Under the pieces are notes generated by a model. It had not been told where the DNA came from, did not search any database, and saw only the letters and a program-made list of their open reading frames with translations. DNA of 64,000 bases from Takakia lepidozioides (lineage: Eukaryota > Plantae > Bryophyta). The translations under genes were made by a program, and so were the position numbers. Below, one piece after another: positions 1 to 64,000 of the stretch. How positions within the stretch are numbered: the first letter of the stretch is position 1; each line of letters starts with the position of its first letter. The stretch is taken from assembly GCA_030704615.1 (NCBI GenBank), contig CM060732.1, forward strand, positions 66,836,001-66,900,000. Direction: 5' to 3'.

Positions 1-69
1 CCCAACCTCATCTATCATAGCCGCCTTGGCTGCCAACTCCCTCTGAACCTCGAGCACCTCCCACGTGTG

Positions 70-1150
70 TCATGGATGTCTACACCCCGTGGTCCTCACC
101 GGCTCGCCCCCACTCACTGCCTGTATCGTCTCGGTAGGCAGAGAGACTGTCAAGGGAAGTGCACTCCGCACTCTACGTTGCTCAGCCATAGCAAAGCTGG
201 TAATCCAGGTCAAGCAATTGAGATCCATTGCTTGCCCCAACACCTGACGCCGTAATGCCTCAGAAAGAGAAGACACCGCCGTGGTACCAGTGGTAAAATC
301 CATCGCCCGTTCACGCTCGTCAGCATTAGGCTCCATTAATTGTAACAACTTAGCATCCCACAGGAGGCCAGGTCCACCATCCCGGAAAGCGTGCGATCCT
401 GGGAAGCTGAGCAGTGTAGGTAATGCTGCTCGTGATTGACCCACCCTGTTGACCACTGCCAAAGGCGAACGGTCATCGTGTCTCACATGCTGAGACTGTC
501 TCCCTGTGTCCAAAATGTTATCCACTGTGAGGTGTGCTGGCCGCTGCACCCCATCAAATGCACGCTTGAGCAGTGCGGGTGGCATCAAGTTAGTCCACCA
601 TAGCCGTGGACGATGAGCCCGTGACCCCAATGTAGCTGCATCTAGCAACACTGCTGATCCAAGCCACGACCAGACTTGATGCACACTGGCCATCACCCTG
701 GCCCGAGAATCACCCATCAGTGGCACATTCTCCAAGATGTATGCTGGAGATACAGCTTGATGAAGCTGCAAGTGACGCAAAACCCGCACCATCTCCCAAA
801 ACAGACCCGACCTCGAGTCTCGCAATCCATTGTCATGCCCGGCTGATGAATGCCCTTGGCAAGGCCAACCTGCCACTACTAGATCAATGGAGCCAACCCG
901 CTCCAAATCCTACGCCCCCAGCAACGAAATGTCTGTTGGCAAGGCCTGCTGATATCCACGAACTGCAGACACCGGCAACAACTCAGGGTACTGCTGCACC
1001 ATCTGAGCAGCATAACGGAGTGAGATGCGTCATGCAGTCTCATCCCTCTCCACATACAAGTAACGCTGAACTTGTATACTTGCCTGTAGAACAGCAGCCA
1101 ACCCGGTGCTGATCCCGCCAAACAAGTCCAGAAGGCAAATGCCTTCATCC
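70..1150 (-). pseudogene. DNMT3-like C5 cytosine DNA methyltransferase domain within the retrotransposon polyprotein
   Basis: One frame gives motif I LLDLFGGISTG (~1135-1103), IV DLVVAGWPCQGHS, VI YILENV, VIII DAATLGSRAHRPRLWWTNL, IX ERERAMDF and X RRQVLGQAM. In-frame stops lie at 1030-1032 and 910-912. Confidence 0.9.
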
Positions 1151-1559
1151 GGATACTGCCACACAATAGGTGTGGTATCCAATGGTGACAACTCAGGTGA
1201 CCCTAGTGCAATACCTGCACTCTCCTCCTCTCCTGATGGTACGAAGGCCCGTACCTAGGCTTATTGCACCCGTCTATCAGTAACCTGCTGCAAATCTTTG
1301 CTCGTACCCCACAATGGAGTGTGAGCAACCATGGCAGGCAACTCCGCCGTACCATGCATGTCATCCTGCTCTGCTGGAGGTGGCACATCCTTTGCATGGG
1401 CATTGCCCTCCAGCAACTCTCCAGGCCAAGTCACTACAACTGTGAATGCTGCAAGTGTCGGCATCTTGCCCTGTTGGGCAACCGCAACTCCTCCTATGAA
1501 CGTCACATGGAGCTGCACACGCCGACCCTCCCTGATTGTCATCCAGGCCTGTAGGATGC

Positions 1560-1900
1560 TAACTCCTCCCAAAAATCCAGGGTGAAGCCCATGGGATATA
1601 ACACTGCCCCACCAACGAGGACATCATAAGAGACCGCATCTGTCACGATGACCTTGGCTCGCATCACTGAGCATCTATTGGATGATCCGGCTGTAGTCTA
1701 ATGGCTAACTCACGCCGTGTCATGCCCCGAGCTTGCTTTGATCCTCCCAGAGATGTCTGTATCTGGAAAGGACAAGGCTCCATATCCGCCTCCATGAGGC
1801 CTAAGCCTACAATAGCAGCTTTGCCCAGCATCAATGGCTGAGCTCCCGAGTCCAACAAGACCCGCAGTGGCCGGTACCTCTTGCCTGCCGGTCCACTCAA
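1560..1900 (-). pseudogene. Retroviral-type aspartic protease
   Basis: RVLLDSGAQPLMLG (DSG catalytic motif) in ORF 1664..1900. After a frameshift near 1668 it reads YDVLVGGAVLYPMGFTLDFW, the second protease motif. Confidence 0.8.
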
Positions 1901-2008
1901 ACAGAAAATACCATCCTAGTTGTCTAACAAGACAACTCCAGGTGTCACCATGGCGCGCTCAATGGCTGGCCTAGCTGGCAGCTCCACCAATCTGGCAGCT
2001 ACAGCTTG

Positions 2009-4100
2009 TCATGGCGCCGCCGTGGCAGTCTTGACCCTCAAATTTGAGGATCCTTCCGGCACTACACCTCCCACTATCTCCACAGAAGATGAAGTAACCT
2101 CCCCACTCTCACAGAGTGTAGCTGCCAGCCTGAACACCTCAGCTGGTCTTACCCCCGGCGTCGCAATCATGGTAGCCGAGAACAATGGAGCCTGACACAC
2201 AGATGTGGCCGCTCCCAGCAGCACACTGGCTGCCGTAACCTTTGCAACACTAGGTAGTGGTGCTGCCCGTGTAGCTCTCCCCAATGGCATTGTAACCTCC
2301 GCCTCGGTAACAGTCGGGCGAGAACTAGGTGCCATGGATGGCGTCGACACTATCTCCGCCAATGTGAATGACTGAGGAAGCCTCGACTGACGGCTTGCCT
2401 CCCCATGCTGTGAATCCAATTCCACCTCTGCACCTCGTGGCTCAGGAACTCGTGCTGCTCCTCCAGTCACGGCTGCAGCAGACTCCACTTGCACTAGTGG
2501 TAGTGCTGCTCCGCACATGAATCCCATGCCTCCCATATCTCCTCCCTCAGGAGCAGGAGCTGGACCATCCGGCCTTGGAGCTGGTACCACCTGAGCTGTG
2601 GCCATGGCAGCGAGCCTCTGCTCTAGCTGCTAAAGCCGGTTGGCCATGCCTTAGTCACCACCCTCACCCTCGCGTTCTTGGCCATGTTGAGCTTGCCCTT
2701 GGCCTGCACCTCGTGCCTGGCCACCTCGTCATTTCTCGGCTGTTCCACCTCGCCCCCGGCCACCATTGTTCCCTTGGAACTGGCCTGGGCGCAACTCAGG
2801 ATGCAAACCATAACACCGGGCCTCTCCATGCCCGTGCTTGCTATAATGCCCACACTGCAACTGTGCAGGCTTTGCATATGCTAGCCCTTTGCCTCCCTCT
2901 GGGCAATCCTTCTTGACATGGGGTCCTCCACATTTCCAACACACCACATCCGCCCATTGTTGGCCTGCAAATGAAGGGAGAGACCCCTGCATCTGAGGTC
3001 CTCTCTGTTCTTCCCTGGGCTTCACCTGGACCCCATTGTTGCCTTGAGTACGTTGAGGTAGTGGTTGGCTAGGAGCACCACTACCCCGTGGTGTCTCCTT
3101 AGCAAATCCCACCATGACCACTCGTTCCTCCACCATGTTGAGCTCTATCCGCTTTGCCAGCAAAAACACATTTGTTAAGGTGGGTTGGGCCGCTTGTAGG
3201 AGAGTTACAAGCCGCACCCTTCTCCTTAGCTCCTTGTCCAATATCCCATACCAGAATTGGACTGCCTGAGCTTCCGTAACCCCTTGGGTTACATTTATCA
3301 AGCGCCTCATGCGAGTGAAAGCCTCCCTCAAGCTCTCAGCCGGCTTCCGTTTGAACTCTTGCAAGCTCCGCAACTTCTCTGTCCTCACCCCTTGGTAGTT
3401 CCATCTTAACTCTTCGAAGAACTCCACAATAGGGTTGAAGGCAGGTACCGCCACTAGTGCTGGTGCAGCAGTAGTTTGGGTGGATGTCGTAGCTCTGGTA
3501 TCACCAGTCCCACAAGTCGCATTGCTGCTTGCTGAAGCTGCCGGTGCAGCGGTAGGTGTAGCCACTGCCCTCATGGCTCTAGTGCCCCTAGTGATGGAGA
3601 CATAGTCGGGTGACCAGTATATCCTCCACTCCTCGATCTCACCCTCATGCCCCCGCCTGAACTCATGGTAATTATCCATAGGCGGCCCCTCAAGGTGCTG
3701 AAACAACCCCTTCCATGCCATGAAAGGCGTAAATAGTTGTGGATTGCGCATTTGCTGCAAATCACACCAACTATCAAACTATTGGATAAAATCATCTAAC
3801 TCGCTGGTGCCCACAGCTCCAGAATACCTACGAGGCCCCTTAGTAGCTCCATACATCTCCTCCATGTCGTCCCACAACAATGACAAGGAATCAACTTGCA
3901 CCGCCGGTGTGAGTCTTCCTGATTCACAATCCGAATCAGAATCTTCCGTAGAAGACACAGGAGGTGAAGGTGGCCTAAACCACACACCTCGTCTCGTGTA
4001 CCCACTAGTATCGCTAGTGCTCGAACCGGCACTCTCCCCAGCAACTAGTGGCACCTCCGTGTTGACAAACTGTGACTCAACCGGTCATGAACATGTCTCT
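2009..4100 (-). pseudogene. Retrotransposon Gag with zinc knuckle
   Basis: ORFs 3779..4054, 2729..3760 and 2009..2605 share one frame with the protease, separated by stops. They contain FKRKPAESLREAFTRMRRL (gag core) and CWKCGGPHVKKDC, plus a degenerate second knuckle. Confidence 0.8.
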
Positions 4101-4759
4101 ATCCCCCTCTCCACAAGGTTACCGGGTAGAGAACCTATTGCGGCTTATGGTTTGGAATACTGGGTTTCTAACATAGCCTACACCTGCACCTGCATCCACC
4201 GCAAGCACTCCTATGGTTGGCTGGTTATCACCTCCAACCTCACCATAGAAGAAACACTGGTGGTCTTGCTGGTCATCACTCCAGCCTCACCACTGACAGC
4301 GTACTCTAGGATTGACCGGTGATCAAATCTGGCCTAATCCCTATAAAAACAAGCGCCCACACAAAACTAACATGGCGCACAATCAAGCATGCAGGTATGG
4401 AGGGGATCCAAACACAAGAAATCAGAACGACAACTCCCCCACACCAAAAACAACTCCACGGTGTTGCTCCTGCAAGGACACCCCAGCCCAAACCCGGACT
4501 GACTCTTGCCTCCACCTACGGAAAGGTCTCGGCCTAATGCGAGGGTGAAAAACTACGAGGAAGAGAAGCTAAAGCAATGCCTAACCCCAGCATGCCCTCA
4601 TCCCAACACTCTTTCTCTCCTCTCTTCCCTCACGTGCATGACCCTGGAAATATCATGAAGATATTCCTCGAACCGCCCTCCACAAGCCACATGCCAGTAC
4701 TCAAGCAGTCCACCAATGCCTCCACGAGTCAGCACAGACCATCCATAGGTCAACACGGG

Positions 4760-5075
4760 CCACCACAGACCAGCACAGCCCCACATAGGCCCCAGCCCCA
4801 CAGCCCATCACAGCCCCATAGGCCACAGTATGTCACAGCCCCAAAGGCCAAAGGTCACAACCTCTCACAGCCCGTCACAGCCCGTCACAGCCCTGAAGGC
4901 CACAGGCACAGCCCGTAACAGCCCCTCACAGCCCTGAAGGCCACAGTCACAGCTCGTAACAACCCCTCACAACCCATCACAGCCCCGAAGGCCACAGGCA
5001 CAACCCCTCACAGCCCCTCACAGCCCCCAAGGCCACAGCGTGTCACAGCCCGTCACGGCCCGTCACGGCCCCATC
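4760..5075. repeat. CACAGCCC-type minisatellite in the retrotransposon leader
   Basis: Many tandem degenerate copies of (T)CACAGCCC and GAAGGCCACAG. Confidence 0.85.
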
Positions 5076-5577
5076 CATGGCCGCTCTGGCAGTTTAGCCA
5101 TTTCTCCTAGAGGTTTAGCCACGCCAAGCTAGGGTTTGTGTCTCTTGGACTCTAGGCTTCTTTGCACCGAGCTATGGCGGCTGTGAGGAAATCAGCAAGG
5201 TATTCTTGCTCTTTCGGCTCCCACACACCACCAATAGTAGCCCTAAGCCATGAGGTGGTTGCCACAAACCAAGCCTTCTTTCTCACTAGCCTCCCCAAAC
5301 ACGCCACTAAACTCAATGACAAACAACCAAGCCTTGCTGGTTTCCAGCCCTTGTGAGCACTCATTCAAGCACTCTCCTTGGCCATAGCATTTGTCTTAGA
5401 GCCTATTCCAGCCCCCTACACATGCTGCTTCAAGAGTTGCGCTCCCTTCAAGCTTGAAGTTGAAACCCCAACTCACATAGGCCCTACAAGTGCTTTTATT
5501 TCACCCCAAGTGGAAACCAGCCCTAGACCTTCCATTCTAGCTCTCTAAAGCTTGAAAACAAGAGCCTCAATGGGCTG

Positions 5578-5895
5578 AAGGCATGCTCCACACATGCCCC
5601 ACTCTCACCATAAGAGAATCAGCTCTTTTCTTCATTTCTTGCACCCACAAACTTGACAATACAAGCTTCAGCAGGCTGAAAGCATGCTCCACACATGCCC
5701 TACAGGGAAACCAGCCCCTTCCTTCCTTTCTTGCACTTCCGCACCTGAAAGTACAAGCCTTCAACAGGCTGATAGCATGCTCCACACATGCATTGCCCTC
5801 ACATAAGAGAAGTTAGCCCTTCCATCTTCCTTGCTTGCCCTCTAAGCTTGAAGATGGCAGCTTCAATGAGCTAAATACATGCTCCACACATGCAA
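5578..5895. repeat. Four ~100-bp degenerate tandem units with core CATGCTCCACACATGC
   Basis: Core seen at ~5582, ~5683, ~5777 and ~5878. Confidence 0.8.
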
Positions 5896-7629
5896 CCTCT
5901 TCACACAAGAGGTATCAGCCCCCTATCTTGGCTCCTTGGCTCCTTGATACTCTCTAAGACAAGACTAAACACTCCACAGCCTTTGCCAAGCTCCTGAAAC
6001 CCTAAGGCTTACATTTCCAGCCACAAGACACTCTTTTTGTGGTGCAAGAGCTCTTCTTCCAAGCTCTGAAACCCTAGGTGCATATTCCATGGCCTTGCCA
6101 CACCTCTTAGCTCTTGTTCCAGCCCTGCTCTTGCCATGACAAGAGCCATCTCAATGCTGAAGCTCGAGGTTGCAACCCAATCTCAACATACTCTACAAAG
6201 TGCACTGATTTGCCCCAAGCCAAATCAGCCCTTTCGCTTGGTCTTGCAATCCTTCACACAATGAAAGCTCGCATTCCCAAGTCCAGTTCTCAGCTTTGCC
6301 ACCAAAGCCACTATAACCTGCTCTTGACTGGTCTTCTTCCCAATCGTGCTTGCTCATGCATGAACACAATCTAAAACCATCAAGGTGCACTAGAATTACC
6401 TGCAGCATGGTGCTTTCATCTCTGAAGCTGAAGATTGAATGCCAAGATCTACCACCTCGTAACCCACATCGTCTCCGCTTCTAACAACCAAGGGCTCCAC
6501 GGTGCTCCTCATAACAACCTGGTTTCTCTCATCCTCAAGCAAAAACCACAAGTGCTACAACTAACTCGTATCTGGCACTCACAGTACGAGCTGATCTTTC
6601 TCGAGTGATAAAGAAGAAGAATACAAGCACAAGCTCATGCGAGCTCACAAGCTGAAGCATAAACTCATGCATATATAACCTCATCACTCAAATACAAGCC
6701 AAGCCAAGTGCACCCCACGCCATGGGGAATCCACACTATGGCGCCATAGCTAGGTGCGGTGAGGCTCAACTCGAGAAAGATGAGCCTCCCACGCTTGCCG
6801 TTAAGATAACCACTCCAGGACTTGAATCTGCCTTGACCCCTGGGTTGACACTTGGGCCAATCCCAAATGTCAATATGTAAACGCTAGCTATTTCCTAGCT
6901 AGTTTCTCACTAGTGGTAAAATAACTTGACAGTTGGGTTCATTTGTAAGTTTTCCATATATATATATATATATATATTATATTATTTTTCCCCGAATGTG
7001 CGAGACAGTCTTCTGATGTGCTATTTGGGATGAATGACATCTACAAATTGTTCGGACCACATAATTTATGATTCGTTGTTATGTCCTTCTTCCATGTGAC
7101 CAGAAATTGATGCTGGGTAAACGCCAAGTCTTTTGCTTGCAAAGCAGGGGTTGGGTTCATTTGCAAGTTTTCCAAAAAAAAAAAAAAATTGTTTTGTTTT
7201 TTCCCTTCTGAATGTGCCAGATGAAAGTGGCGTTGATACCAACTAATCTGGCTGGTATTCTGGGCCGGAATTAAGCTTCCGCCAAACTAAAATACTCTTA
7301 TTTAAACTCAACAACACATGGATCCCTGCGCACATGCTGATCGGTAAGGATACATGTTGTTGCAGTCATCTATGGTTCACTCATCTGGGCAATTTTTCAT
7401 TTGACACTCATCCAATGTTCTTCCATTTTTCATCCATTCCCTTTTACATTCATCCATCAATTTTTCATCGCACATTCGTGCCACATTGTTGTCATGGAGC
7501 CGGTCTGTCTTCGATCCGATGGATAGGACATTACGTCGTTACAGTGGAGTTTGTGTCCACGGCAATAGGCCCATTTGTTCCCTCGCTTTTAGGGTCCGCA
7601 TCAATAATCTACTCACGCTTACAATCTGC

Positions 7630-9218
7630 TCACGGATAAGGGAATCTGCTCATGGGTTCTGCGCACGCCTTTACTGCCTCTTCTTGGTCCAAATATGAAA
7701 GAGGTGGGTATTGTAATAGCACCGTATTATTTAGTATTCTTGATAGGGCTTGTGTTTTGTGTTTGGTATGATGGATGATCACCGTGATAGCACATTTATG
7801 TAAGCTTAGTTCCATTGCTGCCCATTTATTGAATCTTTTTAGTTTTTTCACTTGTCGATTGAGATGGCTGGATTTGTTGGATATCAGTACAAGATCATCT
7901 GCGTAAGTAGCTGCTGGGATGTTATGGGAAGGTAATGGTATTATACGTTACCTCGAACAAGCCAGCGGAGTATGGGTTCTACAAACACAATAAAACAATA
8001 TGGGCTAAGTGTGTTCTCTTGTATGATACCTCTGTGAATTGGTATAGGTGATGTATTGTCAAACGAAGGTCCGGAGTATGTGGTGGTGGCTTCAGTGTAG
8101 ATATTGCCAATGAGCATGACTGCATCTTGCGGGTATTGGCCAAGATCAGTCATGACGGCTAGTAGACGTGTATGGTCAATTAGTCTAATTGGGTAGATCA
8201 TCTCTTTTGTAAATTAGTATTGGGTATTCTATGGAGTTGATAGCACGTCACAAAGAAGCGATGAATTAATCAATGGAAGTGTGGGTCCAATGCCTTGAGT
8301 ATTTCGCTAGGTATGTTGTCCGTACTTGGTGTTTTGGAGTTGGAGAGAGATTTGAGGCATGAATGGTAGACCTCTGGGGTGAGGTTATAAGCGTTTAGGT
8401 CAAGTTGTAAGGGTCCTCTTTGCTCGAGTTTAAAGCCGTCTATATCATGCCAAGGGTATTGTCTGGCTTGGCATGCACAGTGTTAATGTATATGATGTAA
8501 TGGTTGGAAACATGCATGTGCTTGTGGTTGGTATGTGGTCTTAGCTTACTGGAAAACGGTTTTATTGATGGAGGTTGGAGATGTCTATAGAATTTATGTG
8601 CTATCTTGTATCGCATCCAAAGGAACAGAGGGGGAAGGGTTGAAGATTGCTTTATGTATGAGGCTCTTGTCCTGCAGCATCTTACAATATGATTGAACAA
8701 GTTTTCTTTTTTTGTCTTTGGATTTTTGCTTGGTGATATCGTAAGCATTTTTCTTTGCATCTCGACCAATTCGGGATAGAGATATGAGCATATATGTCTG
8801 CATCATTCTGGGGTATCGAAAAATCTGTGCTGCAAGCTGTTATATTGTGTTTAGGTCTATAATATGTGGGGGGTCTCGTGGGTCAGATGAGATGATGATA
8901 ATAGCTTTGCGGATTTTGTGGTGGGTGTTTAATTATGCTTGCCATTTCCTCTGTTGTGTTATTGTCAGGCATCATCCGTTTATTTTTTATCCTTCAGTTT
9001 TGTACTGGATCAGGGAACTTTGTGCATGTATGTGCATAACGTGGATTCTGCAATTTGAGTGAATATTTGTTCCAGCTTGGAGCTTGCATCTTCCCAAATT
9101 TTAAGGGTGGGATTTGCTGAATATCGATCTGGTATTGTTTCAAAATAAGAGAGAGCAATACTGGAAATGGATTGAAACTTAGCTTGGAATGCCATAATAG
9201 AGGAGGGGGAATAAGAGT
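7630..9218 (-). mobile_element. Degenerate non-LTR retrotransposon (LINE) ORF2, RT-containing part; 5' part continues at 17952-~18560
   Basis: IDHTRLLAVM...IPIHRGIIQENTLSPYCFIVFVEPILRWL (7941..8201) and YADDLVL (~7905-7885). The frame reads PCIPTLI|PPPLLWHSK across the removed MULE. Confidence 0.75.
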
Positions 9219-10520
9219 CAGGGATGCCTCGGCGTGAGCCTGGTCACGTGAGCGCAACTACGCTCACGCCACGTCACCTTGCGCAAATGCCAAGTCACGG
9301 GGCTCACTCCACGTCATCACACGTGAAGGCCGCGTCACCACGCGCCCAGAAAGAAGTGGAGTGTATTTTCCGCGGATTAGCACCCTTTACCGCGGAAACA
9401 AGCTGGACGACATAATAAAAGGCATTGAATAAAGGATGGATGAATGTACAGTTGGATGATAAACAGATGGATGAGTGTGAATAATGAATGTAGATGGATG
9501 AATGAGGGATGGATAAGAGTAAAATGGATGAATGTATAATGGATGTTGAGCAATGACAAAAATTCATGACATGAAGATGCATGACCAAAACTTTTGATGA
9601 ATGCACAACGTATATGAAATGAGTGTGGAAGGTTTGTGGGGTGGATTAAAGAGTACAGAGGATGAATGTACAATGGATGTTGAACAAGGAAAAAATTCAT
9701 GAATGGAGCAAACGCATGAATACACTGTAGATGAATGCACAATGGATATGAAGAAGAGTCAGGGAGGTTGTGAGATGGATTCATACATATTCCATTTAAA
9801 TGAAAGTTGATTATGTGATTATTATTTGTTCTAAAGGAACAACTACGGTGGAGGAAGGGATTCAACGTTTTCCAGATAGTATGAAAAATGAATATTAAAA
9901 GAATATTGTTCAGTCTGACTCGAGTCAGTACAATGTATCCCCACTTCCTCTGCATCTAAGTCTAAGTATTTAGAACACCGGATCCACGCTGGATACACCT
10001 ACGGCTGGGCACTAAAAAGTCAGGGGATAGAGACTCGGCCGCGTGAAGTGCCATTGCTTCGGCATAAACAAGAAGCAGAAAATTGGAAAGGGGGCTGTCA
10101 AAAATAGACTCGCCAGAAATGACTGTATCTCCCACCGCTGCCTTTCCTGAAAGACAGCCTGAAAAAATTATTACTGTAACTTTGATGTTATTGAGAAATT
10201 GAGTATGGCTCCCAAGAGGGTTTAGCACTTACTCACATGAAAAGTCGTTGTCGCCTGCTTATCTTCGGGATCGTCATCATTTTGAATTGAATCCGATCAG
10301 TCTGTGTGCCTGAAGTGGAGCCAAACAAAAGGGGGAGGAGCACTGTGTTGTAGAGGTCAAAATCACCCTCCATGCCAAAAAGGCTTCTTCCGCCTGCCTT
10401 GCATGCATGGTAAGTTGCTCCTGCACTAGACAGGAGGACATGAACAGTTTGGTGGGGGGGATTTAAGCAGATGAAACTGTTGAAAGAAAACCAATTCAGG
10501 ACCACACGACTGCTCCAGAT

Positions 10521-11248
10521 GTGAATGTCGTCAACGCCATTCAAAACATTCCATTCAATGATACTGTAATACACCCATCCAGGTGAATGCAAACTATCGT
10601 TTTGGAATGACACAGACATAGAAGTGAATGTCGTCAACGACATTCACTTTGGATTTGTGAATACACTCCTGATCAAGCCTAATTATTCCTCAAATGATGC
10701 AAAATCATAAACTCGAGTAAGGAACCCTCCCGGAAAACTCAATGCACATTCATAACGAACATATCACTGAGGACCTCACAACAACACTGTATGTGAATGA
10801 CGTCAACGCCATTCACAAAAATACCAACAAGGAACCAATTACTTAGCTCCCAATCCATGTAAATTCAAATTGTCGCTGGTGAATAATATAGACATAGAAG
10901 TGAATGTCGTCAACGACATTCATTTTGGATTTCTCATAACAGAGCTTATCAAGCCTCCAGATTCCTCGCAAGAGGCCAAAAACATGCAGAACAACTGAAT
11001 GTCTGCATTGACATTCACAAAATGAAGTGAGAAACCCTCACTGTAACCTCTATGGACATTACAAAAATTTACATAACTCTGAGGACCTCTCAACAACTCC
11101 GGATGTGAATGTCGTCAACGCCATTCAAGGACATTATCAATTCTAATCAGGGACACTATAATTACACCCTTAGATCCTAACCAGGTGAATTCATATACTC
11201 GCTTAAGAATGACTCAGATAAAGAAGTGAATGTCATCAACGACATTCA
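10521..11248. repeat. Array of 7 palindromic ~24-bp repeats, GTGAATGTCGT-CA-ACG(A/C)CATTCA(C)
   Basis: Copies at ~10521, 10624, 10793, 10900, 10996, 11105 and 11226, spaced ~95-170 bp apart. Confidence 0.9.
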
Positions 11249-13120
11249 ATCTGGATCTATGATTGCAATCCTTATGAAGCCACATTTTTTCCCAAAAAAC
11301 GCAGTAGAGTTTCAAGTATGACATTGCACCTTTACACAACTCGCATCATGGCCCACTCTCCTCCAACCTGACTGTCAAAGTCGTTGGACCGTAAATGTTA
11401 CCATCTTTGGAGAACTCCCGGAAAAAACAGTATCTCCAGGTGAGACCTCTCCACTTCCTTATGTATGCCTCTAATGACATTTGGGGAGGGGAAACAATCG
11501 AAATGTTCAGGTCCTTCAAAGTCTGATCCAGCACAATGACGGCGCGCTTTTCGAGCTGCAAATTGTATATTTGTCAGAATTGCAAATAAGATACTCATCA
11601 CATACTTGAAGAGAAGAAAACGGCATGTTTGAATACACACCTGACTCCAAAATGTAGCCTTGTGGAGCCAGTTATCAAACACCAAATCACTGATTCCTTC
11701 CACCTTTGTGCCAGGCTGTATGGTGCTATTTGGGAACTGATTCAAGTCCTTTACTGTTTGATCTGAGTTCCATATCTTCCAGCCACCTTATTTTTGTTTG
11801 TGGGTCGACCATCGATATGGCCAGCCGGTGCAATTTCTCCTGCTGCATCTCCGGATGCACATGCTTGTCATAGTGTGTTTTGATCTGCTGAAGGAACTCA
11901 GAACCAAGTCCAAGATCTACTATTCTAAGCTGCTTTCTGAAGGCGGACATCAATTTGGTTCTTCGCATTTCAAACTCCTTCTTTATTACAGCTTCCACAC
12001 CCTTTGATGTCCTTAGTTCCTCTGGTGTAGTGCGGTAATATTCGGATTTTCCCTTCTCAACTGCCTCTGCCAGTTCTTGCTGCATTGATTCAAGTAGTGA
12101 TTAGCACCGAAGGGACTACAAACATATATTCGAAAAGTAAACTGAGTACAGACTCGGGCTTACCGCATACATGTACTCCAGAAAACGCCTCTCGTGTCAA
12201 AGAATACCAAGTGCCTGCAGCTCTTTCTGTTTCGCACTTCTTGATGATATTGGGTGGGAGTACTGTCCGAAAATCATCCAGCTTCATCAGACCAATCCTC
12301 TGAATTCGGAATAGTGTTTGGACCAAGCTTGTTGTCACATGCGATTTCTCTGTCGATCTGCAAAAACATTGGAAACATTGCATTCCTTAACACTGTTTTT
12401 TGGGGATTAATAAGACACTACAGAGGGAATGAAATCTCCTGGATGACTTACTTGTTCACGTCGTGCATAGCTGTAAGAAGCCTAGCGATGTCGTTTCCAA
12501 GATCCAAAACCATTGCCTCCACAGCAACATGCTTGTCTTTGTCTTTCGCATGGTGTTTTCTAATGTATCCCATCCATGCCAGCAATCGTGGTTGTCGTCC
12601 CAGACGTAGAACATGTGGTTGCAGAATTGCTGGGTGTTCTTTCCCATCATGAGGCCCAGCTCGAACTCCTCATTGGCATCTTTCCAGCACTCATCCCAAT
12701 TATCACTGATCTCTGGAGACACTAATGTGCTTTTCCCATTTATATCCGTCAGTGACACATAAAAAACTTGTGCACCAAGTCTATATCCATGCACAAAATC
12801 ACTCTCCAATTTTGTTATGTCATGGGAAAGAGGTGGACGCACAACAGACATTGATATCATCCGGCACAGAGGGATGTCCAGACGCCCTCCAGATACGAGC
12901 ATGTCCCTTATAACCTCCTGAGAGTTACCTTCTGAAATGACATGAGTTCTTTCACATTGTCAAGGTAGTGCACTTCAGATTCATCTGCTTCATCTGTATT
13001 CTCTGAGCTTTTTCCGGACTCGTCCCCATCTCCAGATCCTTTCCCCTCTGATCTTGTAGGCTTCGACCTCACAGTTTTCTGCACAATGCCATTCAATTCT
13101 GACTGGGTAATTTGCAAATA

Positions 13121-13812
13121 GTGAACGGCGGTAACGACCATCACTCTGTTTTAAGAAACTCAGAATGAATGGTGTGAAACAATTCAGCACAATCTACACA
13201 AGCAAAGCTGATCCTGCCGTATTCAAAACAAAAGCAAGAGCGATAGCGAACGGCGTTAACGACAATCACAAAAGATAAGGACCTGCCGGATCGGTGTTGT
13301 GTAATGACATCTATGTGTAAGTGATTGGCGGCAACGACATTCAGTATAGTTTAGGGCGGACAGTAAGTGCAGATTATTCAGATTGGCTCCATTGTGATTA
13401 CCGTCGCCAGCATGGAAAGAGGAAGGACTGCTTGAAAGGCAATCAGACAGACTGTATGGACACTTGGGCCTCTCCATGGGAGATGCATTTTGGATACATG
13501 AATAAAAGATTGCACTTGGGCTTACTATATGAACAACAATGATTGACGGTATGCCGACCCTCACACTCTCTTCAAACACATAGGTACATAAATCTCATGA
13601 GGAGAATCGAATGGCGTTGACGACGCTCGCAATTCAGTAGTTCCTGCTAAAGAAGGGAAGATGAAGGACTCCTTGAAAGGCAATCAGACAGACTATATGA
13701 TCTGAACAACAGTGAATGACGGTACCGATAGTCACCCACTCATTGTGCGGTAAACCCTTAGCAGAGGAGTAGAAAGCAAATCACCGTTGTGATGGTCGGT
13801 AGTGACAATCCC
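13121..13812. repeat. Second, more degenerate array of the same palindrome family in intron 1 of the accessory gene
   Basis: GTGAACGGCGGTAACGACCATCAC (~13122), CGAACGGCGTTAACGACAATCAC (~13247), GTGATTGGCGGCAACGACATTCA (13321), GAATGGCGTTGACGACGCTC (~13609), GTGAATGACGGTACCGATAGTCAC (~13712), and one near 13789. Confidence 0.65.
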
Positions 13813-15027
13813 TGTCTGGGACATTCCACTCAATCTCTACGCAGATCTTCAACAATGAAATGTAAGTTAGAGAAAACTTACTGGCGCCTTCTTAGGTTTT
13901 GAAATTGGATCCCCTTTTGCAGCTTTCCTCTTCCCTCTCACATCTGCTGGAATTTCTGTCTGCTCTAGGGTTTCTGGACCTTCTCCCGGTTCGGCGTTCC
14001 GCATGCTTCCACCTCCTTCAGTGTCCCTGCGAATCATCTCTGCATCCACAAGCTGATGCACTCTTATCGCCGACTGTGTCACAACCGCTGCCTCAGTCTC
14101 CGTCTGCTCTTGTGAATCAGTCTCCGCGTTCACCTGCTGCCTTGGCCCTGTGTTCTCCAACAAACGACGCCTCGTCATTTGCTCTCTTGCTCTGCGTCTC
14201 TCTCTAAGGGAAGTAAAATAAAGAGACTTTCTTCTCTTTCATATTGTAGAAGGAACCCTCTCCAGCTTGACTACCACTCTCTCTCTAAGCGCGAAAAGTA
14301 GAAAAACGCAGTGACTCCCGATTTCTTGCGGGATTGCCTGCGTTGTTGCTTGTCTCTAGAAGCATCGGATTCCCTCTTGCGTGACCGTTATACATAGTCG
14401 TTCCCTTATTAGTGCACATGCCAGCAATTGGTGTACAGCTGTTCGTATTCAGTTATGGATGTCTGACGTGTGTCGCCCAAAATAAACGGCGTGTTCTTTA
14501 TTAGAACGGTTTCAATATTTAAAAATAACAACGAATCCCATAAATCTTGGCACACAGTCTTACACAAATAAATGTAAATGAACGAGAGTTTGATGACAAA
14601 TTTTGGAATATCATACACGGTCATCCTTGTTAGCCAAACCCCACATTCGTTTCACATTTGGAACTTTCCAGGTGCGCATGATCATTGGATAAAGATACAT
14701 TTACTTAATCTGCAATCCCATCCTCAGATCCTGTGGCATGCTTCCAGGAAGTCGGCTTTGTTATTGGGTTTATTGATGAGGTTCTGATTAACGGTTTAAC
14801 AGCTGCCGACACTGCTCCTAGGGATACTCTGACCACTGGGCCCACAAGAAAAGTAATTAAAATGGACGGCTGCATATCTGGAAAGAATAACATAATATGC
14901 ACAGTCGTTGTCTGAGCTTCCTCCGCCATATTCTCTGCTCATTCTTCAACTGTGTTCTGGAGACATCAGTAAACCGATTTACACTAGATCTGCGATAGCA
15001 AGGTATAAACGTACGCGAGGAAGGAAG

Positions 15028-17335
15028 ATGGCTTCCTCTGAAGCAGAGTTCTTCTTTGACGACAAACCAGTGCCGTTCTCCCAGGAAGTCCTTGACAATG
15101 GATTTGTAATTGTTCTGGAACATGTCTTGGCTACCCGTTTTCAGCTGCAGAATGGCTCCATCTTTTTGGAGAAAGATGTGTACGATCTTAAAGGGAAGTT
15201 GTTGAAATACTCTTTCCAAAACCGTGATGAGACGGCTCATATCAGCCAGTGGAGAGTGCGTCCTGGTCGATACAGAGTACTTGGAGAGCCTCGGCGAAAG
15301 TCCCTTGGGTCATATGTAACGCCCGGGACTGCTGCTTCGGTCGTTGAAGACAAGAGGGAGGTGGTGGTGAAAAAAGAACAGACGTCCTCCACTCCAATCG
15401 TTGAGCTTTCGGATTCTTCCGATGATGACATAAGTGAAATTCCAAATCCAGTCCTTCCTACTGTGGTTGGAGAAGCTGATGAAGAAGAGATTTGTAGTGT
15501 CATTCCAAAATTGCGGGCGATGGGAGGAATGGCTGGATTCAAAAGTGAGTTGCGGGGAATTGATTGGGAATCTTTGAAGCAGGTGCCTGTGAAGTTCTTG
15601 CCGGAGACTTTTGATGGCGATATCCTATTTGAGCTGCCTCCTCCTCCGCGAGTTGGAGGTGTAACAATCATGCATGGAATGGACAAGAAACACGACGGGC
15701 ACCCGTGGTGCAGAACAAAAACATCCAATATTCAGAATGATGACAAGCTTGTTTTCAGGAGGACAGTTTGCAATGGACACCTTAGGTGTGATAATTTGAA
15801 TTGTAGACACTTTCTTCAGTCTGGGGTTCATAATCAAAGCGAATGGGAAGGTCTGGCGGAAAATCCATTTCAGCCTGGGACTGCCCCTCCACCGGCAAAC
15901 ACTTTCGTCTGCAAATTCTGCAAACTTGTGCCATCCTGCTTGGCGCTCTGCGGAGCAAGAATGTACTATGTTGTCCACCGTTTGAAAACAATGCCAAGAG
16001 CTTGTGTGCATTTCGGATTCCATAACCATCCTGTCTCGAAGGGGGATTACAGGGAGAGTGTTGAGACAGTATCGAGGTTGATTAAACAGGAGTTCGGGAG
16101 AAACCCATCCGCAACAACATCTGCAATTGCTCTTGGCGCAAGCAAGTCCTTCTTGGAAAAGCCATATTTTGAGTGAAGGGGATTCTGTGGGGACTAAACT
16201 TGACGGTGCAGCATTGGACCTGGTCATGGATCATTTCTCCACTTTAAGTTCACCTAACATTCGGCATCAGATCAATGCATTGAGAATGGGCTCTGGGATC
16301 AGAGGCTACATAGACAACATTTTGGAATTGAAACGAGTGAGCAAGTACGATTACATCCAGGACAATGTATTCCCAGGTCAAGGTGCCATCAAAGTTTTTC
16401 TTTTCAAAATGTCGACTGTTGGGGAGGGCAGTGGGGTTAGCCTCGTGAGGCGGATGCAGAAGACTAGGGACTTGCATAACTGTTTTCTTATGTTTGATCA
16501 TGTGAAACGAGTGAAGGATTGGACGACAATGGCTTGTCATGTCTACGATCCAGTGTACCAACGAGTTATGACAATTACTAAATTCGAGAAGTGCACTTCA
16601 TCTATATCCAGAGGTGGTGCCCGAACTCCTGCTCCGACTTTCACGGGCTTGATGCGTCCATACGGTCAACCAGAAGCCAAGAACCACAAGTTCTGGTTCT
16701 GCGCAAATGATTGTGCCAGATGTGTGCGTGGAACTGTGCGTCCTTCCGTAGTGATGAAGCCATCTCCTCCAACCGTTTGGCCCGTGAAGGTGAGAACACA
16801 TCTCAGCTTTCAGGAGATTGAAATGCTGGAGGAGGCAGGTTTTTCCCTTGCGAGACAACCCCAACTCCATGCATGTGCTACTACTTCTGCGTCCTCCCGG
16901 GTCCCCCCGACAAATCTTGACTTGTGGCCAACCAAACGAGATGGAAAGCTCGTTCGGCGTTTCCCTCCAACCGTTGAACACTTTGGCAAAGTGAAGTCCG
17001 CAAGAATGCTCCAAGCTCGTGTTGGAAGCACCACGGAAGTACCCGATCCAGGATATGGTCGGGTATTCACAATCATCACTTCCACATCTGCTGTTCATGA
17101 CATGACCTACAATATCACGGTTTCCAATTTCCCCAATTGCACATGTCCTGATTTTGTGAATATGCTATCAACCAGTTTGGGCAAGAGAGGTAAATTCATA
17201 CCCTGCAAACATTTGTATTTCATATTTTTGAAGAGGATGGTTTGCGATCCCAAACGTGACAACTTCATTCACCAGGCCATTATGAGTTTCAACGAGGTCG
17301 ATACTCTTTTGCAGCGGGATACAACACATAGGTAG
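15028..17335 (+). pseudogene. MULE-type transposase (GCM/WRKY-like Zn domain, partial DDE, SWIM), frameshifted and with most of the catalytic core deleted
   Basis: CNGHLRCDNLNC...CKFC...CVHFGFHNHP; FLMFDHVKRVKDWTTMACHVYD (start of the DDE domain); CTCPDF...PCKHL (SWIM). Frameshift at ~16160. The sequence jumps out of the DDE domain at ~16575. Confidence 0.8.
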
Positions 17336-20300
17336 CATCAACTATGCAATGTAGTATGTGGACGACCATGATTTGAAATGTGTAATTCACATCAATTCGT
17401 CGGCTGTACAATGATATGGCCTCCAACTATACGGAGTGAGCTCTGAGTGACAACTTTTAGGTAGTGCACATTTGTCATTGCACCGTTCGAAGTCTACATG
17501 TCTTGCTGTCGCTATGCACTACAATCATCTTTTGAAGATGATCCTAACTCTCATTGTTATTTGAGGAGGGAGGAAGGTCTTCCCATGGCAGCCTTTATGG
17601 CGCACACTTTATGAGGATATTTTTTCGTCCTCGTAATTGTAAAAGTGAAACAAGCATTTGTAATTGCACAATGTTGGATGCTGCAATTGTAGGCCTCAAT
17701 GCTCGTCTTGATTCTATTTAGGCAAGATTCCCTGCATTAATTCCACGGTCATAGGACCATCCACGGTTATAGGCGACGCATGTTAATGCTGACGTGGCAG
17801 ATGACGGACAGTGCCACGTCATCATTTACTGCCACATCAGCATGTTGACATGACGCTCACGCCACGTCAGCGTGTGTGTAGGCTCACGCCACGTCACTCC
17901 TGCGTGAGCGTACGCTCGCGCGCTCACGCCATTGCGTCGTTGAATAAGAGTGGGAATACATGGCCTTGTGTCTAGTGAGGGGCCATTTAGGACTGGACCT
18001 ATAGGTATAACTGGAGAGTTGTGTGGGTTTTTCCCAGGCATTTTATGGTAGTACCCATCAATGAGGCTATGCGAGGTATAGTTTAGTCCTCATTGCCTGG
18101 AGAATTTGACTACATCGGTATAACATCCTACGGTAATTTCCATTATAGACATAGCATTCGGGGAAGACTGAGGAAAACATACAATCACCGTTAAAATAAA
18201 ACATTCCACAAACATATTGAATTTTATTCAACACTCCACAACAAATCCCACAATACCCTCAGGCAGATTGTATTATGCCCAAAAATTCTCCAGACATGCT
18301 AGACACAAACTGTAAAAATGGATGCACATCCACAAACAAGCGCACATTTTAAATCTAATGCTCACGCGATGTGGGGACATCCACTAAAACCTGGGCCCCC
18401 AAAACAACTGCCGTCATACACAATAGAACACATAGAATCCAATACAAACTGTTGTCAATCATCTCCCTAAGGCGGCAAAAGCTAGGTACATCTTATATTT
18501 TTATCCCCGACACAATATCTCTAAAATTGGAGTACATTCATCTACACAACCTCTTCAGTCCATAAATAATTACCCATACTGTATGCGACCCATTAATTGC
18601 AGTAGGCTCCACTCAAAATTAATCATTAATAAAACCCTGAAAGCAAGAGGCTACCCCTCCAGTAAATATAATTTAGCCTCAAATTATAACCCCATATATC
18701 TGCTGCTATCACCCGATTGCTACAGAATCACCCGACTAACCTATTCAGAATGGCCCCTTCACAATAGTCTAAAAACTCAACTCTATAAAACAAAACAAAA
18801 CAAAACAAACATCTCGCTTCATATATTGATACGAGATGCAGCTTGCTGTGTATTTATAAGTACTAGGGTAGCCTGTGCCGTTGGCCCAAGTGTCCAGTGT
18901 CATCTAAGCCCAAGTGTAGGACCTCATATGTCTCCCATTGCGTCTCCTATTTCAAGGCCCAGTGTGACCTCTGGTTGATTGGAGGTTACGTGACTACATT
19001 TTTGTGTCACAGCACGTGTTTTACATGTCGTAGTTTGATTCAATTGTACTTTAGAGATAAAGTTTTATTACAATGATGAAATTATGGGACTCATTCTTAT
19101 GTTTCCAACTACTACAAGTTCTAATCTTTACATTCTCCCCAAGAAATGAAGTTGATTTGTCGAAGTAATGGACTTTAGAAAAGTGCATACGACAGTTCAT
19201 AGTCCATAAAAAAAATATGTTATGGACTTTTTTGCACTCACTATAGACACAATTATGATAAAATGGACTCATATTAATATTGCTCTACTCTTAAAGATAT
19301 TAAAGTCCTATAGAGACCATCAAAAAAGTAAAAGTTCTTACTTCTATATATTATTGTGAGCCTCAAAAATTTGAGTTTTGCCAAAGTACATGAATGCATG
19401 GAAACAAAATAAAACAATTGACTTGCTTCACTAAAAGGTACATTTTATGTAGATGAATAGTAGCTTGAGTCTCGCTATGCAATATAATGGAAATATAAAA
19501 AATAAGACATAAAATAAGAAAATAGAAATAATTCTGTTACTAGGAAAAATAGAAATAATGCCATAGTATCTGTTATTGTCAACTTTAGACGGTCCATATT
19601 TTTGAATCTAGTGACTATAGTTATTTCATAATCATTAAATCAAAATTATAAAAAACCTTGAAACTTATTGAGGCCACCTTGGGACTTTTCTGAGCCACCA
19701 TAGCCTGCAATCACCCTTCTAGGGTAGCATGTGCCATTGGCCCATTTGTGAAGAATTGAAATCTAAGTCCAACTGCAATTTCCTATATATCCCAGTGCGT
19801 CGTCTCCTTTGTCGGTATCTAAGCCCAAGTGCAATATCTTACATATCTAAGTCACGGTTTTTTTTTTTCATTTTGGCTTAGAAGCGTAGATGGCTACAAA
19901 ATTTGAAGGCTAAGTGCAAAGATGGCGATGACATAGATGCTTAGCAAAAAATCAACTGTCTATAAGCTATTTCATTTGCATGCAATATGACGATTTGAGT
20001 ATTTTGTGTATGCATTGCATAGGCGATACAAATAAAAATTGAGGCATAAAGTAGTGGCTACAAGAGGCCACATATTGTTGCAATGTGGCTACAATGCCAT
20101 AATCGAAGTGCATTTGCTGGCACTAGAGCCTAATCAAGTAGCAAAGTGACACCATTGCCTAATGTCAAGAAGCAATGTAGGCATAACAGTCTATTTTAAA
20201 TCTGAAATCTGAAATTTGTTGATCAAGTCTTAAACTGGGCCAGCAAGCATCATGGCCTCAATATCAAATAACAAAATGACACCATAGTCCAATTTGAAGG

Positions 20301-21908
20301 AGCAAACTCATACCAATGTAGGCATGGCAGCCCACTCACAATCTGAAATCTAAAATAAATAATCAAAGAAGTCCAAAGATGGCTAGAAAAAACCATAGCC
20401 TCAATTTCAAGTAGCAAGGTGACACCATTGAGGATGGTGAAGGAACAAATTGATACCAAGTGAGGCAAGACATCCCACTCACAATCTGAAATCTGAAACT
20501 AATTAATCAAAGAAGTCCTACAATGGGCCAGCAAACATCACGACCTCAATTTCAAATAGCAAGGTAGCACCATAGCCCAAAGTGAAAGAGCAATATGGTG
20601 CTAAAAAAAACTACAGTATAAAGTAGGCGAAAATTTGAAAACAAGCTGCGAGGAGAGATGACGATGGTGAAGCTCCGTAGGGCTGCGTGCAGTGGCGACG
20701 GCCTGTCCTGGCTGCGGTCAAAACCATGGCGATCCAACAGTCCAGGTCGTGCTGCATGGGCGATATCTCTACCATTGATTGCACGATGGGGCGATAGCCA
20801 CTAGATGTAGGGCTATAGGGAACATGTATTTATGGCGCAACTGGCAGGTTCCCCTGGAGCTTTCTGGCACCAGCCCGTGCGCGCGCCCCTATTTTCTGGT
20901 GCATTTTTTTGTTTTATTTCCCAGGATTTTACATAGGGATGTCGCAACCCTTTGTTTTTTTTATCGCTTTTAGGCTCTATTTCGCCTAAAAAACAAGCGC
21001 TGATCCAAATACGTCTCGGCCAATTTCAAGGTCCAGTTTATATTTTTCCATGAAATTACTGAGTAATAATATAGCTAATCATTATTGATATATCTCATGT
21101 CGAGGCTCCAATCATTGTCTCACGAAAGCCCACTTTGCAATTTTTTGCGAATTTCCAGCGACCAAAAGTACTTGAAATTCCATATACTGAATATTGAATT
21201 TGTGAGTGATTTTGATCTACGTGTCTATGTTTATATAGGGGCATATGCTATGAGTTGAAGTATTTAAAACTAGTAACTCCGTTCCGAGGTTATTTAACAT
21301 GTAATAGGGTAGCCTGTATCATTGGCCCAAGTATCCAATGTCATGTAAGTCAAATCCCTATATATTCAAGTGTATCTCATATATCGAGGCCCATGTGTGA
21401 AGAAATTGCTATTTTTCACGAATTTGTAGTGCGATCCCCAATGTCATTCCAACACTTAATTTTGTAATTTAGTTGAATTTTCAGAGACCAAAATTGTTCA
21501 TATTTCTATAATTCTCGGCTTGTAGGTCCTAATTTTCTGAAACCAAGTCGGTGCACCCCTATTCATCGAGGGCTTTCCAACAGTACCAAAATCGCGGCCT
21601 TTATCTAAGCCCAAGTGCAACCTCCAATGTCATTCGAACACTTGATTTTGTAATTAAATTTTTAAATTTTTAGTGACCAAAATTATTTATGATTCGATAA
21701 GTCTCGGGCCAATCTTTGTTCCAGCAAAGCCCACTTTGTTATTTTTCATAAATTTTCAGCGACCAAAAGTACTTGAAATTCCACATCTCCCACACCGCAG
21801 GTCCAAAAATCATGTCACCAAGCCGGTGCACCCCTCCCCATCGAGGGCTTTCCAATAGTACCGAGCACAAGGGCTGGGCCCCGCGGTTTGGGAGATCTCA
21901 ACGACGCT

Positions 21909-22243
21909 GGGTAGATGCAGGGTAAGGTGGACCAAAATTAGCGTCACCGAGGCAGTTTTCAATAACTGTCGTGCATGATATCATGAATTGCTTTGAATAT
22001 AATAAATAATATTGAGAAACATTTTCCATGATGGATTTCTAACTTCAATATCTACCTATATCAACTGTCAAATTGCCAATCAAATAAAATGTTCAAAGAG
22101 GTATGGACTAAAAAAGTTAAATATACCATTGTCTATTATCATTTGAAATTATTTGGGGAAATATCGTCAATTTAAATTTGGTCATTGACTTCCATGGAAG
22201 GCAACATCTGCCGTTTTTGGTCCACCTTATCCTGCAATTATCC
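21909..22243. mobile_element. MITE, ~29-bp TIR, 4-bp TSD CGCT
   Basis: TIR GG(G/A)TA..TGCAGG(G/A)TAAGGTGGACCAAAA. A paralogous empty site lies at ~23068-23082. Confidence 0.8.
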
Positions 22244-23705
22244 CGCTCCATAAAAAAATAAAACAAAATAAACAAACAAATTGCCTCGCTTTATATATTG
22301 ACTAGGGTAGCCTGTGGCGTTGGCCCAAGTGTCCAGTGTCATCTAAGCCCAAGTGCAATCTCATATGTATCCAAGTGCGTCTCCTATGTCCAGGCCCAAG
22401 TGCGGCCTCTAGGGTAGCCTGTGCCGTTGGCCCATGTGTGAAGAATGCCCATGTGTGAAGAATTGAAATCTAAGACCGAGTGCAATTTCCTATGTATATT
22501 CCCAGTGCGTCTCCTATATGTCGAGGCCCATGTAAGTCCAAGTGCAAACCCTATGTATCCAAGTGCGGCTCCTATGTCGAGGCCCATGTGTGAGGAATTG
22601 AAATGAAATTGAAATCTAAGCCCAAGTGCAATATCCTATGTATCCAAATACTTCTCCCATGTAAAGACCGAATAACAACCTCCAGTGTCCAATGTCATCG
22701 AAGTCCAAGTGCAATCCCCTATGCATCCAAAGACCCTGCAGTATGGGAGATCTCCACATCATTGTTCTAACAAAGTCCAAGTACAATCCCAAATCCCACT
22801 TTGTTATTTTTGCGCGAATTTCCAGCGACCAAAAGTACTTGAAATTCCAAATCTCCCACCTAAAGGGCCAATCATTGTTCCAGGAAAGTCCACTTTGCTA
22901 TTTTTCATGAATTTAATCCAAGGACCCAAAGTACTTGAAATTCCATATCTCCCACACCGCGGGTCCAAAAATCATGAGACCAAGCCGGTGCACCCCTCCT
23001 CATCCTCATCGAGGGCTTTCCATTGGCACCAAGTACCGGGGCTAGGACCCCGCGGTTTGGGACATCTCAACGATGCTACAAAACAACAAAACAAACTTCT
23101 CGCTTCATATATTGACTAGGGTAGCATGTGCCATTGGCCCATATGAAGAATTGAAATCTAAGACCAAGTACAATCCCTATGTATATGGAGACTCCACTAT
23201 TTGGAAGATTTAGGGTAGGCTGTGTAACTGGCCCATGTGTGAAGAATTGAAATCCAAGCCCAAGTGCAATCTCCTATGTATCCACGTGGGTCTCCCATGT
23301 AGAGGCTCAAGTGCGACCTCCAGTGTCCAATGTCACCTAAGTCCAAATGCAATCCCAAAGCCCACTTTGCTATTTTTGCAATCTATATCCACTCTGCTAT
23401 TTTTCATGAATTTCCAGTGACCAAAAGTACTTGAAATCCAAATCTCCCACATGAAGGGCCAATCATTGCTCCAGGAAAGCCCATTTTGCTATTTTTCGCA
23501 AATTTCCAACAACCAAAAGTACATGAAATTCGACATCTCCTACACCGCAGGTCCAAAAATCATGAGACCAAGCCGTTACACCCCTCCTCATCGAGGGCTT
23601 TCCAAGGGCACCAAGCACCGGGGCTGGGCCCGCGGTTTGGGAGATCTCAAATGACGCAACAAACAAAACAAAACAAAATAAAACAAACATCTCAATTCAT
23701 ATATT

Positions 23706-24120
23706 AAAGTTATCCGTTAATCGAGGGGGGGGATGTAGGGTTAGTTCGGCCAGTTTGGCCAAAAACATAGGGTGAATGTCTATGAAGCGGGCCCACAAAG
23801 TATAAGCGAAATAAATAGAGGGCCAAATTCGAAATACCATAAAACAGAGCAAATGTGTTTGATCCCGTCTTCGCCCCACCCCGCCATGGGACACGTGGAT
23901 GAGCCGCAACACGGGCCCACGCTCCCATCCTCTTGACCTTCCCAGTTTTCCAACTGGCACAAGGCAGTGCTACATGCAAGCCACTTTGTTCCACTCATGC
24001 CCAGTTTAGTCGAATTGTGCCCAATTTACTTGACTTAGCGGATAGGCTCAACTGCCCACCAGAGCCGGATGTGGGGATGGATCATAGGGTCAAAGAGGGT
24101 AGGACTTAACCGATAACTTT
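23706..24120. mobile_element. MITE with 15-bp TIR AAAGTTATC(C/G)GTTAA, apparent 3-bp TSD ATT
   Basis: Removing it restores the Helitron terminus CATATATTGA seen in the sibling copies. Confidence 0.75.
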
Positions 24121-25387
24121 ATTGATAAGTGTGTATATATTTGTAGTATGTTTGGGTGTGAATAGGGTAGAGAGGACACAAAAATATGGACATTATATCT
24201 ATTAATAGTATGGTTAGTATCCTTGGTATTTTTATTATTCTTCCTATTATTTGTTTCATTTTTTTTTTGGTGTGGATGCGGATGTCAGAGAGAATGAATA
24301 TTTCCAAGTGCTTAAGATTATGGTAATGTGAAGATTATGCCATAAGGTTGTGTACATGAGTTTGTTTGTACATATATTGATTTGGCATAATTAGATCAAT
24401 AAAGCTCTAAAGGGCTACCTCCCCTTTTTCCAAAAAATTAAAATAAAGTGAATAATAAGATCTTATTTTTTTGACATAATGATGTCGAGTTTGGCTGTGT
24501 GGAGTTTTTGGTTATTTGTATAGTTTGATTTAGTTTTATATATTATTTGTGAAATTTTATTTATTTATTATTGTTTATTTATTTATTGGAGAAAGGGGAG
24601 GAAGCCCTTTGGAGCTTTATTAAGATTATTGAAGGGAAAAAATAAAAAACCCTTTGTGTTGCGATTTATGATGTTGATATGGAGGTTGGATGAAAGTGTC
24701 CAAAAGTTGGTTTTGGGGGCGAATTAATAAAGTGAGTTTTGGATAGAATAGTGCTCATGAGGGGCCGTTGGTATTCATCAGTGAAGTGAAGGGGGGTTCG
24801 TGCAGCATATAATAAGAGCAGTTGGGCTTGCAATTTGTAGGGACATGCTGTCCAAGTAAAATGTAACTGCAGGCACTTCAGATAAGCAGAGTTCAATAGT
24901 AATATGAGGTTGCCATCTTGGCTGGCAGTAGCAGACAGATGGACTTGGAAGGGGCAGCAACATGTGGAGAGGTGGGTACTTTTCAGATCTGGATTAACTA
25001 AACCGACACATATATAGTCATAAATCATAGCGACCCTGGAAGCATGGCATGTAGAGACTAGATTGTTCATCAGTTCCAAATCACTGCAAGTATGTGTGAA
25101 GTCGCATGGTGTGAGAGTGGTTTGCACAAAGTATGTGAAACTTTGCGCTGTTCGAAGATGGTGTGAGCTACATCGCTCAGCTGGAGAGTATATTGGCAAC
25201 AGAGGAGGAATGTGTTTCTGGCTCCTGCATTATCGATTTGTCGGCCACCAAGTAGGTGTGGTTGCCGTAACCAGGAAATGGTGGAACTCGGTGTTAGCGA
25301 TGGTATCGGCATTCTAAATGGGTATTTGCTTTGTGCGAATTTTGGACGCCACAATGTACAATGTATATACACATGTACAATGTATGT

Positions 25388-25680
25388 TTTCCCTTTGCAT
25401 TCAAGTCACTTCTCTCCTTGAAATCCCTCTAATATAATTTCCCTCTTCTTTCCCTATGCATTTTAGGATGTGATTTCCCCTGTTGATGTCCATAGACTAT
25501 ATCTATTTCCCGGACTTTTTCCCTTTGCATTCAAGTCACTTCCCTCCTTGAAATCCCTAGCATATGATTTCCCTCTTTCTTTCCCTATGCATTTTAAGAG
25601 AGAATCTCCCTCGTTGAAGTCCCTAGACTATTTATTTCCCTCTTATTTCCCTTTGCATTCAAGTCCCTAGGACATAACTT
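25388..25680. repeat. Degenerate tandem repeat (TTTCCCTTTGCATTCAAGTC core)
   Basis: Core at ~25390, ~25519 and ~25647. Confidence 0.7.
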
Positions 25681-26083
25681 CCCATTCTAGATCTCTGCAT
25701 TCCATCTCCAAGGGAAATATCTCTTCATAGGAATGTACTAATTGTATTCCCTAGGTGACATTTTCCCTTCTAAGTAGTAGGGAACAGTCCCAAATGCAAT
25801 TTTCCCACATGTGAGTATGTCACCTAGGGACTTAAAAGGGAAAAACGATACATTTCCCACTAGGGACTGAGTTATAAGCACCTTGTATATAGGAGAAGGG
25901 CTTGACCCTACACCTTTACTTGGCTGCTTCAAACTTGAAGTTACCATCCAAAAGGTTAATAAAATATGACCAATGCCACCATGACAGTGCGATTGCAGCA
26001 CACCTTCTCGTATGTGATATCAATCAAGAACTGTTCATTCCTAGATGCGTGCAAATCTCCTGTTGACATCACAATACTGGAAG

Positions 26084-28623
26084 TCAGATGTCGGATAGCT
26101 GCTGCTGAAGGAAGGTAAGAAGCACTTCATTAAATTTGGCAAATTGCTCTTCATGTATGAAATGACCACCATCAAGGAGCACAATGTCCTTCAGATTGGG
26201 CACGAAATTCTTGAAGCCTGGACCTTCCATATCCTCCTTGACACCTGGAAATTGCAACACCACGTCCTCATTACCGGCGATAAACAAGGTCTTTGTTTGC
26301 GAATTTGACCATGGAGCCTTCAGCTCCCAATTCCTGCACAATTTGACAACCCCACTAAGTCAGTTTCCTTCCCGCTCTACTTTCAAGACGTCCAATACCA
26401 CGCCTTTCAACAACTTTCCATTCTCGTGCTGGGTTGTCTTTATTCTGGGTGCGATCGCTTATTTCAGCTAAGTATCGTACATTCGTGAATTCTGATAAAC
26501 ACTAAGCAACAGTCAGAATGAAATAAATGAGAACCATCTCAAGTCGGCTTTTCATCAGTGGTACATTTGTGTGTACTCTATCACCACTGTATGTCAGATT
26601 CTTTCTCCCCCTACATAAAGCTCAATCACCTAGTAGGACAGCCGTGTCTGCCTTCTCTCACCATCAATCTGCAGACAGTGTGATGACGACCTCTCCCATA
26701 AGCTCTGTCCCATAGCTCTATGAGCTTCTGCTGGACATTATCTCAAAAGAGGTAACACAATCGAATACTGAATGCCGCCCAAGTTCAGCTTAGACAACCA
26801 AAAATGCACCAAACTGGATAGGAAACACAATGAAACACAACCCAACTGTCTCAAACCAAATGAATGTGCTACTGGGGAAGAATGAAGACATCTCAGAAGA
26901 CATGGAGAAACAAGGCCCAACTTCATTGACATTCATGGCAGGAGCCATTGCCTTATCGTCAATTTAAACTCATGGCCACTGGTTCATGAAACTCCCAACT
27001 TTAATCAGACTAGTTTGTAAAAGGTACTCAGATGTGTTACATCCTTTGAGGATGGGAGCTCTGATAGAGGAAAAACTCAGGGAGGGAGATTATGCCAGTG
27101 AATTTTCAGGGTGAGCAGAATGCGTCAGTGCATCTTACAGCTCCTCACAATAACAGGGCAAAAAAATAAACGGGGAAGAGGTGCACCTGTCAGCATTACG
27201 ATAGTAATTGAGAGGACCACTGAAGCCAGACTTTTCATAGTTCTCAGTATAGTACTGGAGGTCTTCTTCAGTGAACCAAGGAGGCAGGTTCTTGTCGACA
27301 GGCAACGCACTAGAAGGTTCTATTTCCTCTGGTGCAATCAGGTTCTCCCTGAGCTTGATACTTGGAATAACCGATTTAAGGACTGTCTTGGTTCCTACAC
27401 TTGCATACTCCCGTTCTGCTTTTCCAGGTTCCTGCAACAAAATTGACACCAAGAAACAGGCGATTAGAAGTAAATAGGAGTCCCCATTTATAAACACGTC
27501 TCTGTCCATGTGTGTATCCTGGACCATGAGTGTCAATGTAGAATCGCAGCTACATACAAAGGCTGAAGATGAGCAGGACCGCGAGGGGCCATGAGGGTAC
27601 TGGGACCTGGAATCCGCACCATGAACGTTACTATAGAGTCGACTGGAGGCACCGATAAAAGATATCACTCATGTGGACTATGGGAAAATTACAGCTGCAG
27701 GGATTACCCTACTGCCTGAGTTATGTTCTCTCAGACCCCAAGTATAAAGCTTCAGCACAAAAAGTTTCGTCTGCACGTCAAGGGATTTAGTAGTGAGGGC
27801 CAATGAAATCCCTTAGCAATACATTTGCTCCCGTAGAAACATGTGAGCAAAGAACATTATGGTCAGCTCTTAAGCAAGCATCTGGATGTGGCCGAAACGA
27901 GTAGATCACTGACTGACCTGGAACCAGTTCAAATAGAACCCTTCCCCAAATACTGGAATTGCCTCTTTGAGACCGCTGCCACCTGCCAAACGTGGACGAA
28001 AGGGAACGCTGACTGCTACATATGCTCTAACCCGATCAGGCCGTAGCAAGCAGAGATCCCATGCAATAATAGCCCCCCAGTCATAAGCCACCACAAAAAC
28101 CTGCAGTGGAAAATAGTACCAGAGTCATGAAAGTGCAGAATGTGGTACCTACAAAATAGACAAAAATATTGATCGACATATGAAGAGTCCTCGTGCCATT
28201 AATAACCCCCCGCAAAATCTCCTGATCATGCGAACAACAGTAGCTGAATATCTATCCCAGGACATGCTAACAAACATTTATGCTACGATCCCAAACTGGG
28301 AGGATGGTAAGACAAGAGGAGGAAGACAAATGACAAAGAAGGAGGAGCTAGTAGGCTACGGGGGAGAAGGAGATGCAGATACATGGTGCAGTAGTATAAG
28401 CAAATGGATGAACAAGAAGCCAGGCAGCTTCAAGATCGCATCCATACCATAACATTTGGTGCAGAATCCATGGATTTATAGTACCTGTTTCAGCAAGCCA
28501 ATGAGATCTCCTATCAATGGCTGTGGGAGCATCTGTCTGGCCATAACCACGCAAGTCAGGCGCTACAACATGGAAGCCAGCTTCAAATAGGAATTTGGTG
28601 ACGCCATGACTACCACAACTCCG
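26084..28623 (-). pseudogene. Soluble epoxide hydrolase (alpha/beta hydrolase), 5'-truncated pseudogene
   Basis: Exons ~28623-28485, 28100-27918, 27431-27187 and 26333-26084. Motifs ELW*SWRHQI, VVAPDLRGYGQTD, YDWGAIIAW, GFSGPLNYYRN and GGHFIHEE. Exon 1 has a stop, frameshifts and no HGFP motif. Confidence 0.85.
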
Positions 28624-31600
28624 AGGCTTGCACACCCATTGCAAACATGTGATGTGGTTGGGTTCACCCTTTTGCGCAGCATTTGCTCATATCGCCAAAG
28701 CATTCCTACCACACCCATGCATGGTAAATCCTGGGCAGTTGCAGGGTTGAGTGGACCAAAAATGGCAAATCCTGCTCCATGAAAGTCCTTGACAAAAATA
28801 AAAATAAAAATTGAGGATACTATCCAAAATATTTTTTTTATGATAGATAATGGTATACTGAACATATTTAATAAAGAGTCCTACCCAAAATATTAAAGAT
28901 ATAATTCATTAAACATTTATTTAGAGAAATGATGAAAAACTAAAAATTGGAGTTTACAAAAACAATTCAATATCCCACCGAGCCATTGAAGATTATAGGT
29001 TTTTATACTTCTAAAAAAAAAATGACACCCAAAATCTAGAAAACAAGATGAGCTATGGACTTTTCAAAAAACGTCTATTATATATATATATTAGTCAATA
29101 TGAGTCAAATGACAAATGATTTTGCCACTTCAAATCCATACCTATAATGTGGACCAAAATGGCCACCTTATGTCCAAATTTCCATGGAATTCACCAATGG
29201 CACGTATGAGAACTTGAGTCCATTGTAACTCCATTCACTACTGTAACAGTCCACAATGACGGTGTTCAAAAGTCCATAGCAGAGTCATTTCTTATCGGAT
29301 TCATGATTGGAGAGTTGCTATGGGTGCGTATTGAAGCTAGGAATCCAATGAAATATATATTTGCTGATTTTAATAGTTAATTCAAATTCAATTGATGACA
29401 CCATCAATTGCAGTAATCTAAAATTGTGCCGGTAACGTCCATTTTGGTCCAGTCAACCCTGCATTCACCCTCCTGCCAACATTATATTCCACGTGATCAA
29501 AGATCGCTGAGGCATTCTGTAGAAATCTTGGCGAGCATCCATAATGCTCCCACACTTAATATACATGTTGACAAGGGTGTTGAGTAGAAAAAATATTTGG
29601 CATGAATCCACTTTGGATAATGTGAGTGTGCACCTGACCCCAGCTTCCAGACCTAGAGCCTTTGTTAGTCTACTTGCCTCACAAAGCATCTTCACATGCC
29701 ATGCAGAAGAGGCATTGTGGACTCCCTCTCTTGATCCTCTTTCAGAAGCTGCAGTCATGGTTGAGGTGCCTGATTTTATCAACTGTGCCACTGCAGCTGC
29801 TGCCCTTAGTTGACCATCTACCCATTTAGGTTTCTTGTAGCTATTGATCCACATGGAATCTCAGGTAATCTGGAGCTTGAAGTCTGGCCCTCTTGGATGA
29901 ATCTGGACCCATACTCTATCCCTTCTCCTTCAGCTACCCATGCATCTGCACAAATCATGCATTCATCTTTGCCCTTGCTGCTAGCAGCTGACAATGACAA
30001 CATACGAAACACCCAATCAAACTAGTTCTTATGCTGAATTGCGTCTGCTGTTCTCTGTCATCTAACAGGCATTCAATTTTTTGCCTCGGTTGTCCCTCCA
30101 TTCACTGGGGTCAACAAAGTATTCATTCCACACCTTCTCCTCATCTCTGTTATCTGTTTTGGATACTTTCTTGCTGCCACATCGGCAGTTACTTGTCATA
30201 GTCATTCCAAACCGCCACAGATCCACCCAACGAGCTAACTTACAGAATTCAATATGCATCTCAGGGCCGAGTCTGATGAGAGGGCAAAACAGGCTGAAAT
30301 AGGTCAAAGAAGAAGGTGCCCTCACCACATTGTCCTTGACAATTCAATATGCATCTCAGGGCCGAGTCTGATAAGAGGGAAAAACAGGCTGAATTAGGTC
30401 GAAGAAGAAGGTGCCCTCACCACATTTTCCAAGGCCTCCATACCACGCCCCTGTTGTGCACACCCTGCAAGCATCATGTTCCACGTGATGAAAGATCGTT
30501 GAGGCATTCTATTGAACACTTGGTGAGCATCCATGATGCTCCCGCATATAACATACATGTTGACAAGGGTGTTGAGTAGAAAAATATTTGGCGTACACTT
30601 TGGATAATGTGAGTGTGCACCTGCTTTCCAGCTTCAAGGCCTTTTCATCTTGATGCACTTATGCAAGAGACACACATACGTATCTGAATCTGCTGAAATG
30701 CCTCCTTGATTTAAAGTCAGTAGAGCATTTTTCAGTCTGCCTGCCTCACAAAGCATCTTCACACATGCCCATAAGTGCTAGAAGAGGCATTGTGGACTCC
30801 CTCTCTTGATCCTCTTCCAGAAGCTGTGGTCATGGTTGAGGTGCTTAATTTTATTAACTGTGCCCACTGCAGCAGCTACCTTTGGCGATGCAACCATGCA
30901 CTTCTTTGTATCTGGTAATCTGACAGGCATTCACCTTGGTACAATTCCAGCTCTGAAGATGTCGCCATGCACCTCTTTCCCCTTTTCCAAAGCTGCCTAG
31001 GCAGTGTTCAGATTGACATTTGGCACAATTCCAGTTTTGATGATATCCCCATGCACCTCTTGCCCTTCTCCAGGGCTGCCAGGCTTGCACAAGCATTACA
31101 AATGCACACACACATGATGTGCTTCCCCCATCATTTGCTCATAAGTCTCCAAAGCCTCTATCCCACGTCCCTGCCGTGCATACCCTGCAAGCATCGCACT
31201 CCACGACACCACATCTCGTTCAGCCATAGTGTCGAACACTCCCTTTGCATCCTAGATGCACCCACATTTTGCAAGCATGTTCACTACGGTTTAGTTCAGA
31301 ATGACATCTGGTACAATTCCAGCTCTGAAGATGTCGCCATGCACCTCTTTCCCATTTTCCAAAGCTGCCAGGGCAGTGTTCAGATTGACATTGGGCACAA
31401 TTCCAGCTTTGATGATATCCCCATGCACCTCTTGCCCTTCTCCAGGGCTGCCAGGCTTGCACAAGCAGTACAAATGCACACACACATGATATGCTTCCCC
31501 CATCATTTGCTCATAAGTCTCCAAAGCCTCCATCCCACGTCCCTGCCATGCATACCCTGCAAGCATCACACTCCACGACACCACATCTCGCTCAGCCATA

Positions 31601-33200
31601 GTGTCGAACGTTCCCTTTGCATCCTAGATGCACCCACATTTTGCAAATATGTCCACCAGGGTATTGTTCAGAATGACATCTGGTACAATTCCAGCTCTAA
31701 AGATGTCGCCATGGACCTCTTTCCCCTTTTCCAAAGCTGCCAAGGCAGTGTTCATAATGACATTTGGTACAATTCCAGCTTTGATGATATCACCATGCAC
31801 CTCTTTGCCCTTGTCCAGGGCTCGATGCACCCACATTTTGCATACATGTCCCCCAGGGTATGGTTCAAAATGACATTTGGTACAATTCCAGCTCTGAAGA
31901 TGTCGCCATGGACCTCTTTCCCCTTTTCCAGAGCTGCCAGGGCAGTGTTCAGAATTACATTTGGTACAATTCCAGCTTTGATGATATCCCCATGCACCTC
32001 TTTGCCCTTGTCAAGGGCTGCCAGGCTTGCACAAGCATTGCAAATGCATACAAACATGATGTGGCCGGGCTTCACCCCTTCCCCCATCATTTGATCATAG
32101 GTCTCCAAAGCCTCCATCCCACGTCCATGTTGTGCATACCATGCCCGCATCACACTCCATGACATCGCATCTCGTTCAGCCATAGTGTCGAAACTCCATT
32201 TGCATCCTCAATGCATCTACATTTGGCATACATGTCCAGGTTAGGGCAGTGTTCAGAGTGACATCTGGTGCAATTCTAGCTTTGACAGACGTCACCATGG
32301 ACCTCTTTCCCCTTTTCCAGGCTTGCACACGCATTGCAAACACAAACAAATGTGATGTGGTTGGGCTTTACCCCTTCGCGCATCATTACCTCACAGGTCT
32401 GCAAAGCATTCGTACCACGCCCATGCTTGGTAATCCTGCCAACATTATATTCCACGTGATCAAAGATCGTTGAGGCATTCCGTGTTGAACACTTGGTGAT
32501 CATCCATGATGCTCCCCTTAACATACATGTTCACAAGAGTGTTGAGTAGAAAGACGTTCGGAATCCACTTTGGACAATGTGAGTGTGCACCTGCTTTCCA
32601 GCTTCCAGACCTTTCTTGATGCACTTATGCAAGAGACACACATACGTATCTACATTTGCTGAAATGCCTCCATGGTGTAAAGTCTGTAGAGCCACTTTCA
32701 GTCTGCCTACCTCATAAAGCATCTTCACATGCCCATAAGTGCCAGAAAAGGCATTGTGGACTCCCTCTCTTGATCCTCTTTCAGAAGTTGTGGTCATGGT
32801 TGAGGTGCCTGATTTTATCAACTGTGCTGCTTTCAGCTGACCATCTACCCATGGAGGTTTCTTGTAGCTATCCTTCCACAGGGATCCATAGGTAATCTGG
32901 AGCTTGAAATCCGACCCTCTTGGATGAATATGGACCCACACTCTATCCTACCCCTTTAGCTATCACTGCCTCTGCACAAATCATGCATACATCCTTGCCT
33001 TGCTGCCAATGCGATCATCGCACTCCACGACACCACATCTCGTTGAGCCACAATCGAACACTACCTTCACATCTTCAATGCTCTCGCATTCGGCATATAT
33101 GTCCACCAGGGCGGTGTTTAGAATGACAAACCCTACAATTCCACCTTTCACGATGTCACCATGGACCTTCCATGTCAGTTCCAGGTGGAGGCAGTACATA
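28624..33200 (-). pseudogene. Rearranged tandem fragments of a PLS-class PPR gene with N-terminal PDF-motif (OSB-type) segments
   Basis: Repeated AERDVVSWSVMLAGYA, CASLAALDKGKEVHGDII and NTLVDMYAKCG motifs. Also WNEYFVDPSEWRDNR and PRGSDFKLQITYGSLWKDSYKKPPWV. Many frameshifts and internal duplications. Confidence 0.85.
28733..29470. mobile_element. MITE-like element, ~32-bp TIR, 4-bp TSD TCCT; same TIR family as 21909-22243
   Basis: TIR GGG....TGCAGGGTTGA.TGGACCAAAA. An empty site is preserved in the PPR paralog at ~32430. Confidence 0.8.
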
Positions 33201-33499
33201 TTAAAATATGCAAGCCCCCAATGTCAGATTTTGTTTGCCTATTATTGTGAAACACACGTCAGCAAATGTGCCCCTAAGCACGGGTGTAATCAATGCGCAG
33301 TGGTTCATGGAGTCGTTGAGTCGACTACATATTCACTTTAATGAATAAATATCTTTATTCCATTAATCAAATTCGAAATGTAAATTTCTAGTCACATGTG
33401 CAGTAATTAGAACCACTTGTATTTTCAGCTTTTTAAAATTTTATGTATTTACACAATTAATTAAATAGCCGCGATTATTGCTACGACTCCGGAGTCATT

Positions 33500-36400
33500 G
33501 ACCCAACTTCTATCCGCCGTCTGAAATACCTCGGTGGGCCTTCATTGTCCGTTTCGACTCTTTAGTAGTCCCGTGTACTGCCAAGTGGTTCCCGGAGTGG
33601 TTGGCGGACACCTGGTTGATTCGGAAAATACACGAATGCTTCTAGTGGAGCGAAGGATGGGACGAGTTGAGGAAAAGGTGTTGTCTCAAGGTCTCTTGGA
33701 ATGTAGTTGGATTTTGTTTGATTAAGAAGGGCTAAATTTATTCCAGGCTCTCCAAATAGAGGACCAAAGAGGAGATCCAATTACCTTGTGATTAAATTCT
33801 TGAGTGATCCATCGTGTAGATGGTGCCCAGGCAGTAGATTGAAGGGGGGAGCTGGTAGAGATGTTATAAGCAGCTTCCACCAGCCACCCTCTGGACCAAG
33901 GAAACGAAGGAGCCATTTCCCCAGCAAGGCTTGGATCTGAGTCCCTGGATCCAAGACTCCCAAACCGCCCTTCTTCTTAGGCTGACAGATCTGATTCCAA
34001 GAAATCTGTGGCCACTTGTTTTGCGAGGAAGATTGAGCCCCCCAGATAAAGTTGTGGATGCATCTTTTAACCTCCTGAACGAATTTGTGGATGCATAATA
34101 CCATATCCCTGCCTGTAGGATCTGGTTTGCAACAAGGGCTCTTCCCGTGATGGAAAGAAATTTGGACCCCCAGTAAACCAGGTGGTGTTTTAGCTTGGAG
34201 ATAGTGGGTTCCATCCTCTGTTCATCAGAAATGTTGTTGCCAAATGTGTGGCCCAACAGAGTGGTTGTTTCACCATCCTTGAGCCAGACAAGGCCTAGAC
34301 CCGATCCCCATGTTGGGACAATCCCTTTATTGGACTTAGAAATATCACCTATCAACAATGCTTTTGTTTTAGACCAGTTGACACGGAACCCAGAAATGCT
34401 GCAGAATTTAAGAAAGGTATCTTAGCTGCCAGCAGGGTTGAAGGATGAGCTTCCAAAAGCAGAAATGTGTCTGTACAAACATAGAGTCTTTTACTTGGAT
34501 CTACATCTGGGATTTAGGGTTTTTGAGTCTAAGACCTTTGACAAGAAGATTGTCATCCAAAAGGTACCCTAGGGCGTCAGCCACGAAAAGGAAGAAGGGG
34601 CCAATGGGCACCCTTACCTGACAGATCTCTGCAATTGAAAGGGCTTGGAAACATGGTCGTTGATAATGACCCGACTGGAGGAGTTGAACAACATAATCTT
34701 GACCCATTGACAGAAGCCTGGCGGTAGACCCACTCTGTGCAAGATTGCCAGAAGGAAGTTCTAATCGACTCTGTCGAATGCCTTCTCAAAGTCCAGAAGC
34801 CAGAGTGCTATCGCTTGATTGAAATTTTTAGCGTAGATGGATGCTTCCTGGGCTAAGAGAACGTTGTCTAAGATGTATCTGCCTTGAATGAATCCAGCTT
34901 GGCCAGTTCGAATGATGGAAGGGAGCAGGGGTTGGATGCGAAGAGCCAAGGCTTTAGCTATGATTTTGTAGGACACATTCAGCAATGTGATAGGTCTGTA
35001 GTTGCTGATATTTGCTTTGTCTCCTTTTTTGAACAGCAGGGTAATGACCCCTTGCAACATCTGTTCTGGCATAAGTTTTTTTTTTTTTTTTTTTTTCGTT
35101 GGCCATGTTGCAGAAGTTTGCAGACAAATTTGGCCAGAGGGTTTTGAAGAATTCCACTGGCATGCCATCGATCCCCGGGGTCTTGTTGTAGCTCATTTGT
35201 TTGAAGGCCATTTCTAGTTCTTTCTCAGTGAATTCAGCTTGCAGGGGATCCCAGTCGGAGGGCTTCACCTTAACCGGAATGGACTGCAAGCATTGTTCGA
35301 GAATGGGTATTGAGTTGAGGTCTTGAGGGTCTCTGGTAAAAAGCGAGCTGAAATGAGAGAAGGCTTTACTGCAGAGGTCTCTAGGGATGGAGGATTTGGT
35401 GCCTATGTTGTCTATGTAGAGTTCAGTGATATTTTGAAGAGCCCTTCTCTGCTTCATTTTTTGGAAAAAAAATTGTACATTTTCTCTCCTTTAGCTGACC
35501 AGTTGATCCCTACCTGCATTTGCATTTTTTGCTCCTGCAGAAGTTGGAACTTACCTAGATTCGTACGAGCCTCAAGGTGTCGCGCACCTCACTTCGGTAA
35601 GCTCCCCTTCAAGTCATAGTTACTCGCTTTGATGCGCGCGCCTAACTCCCAATCTGGGCGCTTGGCCAACTTGGAGCTTCGGCTCCTCACCGGGACATAA
35701 CGGTCCCCCTGTACTCTTCCAAAAGACCCTCCACCAATTTGGGCCTAGTGGAAATTCCCTTTGGTAGATGGCAGTCCGGAATAGCTTCCCACTCCTTGGT
35801 CGCTTTCCAGCTCGCTCGCTTACTCACTAGTTTTGGTCACTAACGGGCTTGCACCGTTCTCGGGGTTACTACTCCTTATATATACTTCTGTGATTGTCCG
35901 TGGGGGTTTCACAAACAACCATGCCATTTTATGGGGAACCACCATGAAAACCCTCGACTCCCGGTGATGAGTCGCGGTGAGTCTTGGCCCACCCACCATG
36001 GCCCCATTGGACCGTGATGAGTCCCAAGACTCCCCACGACTCCCACCACAAGGTCTCTGCCCCATGGTGAGTCCTATGCCACCCCCCACTAAGTCCCGCT
36101 AAGCTACCACCACCCCTTGTGGAGCCACCCCCACCGCAACCCGGTGTGTGGGGCTCCACCTAGTGAGCGCCTCCGCCTCCTTGAGTGCCTTGGGCACTCA
36201 AGGGTGCTTCAGCCCCCCGTACCTATCGTTGCCACTGCCCCCACCACAGGGGCAGCCCCTCCTGTGTCTCGACCCCCTGCCCTCAAGGCAAAGGACCGCG
36301 ACACAAAGTATGTCTGGAATGTAAGTTCGTCACAAGAGTTGGTTTCAATGGCTTTTTGACAGATGCCTAGACATTTTTTGAGGGCAAAGATACGTCTCTT

Positions 36401-37354
36401 TTGGGCAACGGAGATTTCCCTACTAAGATCTTGGCTTGATTTGCTGCAGGCGGCGAGCTTAGCTTGGAATTGCAAGATACGGCAGGCTAAGGCTACGGTC
36501 CAGTATTGACCCACTCTTTTTCCAAGGAGGCATTGAAGGATTGGTTTTGGAGGTGAGTCGAGTTTAGCTTGTAAATGCCTCTCCCGTTTTTCTAAGCAAA
36601 AGGCAGTACAATAGAGGCTGTGACCACAACATGATCAAATCCTTGTGTAATAGGTTCCTGGGGCCATAAATAGGCTCCGTTGGACAGGGCAAAGGAAATG
36701 CATATTCTATCTAGACGGGCCATTGAAAGGTCATGGAGTCGACGGTTATTGGACCAGGTAAAGGCCTTGGGGCTGAGTGGTAGGCTCTATGAGATTATGA
36801 GTTTGGGAGAGAAGAAGCCATGTAGCCTCTTCTTCAGCATTTAAATGAAGTGCTGAACTTCCCAACCGGTCATTGTCACTTTCAATCATGTTGAAGTCTC
36901 CCGCGACAATCCATGTGTGAGTAGTGTCTTATTCTGTCATTTGTTCATTGATTTTTCCCCAGAGGAAGGTTCTCTCTAGGGTTGAATTAGGCGTGTAGAT
37001 GTTTACAAACCCCAAAGGTTGTGGATCATTTGGGAGTCTAAGTGAACATAATTGAACACGTCTAGGCTCCCAAATCTCTTCTTTTATCAGGTCTTGTTTG
37101 AGAGACGGAGCGAGCAAGATGGCCGTCCCTCCCTTTGTTCCTTCAGAGGAGGGCTTCCAAAGAGCGGAGGAGAGAGGCCAAAGATGGTCTGAGAGGGAAG
37201 CTATTTTCAGTTGATTCAATTTATGTTCCTGTAGAAAGACTATAGAATCAGATTGTTGTAGAGGTGGCAACCAGGCTCTGAGCTTGGTTTTTTTAATGCT
37301 AGAGTGCTCCGAACCTATGCCTCTAATGTTCCACGATGAGAGATTAATCTTCAT
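33500..37354 (-). mobile_element. Degenerate L1/Tx1-like LINE ORF2 (APE endonuclease + RT)
   Basis: SWNIRGIG, VFLQEHKL, GTKGGTAILL and VNIYTPN (endonuclease); KTPGIDG, NYRPITLLNVSYKIIAK and LDFEKAFDRVD (RT); ISWNQICQPKKKGGLG. Confidence 0.9.
35578..36303. mobile_element. Solo LTR inserted in the LINE
   Basis: TGTCGCG...CGCGACA termini, 5-bp TSD CAAGG/CAAAG, and an internal TATA-like box at ~35876. Confidence 0.8.
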
Positions 37355-37560
37355 CTGGGTTAGGGGGCAGGCTGAGTGGTTTGACTCAAATGATGGCCTG
37401 GAAAGGTGAAAGCAAAATTTTGTCCTTTTGTCCGAGGGTAGTGGGGAGGCAATCCAACAATGATGAAGAGGGGCTGCAAATACCGGTTTCTTGAGCTCAA
37501 TGATCAACACCATGGCTACATAAATTAAGAGCAGCAGAGCAAATGATGAATAAATCTAAG

Positions 37561-37821
37561 CCACCTAGGGCACATCAGCTGGTAGCTCATAGCTGTGCAC
37601 ATCAGTTGGTAAGTGCACAGTGTGTCGCCCAAGTGGTTCAAGGTTCAAACCCGTTGCCCTGCCTGGTGTGTGGATTGTTCATGACCGGTTGATCTGGTGG
37701 TGACGTTTCCCACCTGTGTGCCTAATGGCTTATCTGAAAGGGGGTTAATTTTTTCCCCCTCCTCAAGGGCCTGAATTGTGAGCAGTCGCCCTCAGGTTTC
37801 TTATATATATATATATATATA
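37561..37821 (+). mobile_element. Probable tRNA-derived SINE
   Basis: A-box-like GGTAGCTCA/TCAGTTGGTAAG, B box GGTTCAAACCC (37642-37652), and a (TA)n tail. Confidence 0.5.
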
Positions 37822-38918
37822 AGGGTCCCAAATTCTGGTGGGGGCTCCTCCTAAAGGTAGAAAAAAGAGAAGATTCGAGCGGCCAATGGGGAGGGAGGGC
37901 ACCTCTGTTGGAATGGGTGAAATGTGAGGCCATCTGTAGAGGCTGGCTTAGAAGTAGGAGGGTGGCCCTTCTTCTAGTTCAAGAGCTTTTCTAAATATTC
38001 CCGAGAAGTAGGAGAAGGTGGTGGGGATGAGGCTATGGGCGGCTTCGCAAGTGACTTGAGACACTTTGGTGGGCTCCGCAAGCAGAGCCCTTAAAAACTA
38101 AATTTGGAATCGGAACCATCTTCAAATGTAGAGAAATGAGAGAGCCCATTGTCATTTCAGGCTTGTTTGATGGGCATAGAGGCCCGTTGACTCAATAGGA
38201 CAAGGAGAAAGGGCGATACTACATTAGCGGCAAGAAGGGCAGCTCGACACTCAATTTCGGACCCTCCTATTGGTTTAAGGGAGGGTAGTGTATCGCTCAA
38301 CCCACCACACTAGCGGCTGCTAGCGGCGGAGAGGCGTTGACATGGCTCCGACTTGGCGCCTACATGTCCCATTACCGTGAAATATGGATTTCCAGGCTCT
38401 GTCCCCTAGAAATCCACAATTTTAGGAAGACATTATGTGGTGACGCGATTCTACCGCCATCGCGAAGCTAGTCTCTCAGCCTCCGTCATGCGATGTCAAA
38501 GGTTCTAGGAATTGGTTATTTTTAGGATGAAAAGACAAGGTAGTTGCAATTTTTTTCTCTCTCGGTGGCATGAATTGGGGTACATAATGTGGGTCATTGC
38601 CACTTGGTGATATGGACCTATATCATCCAACAATCCCTAGCCTGCAACGTCCACATTAGTGCCGTTGGTGTGCCGCTAGTGTGGTAAGGCCCTAAATAAC
38701 TTTAGAGGAGCCATGATGCAAGACACCACAATGCGTCGGCAATAATTTCTCCCTTTTTGGGGGGCAAGGGAAACACCAAGGAGCCACCGCCCACAAATCC
38801 AGCCCTTAATTGTAGTTAGAGGAGAAAATAACCTCTTTCCTAATAACCTCGCCATGCCTAGCACAAGGCTGAGGGGGAGAAGATCATACCACATTCGACA
38901 AGGTAGTAGGATTAGAAC

Positions 38919-39655
38919 CAGTGGTTGGACTAGTATCAAGTTTTTTACATACCACTCTGGTCAATTTTTTACATACCAGAACTTTCATGCCAGTCTGGTC
39001 TATATTGGTGGATGTATTTTTCTCCAGATTTGGTACCAGTATGAGTATCAGACCACAATACGAGCTGGTATGAGATATCAACTGTGGTATCATTCCAAGA
39101 CCATCTTGAATTACAAGGTTATCAAATAGCAAGTATTAAGTGAAAATAAATAAAATACACATAAAGAAAAATATGTTCTAGATAGCTTTCGTTATGTTCT
39201 AGATAGTTCTTCTGCTATGCCATTGCTCTCATAGATCGCTTCACCCTCAGGGTGGAATTGAAAGTTCAATCATTTGGTTCGTTCAAAGACTTGGTTCCTT
39301 TGTCACTGACTTGGTGTGTGTGCCTCATGGTTGGCTCAGGGTTTTTATTTTTTTCCCCTAAATAATTCCAAATAAATCAATAAAATCTCAAGGGCCATTA
39401 TCCCCTGTTCATTTTTATTAAAAAAAACAAGTATATAGGCATATGCACACATAAATTAGTATAGTACACAATACACATACCAGAGTAAATGAGGAAGACT
39501 GCCGGGGAGTACTGGTATTGTGGTTGGTATGAAAAAACTAATACAAGCCTGGTTAGGTATATGACCAAGTATTCTCCAAATGATACCAGACTGGTCTGGT
39601 ATCTAATACCAGTACATATACTAGTATGTATATATACTAGCCCTTCACAACACTG
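38919..39655. mobile_element. Possible non-autonomous hAT-like element with ATACCAG subrepeats
   Basis: CAGTG...CACTG termini and many ATACCAG/CTGGTAT repeats. The 8-bp TSD is not convincing. Confidence 0.4.
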
Positions 39656-39660
39656 ATTAT

Positions 39661-39715
39661 GTTCGAGAATCACCAGGGTAACCGTCAATGCTCTATCCAA
39701 CTGAGCTACCTGTGG
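39661..39715 (-). other. tRNA-like 5' half (SINE head or tRNA pseudogene fragment)
   Basis: GGTAGCTCAGTTGGATAGAGCA D-arm/A box; no complete T arm or acceptor stem. Confidence 0.5.
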
Positions 39716-40499
39716 TGGTCCGACAAGACATTCCCATTCATGTACCTTACTTCTATTCTAATTCTATTCAACTTGAGCTAGCATATAATTTTCTTATTGT
39801 ACCTCTTCCATATTTTCACTTTTTAGGAGGCCTTGGATGTAAATTAATTAGCAGTAGGTAGTAAGTTGGAGCGGAGAGGCCTAGACCCTCCCTTATATAC
39901 CTCTCAGGGGGCGGCCCAGCTGTCTCAGCTCACCTTCGCTGGTCTTCTAGAAGGCTGGTTCGCTCCAGGTGTGCGCATTCCCACAATGGGCCCTTGGATG
40001 TGGCTGGACACACGTCTTCATCCCATTGCCCTCCTGCTCTGTTCTACTGCACCCTTTCCTTTATCCCCTCCAATCATCTCTCCTTCATTGACTCGTCTTT
40101 TGATCGCTGGATGGTCCACCATCAAACTTTATTAATAAAGTTTAAAAAGTTTAAAAAATGCGTAAGGCCGTAGTTTCAGAACTCAAAGAACCTGTTGGAG
40201 ACATGAAGGTGGCTATACAGAGAAAAATGTCCATGGCTATAGAGAGAATGTCATGCTATACATAGATGAAAATGCCAAAACTTGTTATACATAAACCCAC
40301 TAGTCACTAAAATGCATGGTGATTGTTAGTAAATCTATGAGCAAGTGGAATGCAGGGGAGCTAGGTAGCTACGAGTTCATCCATTGGCATAAGTTTGGTT
40401 CTTTTTTAATCCATAGAGTCAGATTGCACGGGTTTAAAAGTGGCAAAATTATCAGCATTAGAAGCAATTTATGCACAAAAGAGGTCGTGAAACCACCGG

Positions 40500-41330
40500 A
40501 CGAACTATCGTAAAACATTTGAGCGATGTCCACCATTTCCAACTCTTGCACCATTGTTTTCCAGATACAACTAGTTCTGTGAAAATCCATCCTACTATTT
40601 TTGTAGGGCACCACCCATGCAGCTACAGGGTAAAACTGACCGGATTTTAACGTGTTGAGTAATACACGAGGTAAATTACCGGCAAGTTGTCTGCGCATTT
40701 TGTATTTGCTCCACATTTGTGCGCGCTCCAACACGTTCTGGTGTGTGAGGCCTACACGATTCTTTGTCGACAATGCACCATATGATAGTACCTTGGCAAG
40801 TTCGACACTCTTCTAACGAATATTTATTTATTTTGAGAATTCCATTTTGACATATAAAATATTCCCAAAAATACTCTATTATCATTCACAAAGTTTTTTA
40901 ATTTCACAAAATCAATTTCCAAAATTTTCAACAATCTTCGAAATATTAAAATTTGTGTCGAAATGGCCCTTATACTACGGTATTTGATATACAAGTCCAC
41001 ACCTTCCTGCATTTGGTTTGCACTTACATTTCTGTGTATAAATGTGAAACCTGGTTTATCGGCATTTTTGAGACAATATCCAACCATGTCTGTAAAAGTA
41101 TGAAGTCCTCTATCACAAAGAGTTTTACAGTGGACAAGATGTCCAGGTGGTGCAAGCTTCGGGTTATCCCACCCAATGTACTTTTTGATAAGCTTGTTTA
41201 ACATAATTAAACTCGACACATACAAATTGTAAACCATTTGCAAGTGCAAATAGAACAAATGCATGGCTACATGCGAGCCCTGCATTGATGAGCTGATGAA
41301 GCTTCGGCAAATACCAAGTGACCCTAGCTG
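40500..41330 (-). mobile_element. Replitron HUH-endonuclease transposase relic
   Basis: LHLQMV (HUH-type motif), LIKKYIGW, GLHTFTDMVGYCLK (catalytic Tyr) and KNRVGL...KSGQFYPVAAWV. Split by a MITE. Confidence 0.75.
40783..40980. mobile_element. Tc1/mariner-type MITE (TA TSD) in the Replitron ORF
   Basis: 26-bp imperfect TIR ending TTCGACAC, with TA at 40781-40782 and 40981-40982. Excision restores IKYGALSTKNR in frame. Confidence 0.8.
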
Positions 41331-44035
41331 ATGTCCGATGGATTATGGCTGATGGTAAATTGCTTATGGCTGATGGAAGGAATTTGAAAGATCAATCAAG
41401 TTAGTCAAGACGAACTTCGAATCACCAGAAAGGAAACTTTCAACTAAGGGCTACATTATTAGCAATGAACTTGAGTAGAATAATTGATTAAACTCCCTTC
41501 TAAGATAAGCATATAGGCTATAATTTATGTTACAATCCTTCATATGTGTGACCCAATACCCAAAGGAAGAAAAGCAAAACAAAGAGACGTACGTACAATC
41601 TTGCTCATATGCCTCACAAGCTCGTAGAAGCGGCCGAAGGTGGGCACCACATTCGCATGCCCACAAACATATTTTCACAAGATAACCTGAGATCTGGCAT
41701 AGAATACGCAATTGTTGTCATTGCTATTAGTACTACCACAAAATTGGGTTCAACCTCCACTACCAATGACTCCGTGGAAGAGAGTCATAAAAGCCATGGG
41801 CTCCATATGTTGTGATTGAAATAGTGTTGAAAGAGCCTCATCTTGTTGATCACTGATTGCTATGAGGTTAAGAGGCATCATGACAAACACACTTACTTGG
41901 GGCAAACCTTCGTTATTTTTGTTGTGTTAGCAGGACCCCAAGGGACTACATACATCCAAAAACTAACTTTGAGCAGTTGAAGCTAAAGAACATGTGAGTT
42001 AATCTGCCAATTGGGGTGACTTTACAATAGAATTAAGTAAGCAAAGGATGATGCTTACCTTAGAGGACTCTACAATCTTCTAGCAAATATGTCTCCTAAA
42101 AAAGATTCGCTAGATCTGCTTCATTTCACAATTGGCATGGCATGTCCCTAATATTAAACCCGTATGAAAAAGTCTATACTCGGCTTTGTATCAAGGTTCT
42201 TATTTAATGTTTACAAAATACTAGGCTTTGGGAGTCGAGTCGATGCAATCAACCTTATGTTTACACACAAGAATATGAAGAAATGAAACACAACAGCACA
42301 TTTCAAACATCCGTCTGCACCATAGCAAAACCGATTAACTTCGTCTCACCAAATAGGTTGTTGTTGTATTGACCTGCCATGCCTGAAATTCTAGCTCTGT
42401 ATCGTCAAAAAAACCGGTATGCAACTTTCTCACACGGCAACATGCGAGGATCCCAATGGAGACGAAGAGTAGGGTTGAAGGTCGACAGGAGGGTCCCGGG
42501 GCATAGAATAACAAAACTTACTTGTTTATAGCATCGAGCAAGCCATGGCAGCATCATCGCGCACAATCATAGTTTGTTGCCGCAATGGCATCATCACCAC
42601 CAAAGCATGCCACCGTGTCGTCACCATCATCTCCACACTCTCATCATCATTCCAAGATTTTTCATGGATTGTTTCCTCAAATATTCAGACGAGGGTTTGG
42701 ATTCGTATATTGTTCCAGCATCCACAACATTGCAGGCAATGCGGCATCCCTCAGCTCAGGCATGAAAATAACTTCCTTTTGCATGCATTGAAATGGATGT
42801 GAAAATGGATGACAATCACCCAACATAAATTTTGTGGTCCTGTGACAAGTGGGAGAAACCAATTGCGTAGTCTTTGCCTGAGGCAGGGCCAACAAAGTGT
42901 CACATCTTTCAAGTGCACACAACCAAGAAATAGCAATAAATTCTTTCATTTTCTATAAACATGCGACGTCGATATCTGCTGCATCCACGCCCACTGTAAC
43001 ACTTGCCGTTATAAACTTATCTCTACCCTCTGCCACTTTGGCGAGTCTCCCTCTTGTAGCCACTTTCATCCTACCTCCCATACTTAGGGCCCATCCTCAA
43101 GATAGGAAACAAATACTCACACTGGCTATCAAACAACTACTCATATAGGTTGAGACCACTTGAAACCACTAGTGACGCAGGTGCCTCTGACACTATGTTG
43201 AAGATACCATTTGTAAGCAAACTTGTGAGTTATTTTTCACCCCAACGATAATAGTAGAATTATCTAGAAAGTAGAACTATCTAGAAAATCAAGTGATGAA
43301 GATGGCTATACCATATGGCCATACGTACGCCCACCGACTCCACCCCATATTTGTGGGTCAGATGGCTATACCATATGGCTATACCTACCAACTAATCCGA
43401 CATTTGTGGGTGCGATTGCGAGCAACCGGCAAAACTCCTAGGTACCCAATTTGCTCCGTTCTTTCTGGTTTTGCTTTATAGGGTAGAAACACCAGTCATG
43501 GCGCATCTAACCAGTTAAACGAGCATAAATTGTTCTGACTTTTACCTATAAAGCCATGTAAGATATTAATAAAAAGCCCTTCAAATAGGCTAAATTTATG
43601 TAATTAGAAGTATCTTCCAATTTTGAGCTTTTATGACCTTAAAATGGGCCCGTAGGAAGGGGGTCAGTGGTTGCATGTGGCCCACCTGACCCTGACATGG
43701 TTCAAAGACAATGAGTCACCATGGTGGGTTCTGTGACACAACGAGACACCAATGTCGGCGCATTCTTCACTGTATGTTTGTTCGAGAACCGAGTACATTG
43801 CTCCCTTTGTGGCTTGGTGTGTGTCAATGATGGTTTACAACATGATACGCAAAAATAAGCAAAAACAAAAAAACCAAAATGGTAATCAGAAACACCACTT
43901 TGATATTATGGCTAATTTAACTTATCTGTTATAACCGAGCTGCAGCTAGGCCTACTGCGACTCTCACCAATCTGCTCAATCGAAGTGCATCAAGTCTACT
44001 CGCTCTTGCCATGGTCTCTTCTGCAGTACTTCACC

Positions 44036-45770
44036 TTAATTTAGGCTTGTATGCATTATCAAGCAGCACATCACCTCTAAAGAACTTAATGGAAATGTCA
44101 TCTTGTTCCTTGTCACATATTCAATTTTTTCTTCTTCTTGCCTGGCTGCAACTTTCGCTTCTCTCTCAAGTCGACGAGTAGCTGCTAGCATTTTTCTCTG
44201 ATTCGCTGTCAACAATTTTTGTGCTTGCTTGATCTCTCTTTCCTTTAACAAAGCTAGTTCTCGATTAGCTTTATCATGGACATGTGCTAGGTACTCTGCA
44301 GAAGTCAACAATGCACTACACGTATTGTCGTAATGTCTAGGATTTTGTCGATCGATGCTTGCAGACAAGACAATATCTGCACTAGTAGTCGATACGATCG
44401 CAAGACCTGCAAGACCTACCTGTTGCACAGGCTCCCTCACCACAATATCTGTAGTAGTCGATATGATCGCAACACCTCCCTGTTGCACGGGCTCCATGTC
44501 CACAATTCCAGCCATCTCAATTGTAGCCATTTCATTCAGAAATTGAGTCTCGGGAACAAAATTGTCTTCGAAAAATTGACTCATATCAGGCCTGTACACA
44601 TCTTCATTGCCCATCATGCTGGCACAAGTTGGTGTTTGTATGTTCTGTGCATCTGTCTGACCGCTGTCATGTGTGAAATCGGTATTTTCTCTCAGTGGCG
44701 GTAATTCTGCTGTAGCATCCAAACCGACGCTGGGAGCTATACATTCCAGTGGCCAAATTTCAGTCTTTCGAAGATCGGAGATGATATTTGATGGAGTGAA
44801 CGATTGTCTCAACGTTTGCATGCCAATTGGGCCAAGTGCTCTTTGTCAACTTCGCCTCCATGTTCCATCATGAACAAGCTTCGCTCCACTTTAAAATAAT
44901 GTTTAATGGGTCCGAAGTACGAAACATCTAAGGGCTGCAACTTATGCGATGTATGTGCCGGAACGGTTAAGATGTCGAGACCCATAGCTGCTGCCATGAC
45001 GATTGCCTGCTCAAAATGTGAGAGCCATGGTTGTTAAGTATCAACAAGTGTCGATTTGATAGTGAAATCCCACCTGGCACAGAAATGTATCAACCAATTA
45101 GCACACAACTCTGCAGTCATCCATGTTTTCTTTTGAAGAGCCATAGTTGCGCTCACCTCACATCCTACGATGAAGTTCCTTCGAGGAACTCTTGTTTTGC
45201 CTTTGAAAACATAAAAATTGGGAATTGCTTGCCCAACAACATTTACATAAGACAAAATAGTAACCCACTCTCTGGAGGCAGACAACACACCATAAACATC
45301 TCTGCTCTTTTTTTTGGCTAGTACACGCATGCCCAATGTTCTACCTGATTGTTTGGTGGTTGTCACACTTGCAAAACACGTTAGAAATTTGTTAGAGATG
45401 TAGCATGGAATTGTAAATTAAGCACATACAAAATTAGCATAGACAAAGTAGGCATACCATTTCGTATGCTAGATGGAGGGATGTGGAACTGTCGTGCAGC
45501 TTCCCGAATTGAATTTATCCAGCCATCATCAAGAACATCAACCGCTTTAGCCATTTGCTCTTTTGTCCACACCGTCTTTGTAATCAATCCACGTTGTAGC
45601 TTGTGTGTATTACTGGTAGGAAGATTAGACTGCACGTTGTTTGTAGATGGTGGAGATAGTGGAATGGGTTGGAGGATGCCGGTAGATGGTGAAGATAATA
45701 GAACAGGCTCGATGGTGGTAGATGGTGTCGATAGTGCATTGGCTCGTTGGAAGATGTAGGTGGAATTCAT
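44036..45770 (-). mobile_element. pogo/Fot1-like DDE transposase pseudogene
   Basis: psq-type HTH WTKEQMAKAV...SIREAARQFHIPPSSIR; REWVTILSYVNVVGQAIPNFYVFKGK; WMT; VPAHTSHKLQPLDVSYFGPIK. Confidence 0.85.
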
Positions 45771-46619
45771 TTGCTTATCTTTCCTTTCGATTTTTGTGTT
45801 GCTGCATGTAGTTGCACAGGTGGAGGTTCGTCATGACTTCTTCTACTCGATGTAAGCCCTGTGCGTCAACTGCTAGGGGCAATGCTATTATAGATACTAT
45901 ATTATTCTCTTAATATTTTCAACTAGATTCAACTAGATTCAATCTCCATATGTATTCTCCTACAACGTAAGCTCACACATTATTTGCCGCTACGTTGTCT
46001 TCCTCCTCACTTTACTGTCGATAAATGCACCAATATGCTGGAAATATACGTGGCTTCTTACATCTACAGTGCAAAGCATGATTCCTAAGTGCATCAATGG
46101 TAGATAGTTGTCGTTTAACATCAAGCTTGCAAGTACAATGTGCTGTAGCAGGGTACTTTTTGTACACACGTGAACGGAAGCACGTAGCTTCCGCGTTAAT
46201 CCACATTATATGTCTCTCACTGTAGCAATCTTCACAATAGCAAAAAACATATGGTGTTTCCAGCCCATTGTTGTCGATGAGGGAGGAGGAGGAGACGAGG
46301 AGGGCCAATGAAGTGGCCAAGATAGCGAAGCGCCTCAAAGAAGACGACAATGTAGAACAAACAGATGGAAGCGAACTGTCTCATTGACTTACTTATGTAG
46401 ATATGTGAACAAGCCATGCTGTTAATCAATGACTGACATGAGTTGTTTGTCTATCGAAGGGTGGCTACAGTTTCGTGCTTGATCCACGTGAATGTACAAT
46501 TAGAAGATGTCATTAATGTTATTCAAGGACTCTGAAATTTGAAAGATTAGCGGCAAGTTTGCAAATTGAAAGGTGAGAGCGGCAAGTCTTCAAATAAAGA
46601 TTTGCAGAGCTGAATCTGA

Positions 46620-47060
46620 GCATCTTTGAGCTATGTAGGTCCCAACTTAGTAATTTTGTACAGCTTTTGTGGTGGAGATATAATTTTTTTTGTTTCTAGT
46701 AAGGAAGTGATATAATCTTGTGATGGTGTAAGTTAGAGATTGGACTGTGGACACTCCTAAATTTGATCATGTGGTGGCCCATTAATTATCAAGATGACCC
46801 CATACATCTGTTTATGTATCTTATGTTGTGTGTGAATTCATCATCTTTGAGTTGTGCAAGTCCCAACTTAGTAATTTTGTACAACATTCATGGTGGAAAT
46901 ATGATTTTTTTTTTTGTTTCTAGCAAGAAAACGATATGATCTTATCATGTTGTAATTGCAGATTTGAGACTCCCCAATGTGATCCTATGGTGGCCCATTT
47001 ATTGTCCAGATGACCCCACTCACTTGACCCTATTATGATCTGTTTATGTGTGTTACGTAG
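46620..47060. repeat. ~220-bp degenerate direct duplication
   Basis: GTCCCAACTTAGTAATTTTGTACA at ~46639 and ~46860, with similar downstream sequence. Confidence 0.7.
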
Positions 47061-47623
47061 AGGCTGCGGAGTGCATTTAACAACGAGACACAAATAAAGT
47101 CTTTGTGGGCCATGGTGGGTGCGCATTGGGGCCATTTTACATGCATCTCTGATCCTAATCTAATGCTCGTATGCCTTAGAACTAATAGCTACTCGACACC
47201 AAAGGAGGGGTTTGCACCGCAATGGGTGGTTCTACCCTACCTTGCAAGCTAAATTACCCCTACCACACCCCTTTCCGTGCCACCTCATTTGTTGAACCCT
47301 CCATCTTTTTTTCTAGGACCTTTAAAAGAATCCCTCTTGAATGAAATTGCTCTACATATTTGCAAAATAGTAGGAACAAAAAATTACTAAAGATTATAAA
47401 TTTTACTATAAATAGTCATAAAAGGTGTAAAACTGTTTCAAGACTCATAGACATTGCGTTCAATTGTATGCGTATAGTCATCCATGATCAATGTAAGTTA
47501 CTTCATACAATACCCTACCATTCCAACACAACTACGGAGACAATGTCTTCCTCGGTACTTTATATGGCGACTTGGAGGAGGATTAAAAAGCATAATTCTA
47601 GGCCTATTGCACGTACAACTATA

Positions 47624-48522
47624 GCTTCTCATTGTTGAATAATTGGGAGTTTAAGGCTCATGTGTGAGCCAGGCAGCGGGCCCATGCACGGACGTCGGCG
47701 CCCCTGGGTGGGGGGAATGGGGATTTGGAAATTGTCGTGGATGTCGTTAATGCTGGTGTTATGGATGCCCGCCGCGATCCATGACCCGGCCATGTAGGTC
47801 TGCCCCCAGGTATGGTCTGCAGCGAGATTTGGCCCAGGTGGGTCTGCCGTGAGGATGGGTCTGCCACCAAGTATGGTATGCCGCGAGGTAGGGTCCGCAG
47901 GCCCTGACCCTAGGCGGCATTGGGGCTCATTGCGGCTGTTTTCTAGGTTAAGAGATTAAAAAAATATTGGGGTAGCAACAAGGAGCGGGTAGTGTGGTGG
48001 TTGGGTGCATTGAGTAGTATCTATGACGTAGTGGGTTCCGCTCTGGCTGCACTAAATGTGCATTAATGATGGTTTCGGCTGGCACTGTACGTGAATTAAT
48101 GACCATTTTTTTTATGGGCGAGTTTTCTCGCAAAAAATTCTAAGTCGTTCAGGCGGAATGCGGCACAAGAGCATACCATTCAGTTGGATCAAGACCTACC
48201 AGCAGCAGTGAGCAGACCCTACCCTTGAAGAGACCCGACCTGGCTCGTTAGCAGACCTTGAGTTTTCCCGCAAAAAATTCTAAGTCCCGTAGGCGGATTG
48301 CAGCACGATGAGCATACCATTCAGTTGGATCATGACCTACAAGCAATGAGCAGACCCTACCCTCGAGCAGACCCGACCTGACCTGTCAGCAGACCGTGAG
48401 CAGACCTGAATTGGCAACGAGGAGACCCGGACCCGCTGGATGGTCGCGAGCAACCCTAGCATGGGCCCGCTGCCTGGCTCAATCGTGAGCCTTAAACTCC
48501 CAATTATTCAAAAATGAGAGGC
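47624..48522. mobile_element. Non-autonomous TIR element (~64-bp TIRs) upstream of the TPK gene
   Basis: 47624-47687 is the near-perfect reverse complement of 48459-48522. Internal ~140-bp tandem duplication at 48121-48390. Outer ends and TSD are uncertain. Confidence 0.75.
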
Positions 48523-49940
48523 CAATACTATATGCCATTGCAGTAGCATATTATGAAACATAAGAGAGAAAACTCCTGCCCAACCCGGCGTAACTAGGAG
48601 CCACTTCACCTTGCAGCTAGTGGCCCTTTTTGGGGGGTGGGCCCTAAATGAAACATAATATGTTTGATCAGGACGTGCATAGCAACACAAGGCTGGAGCC
48701 TGGAATGCCACGCGCCTCATTTCGACTAGGCCAACCCACGTTGGCGGGGCCCCTCACAATCGTGAAGCAATGGCTTCTCCACAGCGCATCGATCCGCTCT
48801 TGGTTGGCAAAGCGGGGCGCCTCTAATTCATTGTCAGTAGCCTCGGATTTGAAGGTTTTTGCAGCTCACGCGTTAAGTTATGTGTGAGAGAGAGCGTAAC
48901 CTGGTTCTTCTAGGATGGGGTGTTTTTTGAAGTATATAGATCATTGTGTGTCTGAAGGATTTATGAGTTTCTGGGTTTGCGATGGGTTATGCGGGGAAGC
49001 AAGTTATCCTTTGTGGGATGATGTCATGTGAATGCCAGTCCTTGGAATCAAATTCAAAATCGCAGTAAATCGCATTGTCAACGACTGTTTGCGAGGACTA
49101 CGATAAGTTTGGACCCAGCTTCATATCATGTGGACTCGAAGACCCTAAGCTGGCTCCTGTGGAAGTGTACATTCAAGGGTATGTCTTAGGCAACTTTCTT
49201 ACGGAGTTGTCATCAGTAAAGCCTCAATTCCCCCTCCCTCGCTCCCTGCGTACCTGAAAGACTCAACTTTTTATCTCTTACTCGTGCTATTAATAACTCG
49301 CAGATCATGTCTAGTCCGGGATAGTGACTAATACAGTGGTGGGTGTGTTAATGCAAACGCCTTGCTCCCTGCATGTTGACTGCTTGAGCCCTGTGAGAGA
49401 GTGTAGACAGTTATACCCAGTGGAGGTCCAGGATCAATGTGAGCTAAATTTACTTCTGTTATGATCTTCTTTTGTTTGCTGTCGTTCTGCAGCATTAGTT
49501 GTATGGAAAGGTTTTATCGATTTGACCCCAAGTTAGGTCACTCTACTGTCTCTCTCTGTGCACGGGTCTTCTTTCTGAGAAGGAACTTGCAGTTACTTGT
49601 GTGCCGTGGGTGGTTCTGAGCCTTTTGTTTTATCGACTATGGAACCAAATTTTCTATTGGTTGGGTGGTACGTCTCTCTGTCTTGGACATAATTTACTTG
49701 ACAATAACCATGAGCTTTCTACCATCGAGAGAGAGGCTGGCAGAGGCATCTTGCAACTCTACTTGCAGTTCTTTGCCGCACCTGCTGTAAGGTTAAGGGT
49801 GTATCCATTTCTGACAGGTTTGATAGGGCCCACCCTCCAAGGGGAGCAGTAGCCGCAAGGCGAAGTGGCTCTTGGTTACGCCAGCTTTGGCCGGAGTCTT
49901 CATCTTCTTCTCTGACAGACTGTTTGAGACTCATACAGCT

Positions 49941-52636
49941 ATGATGGAAGATGGTTCGGGGTCAATGCTCAGCATCAACACAGGCAGCACAGGAAACAAC
50001 GGATTGGTTGCAGAATCAAAAAAGCAAGTTTCCATTTTGGAACCCCTTCTCCCAGACAAACAACAACCAACTGCCGCCAAGTCAGGTTCTAGAAATCATT
50101 CTGCTAGATTCCTGCGGCTCACCCACAGTGCACCAGGGATGAACCAAACCAATGACACCCAGACTCCAGAATTGAAGCTTCAAATTCCAGCTGCCAAAAC
50201 TCCAGCTCCCCTCTGTCATTTCAACAAGGACGGTGGCCTGTCACCACTTTTAACAGCATTATTTGGTCTTGGGATCTATCTGGTGGTAGGCATTGCTTGC
50301 TACTACTTACTGCAGAATGAATTAGTGGGTCCAACAACATCCTCTGTTGTGGACGTCCTCTATATGTGTATCGTGACAATGACGACTGTTGGATATGGAG
50401 ATTTGGTGCCCTCAAGCACTAGAGGAAAGATTTTCACATGTGTTTTTGTCTTTGTGGGGTTTGGTCTCGTTGGAGCACTACTCAGCGGGGCAGCAAATTA
50501 CCTTGTTGAAAAGCAAGAGAGGATTTTGGAGTGGGCAGTACACAAGAGGGAGAATCAGAAGGAGGAATTTCCACTGCAGTCTGATTTACTGGCAGCTCAC
50601 AGCAAGCTAGCAGTGTCAGGAGCCTTGGTCGTAGTTCTGTTTGTCGCCGGAGTTGCCGTCTTGATTTATTCTGAAGGCATGAGCTTTGTTGATGCTTTTT
50701 ATTGTGTGTGCATAACTGTCACTACTCTAGGCTACGGTGACAAGAGCTTCCACACTAGAGGTGGGCGCATTTTTGCAATCTTTTGGATTCTCTCCAGCAC
50801 AGTGTGTGTGGCTCAGTTCTTTCTGTATTTAGCAGAGGCCCAGACTGAAGAGCGCCGACATCATCTTGCCAAGTGGGCATTGACTCGGAGGACTACCTCA
50901 TCAGACTTAGAAGCTGCTAAAATTGATCGAGATCGTGATGTCAGGTTGCTCTCTCTCTCTCTCTCTCTCTCCGTAAAGCAGCACAAATCTCTTTCTTATC
51001 TTCCGTTTAAAGGAGAAATTTTGATAATCTATATTGTTCTACTTTGGATTATCCTTTCTTATACCAGAGTGGAATTTAGGGCTTTGTGTCTTCCACTATC
51101 ACCTATTGCATACGGCTAGGGCATACAGTCGCTTTCCAAACAGCTTGGTTTGCAGTAAATGTCAATGCTGGCACGTGAGCTGCTGCCTTTCTACTATATG
51201 AACAAGGGAGGAATAGCAGAACAATGGGTACTGTCACATCTCCTGACAAGAAGGGACTTTATGGTATCTTCTAGGCACTTTCCTAAGGTACCAGTGATGT
51301 TGACTTCAGCCGTGTTGGAAGTTTCACAGCCCCTTCCTATGCCGACGCTTTGGGTGGTTTTGGGCCAAGTGATCTCCCTTGCATGTCTGTACCGAAGTGG
51401 TTTTTTTCTTTCTGCTATTGGACATGATACGTTCATTTTTTGAAGCTAGGGCCTGCCATTCACCTCAAACAGCCTCCCCACATCATATGCATGTGGTGAT
51501 TTTTAGGACGGGTGCAGGTGAGGGCCACTCTTCTTCTCTGTGATTTCAGACAAGAAATTAAAAAAAAAACTTGTTTTGCAGATATGAGAAAGGCTGCTTA
51601 CCTGCAGTGAGCAACCAGTGTTATGGTGCCACTACTTCTGAGAGGACTTCATGAAAGAATAACCATAAGAGTGGGTTGTCCCCCTCCAGGGATGTAACCT
51701 ATACTAGAGGTTTCCATTGTTAGGTTAACGATATACTGCGGAGTCAATATATATCACACTGAGGTATGTTATCATGGGGACATTTCCAGAACCTAAGCTG
51801 TCCAACCTCTGAGCGCATGATCAAGTTTCTGCAAACCATATATGTGGAAAGTTTGCAAAGACATGGTATTTGAACATAATTTACTGGTTGACAATCTGCA
51901 TTACACAGAGCTATTTCCAACTCTCTTTCATGCTGCAGTATAGCAGTTCATGAAAAGCAATGAAGCATTCTGCCTACCTCTATGGCAAGTCTAATATGGG
52001 AGGGAAACCTGTATGTATGTCATGATTGATCATATACAGGCACACCACCACCTACCATGATCACCTCTATGGATATGGAGTCAGTGTTGAGTCTGGATCA
52101 AGAGGAGATATGAGGCTGTTGTTGTCTATAAATTTTGGATCTAGTCTGGAATAGTGAGATCCTGTCTTGTCAAGTATCTCTCCCACTACCGACTTGAGCC
52201 CCTCACAAAGGTAGTGTCTGTTCCCTGTTTGTTCCGCCCAAACTGGCGTGGGGTCTCTGGCCACAATGCGCAGCAAACAATGTCTTCTGACCACCACCTC
52301 TCCCTCTCTCACACCACGTCCTTTGGGCCTCTGATGGACATAATCTCCCTTCTTTCTTCTTTTCCTCTAATTTTCCACATTCATCATTCCAAGAAAAATG
52401 CCTTAAATCATGCTGCCCATGTGTGTTTTCAATTCCTTTGATTCTAAACAGTGAATTTTGTTGACAGAACTTCGGGACCTGGATGCTGTGCGGCTGAATT
52501 CGTCATATTCAAGCTGAAGGAGCTGGGAAAGATTGATGAGGATGATGTACAGGAGGTGTTAAAAGAGTTTGATTCTCTTGATTATGACGAGTCAGGCCGA
52601 TTGACAGTGTCTGATCTACTCCTCTCCTCAAGCTGA
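49941..52636 (+). CDS. TPK: Two-pore (tandem-pore) K+ channel, TPK/KCO family; exons 49941-50944 and 52468-52636
   Basis: Two pore loops, TMTTVGYGD and TVTTLGYGD; four TM segments; N-terminal RLTHSAP 14-3-3-type site; C-terminal AAEFVIFKLKELGKI and EF-hand DYDESGRLTVSD. Confidence 0.93.
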
Positions 52637-53898
52637 GTAGTATGGCCTTCCTGGGGTCTACTGTGACTGAGAGTGGCATGTAAGTTTATGGTTTGTACAT
52701 ACTCTTAATGTGTGAAGTGACGCAAGATGCTTCTACATGGGCCTGCGCATGTTTGTTACACTACAGAACACGTAGAATGGAGGGAGAAAGGTGTGTCTGG
52801 TTATATTGACAATAGGGAGCTAAGCACACAGTGACACAGAGAAAGGCTTCCTTTCAGTAACATGGGCCGATACAGCAGTAGCTGAGAGACTGGAAGGTGT
52901 TTCTGAACATCAACAGTTCAAACCTCAAGTCATCATTGGAAATCCTAGACCTGGACTAATTTGAACAGGAAACATTTATGCGATTTCTTATTATATCCTA
53001 TTCAGGCAATTTGAAGGGCCAAGGTGCCCTTTCCCTAGAAAGACCCCATCAAGAAAGGACCATCACTTTGATATGTTTGATAAAGTTTGCCCTTGTGAAC
53101 CCAACATGATTTGCATCTGAATCACTGGAAGATGAAGGAAGCTCCACCTTGTAGAAGTAAGATTATATAGGTGCTGCTCTAATGTGCAAACAGCCCATGT
53201 CTTCCAAGGACATTGAATGCCCACACATAAGTTGCAAGGTGTTGCCCATGCATTGTGTAACTCTAAACTTCTTAGTTCTAAGAAATACATAATCCATCTT
53301 CACCAAAACTTGGATCAATCTATGCCACAATTCAAAGTTGATGTTTGAGCTGACAAATGCAAGTATGATGTACTGATGGAGGATGGGACCTGAGTCAGGA
53401 GGGCTAGAGACAATGGAAAGGGTTCAAAATTCCACTACTGCTTACAGCAGGTGAAAGAACCAGCAAATGAGAATACCCACATTCAATTGCCACTATTGAA
53501 TTGGGATTTGCCATAGACAACCATGTACTGCAAATACTGATTCCTAAGTGCATTTGTGTTCTTCTCCGCATAAAAAAATCACATGCAAACTCAAGATGAT
53601 CTCCAGCATTGATTGTATACAAGTCTTACTGCAGAGGTCCATGGAACAAGGGCATGCATCTCCTAGTGACAGTTGACAAATTAACAGGGAACAACATGCC
53701 AGGAAAGCCGCAATCAAGTTGCTGTGCCAAAAAAGAGATTACTAGGTGGTACAAGACTCACCCACATTTGCTATCCATGTGCTAAGGGTTTGCAGAAGGT
53801 AAACAGTTGAAAGTTCAACCCTTCATCTGAAATTGAGACTTGAATTCTGAGTTTGATCAAAGGCGGGCCCCACTTCCCTGGTAAGTATTGAGCAACTC

Positions 53899-56800
53899 TC
53901 ATAAAGCAGATCCCAGAAGCTCTCTCAAAACCTGGGCCCACTTTTTTGTCCGAATCTTCAGCGCCTTTGGAGTGGAGACGAGATTGGCCTTGAATTCAGC
54001 ATCCTAGCCAGATCATGAAAAGAACATGATTGCAACCAAGTCCGCCCAAGGTTTTGGAGATCTCAACAGCATGATGATAATGTTTCACTAGATTTAATGT
54101 TTGCAGATTGCCGATTGACATGAAACCTCTCCCTAATGTGCTGTCCAACAAGAAGTCTATCACACCTCATGTACAAGGCACAACATTGTCTGTTGGCACA
54201 GGGCCAAGGGAGCCAAAATGGGCTCAGCAAATTGTATGTGGAATGAGCAGTTGTCCAACAAATATATGAAAAGAGGGTACTGATTGACATTGCTATTTTC
54301 TTGCAGGGGAATGTTTCAACATACCTTTTTCACTAGATCATCAAAGTGAGTTACAAGAGCCTCCTTCTTACTCATCACTGCCAGGCTGTTGTACCCCAAG
54401 AAGCCAAACTGCTCAAAGACAGACAGCCAGTATCACCAAAGACCAAACCTGAGCAGAGCAGCTTCTATCTCAGTAGAACGTGAAGCTCCAAACAAAAAGA
54501 TTCCCCCAACTTCCATATGTACTAAAAGATCCCTTGACTGGAAAGCAAAAGCATTTTTTGGTGTGATGTGGTACAGGGATTGCAAAATAGAACAACCTTC
54601 CACCACTGTGTTCTAGATACATCGGACCCTTGGTCAGTCCAAACATAGTATTGTCATGTGGCCAAAAGAAGTGTATGCTTTACTCACAAGGGTAGGTTGT
54701 ACACATACCATGATTGTGTCCCACAAGCAGACATTAGGATCGGCCTCATGTCTTGGACCCCTGCATACATGAAGCTCTTCTTAATTCCCCATGTAGTAGC
54801 AAGTTATGAAGAAAATGAGTCATGGGATAGTGACCATGCTCTTTAATTTCCATGCAAAACAAGTGCCCCAATGAATCTCTTTGGAAAAAGGCCAGCTTCA
54901 TACTGCAAAGGCTCAAATTATGGTCATGCTGTTCAAGTGCACATTTGGTAGAGTCTGAAACAAAGTTTCCCTTGCTATACCTTATAAACGAAGTATTCTA
55001 CAGTTTTCTTGGAGTCCAAAACTGTTTGCAGTATCATCAAAACAGCCCATACTTCTCCTATTGAGTGCTTCGCATGACTATTGGTTTAATGCATAGTGTA
55101 AATATTACACATCCCCTGTCCTTGTAACCGTTTTTTACAGGCAATAGCTTGCTTGACGAGGAAATGAATGGTGCCAGTAATTCTGTGTTTTTGGCACAGG
55201 TACGGTGGCGATGCCACATCCATTTTTTGTTGTACTGGTAACTGGAAAGCCACCATGCAGTATAAAGTCACAAAAAATCCCTGTAGTTACACCAAAGAAG
55301 GGTGTGCCCAGAGAATGCTAAGTATTCATACATGTCTGCGGGCAGTAATAATGTGGAGAGGTAAGGGCAATGATATAGCCCCTACCTTTGACCATCTGCA
55401 CACTGCAAGGTTGAAGACACATCGATGCCCTCTCTCTCTGCAATAAGACACCAAGCATCAAAGTCACTGAGTTTGTGCCCCGTACCGGGGCATTCGAAAG
55501 ACTTGATCGCCAAAAACATTCACAGCCAGCGTGACGGAGCGCATAAATTCGTCCTTCATTGTCTGTGCCTCCACCTCCTCAAGAAACCGATGCCTGCCAT
55601 GTCAACTAGTGTGCCCATCAGGATTACAATCGTTATAAAGCTCAAAGCAGAACCCAATTTTTCTTCCCCCTGGAACATCCTAATTCCAGCCATCATCAAC
55701 TGTGAGTGTTGGACTGACCTCTCGTTATTAAGCCAGTTCTTCACTGGCAGATAAAAGTTCTCCAAACCAGTCCGCCTTAATGCAAAGAATCTCAGAATAA
55801 ATTCTCTATCGCGCATCCTGCAAGCCCATAATTCCATAAAATCCCCTCCTTGAATATAGCTGCTGAGACGGAAAAGCAAAATTGGACTTCATAGAAGTCT
55901 TTGTCTCTTCCACAGGAGTGGTGACCTAACTAAGCTAAAGAATAGGAGGAGACATCATCAGTTGACATGGAAATTATACTCTTTTGATCAGAAAGTTAGC
56001 AATATGGTATATCAGCACATCCTTACAAGTCTTTACTAACCCAAATGACTACCTCCAATGATGGGTCAAACCAGCACCTCTTATGTGGAATGTCCTGATG
56101 AAAAACTTTAAGCATATGGGGATGCGATGCCAGTTCATCCAGCAGATCATTGTAACTGCACAAAGCACAGCATTGATTGAATCCGTCAGGGACAAGTGTT
56201 TTTGTCATATAATTTCTGGGTACTAATTGCACACCACGCTTAGGAATGCAAGAGTGTTTACTGCCTATACGAGAGCACCCACTGGAGATCCGTGCACACA
56301 CTGCTGAGCTCTTGGCAAAAGCTTCAGTCTACTGACCATCTTTAGGAAGCTGCTCCAGCTGCTTTGTAACCTCTTATGAGAGAGCTGTAGATTTTTCGTA
56401 ACTTCCTTACTGCTTCTAACCAGTAACCATAAAGTAGGACTGACAGCAGCCAGTAATCCTTACAGTTTTCGTGGGCTAATTTTAGAAATGACACAGACTT
56501 CCAAATGCAAGCCTGCTAGCTGAATGAGCAGACAACTTACCTGCCTTGAAATACACAATTGCGGAGCTCTTGCTCATTAAGCTGCAAAGGAGACATCAGA
56601 GACAAAAAATCATAATCATACAGTACTACCATGCATGCTAACTATGCAATATAACCTTCCCTTGTACGCCTCATTACATTCATCCAACTGACCTGATTGT
56701 GAAGTAGTAGCCTGACTGTAAGTTGCATAGAGCTTAGTCATATCACCTACTGTTTCACCATCCGAAAAGACCAGGGACAGTTGCAGGATACGGACCTGGG

Positions 56801-59184
56801 TGGAGCCCATGTTGAGCCGTTCGAATACCTGCAAGGGGGCATACATTTGCAAGACCGCATCCCAGAAACCAGATCAAAACCTAAAAAAGATGATTGATGT
56901 ATTTCTGGGACAACAACCATTTGCTTGCATGGTACAATGACTGTTCAAAAGAATATCGAAATGTACCGCAAAAACAACCTCATCATCCGAATGGCGAGAA
57001 ATGGTATGCACATTTAGAGCAAAGTCTTGCATCACCTGCCAGAGCTACAACACCTGATCACTCACCCAAGCAAGCTTCCTTTCTTATACACAATTCTTGT
57101 AAGGAGGAAAGTAATGTTCACTAAGATGCTAGAAATTCATCTGCGAAAATGTGTTATTTATCAGCATTGTCAAAGTTGAAATGGAGAACCCACAGTGACT
57201 CACCTCTCTAAGAGATTCATCAACGTCCGCATACTTCATACCATTTAACTAAGAGCACACCATCACAGCCACATCAAGTGGCTCCATCAGTACACTTTCA
57301 GGAGTCAGACAGACACCCTATTAACCCAACCAACAATAGCCTTGCAGATGCAGCAAGGCAGATACATTGGGTGAATTGGTTACTTCGGCAAACCTACCCT
57401 GTCAAGGACCTCCAGCCCCGTCAAGGCAAACTCAGCCCCATCCGGAAACTTTTGGACCTCCATGAATGACCTGCCATGGCCAACTGAATATGCATTTTCA
57501 GCAGCTACTTGGTTGAATGAAGCAAACCCAGGCCCAAAGATTAATGGGCCACACACAAGCCCTCCATGGTGGTGAGTAACGAGAGACTTTTAAAGTTCAC
57601 TATGGCCTTGCCACAAACAGACGAGTTTCACTTACCAAATGCTCGTAAGTCGTTGTTTTCCCTCCGCAACCTCCAGCTGGCCTCTGTAAGATTGCTGTAA
57701 CTTAAAAATTATGCAACACTTGTAACTGCAAGCACACACATCCTGGCTAGTTCCAAGATTGCCACTAAACATAAAAGCCCATGACAACAAACACCAAGAA
57801 TGGCCAACTACTCTTAAAGATTCAAGTGCACCTACAAACTCAGCTTTTTCAATACTGGCAAAAGGTTACTTTGCAATACATCCTCTCAAGTAGACAATGC
57901 TGAAGGCCCTTACTGGCTTTTCTCATGGAAAAACATGGTGGGTAGAGGGATGTTGAGCAGGACTGACTCGATGAGCTTGCTTGCTGTGCGCTTATCCCAA
58001 ACATAGTCACGCTGCTCTATAACCAACAAACTGTTAGCTCGTATCATTTGTGGAAGGTTGAAATCCAGCCAGTGAATGGATCACACACAAAAGCTGAATA
58101 ATAGCAGTTGACATACGCAAGAAAATGGAAGTCCTTCTTTACACAGAAAGCAGAAATAAGGCTTAACAAACCTGGTATGATGGCCGTAGGTCAAGCTTGC
58201 CCCTCCTTATCTTGTCCAGTACAGAGCTCACAGTAAAATCTGCAAAAGCAGTCCACTAGACGTTTTGGCAGTCTGCCAGACTTTGGGGGCATGACTTTTG
58301 GCCATGCAAGAGAGCTCATGTATCCTCAACACTGCACTGACTGTAAGGCATTGATTGTACCTAATCATGTATTGGGAGGCATTACAACAAGGCTCAGTAA
58401 AGTCTGCAATTGTACATAGACAAAACTACTTCACCTCCTCTAACAAAGCCCTCCTAAGTCCAGTTGTCAACCCACGGTTAAACCCTCTTCACTCCCCTCA
58501 GCTGGTGCAATCCCCCGCTCCTGCACGCCCCAAAAGGATCTTTCTCTCTCCCTAAGACAAACACACAAATACAGACTCTAAATTACTCGGAAGAGTGCTA
58601 ATACCAGCTTTACTGATTTGCAAAACACGTTCTCCAGAAACAAGGCGGTGCTCCACACGGTGTCCAGTGTTTTCAAAATTCCCCTGACTCTCATTTTCTT
58701 TGCCTTCTTCGATGGTACTCAATTCTGTTGACAGTGCTGCCACAGTTGTCCTCCACTGCGTCCCTGAGCTCCTATAATTTTTGTCATACATTCCACATCC
58801 TTGACTTCCCCGCAAAACTTTCAGGCTTTTCCGGCAGCCAAAGCATTGTATCGTGCTACATCTAGAGGCAGACGTCACCATACACCTCTTCGAAAATATG
58901 GTCGTGGTACCAGTCTTACTGAACAGCCATGGCAAATGAATGCATTGAATAACTGGCGCTGAACTGGTCCTATCTGATGGGAAGCTGTGCAGAGATAAAT
59001 TCTTGCATTCTGCTGCAAAGTCACATGTTCGGTACATGCAGGGCTCAAATACTGCAGAGGTGCAGTGGCCAGGTAGCAGGGGACCATTTTCTCTCACGCC
59101 TTTCAGTACACTAGTAATAAGAGACGGAAAGCCGCCCTCTGAGCTGTGTCTGCAGACTAGTAGGACACGCAGAAAGGTGTCCAT
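53899..59184 (-). CDS. DUF262 (GmrSD N-terminal / ParB-Srx fold) domain protein, 15 exons, ~526 aa from the first in-frame ATG
   Basis: Exons 59184-58605, 58239-58172, 58011-57914, 57683-57636, 57470-57398, 57248-57204, 57035-56967, 56828-56796, 56581-56541, 56155-56078, 55817-55719, 55593-55486, 54760-54709, 54408-54325 and 54003-53899. All introns are GT-AG and phase-compatible. Motifs LRPSYQRDYVW, SKLIESVLLNIPLP, EVAEGKQRLTSI and VFERLNMGSTQLNEQELRN. The start codon is uncertain (59184, 59037 or 58881). Confidence 0.88.
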
Positions 59185-62100
59185 TCCAACGGTCCACCAT
59201 TGTTGGTAGCCTGTGAATTTGTTCACGATTGTTTGGTGCGAACATGGGGGGAAAGGAAGTCGCCGTCAGTGCCTGTGGCAGACAACCTTCCAAACAGCTT
59301 GGGCCTCCTTGACACCCAGCATCCCAGGGAAAGAGCCCGCACATGAAGTTTGCGAAATGCTCATTCTGATCCTACCGGGGCTTTCTACGGTACTTCAGTA
59401 AGAAATTCTCGTTTGCAACAGAGCAGTTCACTAACAGCAGGGCGGTTCTGGATACTCGCTGCACGCTTGTGCACATATGTATTATCGTGTGAAATCTGGG
59501 CTGCATCTTCTCTGCCGTGACTTCAACAGCAAGAGCGAGACACAAGTGAGCTAGTCTTATTAACACCACCGTTGTAGTTGGATGCTTGGTCTACATAATG
59601 GTCAGCTTCAGCCGGGTGTTCGGTGTTGAGGGAAGGCTAGCCATCTCTTGGCTGCAAAGCTATGTGATTTGTTTTCATTCCCCCTTATTGGGGCAAACGT
59701 TGCTGCTCCCCGAAATTAAACCCAACTGATAAAAGCTTCGCAAACACCCGGCACACAAGGTGCTTGATTCCCCCACTTGTTGCTCAGAGGACGTGAGGAG
59801 CTGTGGAATTGTGCTGGGCTGAGAGGGAGAGAGAGAGAGGGAAGAAAGTAAGAAACTCTACTGTCCACAGAAAGCTCAAAGAGCTTATGCTACAAAAGAA
59901 AAGGATACAAGAAAGATGTGGGGCCACTCAACTGGAAGAAGAAAAAGAAAGAAAGAAAGAAGATCTTTGGAGACGATGCTAGTTGCAAGCTTGAACCAAG
60001 TCATCATGGTATTTCCACTTAGAACACACATCAAATTAGTGGCTACATAATGGCCTCGAAAACATGTTTGCAGAAATAAGGACTGTTGCTTTCAAAACAC
60101 CAAGACCTTCATCAGCATTCTATCAACACTGTGTGTTCGATGGTAACCTAACAAGCCAAGAACCTCTACTGTGGTCAATACTCTACAAAGGGGAGATGGA
60201 AGGGTACTTCTATGAACCTAGCTGTCACTAGTAGATACAAAAGCCAGATTGGAAAGAGTAACAATGCTGCAATCGCCACTTTGTCCAGGCCACCTGCACC
60301 ATCCACTCGTTGGCTGAGGACAGTCCTTGCTCTTGACAAAACCACCATCGCAACTAGTACCCAAGTTGAGCACTATATACAAGCTAAAACATTGGCACAT
60401 AGATACATTTCATTAAGAGCTGGGAAGCATCCTGACACTTAAACTGGAACAGAGCAATGCTAAATGTAACCTGCCCAGTAATTCAAGCTCTCTCTCTCTC
60501 TCTCTCTAAGTTGATCAATGTCACACCAATTAAGATCCCCCCATATGTTTCCAGAAGGACCATACCGAACATTCTTAGACTCTGAAATGTAGTCACTCTT
60601 TGGAAAGCAGGTAAATGGAAATGCAACCACTTCCACTCTGTTTAGGACCATAGAGGCAGTAGAAAGTCCATTACGAGATGATGTGTTTTAAAGGTAGGTC
60701 AGTCTTCATGAAGATGGAGCCAATGAAACTGTAGTTGGAAGGTCTGATGACAATAACCAGAAACCATGGCTATCAGGAAGGGAAAATCCCTCACCTTCGG
60801 TATTGTCATTGTCTGTGTTCTCAAGCAACCAGTCACCCATCAGGCGGAACTTATTAAAAAGCTGCCCATCTGTCTCTTTCTTGCCCTTCTCTCCGGTCAA
60901 CTGCTGCTCTAGTGCCTCCAACACAGTCACAGGCCTGTCACCCCATTCGTGAGTCAGAGCATTCCAACCTTACTACGATTTCATGCGAAAAGTCATGCTG
61001 CAAACCAACAAACGCACCAGAAGACAAGCAATAATGAAGTCATTGAATCCTAAGACATAGAGATGCTAAAGAGACTCCGGAGTGACGCTTTTGCCAGGTA
61101 CTCTCTCCCCATCACCAAGAGTGGAGAAAAATCTGTATGTAGGAGTTCCTCCTTAGCCCGGGATGCATGGAATGCGCTTTTGAGCTAAAAGTTCTCGGAG
61201 GAGACCCATCTCACCGACCCACCGTGGGAACTAAGGCTTCTGACAACGTCAGCTCACCATTGTGATGATCCACCAAACGATTTCACAACCTCCTGCAAAA
61301 GTATCAATGTTGCACTGATTTTGTAACTGTCTTCTCGAGCCCAGAACATCTCCAATTGGGGAGTGTAATGGAAAGTGTACTTTTCAGTAAGGAATTGCAG
61401 TGGACAGTCTACTCAAGTCCACAGTTACTCATACTCGCGACATTACCTGTCTTGAGGAAGCTTTTTGTCTCGGGGAGACCCTCTCACAGCCTTCTTCTCA
61501 ATGCCCAGTTTTCTCTCGAGCTCTGACAGTGTCTCCCTTTCCTCCCCGTTCTCACCCCCTCCCTGCTTTGCTGCCCCGGCTCTCACACAAATACTAGTAG
61601 GATGCAACACTCTGAGTGACTCCGAGGTACACAGGCGGCTTCTTCCTGGGGCAAAAGGAGGACCACGAGAGTATGCAACACCCGCGAGGGTAGTGCACAG
61701 AGATGGCATTGTAGTATTGTACAGCTGCAACACCACCTCCCTCACCCTGTGCGGCCTCTTTTGATCAATGTAACTTAGACAGATAACAAAGAAGCATAGC
61801 TTGCACCAATACTTATCTTTCTGCACTTCAGAGGGCGTCTTTGCTTCTCTCTCTGCTTGATACAACGAGTGATTCAGAAGCATGGAGCAAAAGTGAAAGA
61901 GTGATCTTGCCAGGTAACAAGGCCATCAGGATTACAATCTTCCTGCCGGAGAAGAACCACCACCAACTCTACAATGCTGGTTCTTCCTTTCACAGTTCAG
62001 GATCTCCACATACAAGGAGAGAGACAAAAGGGGTGGGACAAAGTAGGGAACACCATCAAGAGAAACCTTTTTTAGGGTCTCTTTCCCAAAATCCCTTATG

Positions 62101-62588
62101 CATGCTTGTGTGGTGGGGCAGCAGGCAATATGACAGAGTGCTGTAAGCTTGTGGTGTGGGTAGCAACAAAGTGCAGCCAACTTACAACCATGTCCCTCTT
62201 CATCCTTCAGAATGTTCTTTCCCCTTGGTCCGTTATCTCCCTGCCTTCTGGTTTCCAGATTCACTAGCTTGACTACCTGTGATGGACAATTCATCACCAA
62301 TTTTGCTAGCTCTGCAATTCATCCATTTCATTTCAAAATCATGACCAATCATCCTCCGCAACCTGGCTGCATAGTGGACATTGGCAGATGTGTCTACTAA
62401 AATATTTCACTAGGATATCACAAATGAACACAACTGCAAGAGAATCACAGTGATAGAGGGTCACAAATGACACAGACATTACAGAGTGAGAAGGCACTAC
62501 TGCCACATCTTTCTCAGCCAAAATAGCTATCAGGCCGCCAGCCCACGAGGGCATTGAAATATAGTTTCCCACTAACAAAAAAACAAAG

Positions 62589-63837
62589 TTACACTTTGAA
62601 GCCCCTGCTATTACGGCGACCGCGAGCCTTCTCAAACTTCCGACCCTTATGGCGCACATAAGGCTTCGTGTGACTGTGAGGCACTCCTGGTGCTCTTCCA
62701 AAGTGCTTCACTGCCTCCCGGGCATTCTTTGGCCCACGCAGCAACACCTGCACATTTGCATCTGACAACCTCAGAAATGGCATCTCGAAACCATTTTATA
62801 AAATGATTACTAAGCAAAACCATTGCATGGAGATTTTGTCACCAATACTCTTTTGCTACAACTTTGCCAACAAACACTTAAGATTAGCAAACAAGGCCTC
62901 TGATCTCCAAATCAATGTCCCTGCCATGTCATTCACTACCATTGACACCATGAACATTGAAGCCAACAGGCACTCATTTTGTAGGTCTGCGTGATTGCAG
63001 TGAACTAATGGATGCAACAACTTACAGTGTTGGCTCCAGTAGGTGCCCGCAGAGCAAGCTGGTCAAAAGTGAGTACTTCCCCACCAGCCTTCAAGATTCG
63101 AGCTCGTGCAGTCTCAGTAAAGCGGAGAGCAGCCACCTTCAATGCTGGCACCTCATACAGTCTTGTATCATCCGTCACAGTTCCAACAAGTACTGCAATT
63201 TGGCCTTCCTGAGAACATATGACAAATGTTCGTTCAGACAGCAGACGCAACGAGCTAGAAAGACCATAAGACTCCCCACATTAGGATCTGCCTATCTAAC
63301 CCACCTAGAGGTCACAAAATGTGCATAGGCTCATGACATTTAGCCGCTCCCTGGGCCGAAATGTAAGCGAGTCGTCTGGATGGGTTGATAAAGCAGAGCC
63401 AGTGGTAGTCTCTGCAGTGGGGAACATGCTACACCTACTGTCAATATGGGGATGGGTCTACTTGTCAATGTGAGCAGGCGTTAAGGAGATTGAGGTAGAG
63501 AGGCTAATGCAACGTATGGTTTCTGGGTCAGGCATACAAATAAAAGTACAGTTGGAAAGATGTTTGAGGGAGATTGCAGGGTGAAATTGAGGAATGGATG
63601 ATACTTTCTTTGATTGGAGCCAGTGATAGTAGTGAAGTCCTGTGCTGGAATTTAGTTAAGACACGAGTACCATTGCAAACGAGAATGCACTCACTCTAAT
63701 AAACATACCTTCCCCTTCATGTATCTGACAAGGCGAGACAGTGAGAGAGGAGGTCGGTTGGTTCTGCTCATGAACAGGCGCTTCAAGACAACCCCATTAA
63801 ATGGACTTTCGGTCCTTCTGACGAGAAAACGGTACAG
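62589..63837 (-). CDS. RPL18: 60S ribosomal protein L18 (eL18), last three exons; 5' exons lie beyond the window
   Basis: Exons 63837-63709 (LYRFLVRRT...[18 protein letters not shown]), 63208-63026 ([30 protein letters not shown]) and 62747-62589 ([38 protein letters not shown]). Confidence 0.97.
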
Positions 63838-64000
63838 CTGCATCCCGATGACATCCCCACGACAGTCGGCATGACCATCAAATATGAGAGATTTTAACTT
63901 GACACTGACACAAATGGAACCTAAACTCCAGGCAACCTAATCACCTGGCAAGCTGTTCTTTACAGAATTACAAACAGTCGAGGGTCGTTGGAATCCAACC

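What the first reader, a model, noticed from the sequence alone, without database searches (positions are those of the whole stretch)
53899..59184. Intact 15-exon plant gene for a bacterial defence-type DUF262 (GmrSD-family) protein, invisible in the ORF track
Seen: splicing 15 small GT-AG exons yields an uninterrupted frame with the three DUF262 signatures (YQRxYVW, DGQQR-like EGKQRL, FxRLNxG). A long Ser/Thr/Cys/Arg-rich N-terminal extension resembles an organellar transit peptide, and no HNH/DUF1524 nuclease follows. Established: DUF262 is the ParB/Srx-fold NTP-binding domain of modification-dependent restriction systems (GmrSD, SspE). Inference: an old bacterial acquisition was domesticated, possibly acting on plastid or mitochondrial DNA or sensing modified DNA. 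I know of no characterised land-plant member.
Basis: partly seen in the sequence, partly recalled or inferred. Interest (0 to 1): 0.8.

Follow-up and report, generated by a model that had tools for sequence, protein, structure and literature searches.

The report
Nuclease-less DUF262 gene in a plant
This is a real, expressed, 15-exon plant gene whose protein descends from a bacterial DNA-sensing restriction enzyme but has lost its nuclease; the same uncharacterised gene occurs in green algae, liverworts and ferns, and no seed-plant copy turned up.

Summary
A minus-strand gene has its CDS at 59184..53899, exactly as reported.

- **Transcripts:** A 1942-nt spliced transcript contig matches the window without a mismatch and confirms 13 GT-AG introns.
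- **Exon count:** The Marchantia ortholog Mp5g12430 has the same intron positions and nine identical internal exon sizes.
- **Caveat:** Both available transcript assemblies skip the conserved 45-nt exon and shorten or skip the next one, in frame, inside the domain core.
- **Protein:** It has an unconserved 188-aa N-terminal extension, a ParB-DUF262 domain and a helical ParBDB domain. This matches NsnA and the first ~420 residues of BrxU. It ends exactly where its bacterial sister proteins (DUF262-ParBDB-HNH, many of them cyanobacterial) begin their HNH nuclease.
- **Evolution:** Green-lineage homologs form one clade (100/100) that tracks species phylogeny, from Mamiellophyceae, Cymbomonas and Mesostigma to Chara, Spirogloea, liverworts and ferns. 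No named seed-plant or moss hit and no paper on it were found.
- **Function:** This part is inferred. It is probably an NTP-regulated DNA-binding or sensing protein without its own nuclease, possibly in an organelle.
- **Oddity:** The window copy carries EGKQR where relatives have DGxQR.

The parts
53623..59326 (-). Transcribed span of the gene, as covered by the 1942-nt spliced contig of run X1.
   Evidence: table 8: the pieces carry 0 other letters. The exon chain was rebuilt.
53899..59184 (-). Coding region, from the ATG at 59184 to a stop whose last base is 53899. The canonical 15-exon form gives 526 aa; the X1 isoform gives 507 aa.
59185..59326 (-). 5' UTR of 142 nt, containing three upstream ATGs.
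58605..59184 (-). Coding part of exon 1. It encodes the unconserved N-terminal extension (aa 1-193): a presequence-like, Ser/Thr/Cys/Arg-rich part followed by an acidic linker.
   Evidence: Every eukaryotic ortholog has an unconserved extension of 88-318 aa; the bacterial relatives have none.
58172..58239 (-). Exon 2 (68 nt): start of the DUF262 domain, ...DFTVSSVLDKIRRGKLDLRPSYQ.
   Evidence: Joint. Marchantia has the same exon size.
57914..58011 (-). Exon 3 (98 nt): motif I (Q)RDYVW plus the helix KLIESVLLNIPLP.
   Evidence: (Pfam PF03235, E 4.1e-7).
57636..57683 (-). Exon 4 (48 nt): motif II, here EGKQR where 99% of 120 relatives have D in DGxQR.
57398..57470 (-). Exon 5 (73 nt).
57204..57248 (-). 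Exon 6: a conserved 45-nt in-frame exon (LNGMKYADVDESLRE), flanked by AG and GTGAGT. Both transcript assemblies skip it.
   Evidence: Marchantia has a 45-nt exon at the same place. All orthologs carry these residues, 11 of 15 identical to Marchantia. No contig depth over it (table 2).
56967..57035 (-). Exon 7, 69 nt in the canonical form. The X1 transcript uses a donor 12 nt upstream (exon 56979-57035, 57 nt), which drops VVFA. The X2 contig skips the whole exon.
56796..56828 (-). Exon 8 (33 nt): motif III, VFERLNMGSTQ.
56541..56581 (-). Exon 9 (41 nt): LNEQELRNCVFQG, the end of the Pfam DUF262 match.
56078..56155 (-). Exon 10 (78 nt): start of the helical ParBDB-like domain.
55719..55817 (-). 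Exon 11 (99 nt; Marchantia has 105).
55486..55593 (-). Exon 12 (108 nt).
54709..54760 (-). Exon 13 (52 nt).
54325..54408 (-). Exon 14 (84 nt; Marchantia has 87).
53623..54003 (-). Exon 15: the last 34 codons, the stop at 53899-53901, and a 3' UTR of about 276 nt. No nuclease domain follows.

Best explanation
**Shown.** This is an expressed nuclear gene of a land plant. Its protein is sister to the liverwort proteins, and a neighbouring K+ channel is streptophyte-type. It is the ortholog of Marchantia polymorpha Mp5g12430 and Chara braunii CBR_g17162.

The protein has two folded domains. The first is a ParB/Srx-fold ParB-DUF262 NTP-binding domain with motifs QRxxxW, (D/E)GxQR and FxxxN. The second is an all-helical ParBDB-type domain. 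This is the architecture of the Menshen sensor NsnA and of the first ~420 residues of the type IV restriction enzyme BrxU.

Its nearest bacterial relatives are single-gene DUF262-ParBDB-HNH proteins, many of them cyanobacterial. The eukaryotic proteins stop exactly where that HNH nuclease begins. They carry instead an unconserved N-terminal extension encoded by exon 1.

The gene entered the green lineage once, before chlorophytes and streptophytes split. It gained 14 introns and has been inherited vertically since.

**Inferred.** The protein no longer cuts DNA. It most likely binds DNA through the DUF262/ParBDB groove, under the control of NTP binding and hydrolysis at motif II, as SspE, BrxU and ParB do. 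It would then act as a DNA-state sensor or organiser rather than a restriction enzyme.

The basic, Ser/Thr/Ala-rich, acid-poor N-termini of nearly all orthologs, each followed by an acidic linker, suggest import into plastids or mitochondria. The substrate would then be organelle DNA.

In this species the canonical 526-aa form is encoded intact. The transcripts assembled so far are in-frame exon-skipped forms.
For: - **Transcripts and frame:**
- **Orthology:** blastp gives 77-78% identity to the liverwort proteins over aa 176-521. Nine consecutive internal exon sizes are identical to Marchantia, and all 14 intron positions are shared.
- **Family:** PF03235 hits the window exon and scores 106.7 bits on the ortholog. 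PADLOC's NsnA profile matches the ortholog at E 1.1e-81 over profile positions 34-359 of 385.
- **Fold:** the AlphaFold2 model of the ortholog has pLDDT 91.4 and pTM 0.85. Its best structural matches are BrxU 7p9k (Z 9.6; 279 residues; model 25-359 against chain 1-418), SspE (Z 7.8) and ParB/Noc/Srx (Z 5-6).
- **Nuclease loss:** the 16-sequence alignment runs end to end, with a 55-aa HNH tail present only in the bacterial rows. Pfam finds HNH only in the bacterial proteins.
- **Tree:** the green-lineage clade has 100/100 support. Its internal order is Chara, then Spirogloea, then (window + liverworts) and (ferns). Its sister is the DUF262-HNH clade, with 98/93 support for the union.
- **Bacterial relatives:** seven of the eight best loci among GTDB species genomes are cyanobacterial. 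All named next-tier hits are cyanobacterial.
- **N-termini:**
- **Constraint:** the skipped 45-nt exon still encodes 11 of 15 residues identical to Marchantia. Only 4 of 68 columns conserved at 90% or more differ in the window.
- **Mechanism by analogy:** the roles of the DUF262 motifs and the ParBDB domain are described in PMC12065111, section 13.
Against: - No biochemical or localisation data exist for any eukaryotic member.
- No targeting predictor could be run. The window's own first 60 residues are less presequence-like than its relatives': 8-10% acidic and Cys-rich.
- Motif II, the predicted nucleotide centre, reads EGKQR here. Three further highly conserved columns also differ, whereas the liverworts and Chara differ at none.
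- Both transcript assemblies lack conserved core residues: 19 aa in X1 and 38 aa in X2. The canonical mRNA has therefore not been seen in this species.
- A specifically cyanobacterial (endosymbiont) origin is not supported. Joining the eukaryotes with the sampled cyanobacterial subclade costs 22 lnL units, with AU p = 0.042.
- The fold was predicted for the Marchantia ortholog, not for the window protein.
Confidence: 0.6

Rival explanations
1. The protein keeps an immune role in the nucleus or cytoplasm. It would sense foreign or abnormally modified DNA, from giant viruses or transposons, and signal to a separately encoded effector. Menshen NsnA does this with NsnB and NsnC. On this reading the N-terminal extension is a disordered regulatory region, not a transit peptide.
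For: - The best profile match is the defence sensor NsnA, followed by PD-T4-2_A, SspE and HEC-05/06.
- The structural neighbours BrxU and SspE are phage-defence proteins.
- Many homologs come from marine picoalgae of the Mamiellophyceae clade. From general knowledge, these algae are heavily infected by large DNA viruses.
- The window's own N-terminus is not a textbook presequence.
Against: - Inheritance is vertical, and at most two near-identical copies were seen in any one species.
- Conservation is high: about 50% identity between chlorophytes and streptophytes, and 77% between the window and liverworts, with 17 invariant and 51 further columns at least 90% conserved among 120 sequences. This is unlike fast-evolving immune genes.
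- The closest bacterial genes have no NsnB or NsnC neighbours.
- Presequence-like N-termini recur in almost all orthologs even though their sequences are not conserved.
Confidence: 0.2
2. In this particular species the gene is drifting towards loss of function. The ORF is still open, but the mRNA made is mis-spliced within the domain core and the nucleotide-binding motif is altered.
For: - Both transcript assemblies, from two studies, skip the conserved 45-nt exon. One uses a donor 12 nt upstream and the other skips the next exon as well.
- The window differs at 4 of 68 highly conserved columns, including D to E in DGxQR. Liverworts and Chara differ at none.
- The terminal branch is 0.26, against 0.05-0.11 for the liverworts.
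- The family appears to have been lost repeatedly: no named seed-plant, moss or lycophyte hit.
Against: - All 15 exons are open and all 28 splice dinucleotides are canonical.
- The skipped exon keeps 11 of 15 residues identical to Marchantia, about the same as the protein-wide 77%. A long-unused exon should not do this.
- The skips are all in frame.
- Contigs drop rare variants and depth was only 7-16, so a minor canonical isoform could easily be missed.
- The longer branch may simply reflect a deeper lineage split.
Confidence: 0.15
3. The region is bacterial contamination, or a very recent transfer, that only looks like a gene.
For: The domain is overwhelmingly bacterial.
Against: - It has thirteen transcript-confirmed GT-AG introns.
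- Its intron positions are shared with Marchantia.
- It sits between eukaryotic genes: a streptophyte-type K+ channel and transposons.
- It nests inside a eukaryotic clade with 100/100 support.
Confidence: 0.01

Closest known systems
Marchantia polymorpha MPTK1_5g12430 (Mp5g12430), with the Riccia sorocarpa, Calypogeia fissa, Adiantum nelumboides, Chara braunii CBR_g17162 and Spirogloea muscicola proteins. All are uncharacterised 'hypothetical' or 'GmrSD N-terminal domain-containing' proteins.
   Same: - They are orthologs: 77-78% identity with the liverworts and 62% with Chara across both domains.
- The 15-exon structure is the same in Marchantia.
- The architecture is the same: an extension, then DUF262, then a helical domain, with no nuclease.
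   Different: - The window's N-terminal extension is longer (188 aa against 116 in Marchantia) and unrelated in sequence.
- It has EGKQR instead of DGKQR, and FAVFERLN instead of FEVFERLN.
- Its observed transcripts skip the 45-nt exon.
Bacterial single-gene DUF262-ParBDB-HNH proteins, for example Phormidium sp. LEGE 05292 (P0246), Nostoc, Leptolyngbya, Halomicronema and Sinorhizobium medicae. They are annotated as DUF262 or McrA-like restriction endonucleases.
   Same: - They are the sister clade in the tree.
- They share 36-46% identity and align end to end over the DUF262 and helical domains, with all three motifs.
   Different: - The bacterial proteins carry a C-terminal HNH nuclease of about 55 aa (PF01844) and have no N-terminal extension.
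- The plant and algal proteins lack the HNH, have an extension, and have introns.
NsnA, the sensor subunit of the Menshen (NsnABC) anti-phage system (PMC12065111)
   Same: - NsnA is the best defence-profile match for the ortholog: E 1.1e-81 with near full-length coverage.
- It has the same two-domain ParB-DUF262 + ParBDB architecture without a nuclease of its own.
   Different: - NsnA works with an adjacent ABC ATPase (NsnB) and an effector (NsnC).
- The closest bacterial relatives of the plant protein lack such neighbours, and no partners are known in plants.
- The profile match therefore shows a shared architecture, not membership of a Menshen system.
GmrSD/BrxU (PDB 7p9k) and SspE (PDB 6jiv), DNA-modification-sensing nucleases (GmrSD/BrxU are type IV restriction enzymes)
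   Same: - They share the ParB/Srx-fold DUF262 NTPase domain followed by the helical DNA-binding domain. BrxU gives Z 9.6 over its residues 1-418, and SspE gives Z 7.8.
- They share motifs I-III.
   Different: - There is no DUF1524/HNH nuclease domain in the plant protein.
- Sequence identity is only 12-23%.
- The plant protein is eukaryotic, intron-containing and vertically inherited.
Canonical ParB/Noc CTPase clamps, and sulfiredoxin (the one well-known eukaryotic ParB-fold protein)
   Same: They share the core ParB/Srx fold of the N-terminal domain, at Z 5-6.
   Different: - The plant protein has no HTH or C-terminal dimerisation domain, no ParA-binding motif, and no Srx catalytic context.
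- The PNAS 2025 survey of the ParB-CTPase fold searched with PF02195 and TIGR00180 and names Srx as the main eukaryotic representative. It does not mention DUF262 proteins.

Membership tests
Pfam PF03235 (GmrSD_N / DUF262; ParB-DUF262) | Profile HMM match above the gathering score (33.2 bits). | tested here: met
   A single exon of the window already scores 30.7 bits, E 4.1e-7. The spliced protein could not be submitted because it has no reference. It is 77% identical over the whole domain to P0154, which scores 106.7 bits over profile positions 2-197 of 199.
Pfam PF03235 (GmrSD_N / DUF262; ParB-DUF262) | Motif I, QRxxxW. | tested here: met
   The window has YQRDYVW, spanning exons 2 and 3.
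Pfam PF03235 (GmrSD_N / DUF262; ParB-DUF262) | Motif II, DGxQR (the predicted nucleotide-binding centre). | tested here: inconclusive
   The window has EGKQR. G, Q and R are kept, but the Asp, which is conserved in 99% of 120 relatives, is Glu here.
Pfam PF03235 (GmrSD_N / DUF262; ParB-DUF262) | Motif III, FxxxN. | tested here: met
   FERLN in exon 8.
GmrSD / BrxU / SspE modification-dependent restriction nucleases | A C-terminal DUF1524 or HNH nuclease domain fused to (or paired with) DUF262. | tested here: not met
   The ORF ends at alignment column ~886, where the bacterial HNH tail (to column 955) begins. No nuclease Pfam hit was found in the orthologs or in the window's exon pieces. No HNH remnant lies downstream.
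GmrSD / BrxU / SspE modification-dependent restriction nucleases | A DUF262 domain plus a middle helical DNA-binding domain with the BrxU/SspE fold. | tested here: met
   Tested on the Marchantia ortholog's model. BrxU 7p9k gives Z 9.6 over 279 aligned residues (chain 1-418). SspE gives Z 7.8.
Menshen system, NsnA subunit | ParB-DUF262 + ParBDB two-domain protein matching the NsnA profile. | tested here: met
   PADLOC PDLC03877 NsnA gives E 1.1e-81 over profile positions 34-359 of 385 for P0154. The architecture follows PMC12065111.
Menshen system, NsnA subunit | Genetic association with an NsnB ABC ATPase (AAA_15/DUF3696) and an NsnC effector. | tested here: not met
   The closest bacterial loci (L001, L005, L006, L008) have housekeeping, restriction-modification or recombinase neighbours, with no NsnB or NsnC. 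Operon context does not apply to the plant gene, and whether plants encode such partners elsewhere was not tested.
Canonical ParB (chromosome or plasmid partition CTPase clamp) | An HTH parS-binding domain, a C-terminal dimerisation domain and a ParA partner. | tested here: not met
   Only the N-terminal fold matches, at Z 5-6 over about 95 residues. There is no ParB or HTH Pfam hit. A ParA partner was not testable.
Organelle-targeted nuclear-encoded protein | A cleavable N-terminal transit peptide or presequence. | not testable with these tools
   Only composition could be examined. Orthologs' first 50 residues are mostly 0-10% acidic (Spirogloea P0002: 14%), 8-28% basic and 18-56% Ser/Thr/Ala, and are followed by an acidic stretch. 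The window's own N-terminus is less typical. Neither TargetP nor an experiment was available.

The most novel reading that the evidence does not exclude
The green lineage kept, for about a billion years, the sensor half of a bacterial DUF262-HNH restriction enzyme. It may use it as an NTP-switched DNA clamp or sensor on plastid or mitochondrial nucleoids. That would make it the first ParB-superfamily DNA-handling protein of eukaryotic organelles. The function would have become dispensable in seed plants, and in this species it may be tuned by skipping of a conserved 45-nt exon.
Probability: 0.3. Interest if true: 0.75.

Novelty: new variant of a known kind. Interest (0 to 1): 0.55.

Why it matters
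DUF262 proteins are known only as sensors in bacterial anti-phage systems: GmrSD/BrxU, SspE, Menshen and PD-T4-2. Here is a eukaryotic branch that has been nuclease-free, intron-rich, vertically inherited and strongly conserved since before green algae and land plants diverged.

No function has been assigned to it and no paper on it was found. It offers a clean case of a restriction-enzyme sensor domain reused by a host.

It is directly testable in Marchantia, which has an ortholog with the same exon structure. If it acts on organelle DNA, it would add a new kind of player to plastid or mitochondrial genome maintenance in non-seed plants.

For this window the practical result is a corrected, transcript-backed gene model and a flagged splicing oddity.

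Tried and rejected
- **Single-exon family scans.** Pfam scans of 20 stop-free pieces gave only one hit. Exons of 11-36 codons are too short, so the blanks mean nothing.
- **Single-exon PDB search.** A sequence search of the PDB with the 33-aa exon found nothing. The fold search on the ortholog's model was needed instead.
- **The spliced protein as a query.** The 507/526-aa protein has no reference, so it could not go to Pfam, the protein databases or AlphaFold. I worked through exon references, local BLAST/MAFFT in scripts, and the 77%-identical Marchantia ortholog as a proxy.
- **Names for bacterial relatives.** Cluster look-up returned no organism names. The scan of GTDB species genomes supplied them.
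- **A specifically cyanobacterial donor.** This was considered and not supported: AU p = 0.042 against eukaryotes plus the sampled cyanobacterial subclade. The eukaryotes are sister to the whole DUF262-HNH clade.
- **Membership of a Menshen operon.** Rejected for the nearest bacterial genes.
- **A degenerate HNH downstream of the stop codon.** Rejected. The best tblastn E was 2.2, and the translation there is unrelated.
- **A link to the ParB/Srx-bearing Mutator-like element noted earlier at 9219-17942.** No sequence similarity was found.
- **Species identity.** It could not be established. The scan's notes hold nothing on it, and its proteins are not in the searched databases.

Full report

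Yes. The gene lies on the minus strand. One search for public runs returned two runs of one organism, from two studies, that hold part of the stretch. When these were laid on 53650-59450, a 1942-nt contig of run X1 covered 53623-59326 in 14 pieces with no mismatches. It had 13 joints, every one of them CT..AC on the + strand, which is GT..AG for a minus-strand gene.

Joining the pieces gives a single ORF of 507 aa. The runs are only guessed to be RNA, but a contig that lacks 13 canonical introns can only come from spliced RNA.

One exon alone (piece 57913-58080) hits Pfam PF03235 GmrSD_N at E 4.1e-7. The other exons are too short to score on their own.

**2. Fourteen or fifteen exons?**

A phmmer search of the 33-residue exon 3 against 1.84 billion representatives found full-length relatives. 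Aligning them showed that every homolog carries two segments missing from the transcript-derived protein. One is 15 residues long (LNGxKYxDLxxSxxE) and the other is 4 residues long (VVFE).

Both segments are encoded in the window. The first is a 45-nt exon at 57204-57248, with acceptor ..ctcttAG and donor GTGAGT. The second depends on a donor 12 nt downstream of the one used in X1, which gives exon 56967-57035. With both included, the gene has 15 exons and encodes 526 aa.

I threaded the Marchantia protein exactly onto its own locus. This gave 15 coding exons with internal sizes 68, 98, 48, 73, 45, 69, 33, 41, 78, 105, 108, 52 and 87. The window has 68, 98, 48, 73, 45, 69, 33, 41, 78, 99, 108, 52 and 84. 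The 15-exon structure is therefore ancestral.

The X1 transcript skips the 45-nt exon and uses the upstream donor. The X2 contig also skips the 57/69-nt exon. All these events are in frame, and all remove conserved core residues.

On the ortholog's model, the skipped exon codes for a loop, two short helices and the start of helix 134-142. The 4 dropped residues are the first turn of the helix that carries motif III. The skipped exon still encodes 11 of 15 residues identical to Marchantia, about the protein-wide level. I therefore think it is in use, and that the low-depth contigs (7-16x) show only the commonest isoform of those samples. This remains an open point.

**3. What is the protein?**

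The window protein is 77-78% identical over residues 176-521 to three liverwort proteins: Calypogeia, Marchantia Mp5g12430 and Riccia. It is 62% identical to proteins of the fern Adiantum and of Chara braunii, and 58% identical to Spirogloea.

All of these carry PF03235 as their only Pfam domain. Marchantia scores 106.7 bits against a cutoff of 33.2.

An AlphaFold2 model of Marchantia residues 95-456, built with a 120-sequence alignment, is confident (pLDDT 91.4, pTM 0.85). It shows an alpha/beta N-terminal domain followed by an all-helical domain. Its structural neighbours are:

- BrxU: Foldseek probability 1.00; VIA-align Z 9.6; 279 residues aligned to chain residues 1-418, which is everything before BrxU's nuclease.
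- SspE: Z 7.8.
- ParB, Noc, KorB and sulfiredoxin: Z 5-6, over the N-terminal domain only.

Among defence-system profiles, the best match by far is NsnA of the Menshen system, at E 1.1e-81 over nearly the full length. NsnA has been described as ParB-DUF262 plus a 'ParBDB' helical DNA-binding domain, and is proposed to be the DNA sensor of that system (PMC12065111).

The plant protein therefore has the NsnA/BrxU sensor architecture and no nuclease.

**4. Where did it come from?**

The next tier of database hits, at 38-46% identity, consists of bacterial proteins of about 450 aa with PF03235 plus a C-terminal HNH, PF01844. In a 16-sequence alignment they match the eukaryotic proteins end to end. 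The bacterial rows then continue for about 55 residues of CxxC...DH...N...H..CN, and the eukaryotic rows stop just before that point. The eukaryotic rows alone have N-terminal extensions.

A scan of one genome per bacterial species gave eight close loci at 36-41% identity. Seven were cyanobacterial: Leptolyngbya, Halomicronema, Nostoc, Oscillatoria and others. Every named hit in the next tier is also cyanobacterial, apart from one Sinorhizobium protein.

A maximum-likelihood tree was built from 64 sequences and 375 columns under LG+C20. It puts all green-lineage sequences in one clade with 100/100 support. Inside that clade the streptophyte order follows species phylogeny: Chara, then Spirogloea, then (window + liverworts) and (a Logan transcript + ferns). 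Mesostigma and a chlorophyte group are also inside, the latter comprising Mamiellaceae sp. RCC2288 and many marine metagenome proteins. Cymbomonas also has a homolog.

The sister of the green-lineage clade is the DUF262-HNH clade, with 98/93 support for the union. The cyanobacteria are nested within that sister clade. Forcing the eukaryotes together with that cyanobacterial subclade is marginally rejected (AU p = 0.042).

The reading is as follows. There was one ancient acquisition, before the chlorophyte/streptophyte split, from a bacterium carrying a DUF262-ParBDB-HNH gene. A plastid-ancestor source is possible but not shown. The HNH was then lost, and introns and an N-terminal extension were gained.

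The nearest cyanobacterial genes stand alone among housekeeping genes (GUN4, Fe-ADH, SDR, Dus). One proteobacterial copy sits beside an Eco57I-type methylase and a serine recombinase. None has NsnB or NsnC neighbours. The ancestor was therefore a single-gene enzyme, not a Menshen operon.

No seed-plant, moss, lycophyte or non-green eukaryote appeared by name in three top-120 lists, although such orthologs would be expected to outrank the 50%-identical algal hits. This points to repeated loss. It rests on absence from lists that name only some of their hits.

**5. How does it most likely work?**

- **Shown:** the architecture, the conserved motifs, the absence of a nuclease and the expression.
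- **Known for relatives (PMC12065111):** motif II contacts the beta and gamma phosphates of a bound NTP. In SspE and GmrSD/BrxU, DUF262 senses DNA state and its NTPase activity controls the attached nuclease. The helical ParBDB domain is needed for DNA binding in SspE.
- **Inferred:** the plant protein binds DNA in an NTP-controlled way but cannot cut it. It would act as a sensor, clamp or organiser.

Its slow, vertical evolution argues for a housekeeping role rather than an arms-race role. At most two near-identical copies were seen in any one species. Of 120 aligned sequences, 68 columns are at least 90% conserved, 17 of them invariant.

All 24 N-termini examined, the window's included, carry an unconserved extension of 88-318 aa. 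The first 50 residues are typically basic, rich in Ser, Thr and Ala, and nearly free of acidic residues, and they are followed by an acidic stretch. The chlorophyte sequences show this most clearly.

This is the classic look of plastid or mitochondrial presequences, so organelle DNA is my preferred substrate. No predictor could be run, however, and the window's own first 60 residues are atypical: Cys-rich and 8-10% acidic. I put the organelle part at roughly even odds.

**6. Oddities of this copy.**

The window differs at 4 of the 68 highly conserved columns: V to A and D to E in EVVDGKQR, one L to V, and E to A in FEVFERLN. Liverworts and Chara differ at none. Its terminal branch is 0.26, against 0.05-0.11 for the liverworts.

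Taken with the exon-skipped transcripts, this leaves about a 15% chance that the gene is losing function in this species. Against that, all 15 exons are open, all splice sites are canonical, and the skipped exon is conserved.

**7. Novelty.**

Five full-text searches found no paper on plant or algal DUF262 proteins. They covered DUF262 with plants, GmrSD with ParB and eukaryotes, GmrSD with streptophyte terms, PF03235 with Viridiplantae and chloroplast, and the gene identifiers.

- The 2015 GmrSD phylogenomics paper counts three eukaryotic genomes without discussing them.
- The 2025 survey of the ParB-CTPase fold searched with other profiles and names sulfiredoxin as the main eukaryotic representative.
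- The Menshen paper discusses no eukaryotic homologs; its only uses of the word are in two reference titles.

Orthologs are already in databases under automatic names, so the gene is not new to sequence space. The eukaryotic, nuclease-less, extension-bearing branch is an undescribed variant of a known kind. I score interest at 0.55. It is a solid, testable lead with a model-plant ortholog, but the function is still inferred.

**8. Limits.**

- The spliced protein itself could not be submitted to the database, Pfam or structure tools. Conclusions about its fold rest on the Marchantia ortholog.
- The species of the window was not identified. The protein tree and a neighbouring streptophyte-type two-pore K+ channel place it among land plants, nearest the liverworts.

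Noticed in passing
window 56700-57500 (exons 57204-57248 and 56967-57035): Both transcript assemblies skip the conserved 45-nt exon. X1 uses a donor 12 nt upstream, and X2 also skips the whole next exon. All events are in frame and lie inside the DUF262 core. All orthologs, including transcript-derived ones, keep these residues.
   Followed up: partly
window 55832-55893 (inside intron 55818-56077): Short, high-depth contigs (145-153 nt, 4-5 mismatches, opposite strand) from both runs lie here and run on into unlike sequence at 55893. This is probably a copy of a dispersed, transcribed repeat.
   Followed up: no
window 59185-59326 (minus strand): The 142-nt 5' UTR of the gene contains three upstream ATGs. 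The one nearest the main ATG is out of frame with it; the frames of the other two were not checked.
   Followed up: no
window 49872-51119 (+): An intronless 415-aa ORF for a two-pore K+ channel (Ion_trans_2, E 2.3e-32). Its nearest Atlas clusters are streptophyte.
   Followed up: partly
window 70-906 (-): An ORF fragment matches C-5 cytosine DNA methyltransferase (PF00145, E 5e-13) at the edge of the window.
   Followed up: no
window 14908-17335 (+): Two long ORFs lie inside the Mutator-like element noted earlier (s1-447714); one has a weak SWIM zinc-finger hit. They show no sequence similarity to the DUF262 gene.
   Followed up: partly
L001, L002, L003, L005, L008 (cyanobacterial loci): In one cyanobacterial subclade the C-terminal tail reads CWKPI..DDA.(I/L)A(H/R)..(D/N)YWR...(I/L)P(E/K)NARLDHRFCH instead of the canonical ..DDAE(V/I)DH..HYWRGG...H(R)(Y/F)CN. 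The one locus of this subclade that was scanned (L008) has no HNH Pfam hit. The genes sit among housekeeping genes, so the nuclease may be altered there too.
   Followed up: partly
L006 (proteobacterial MAG): The DUF262-HNH gene lies next to a 1296-aa Eco57I/MmeI-type methylase with a Schlafen AlbA_2 domain and a large serine recombinase. This is a defence-island or mobile-element context.
   Followed up: no
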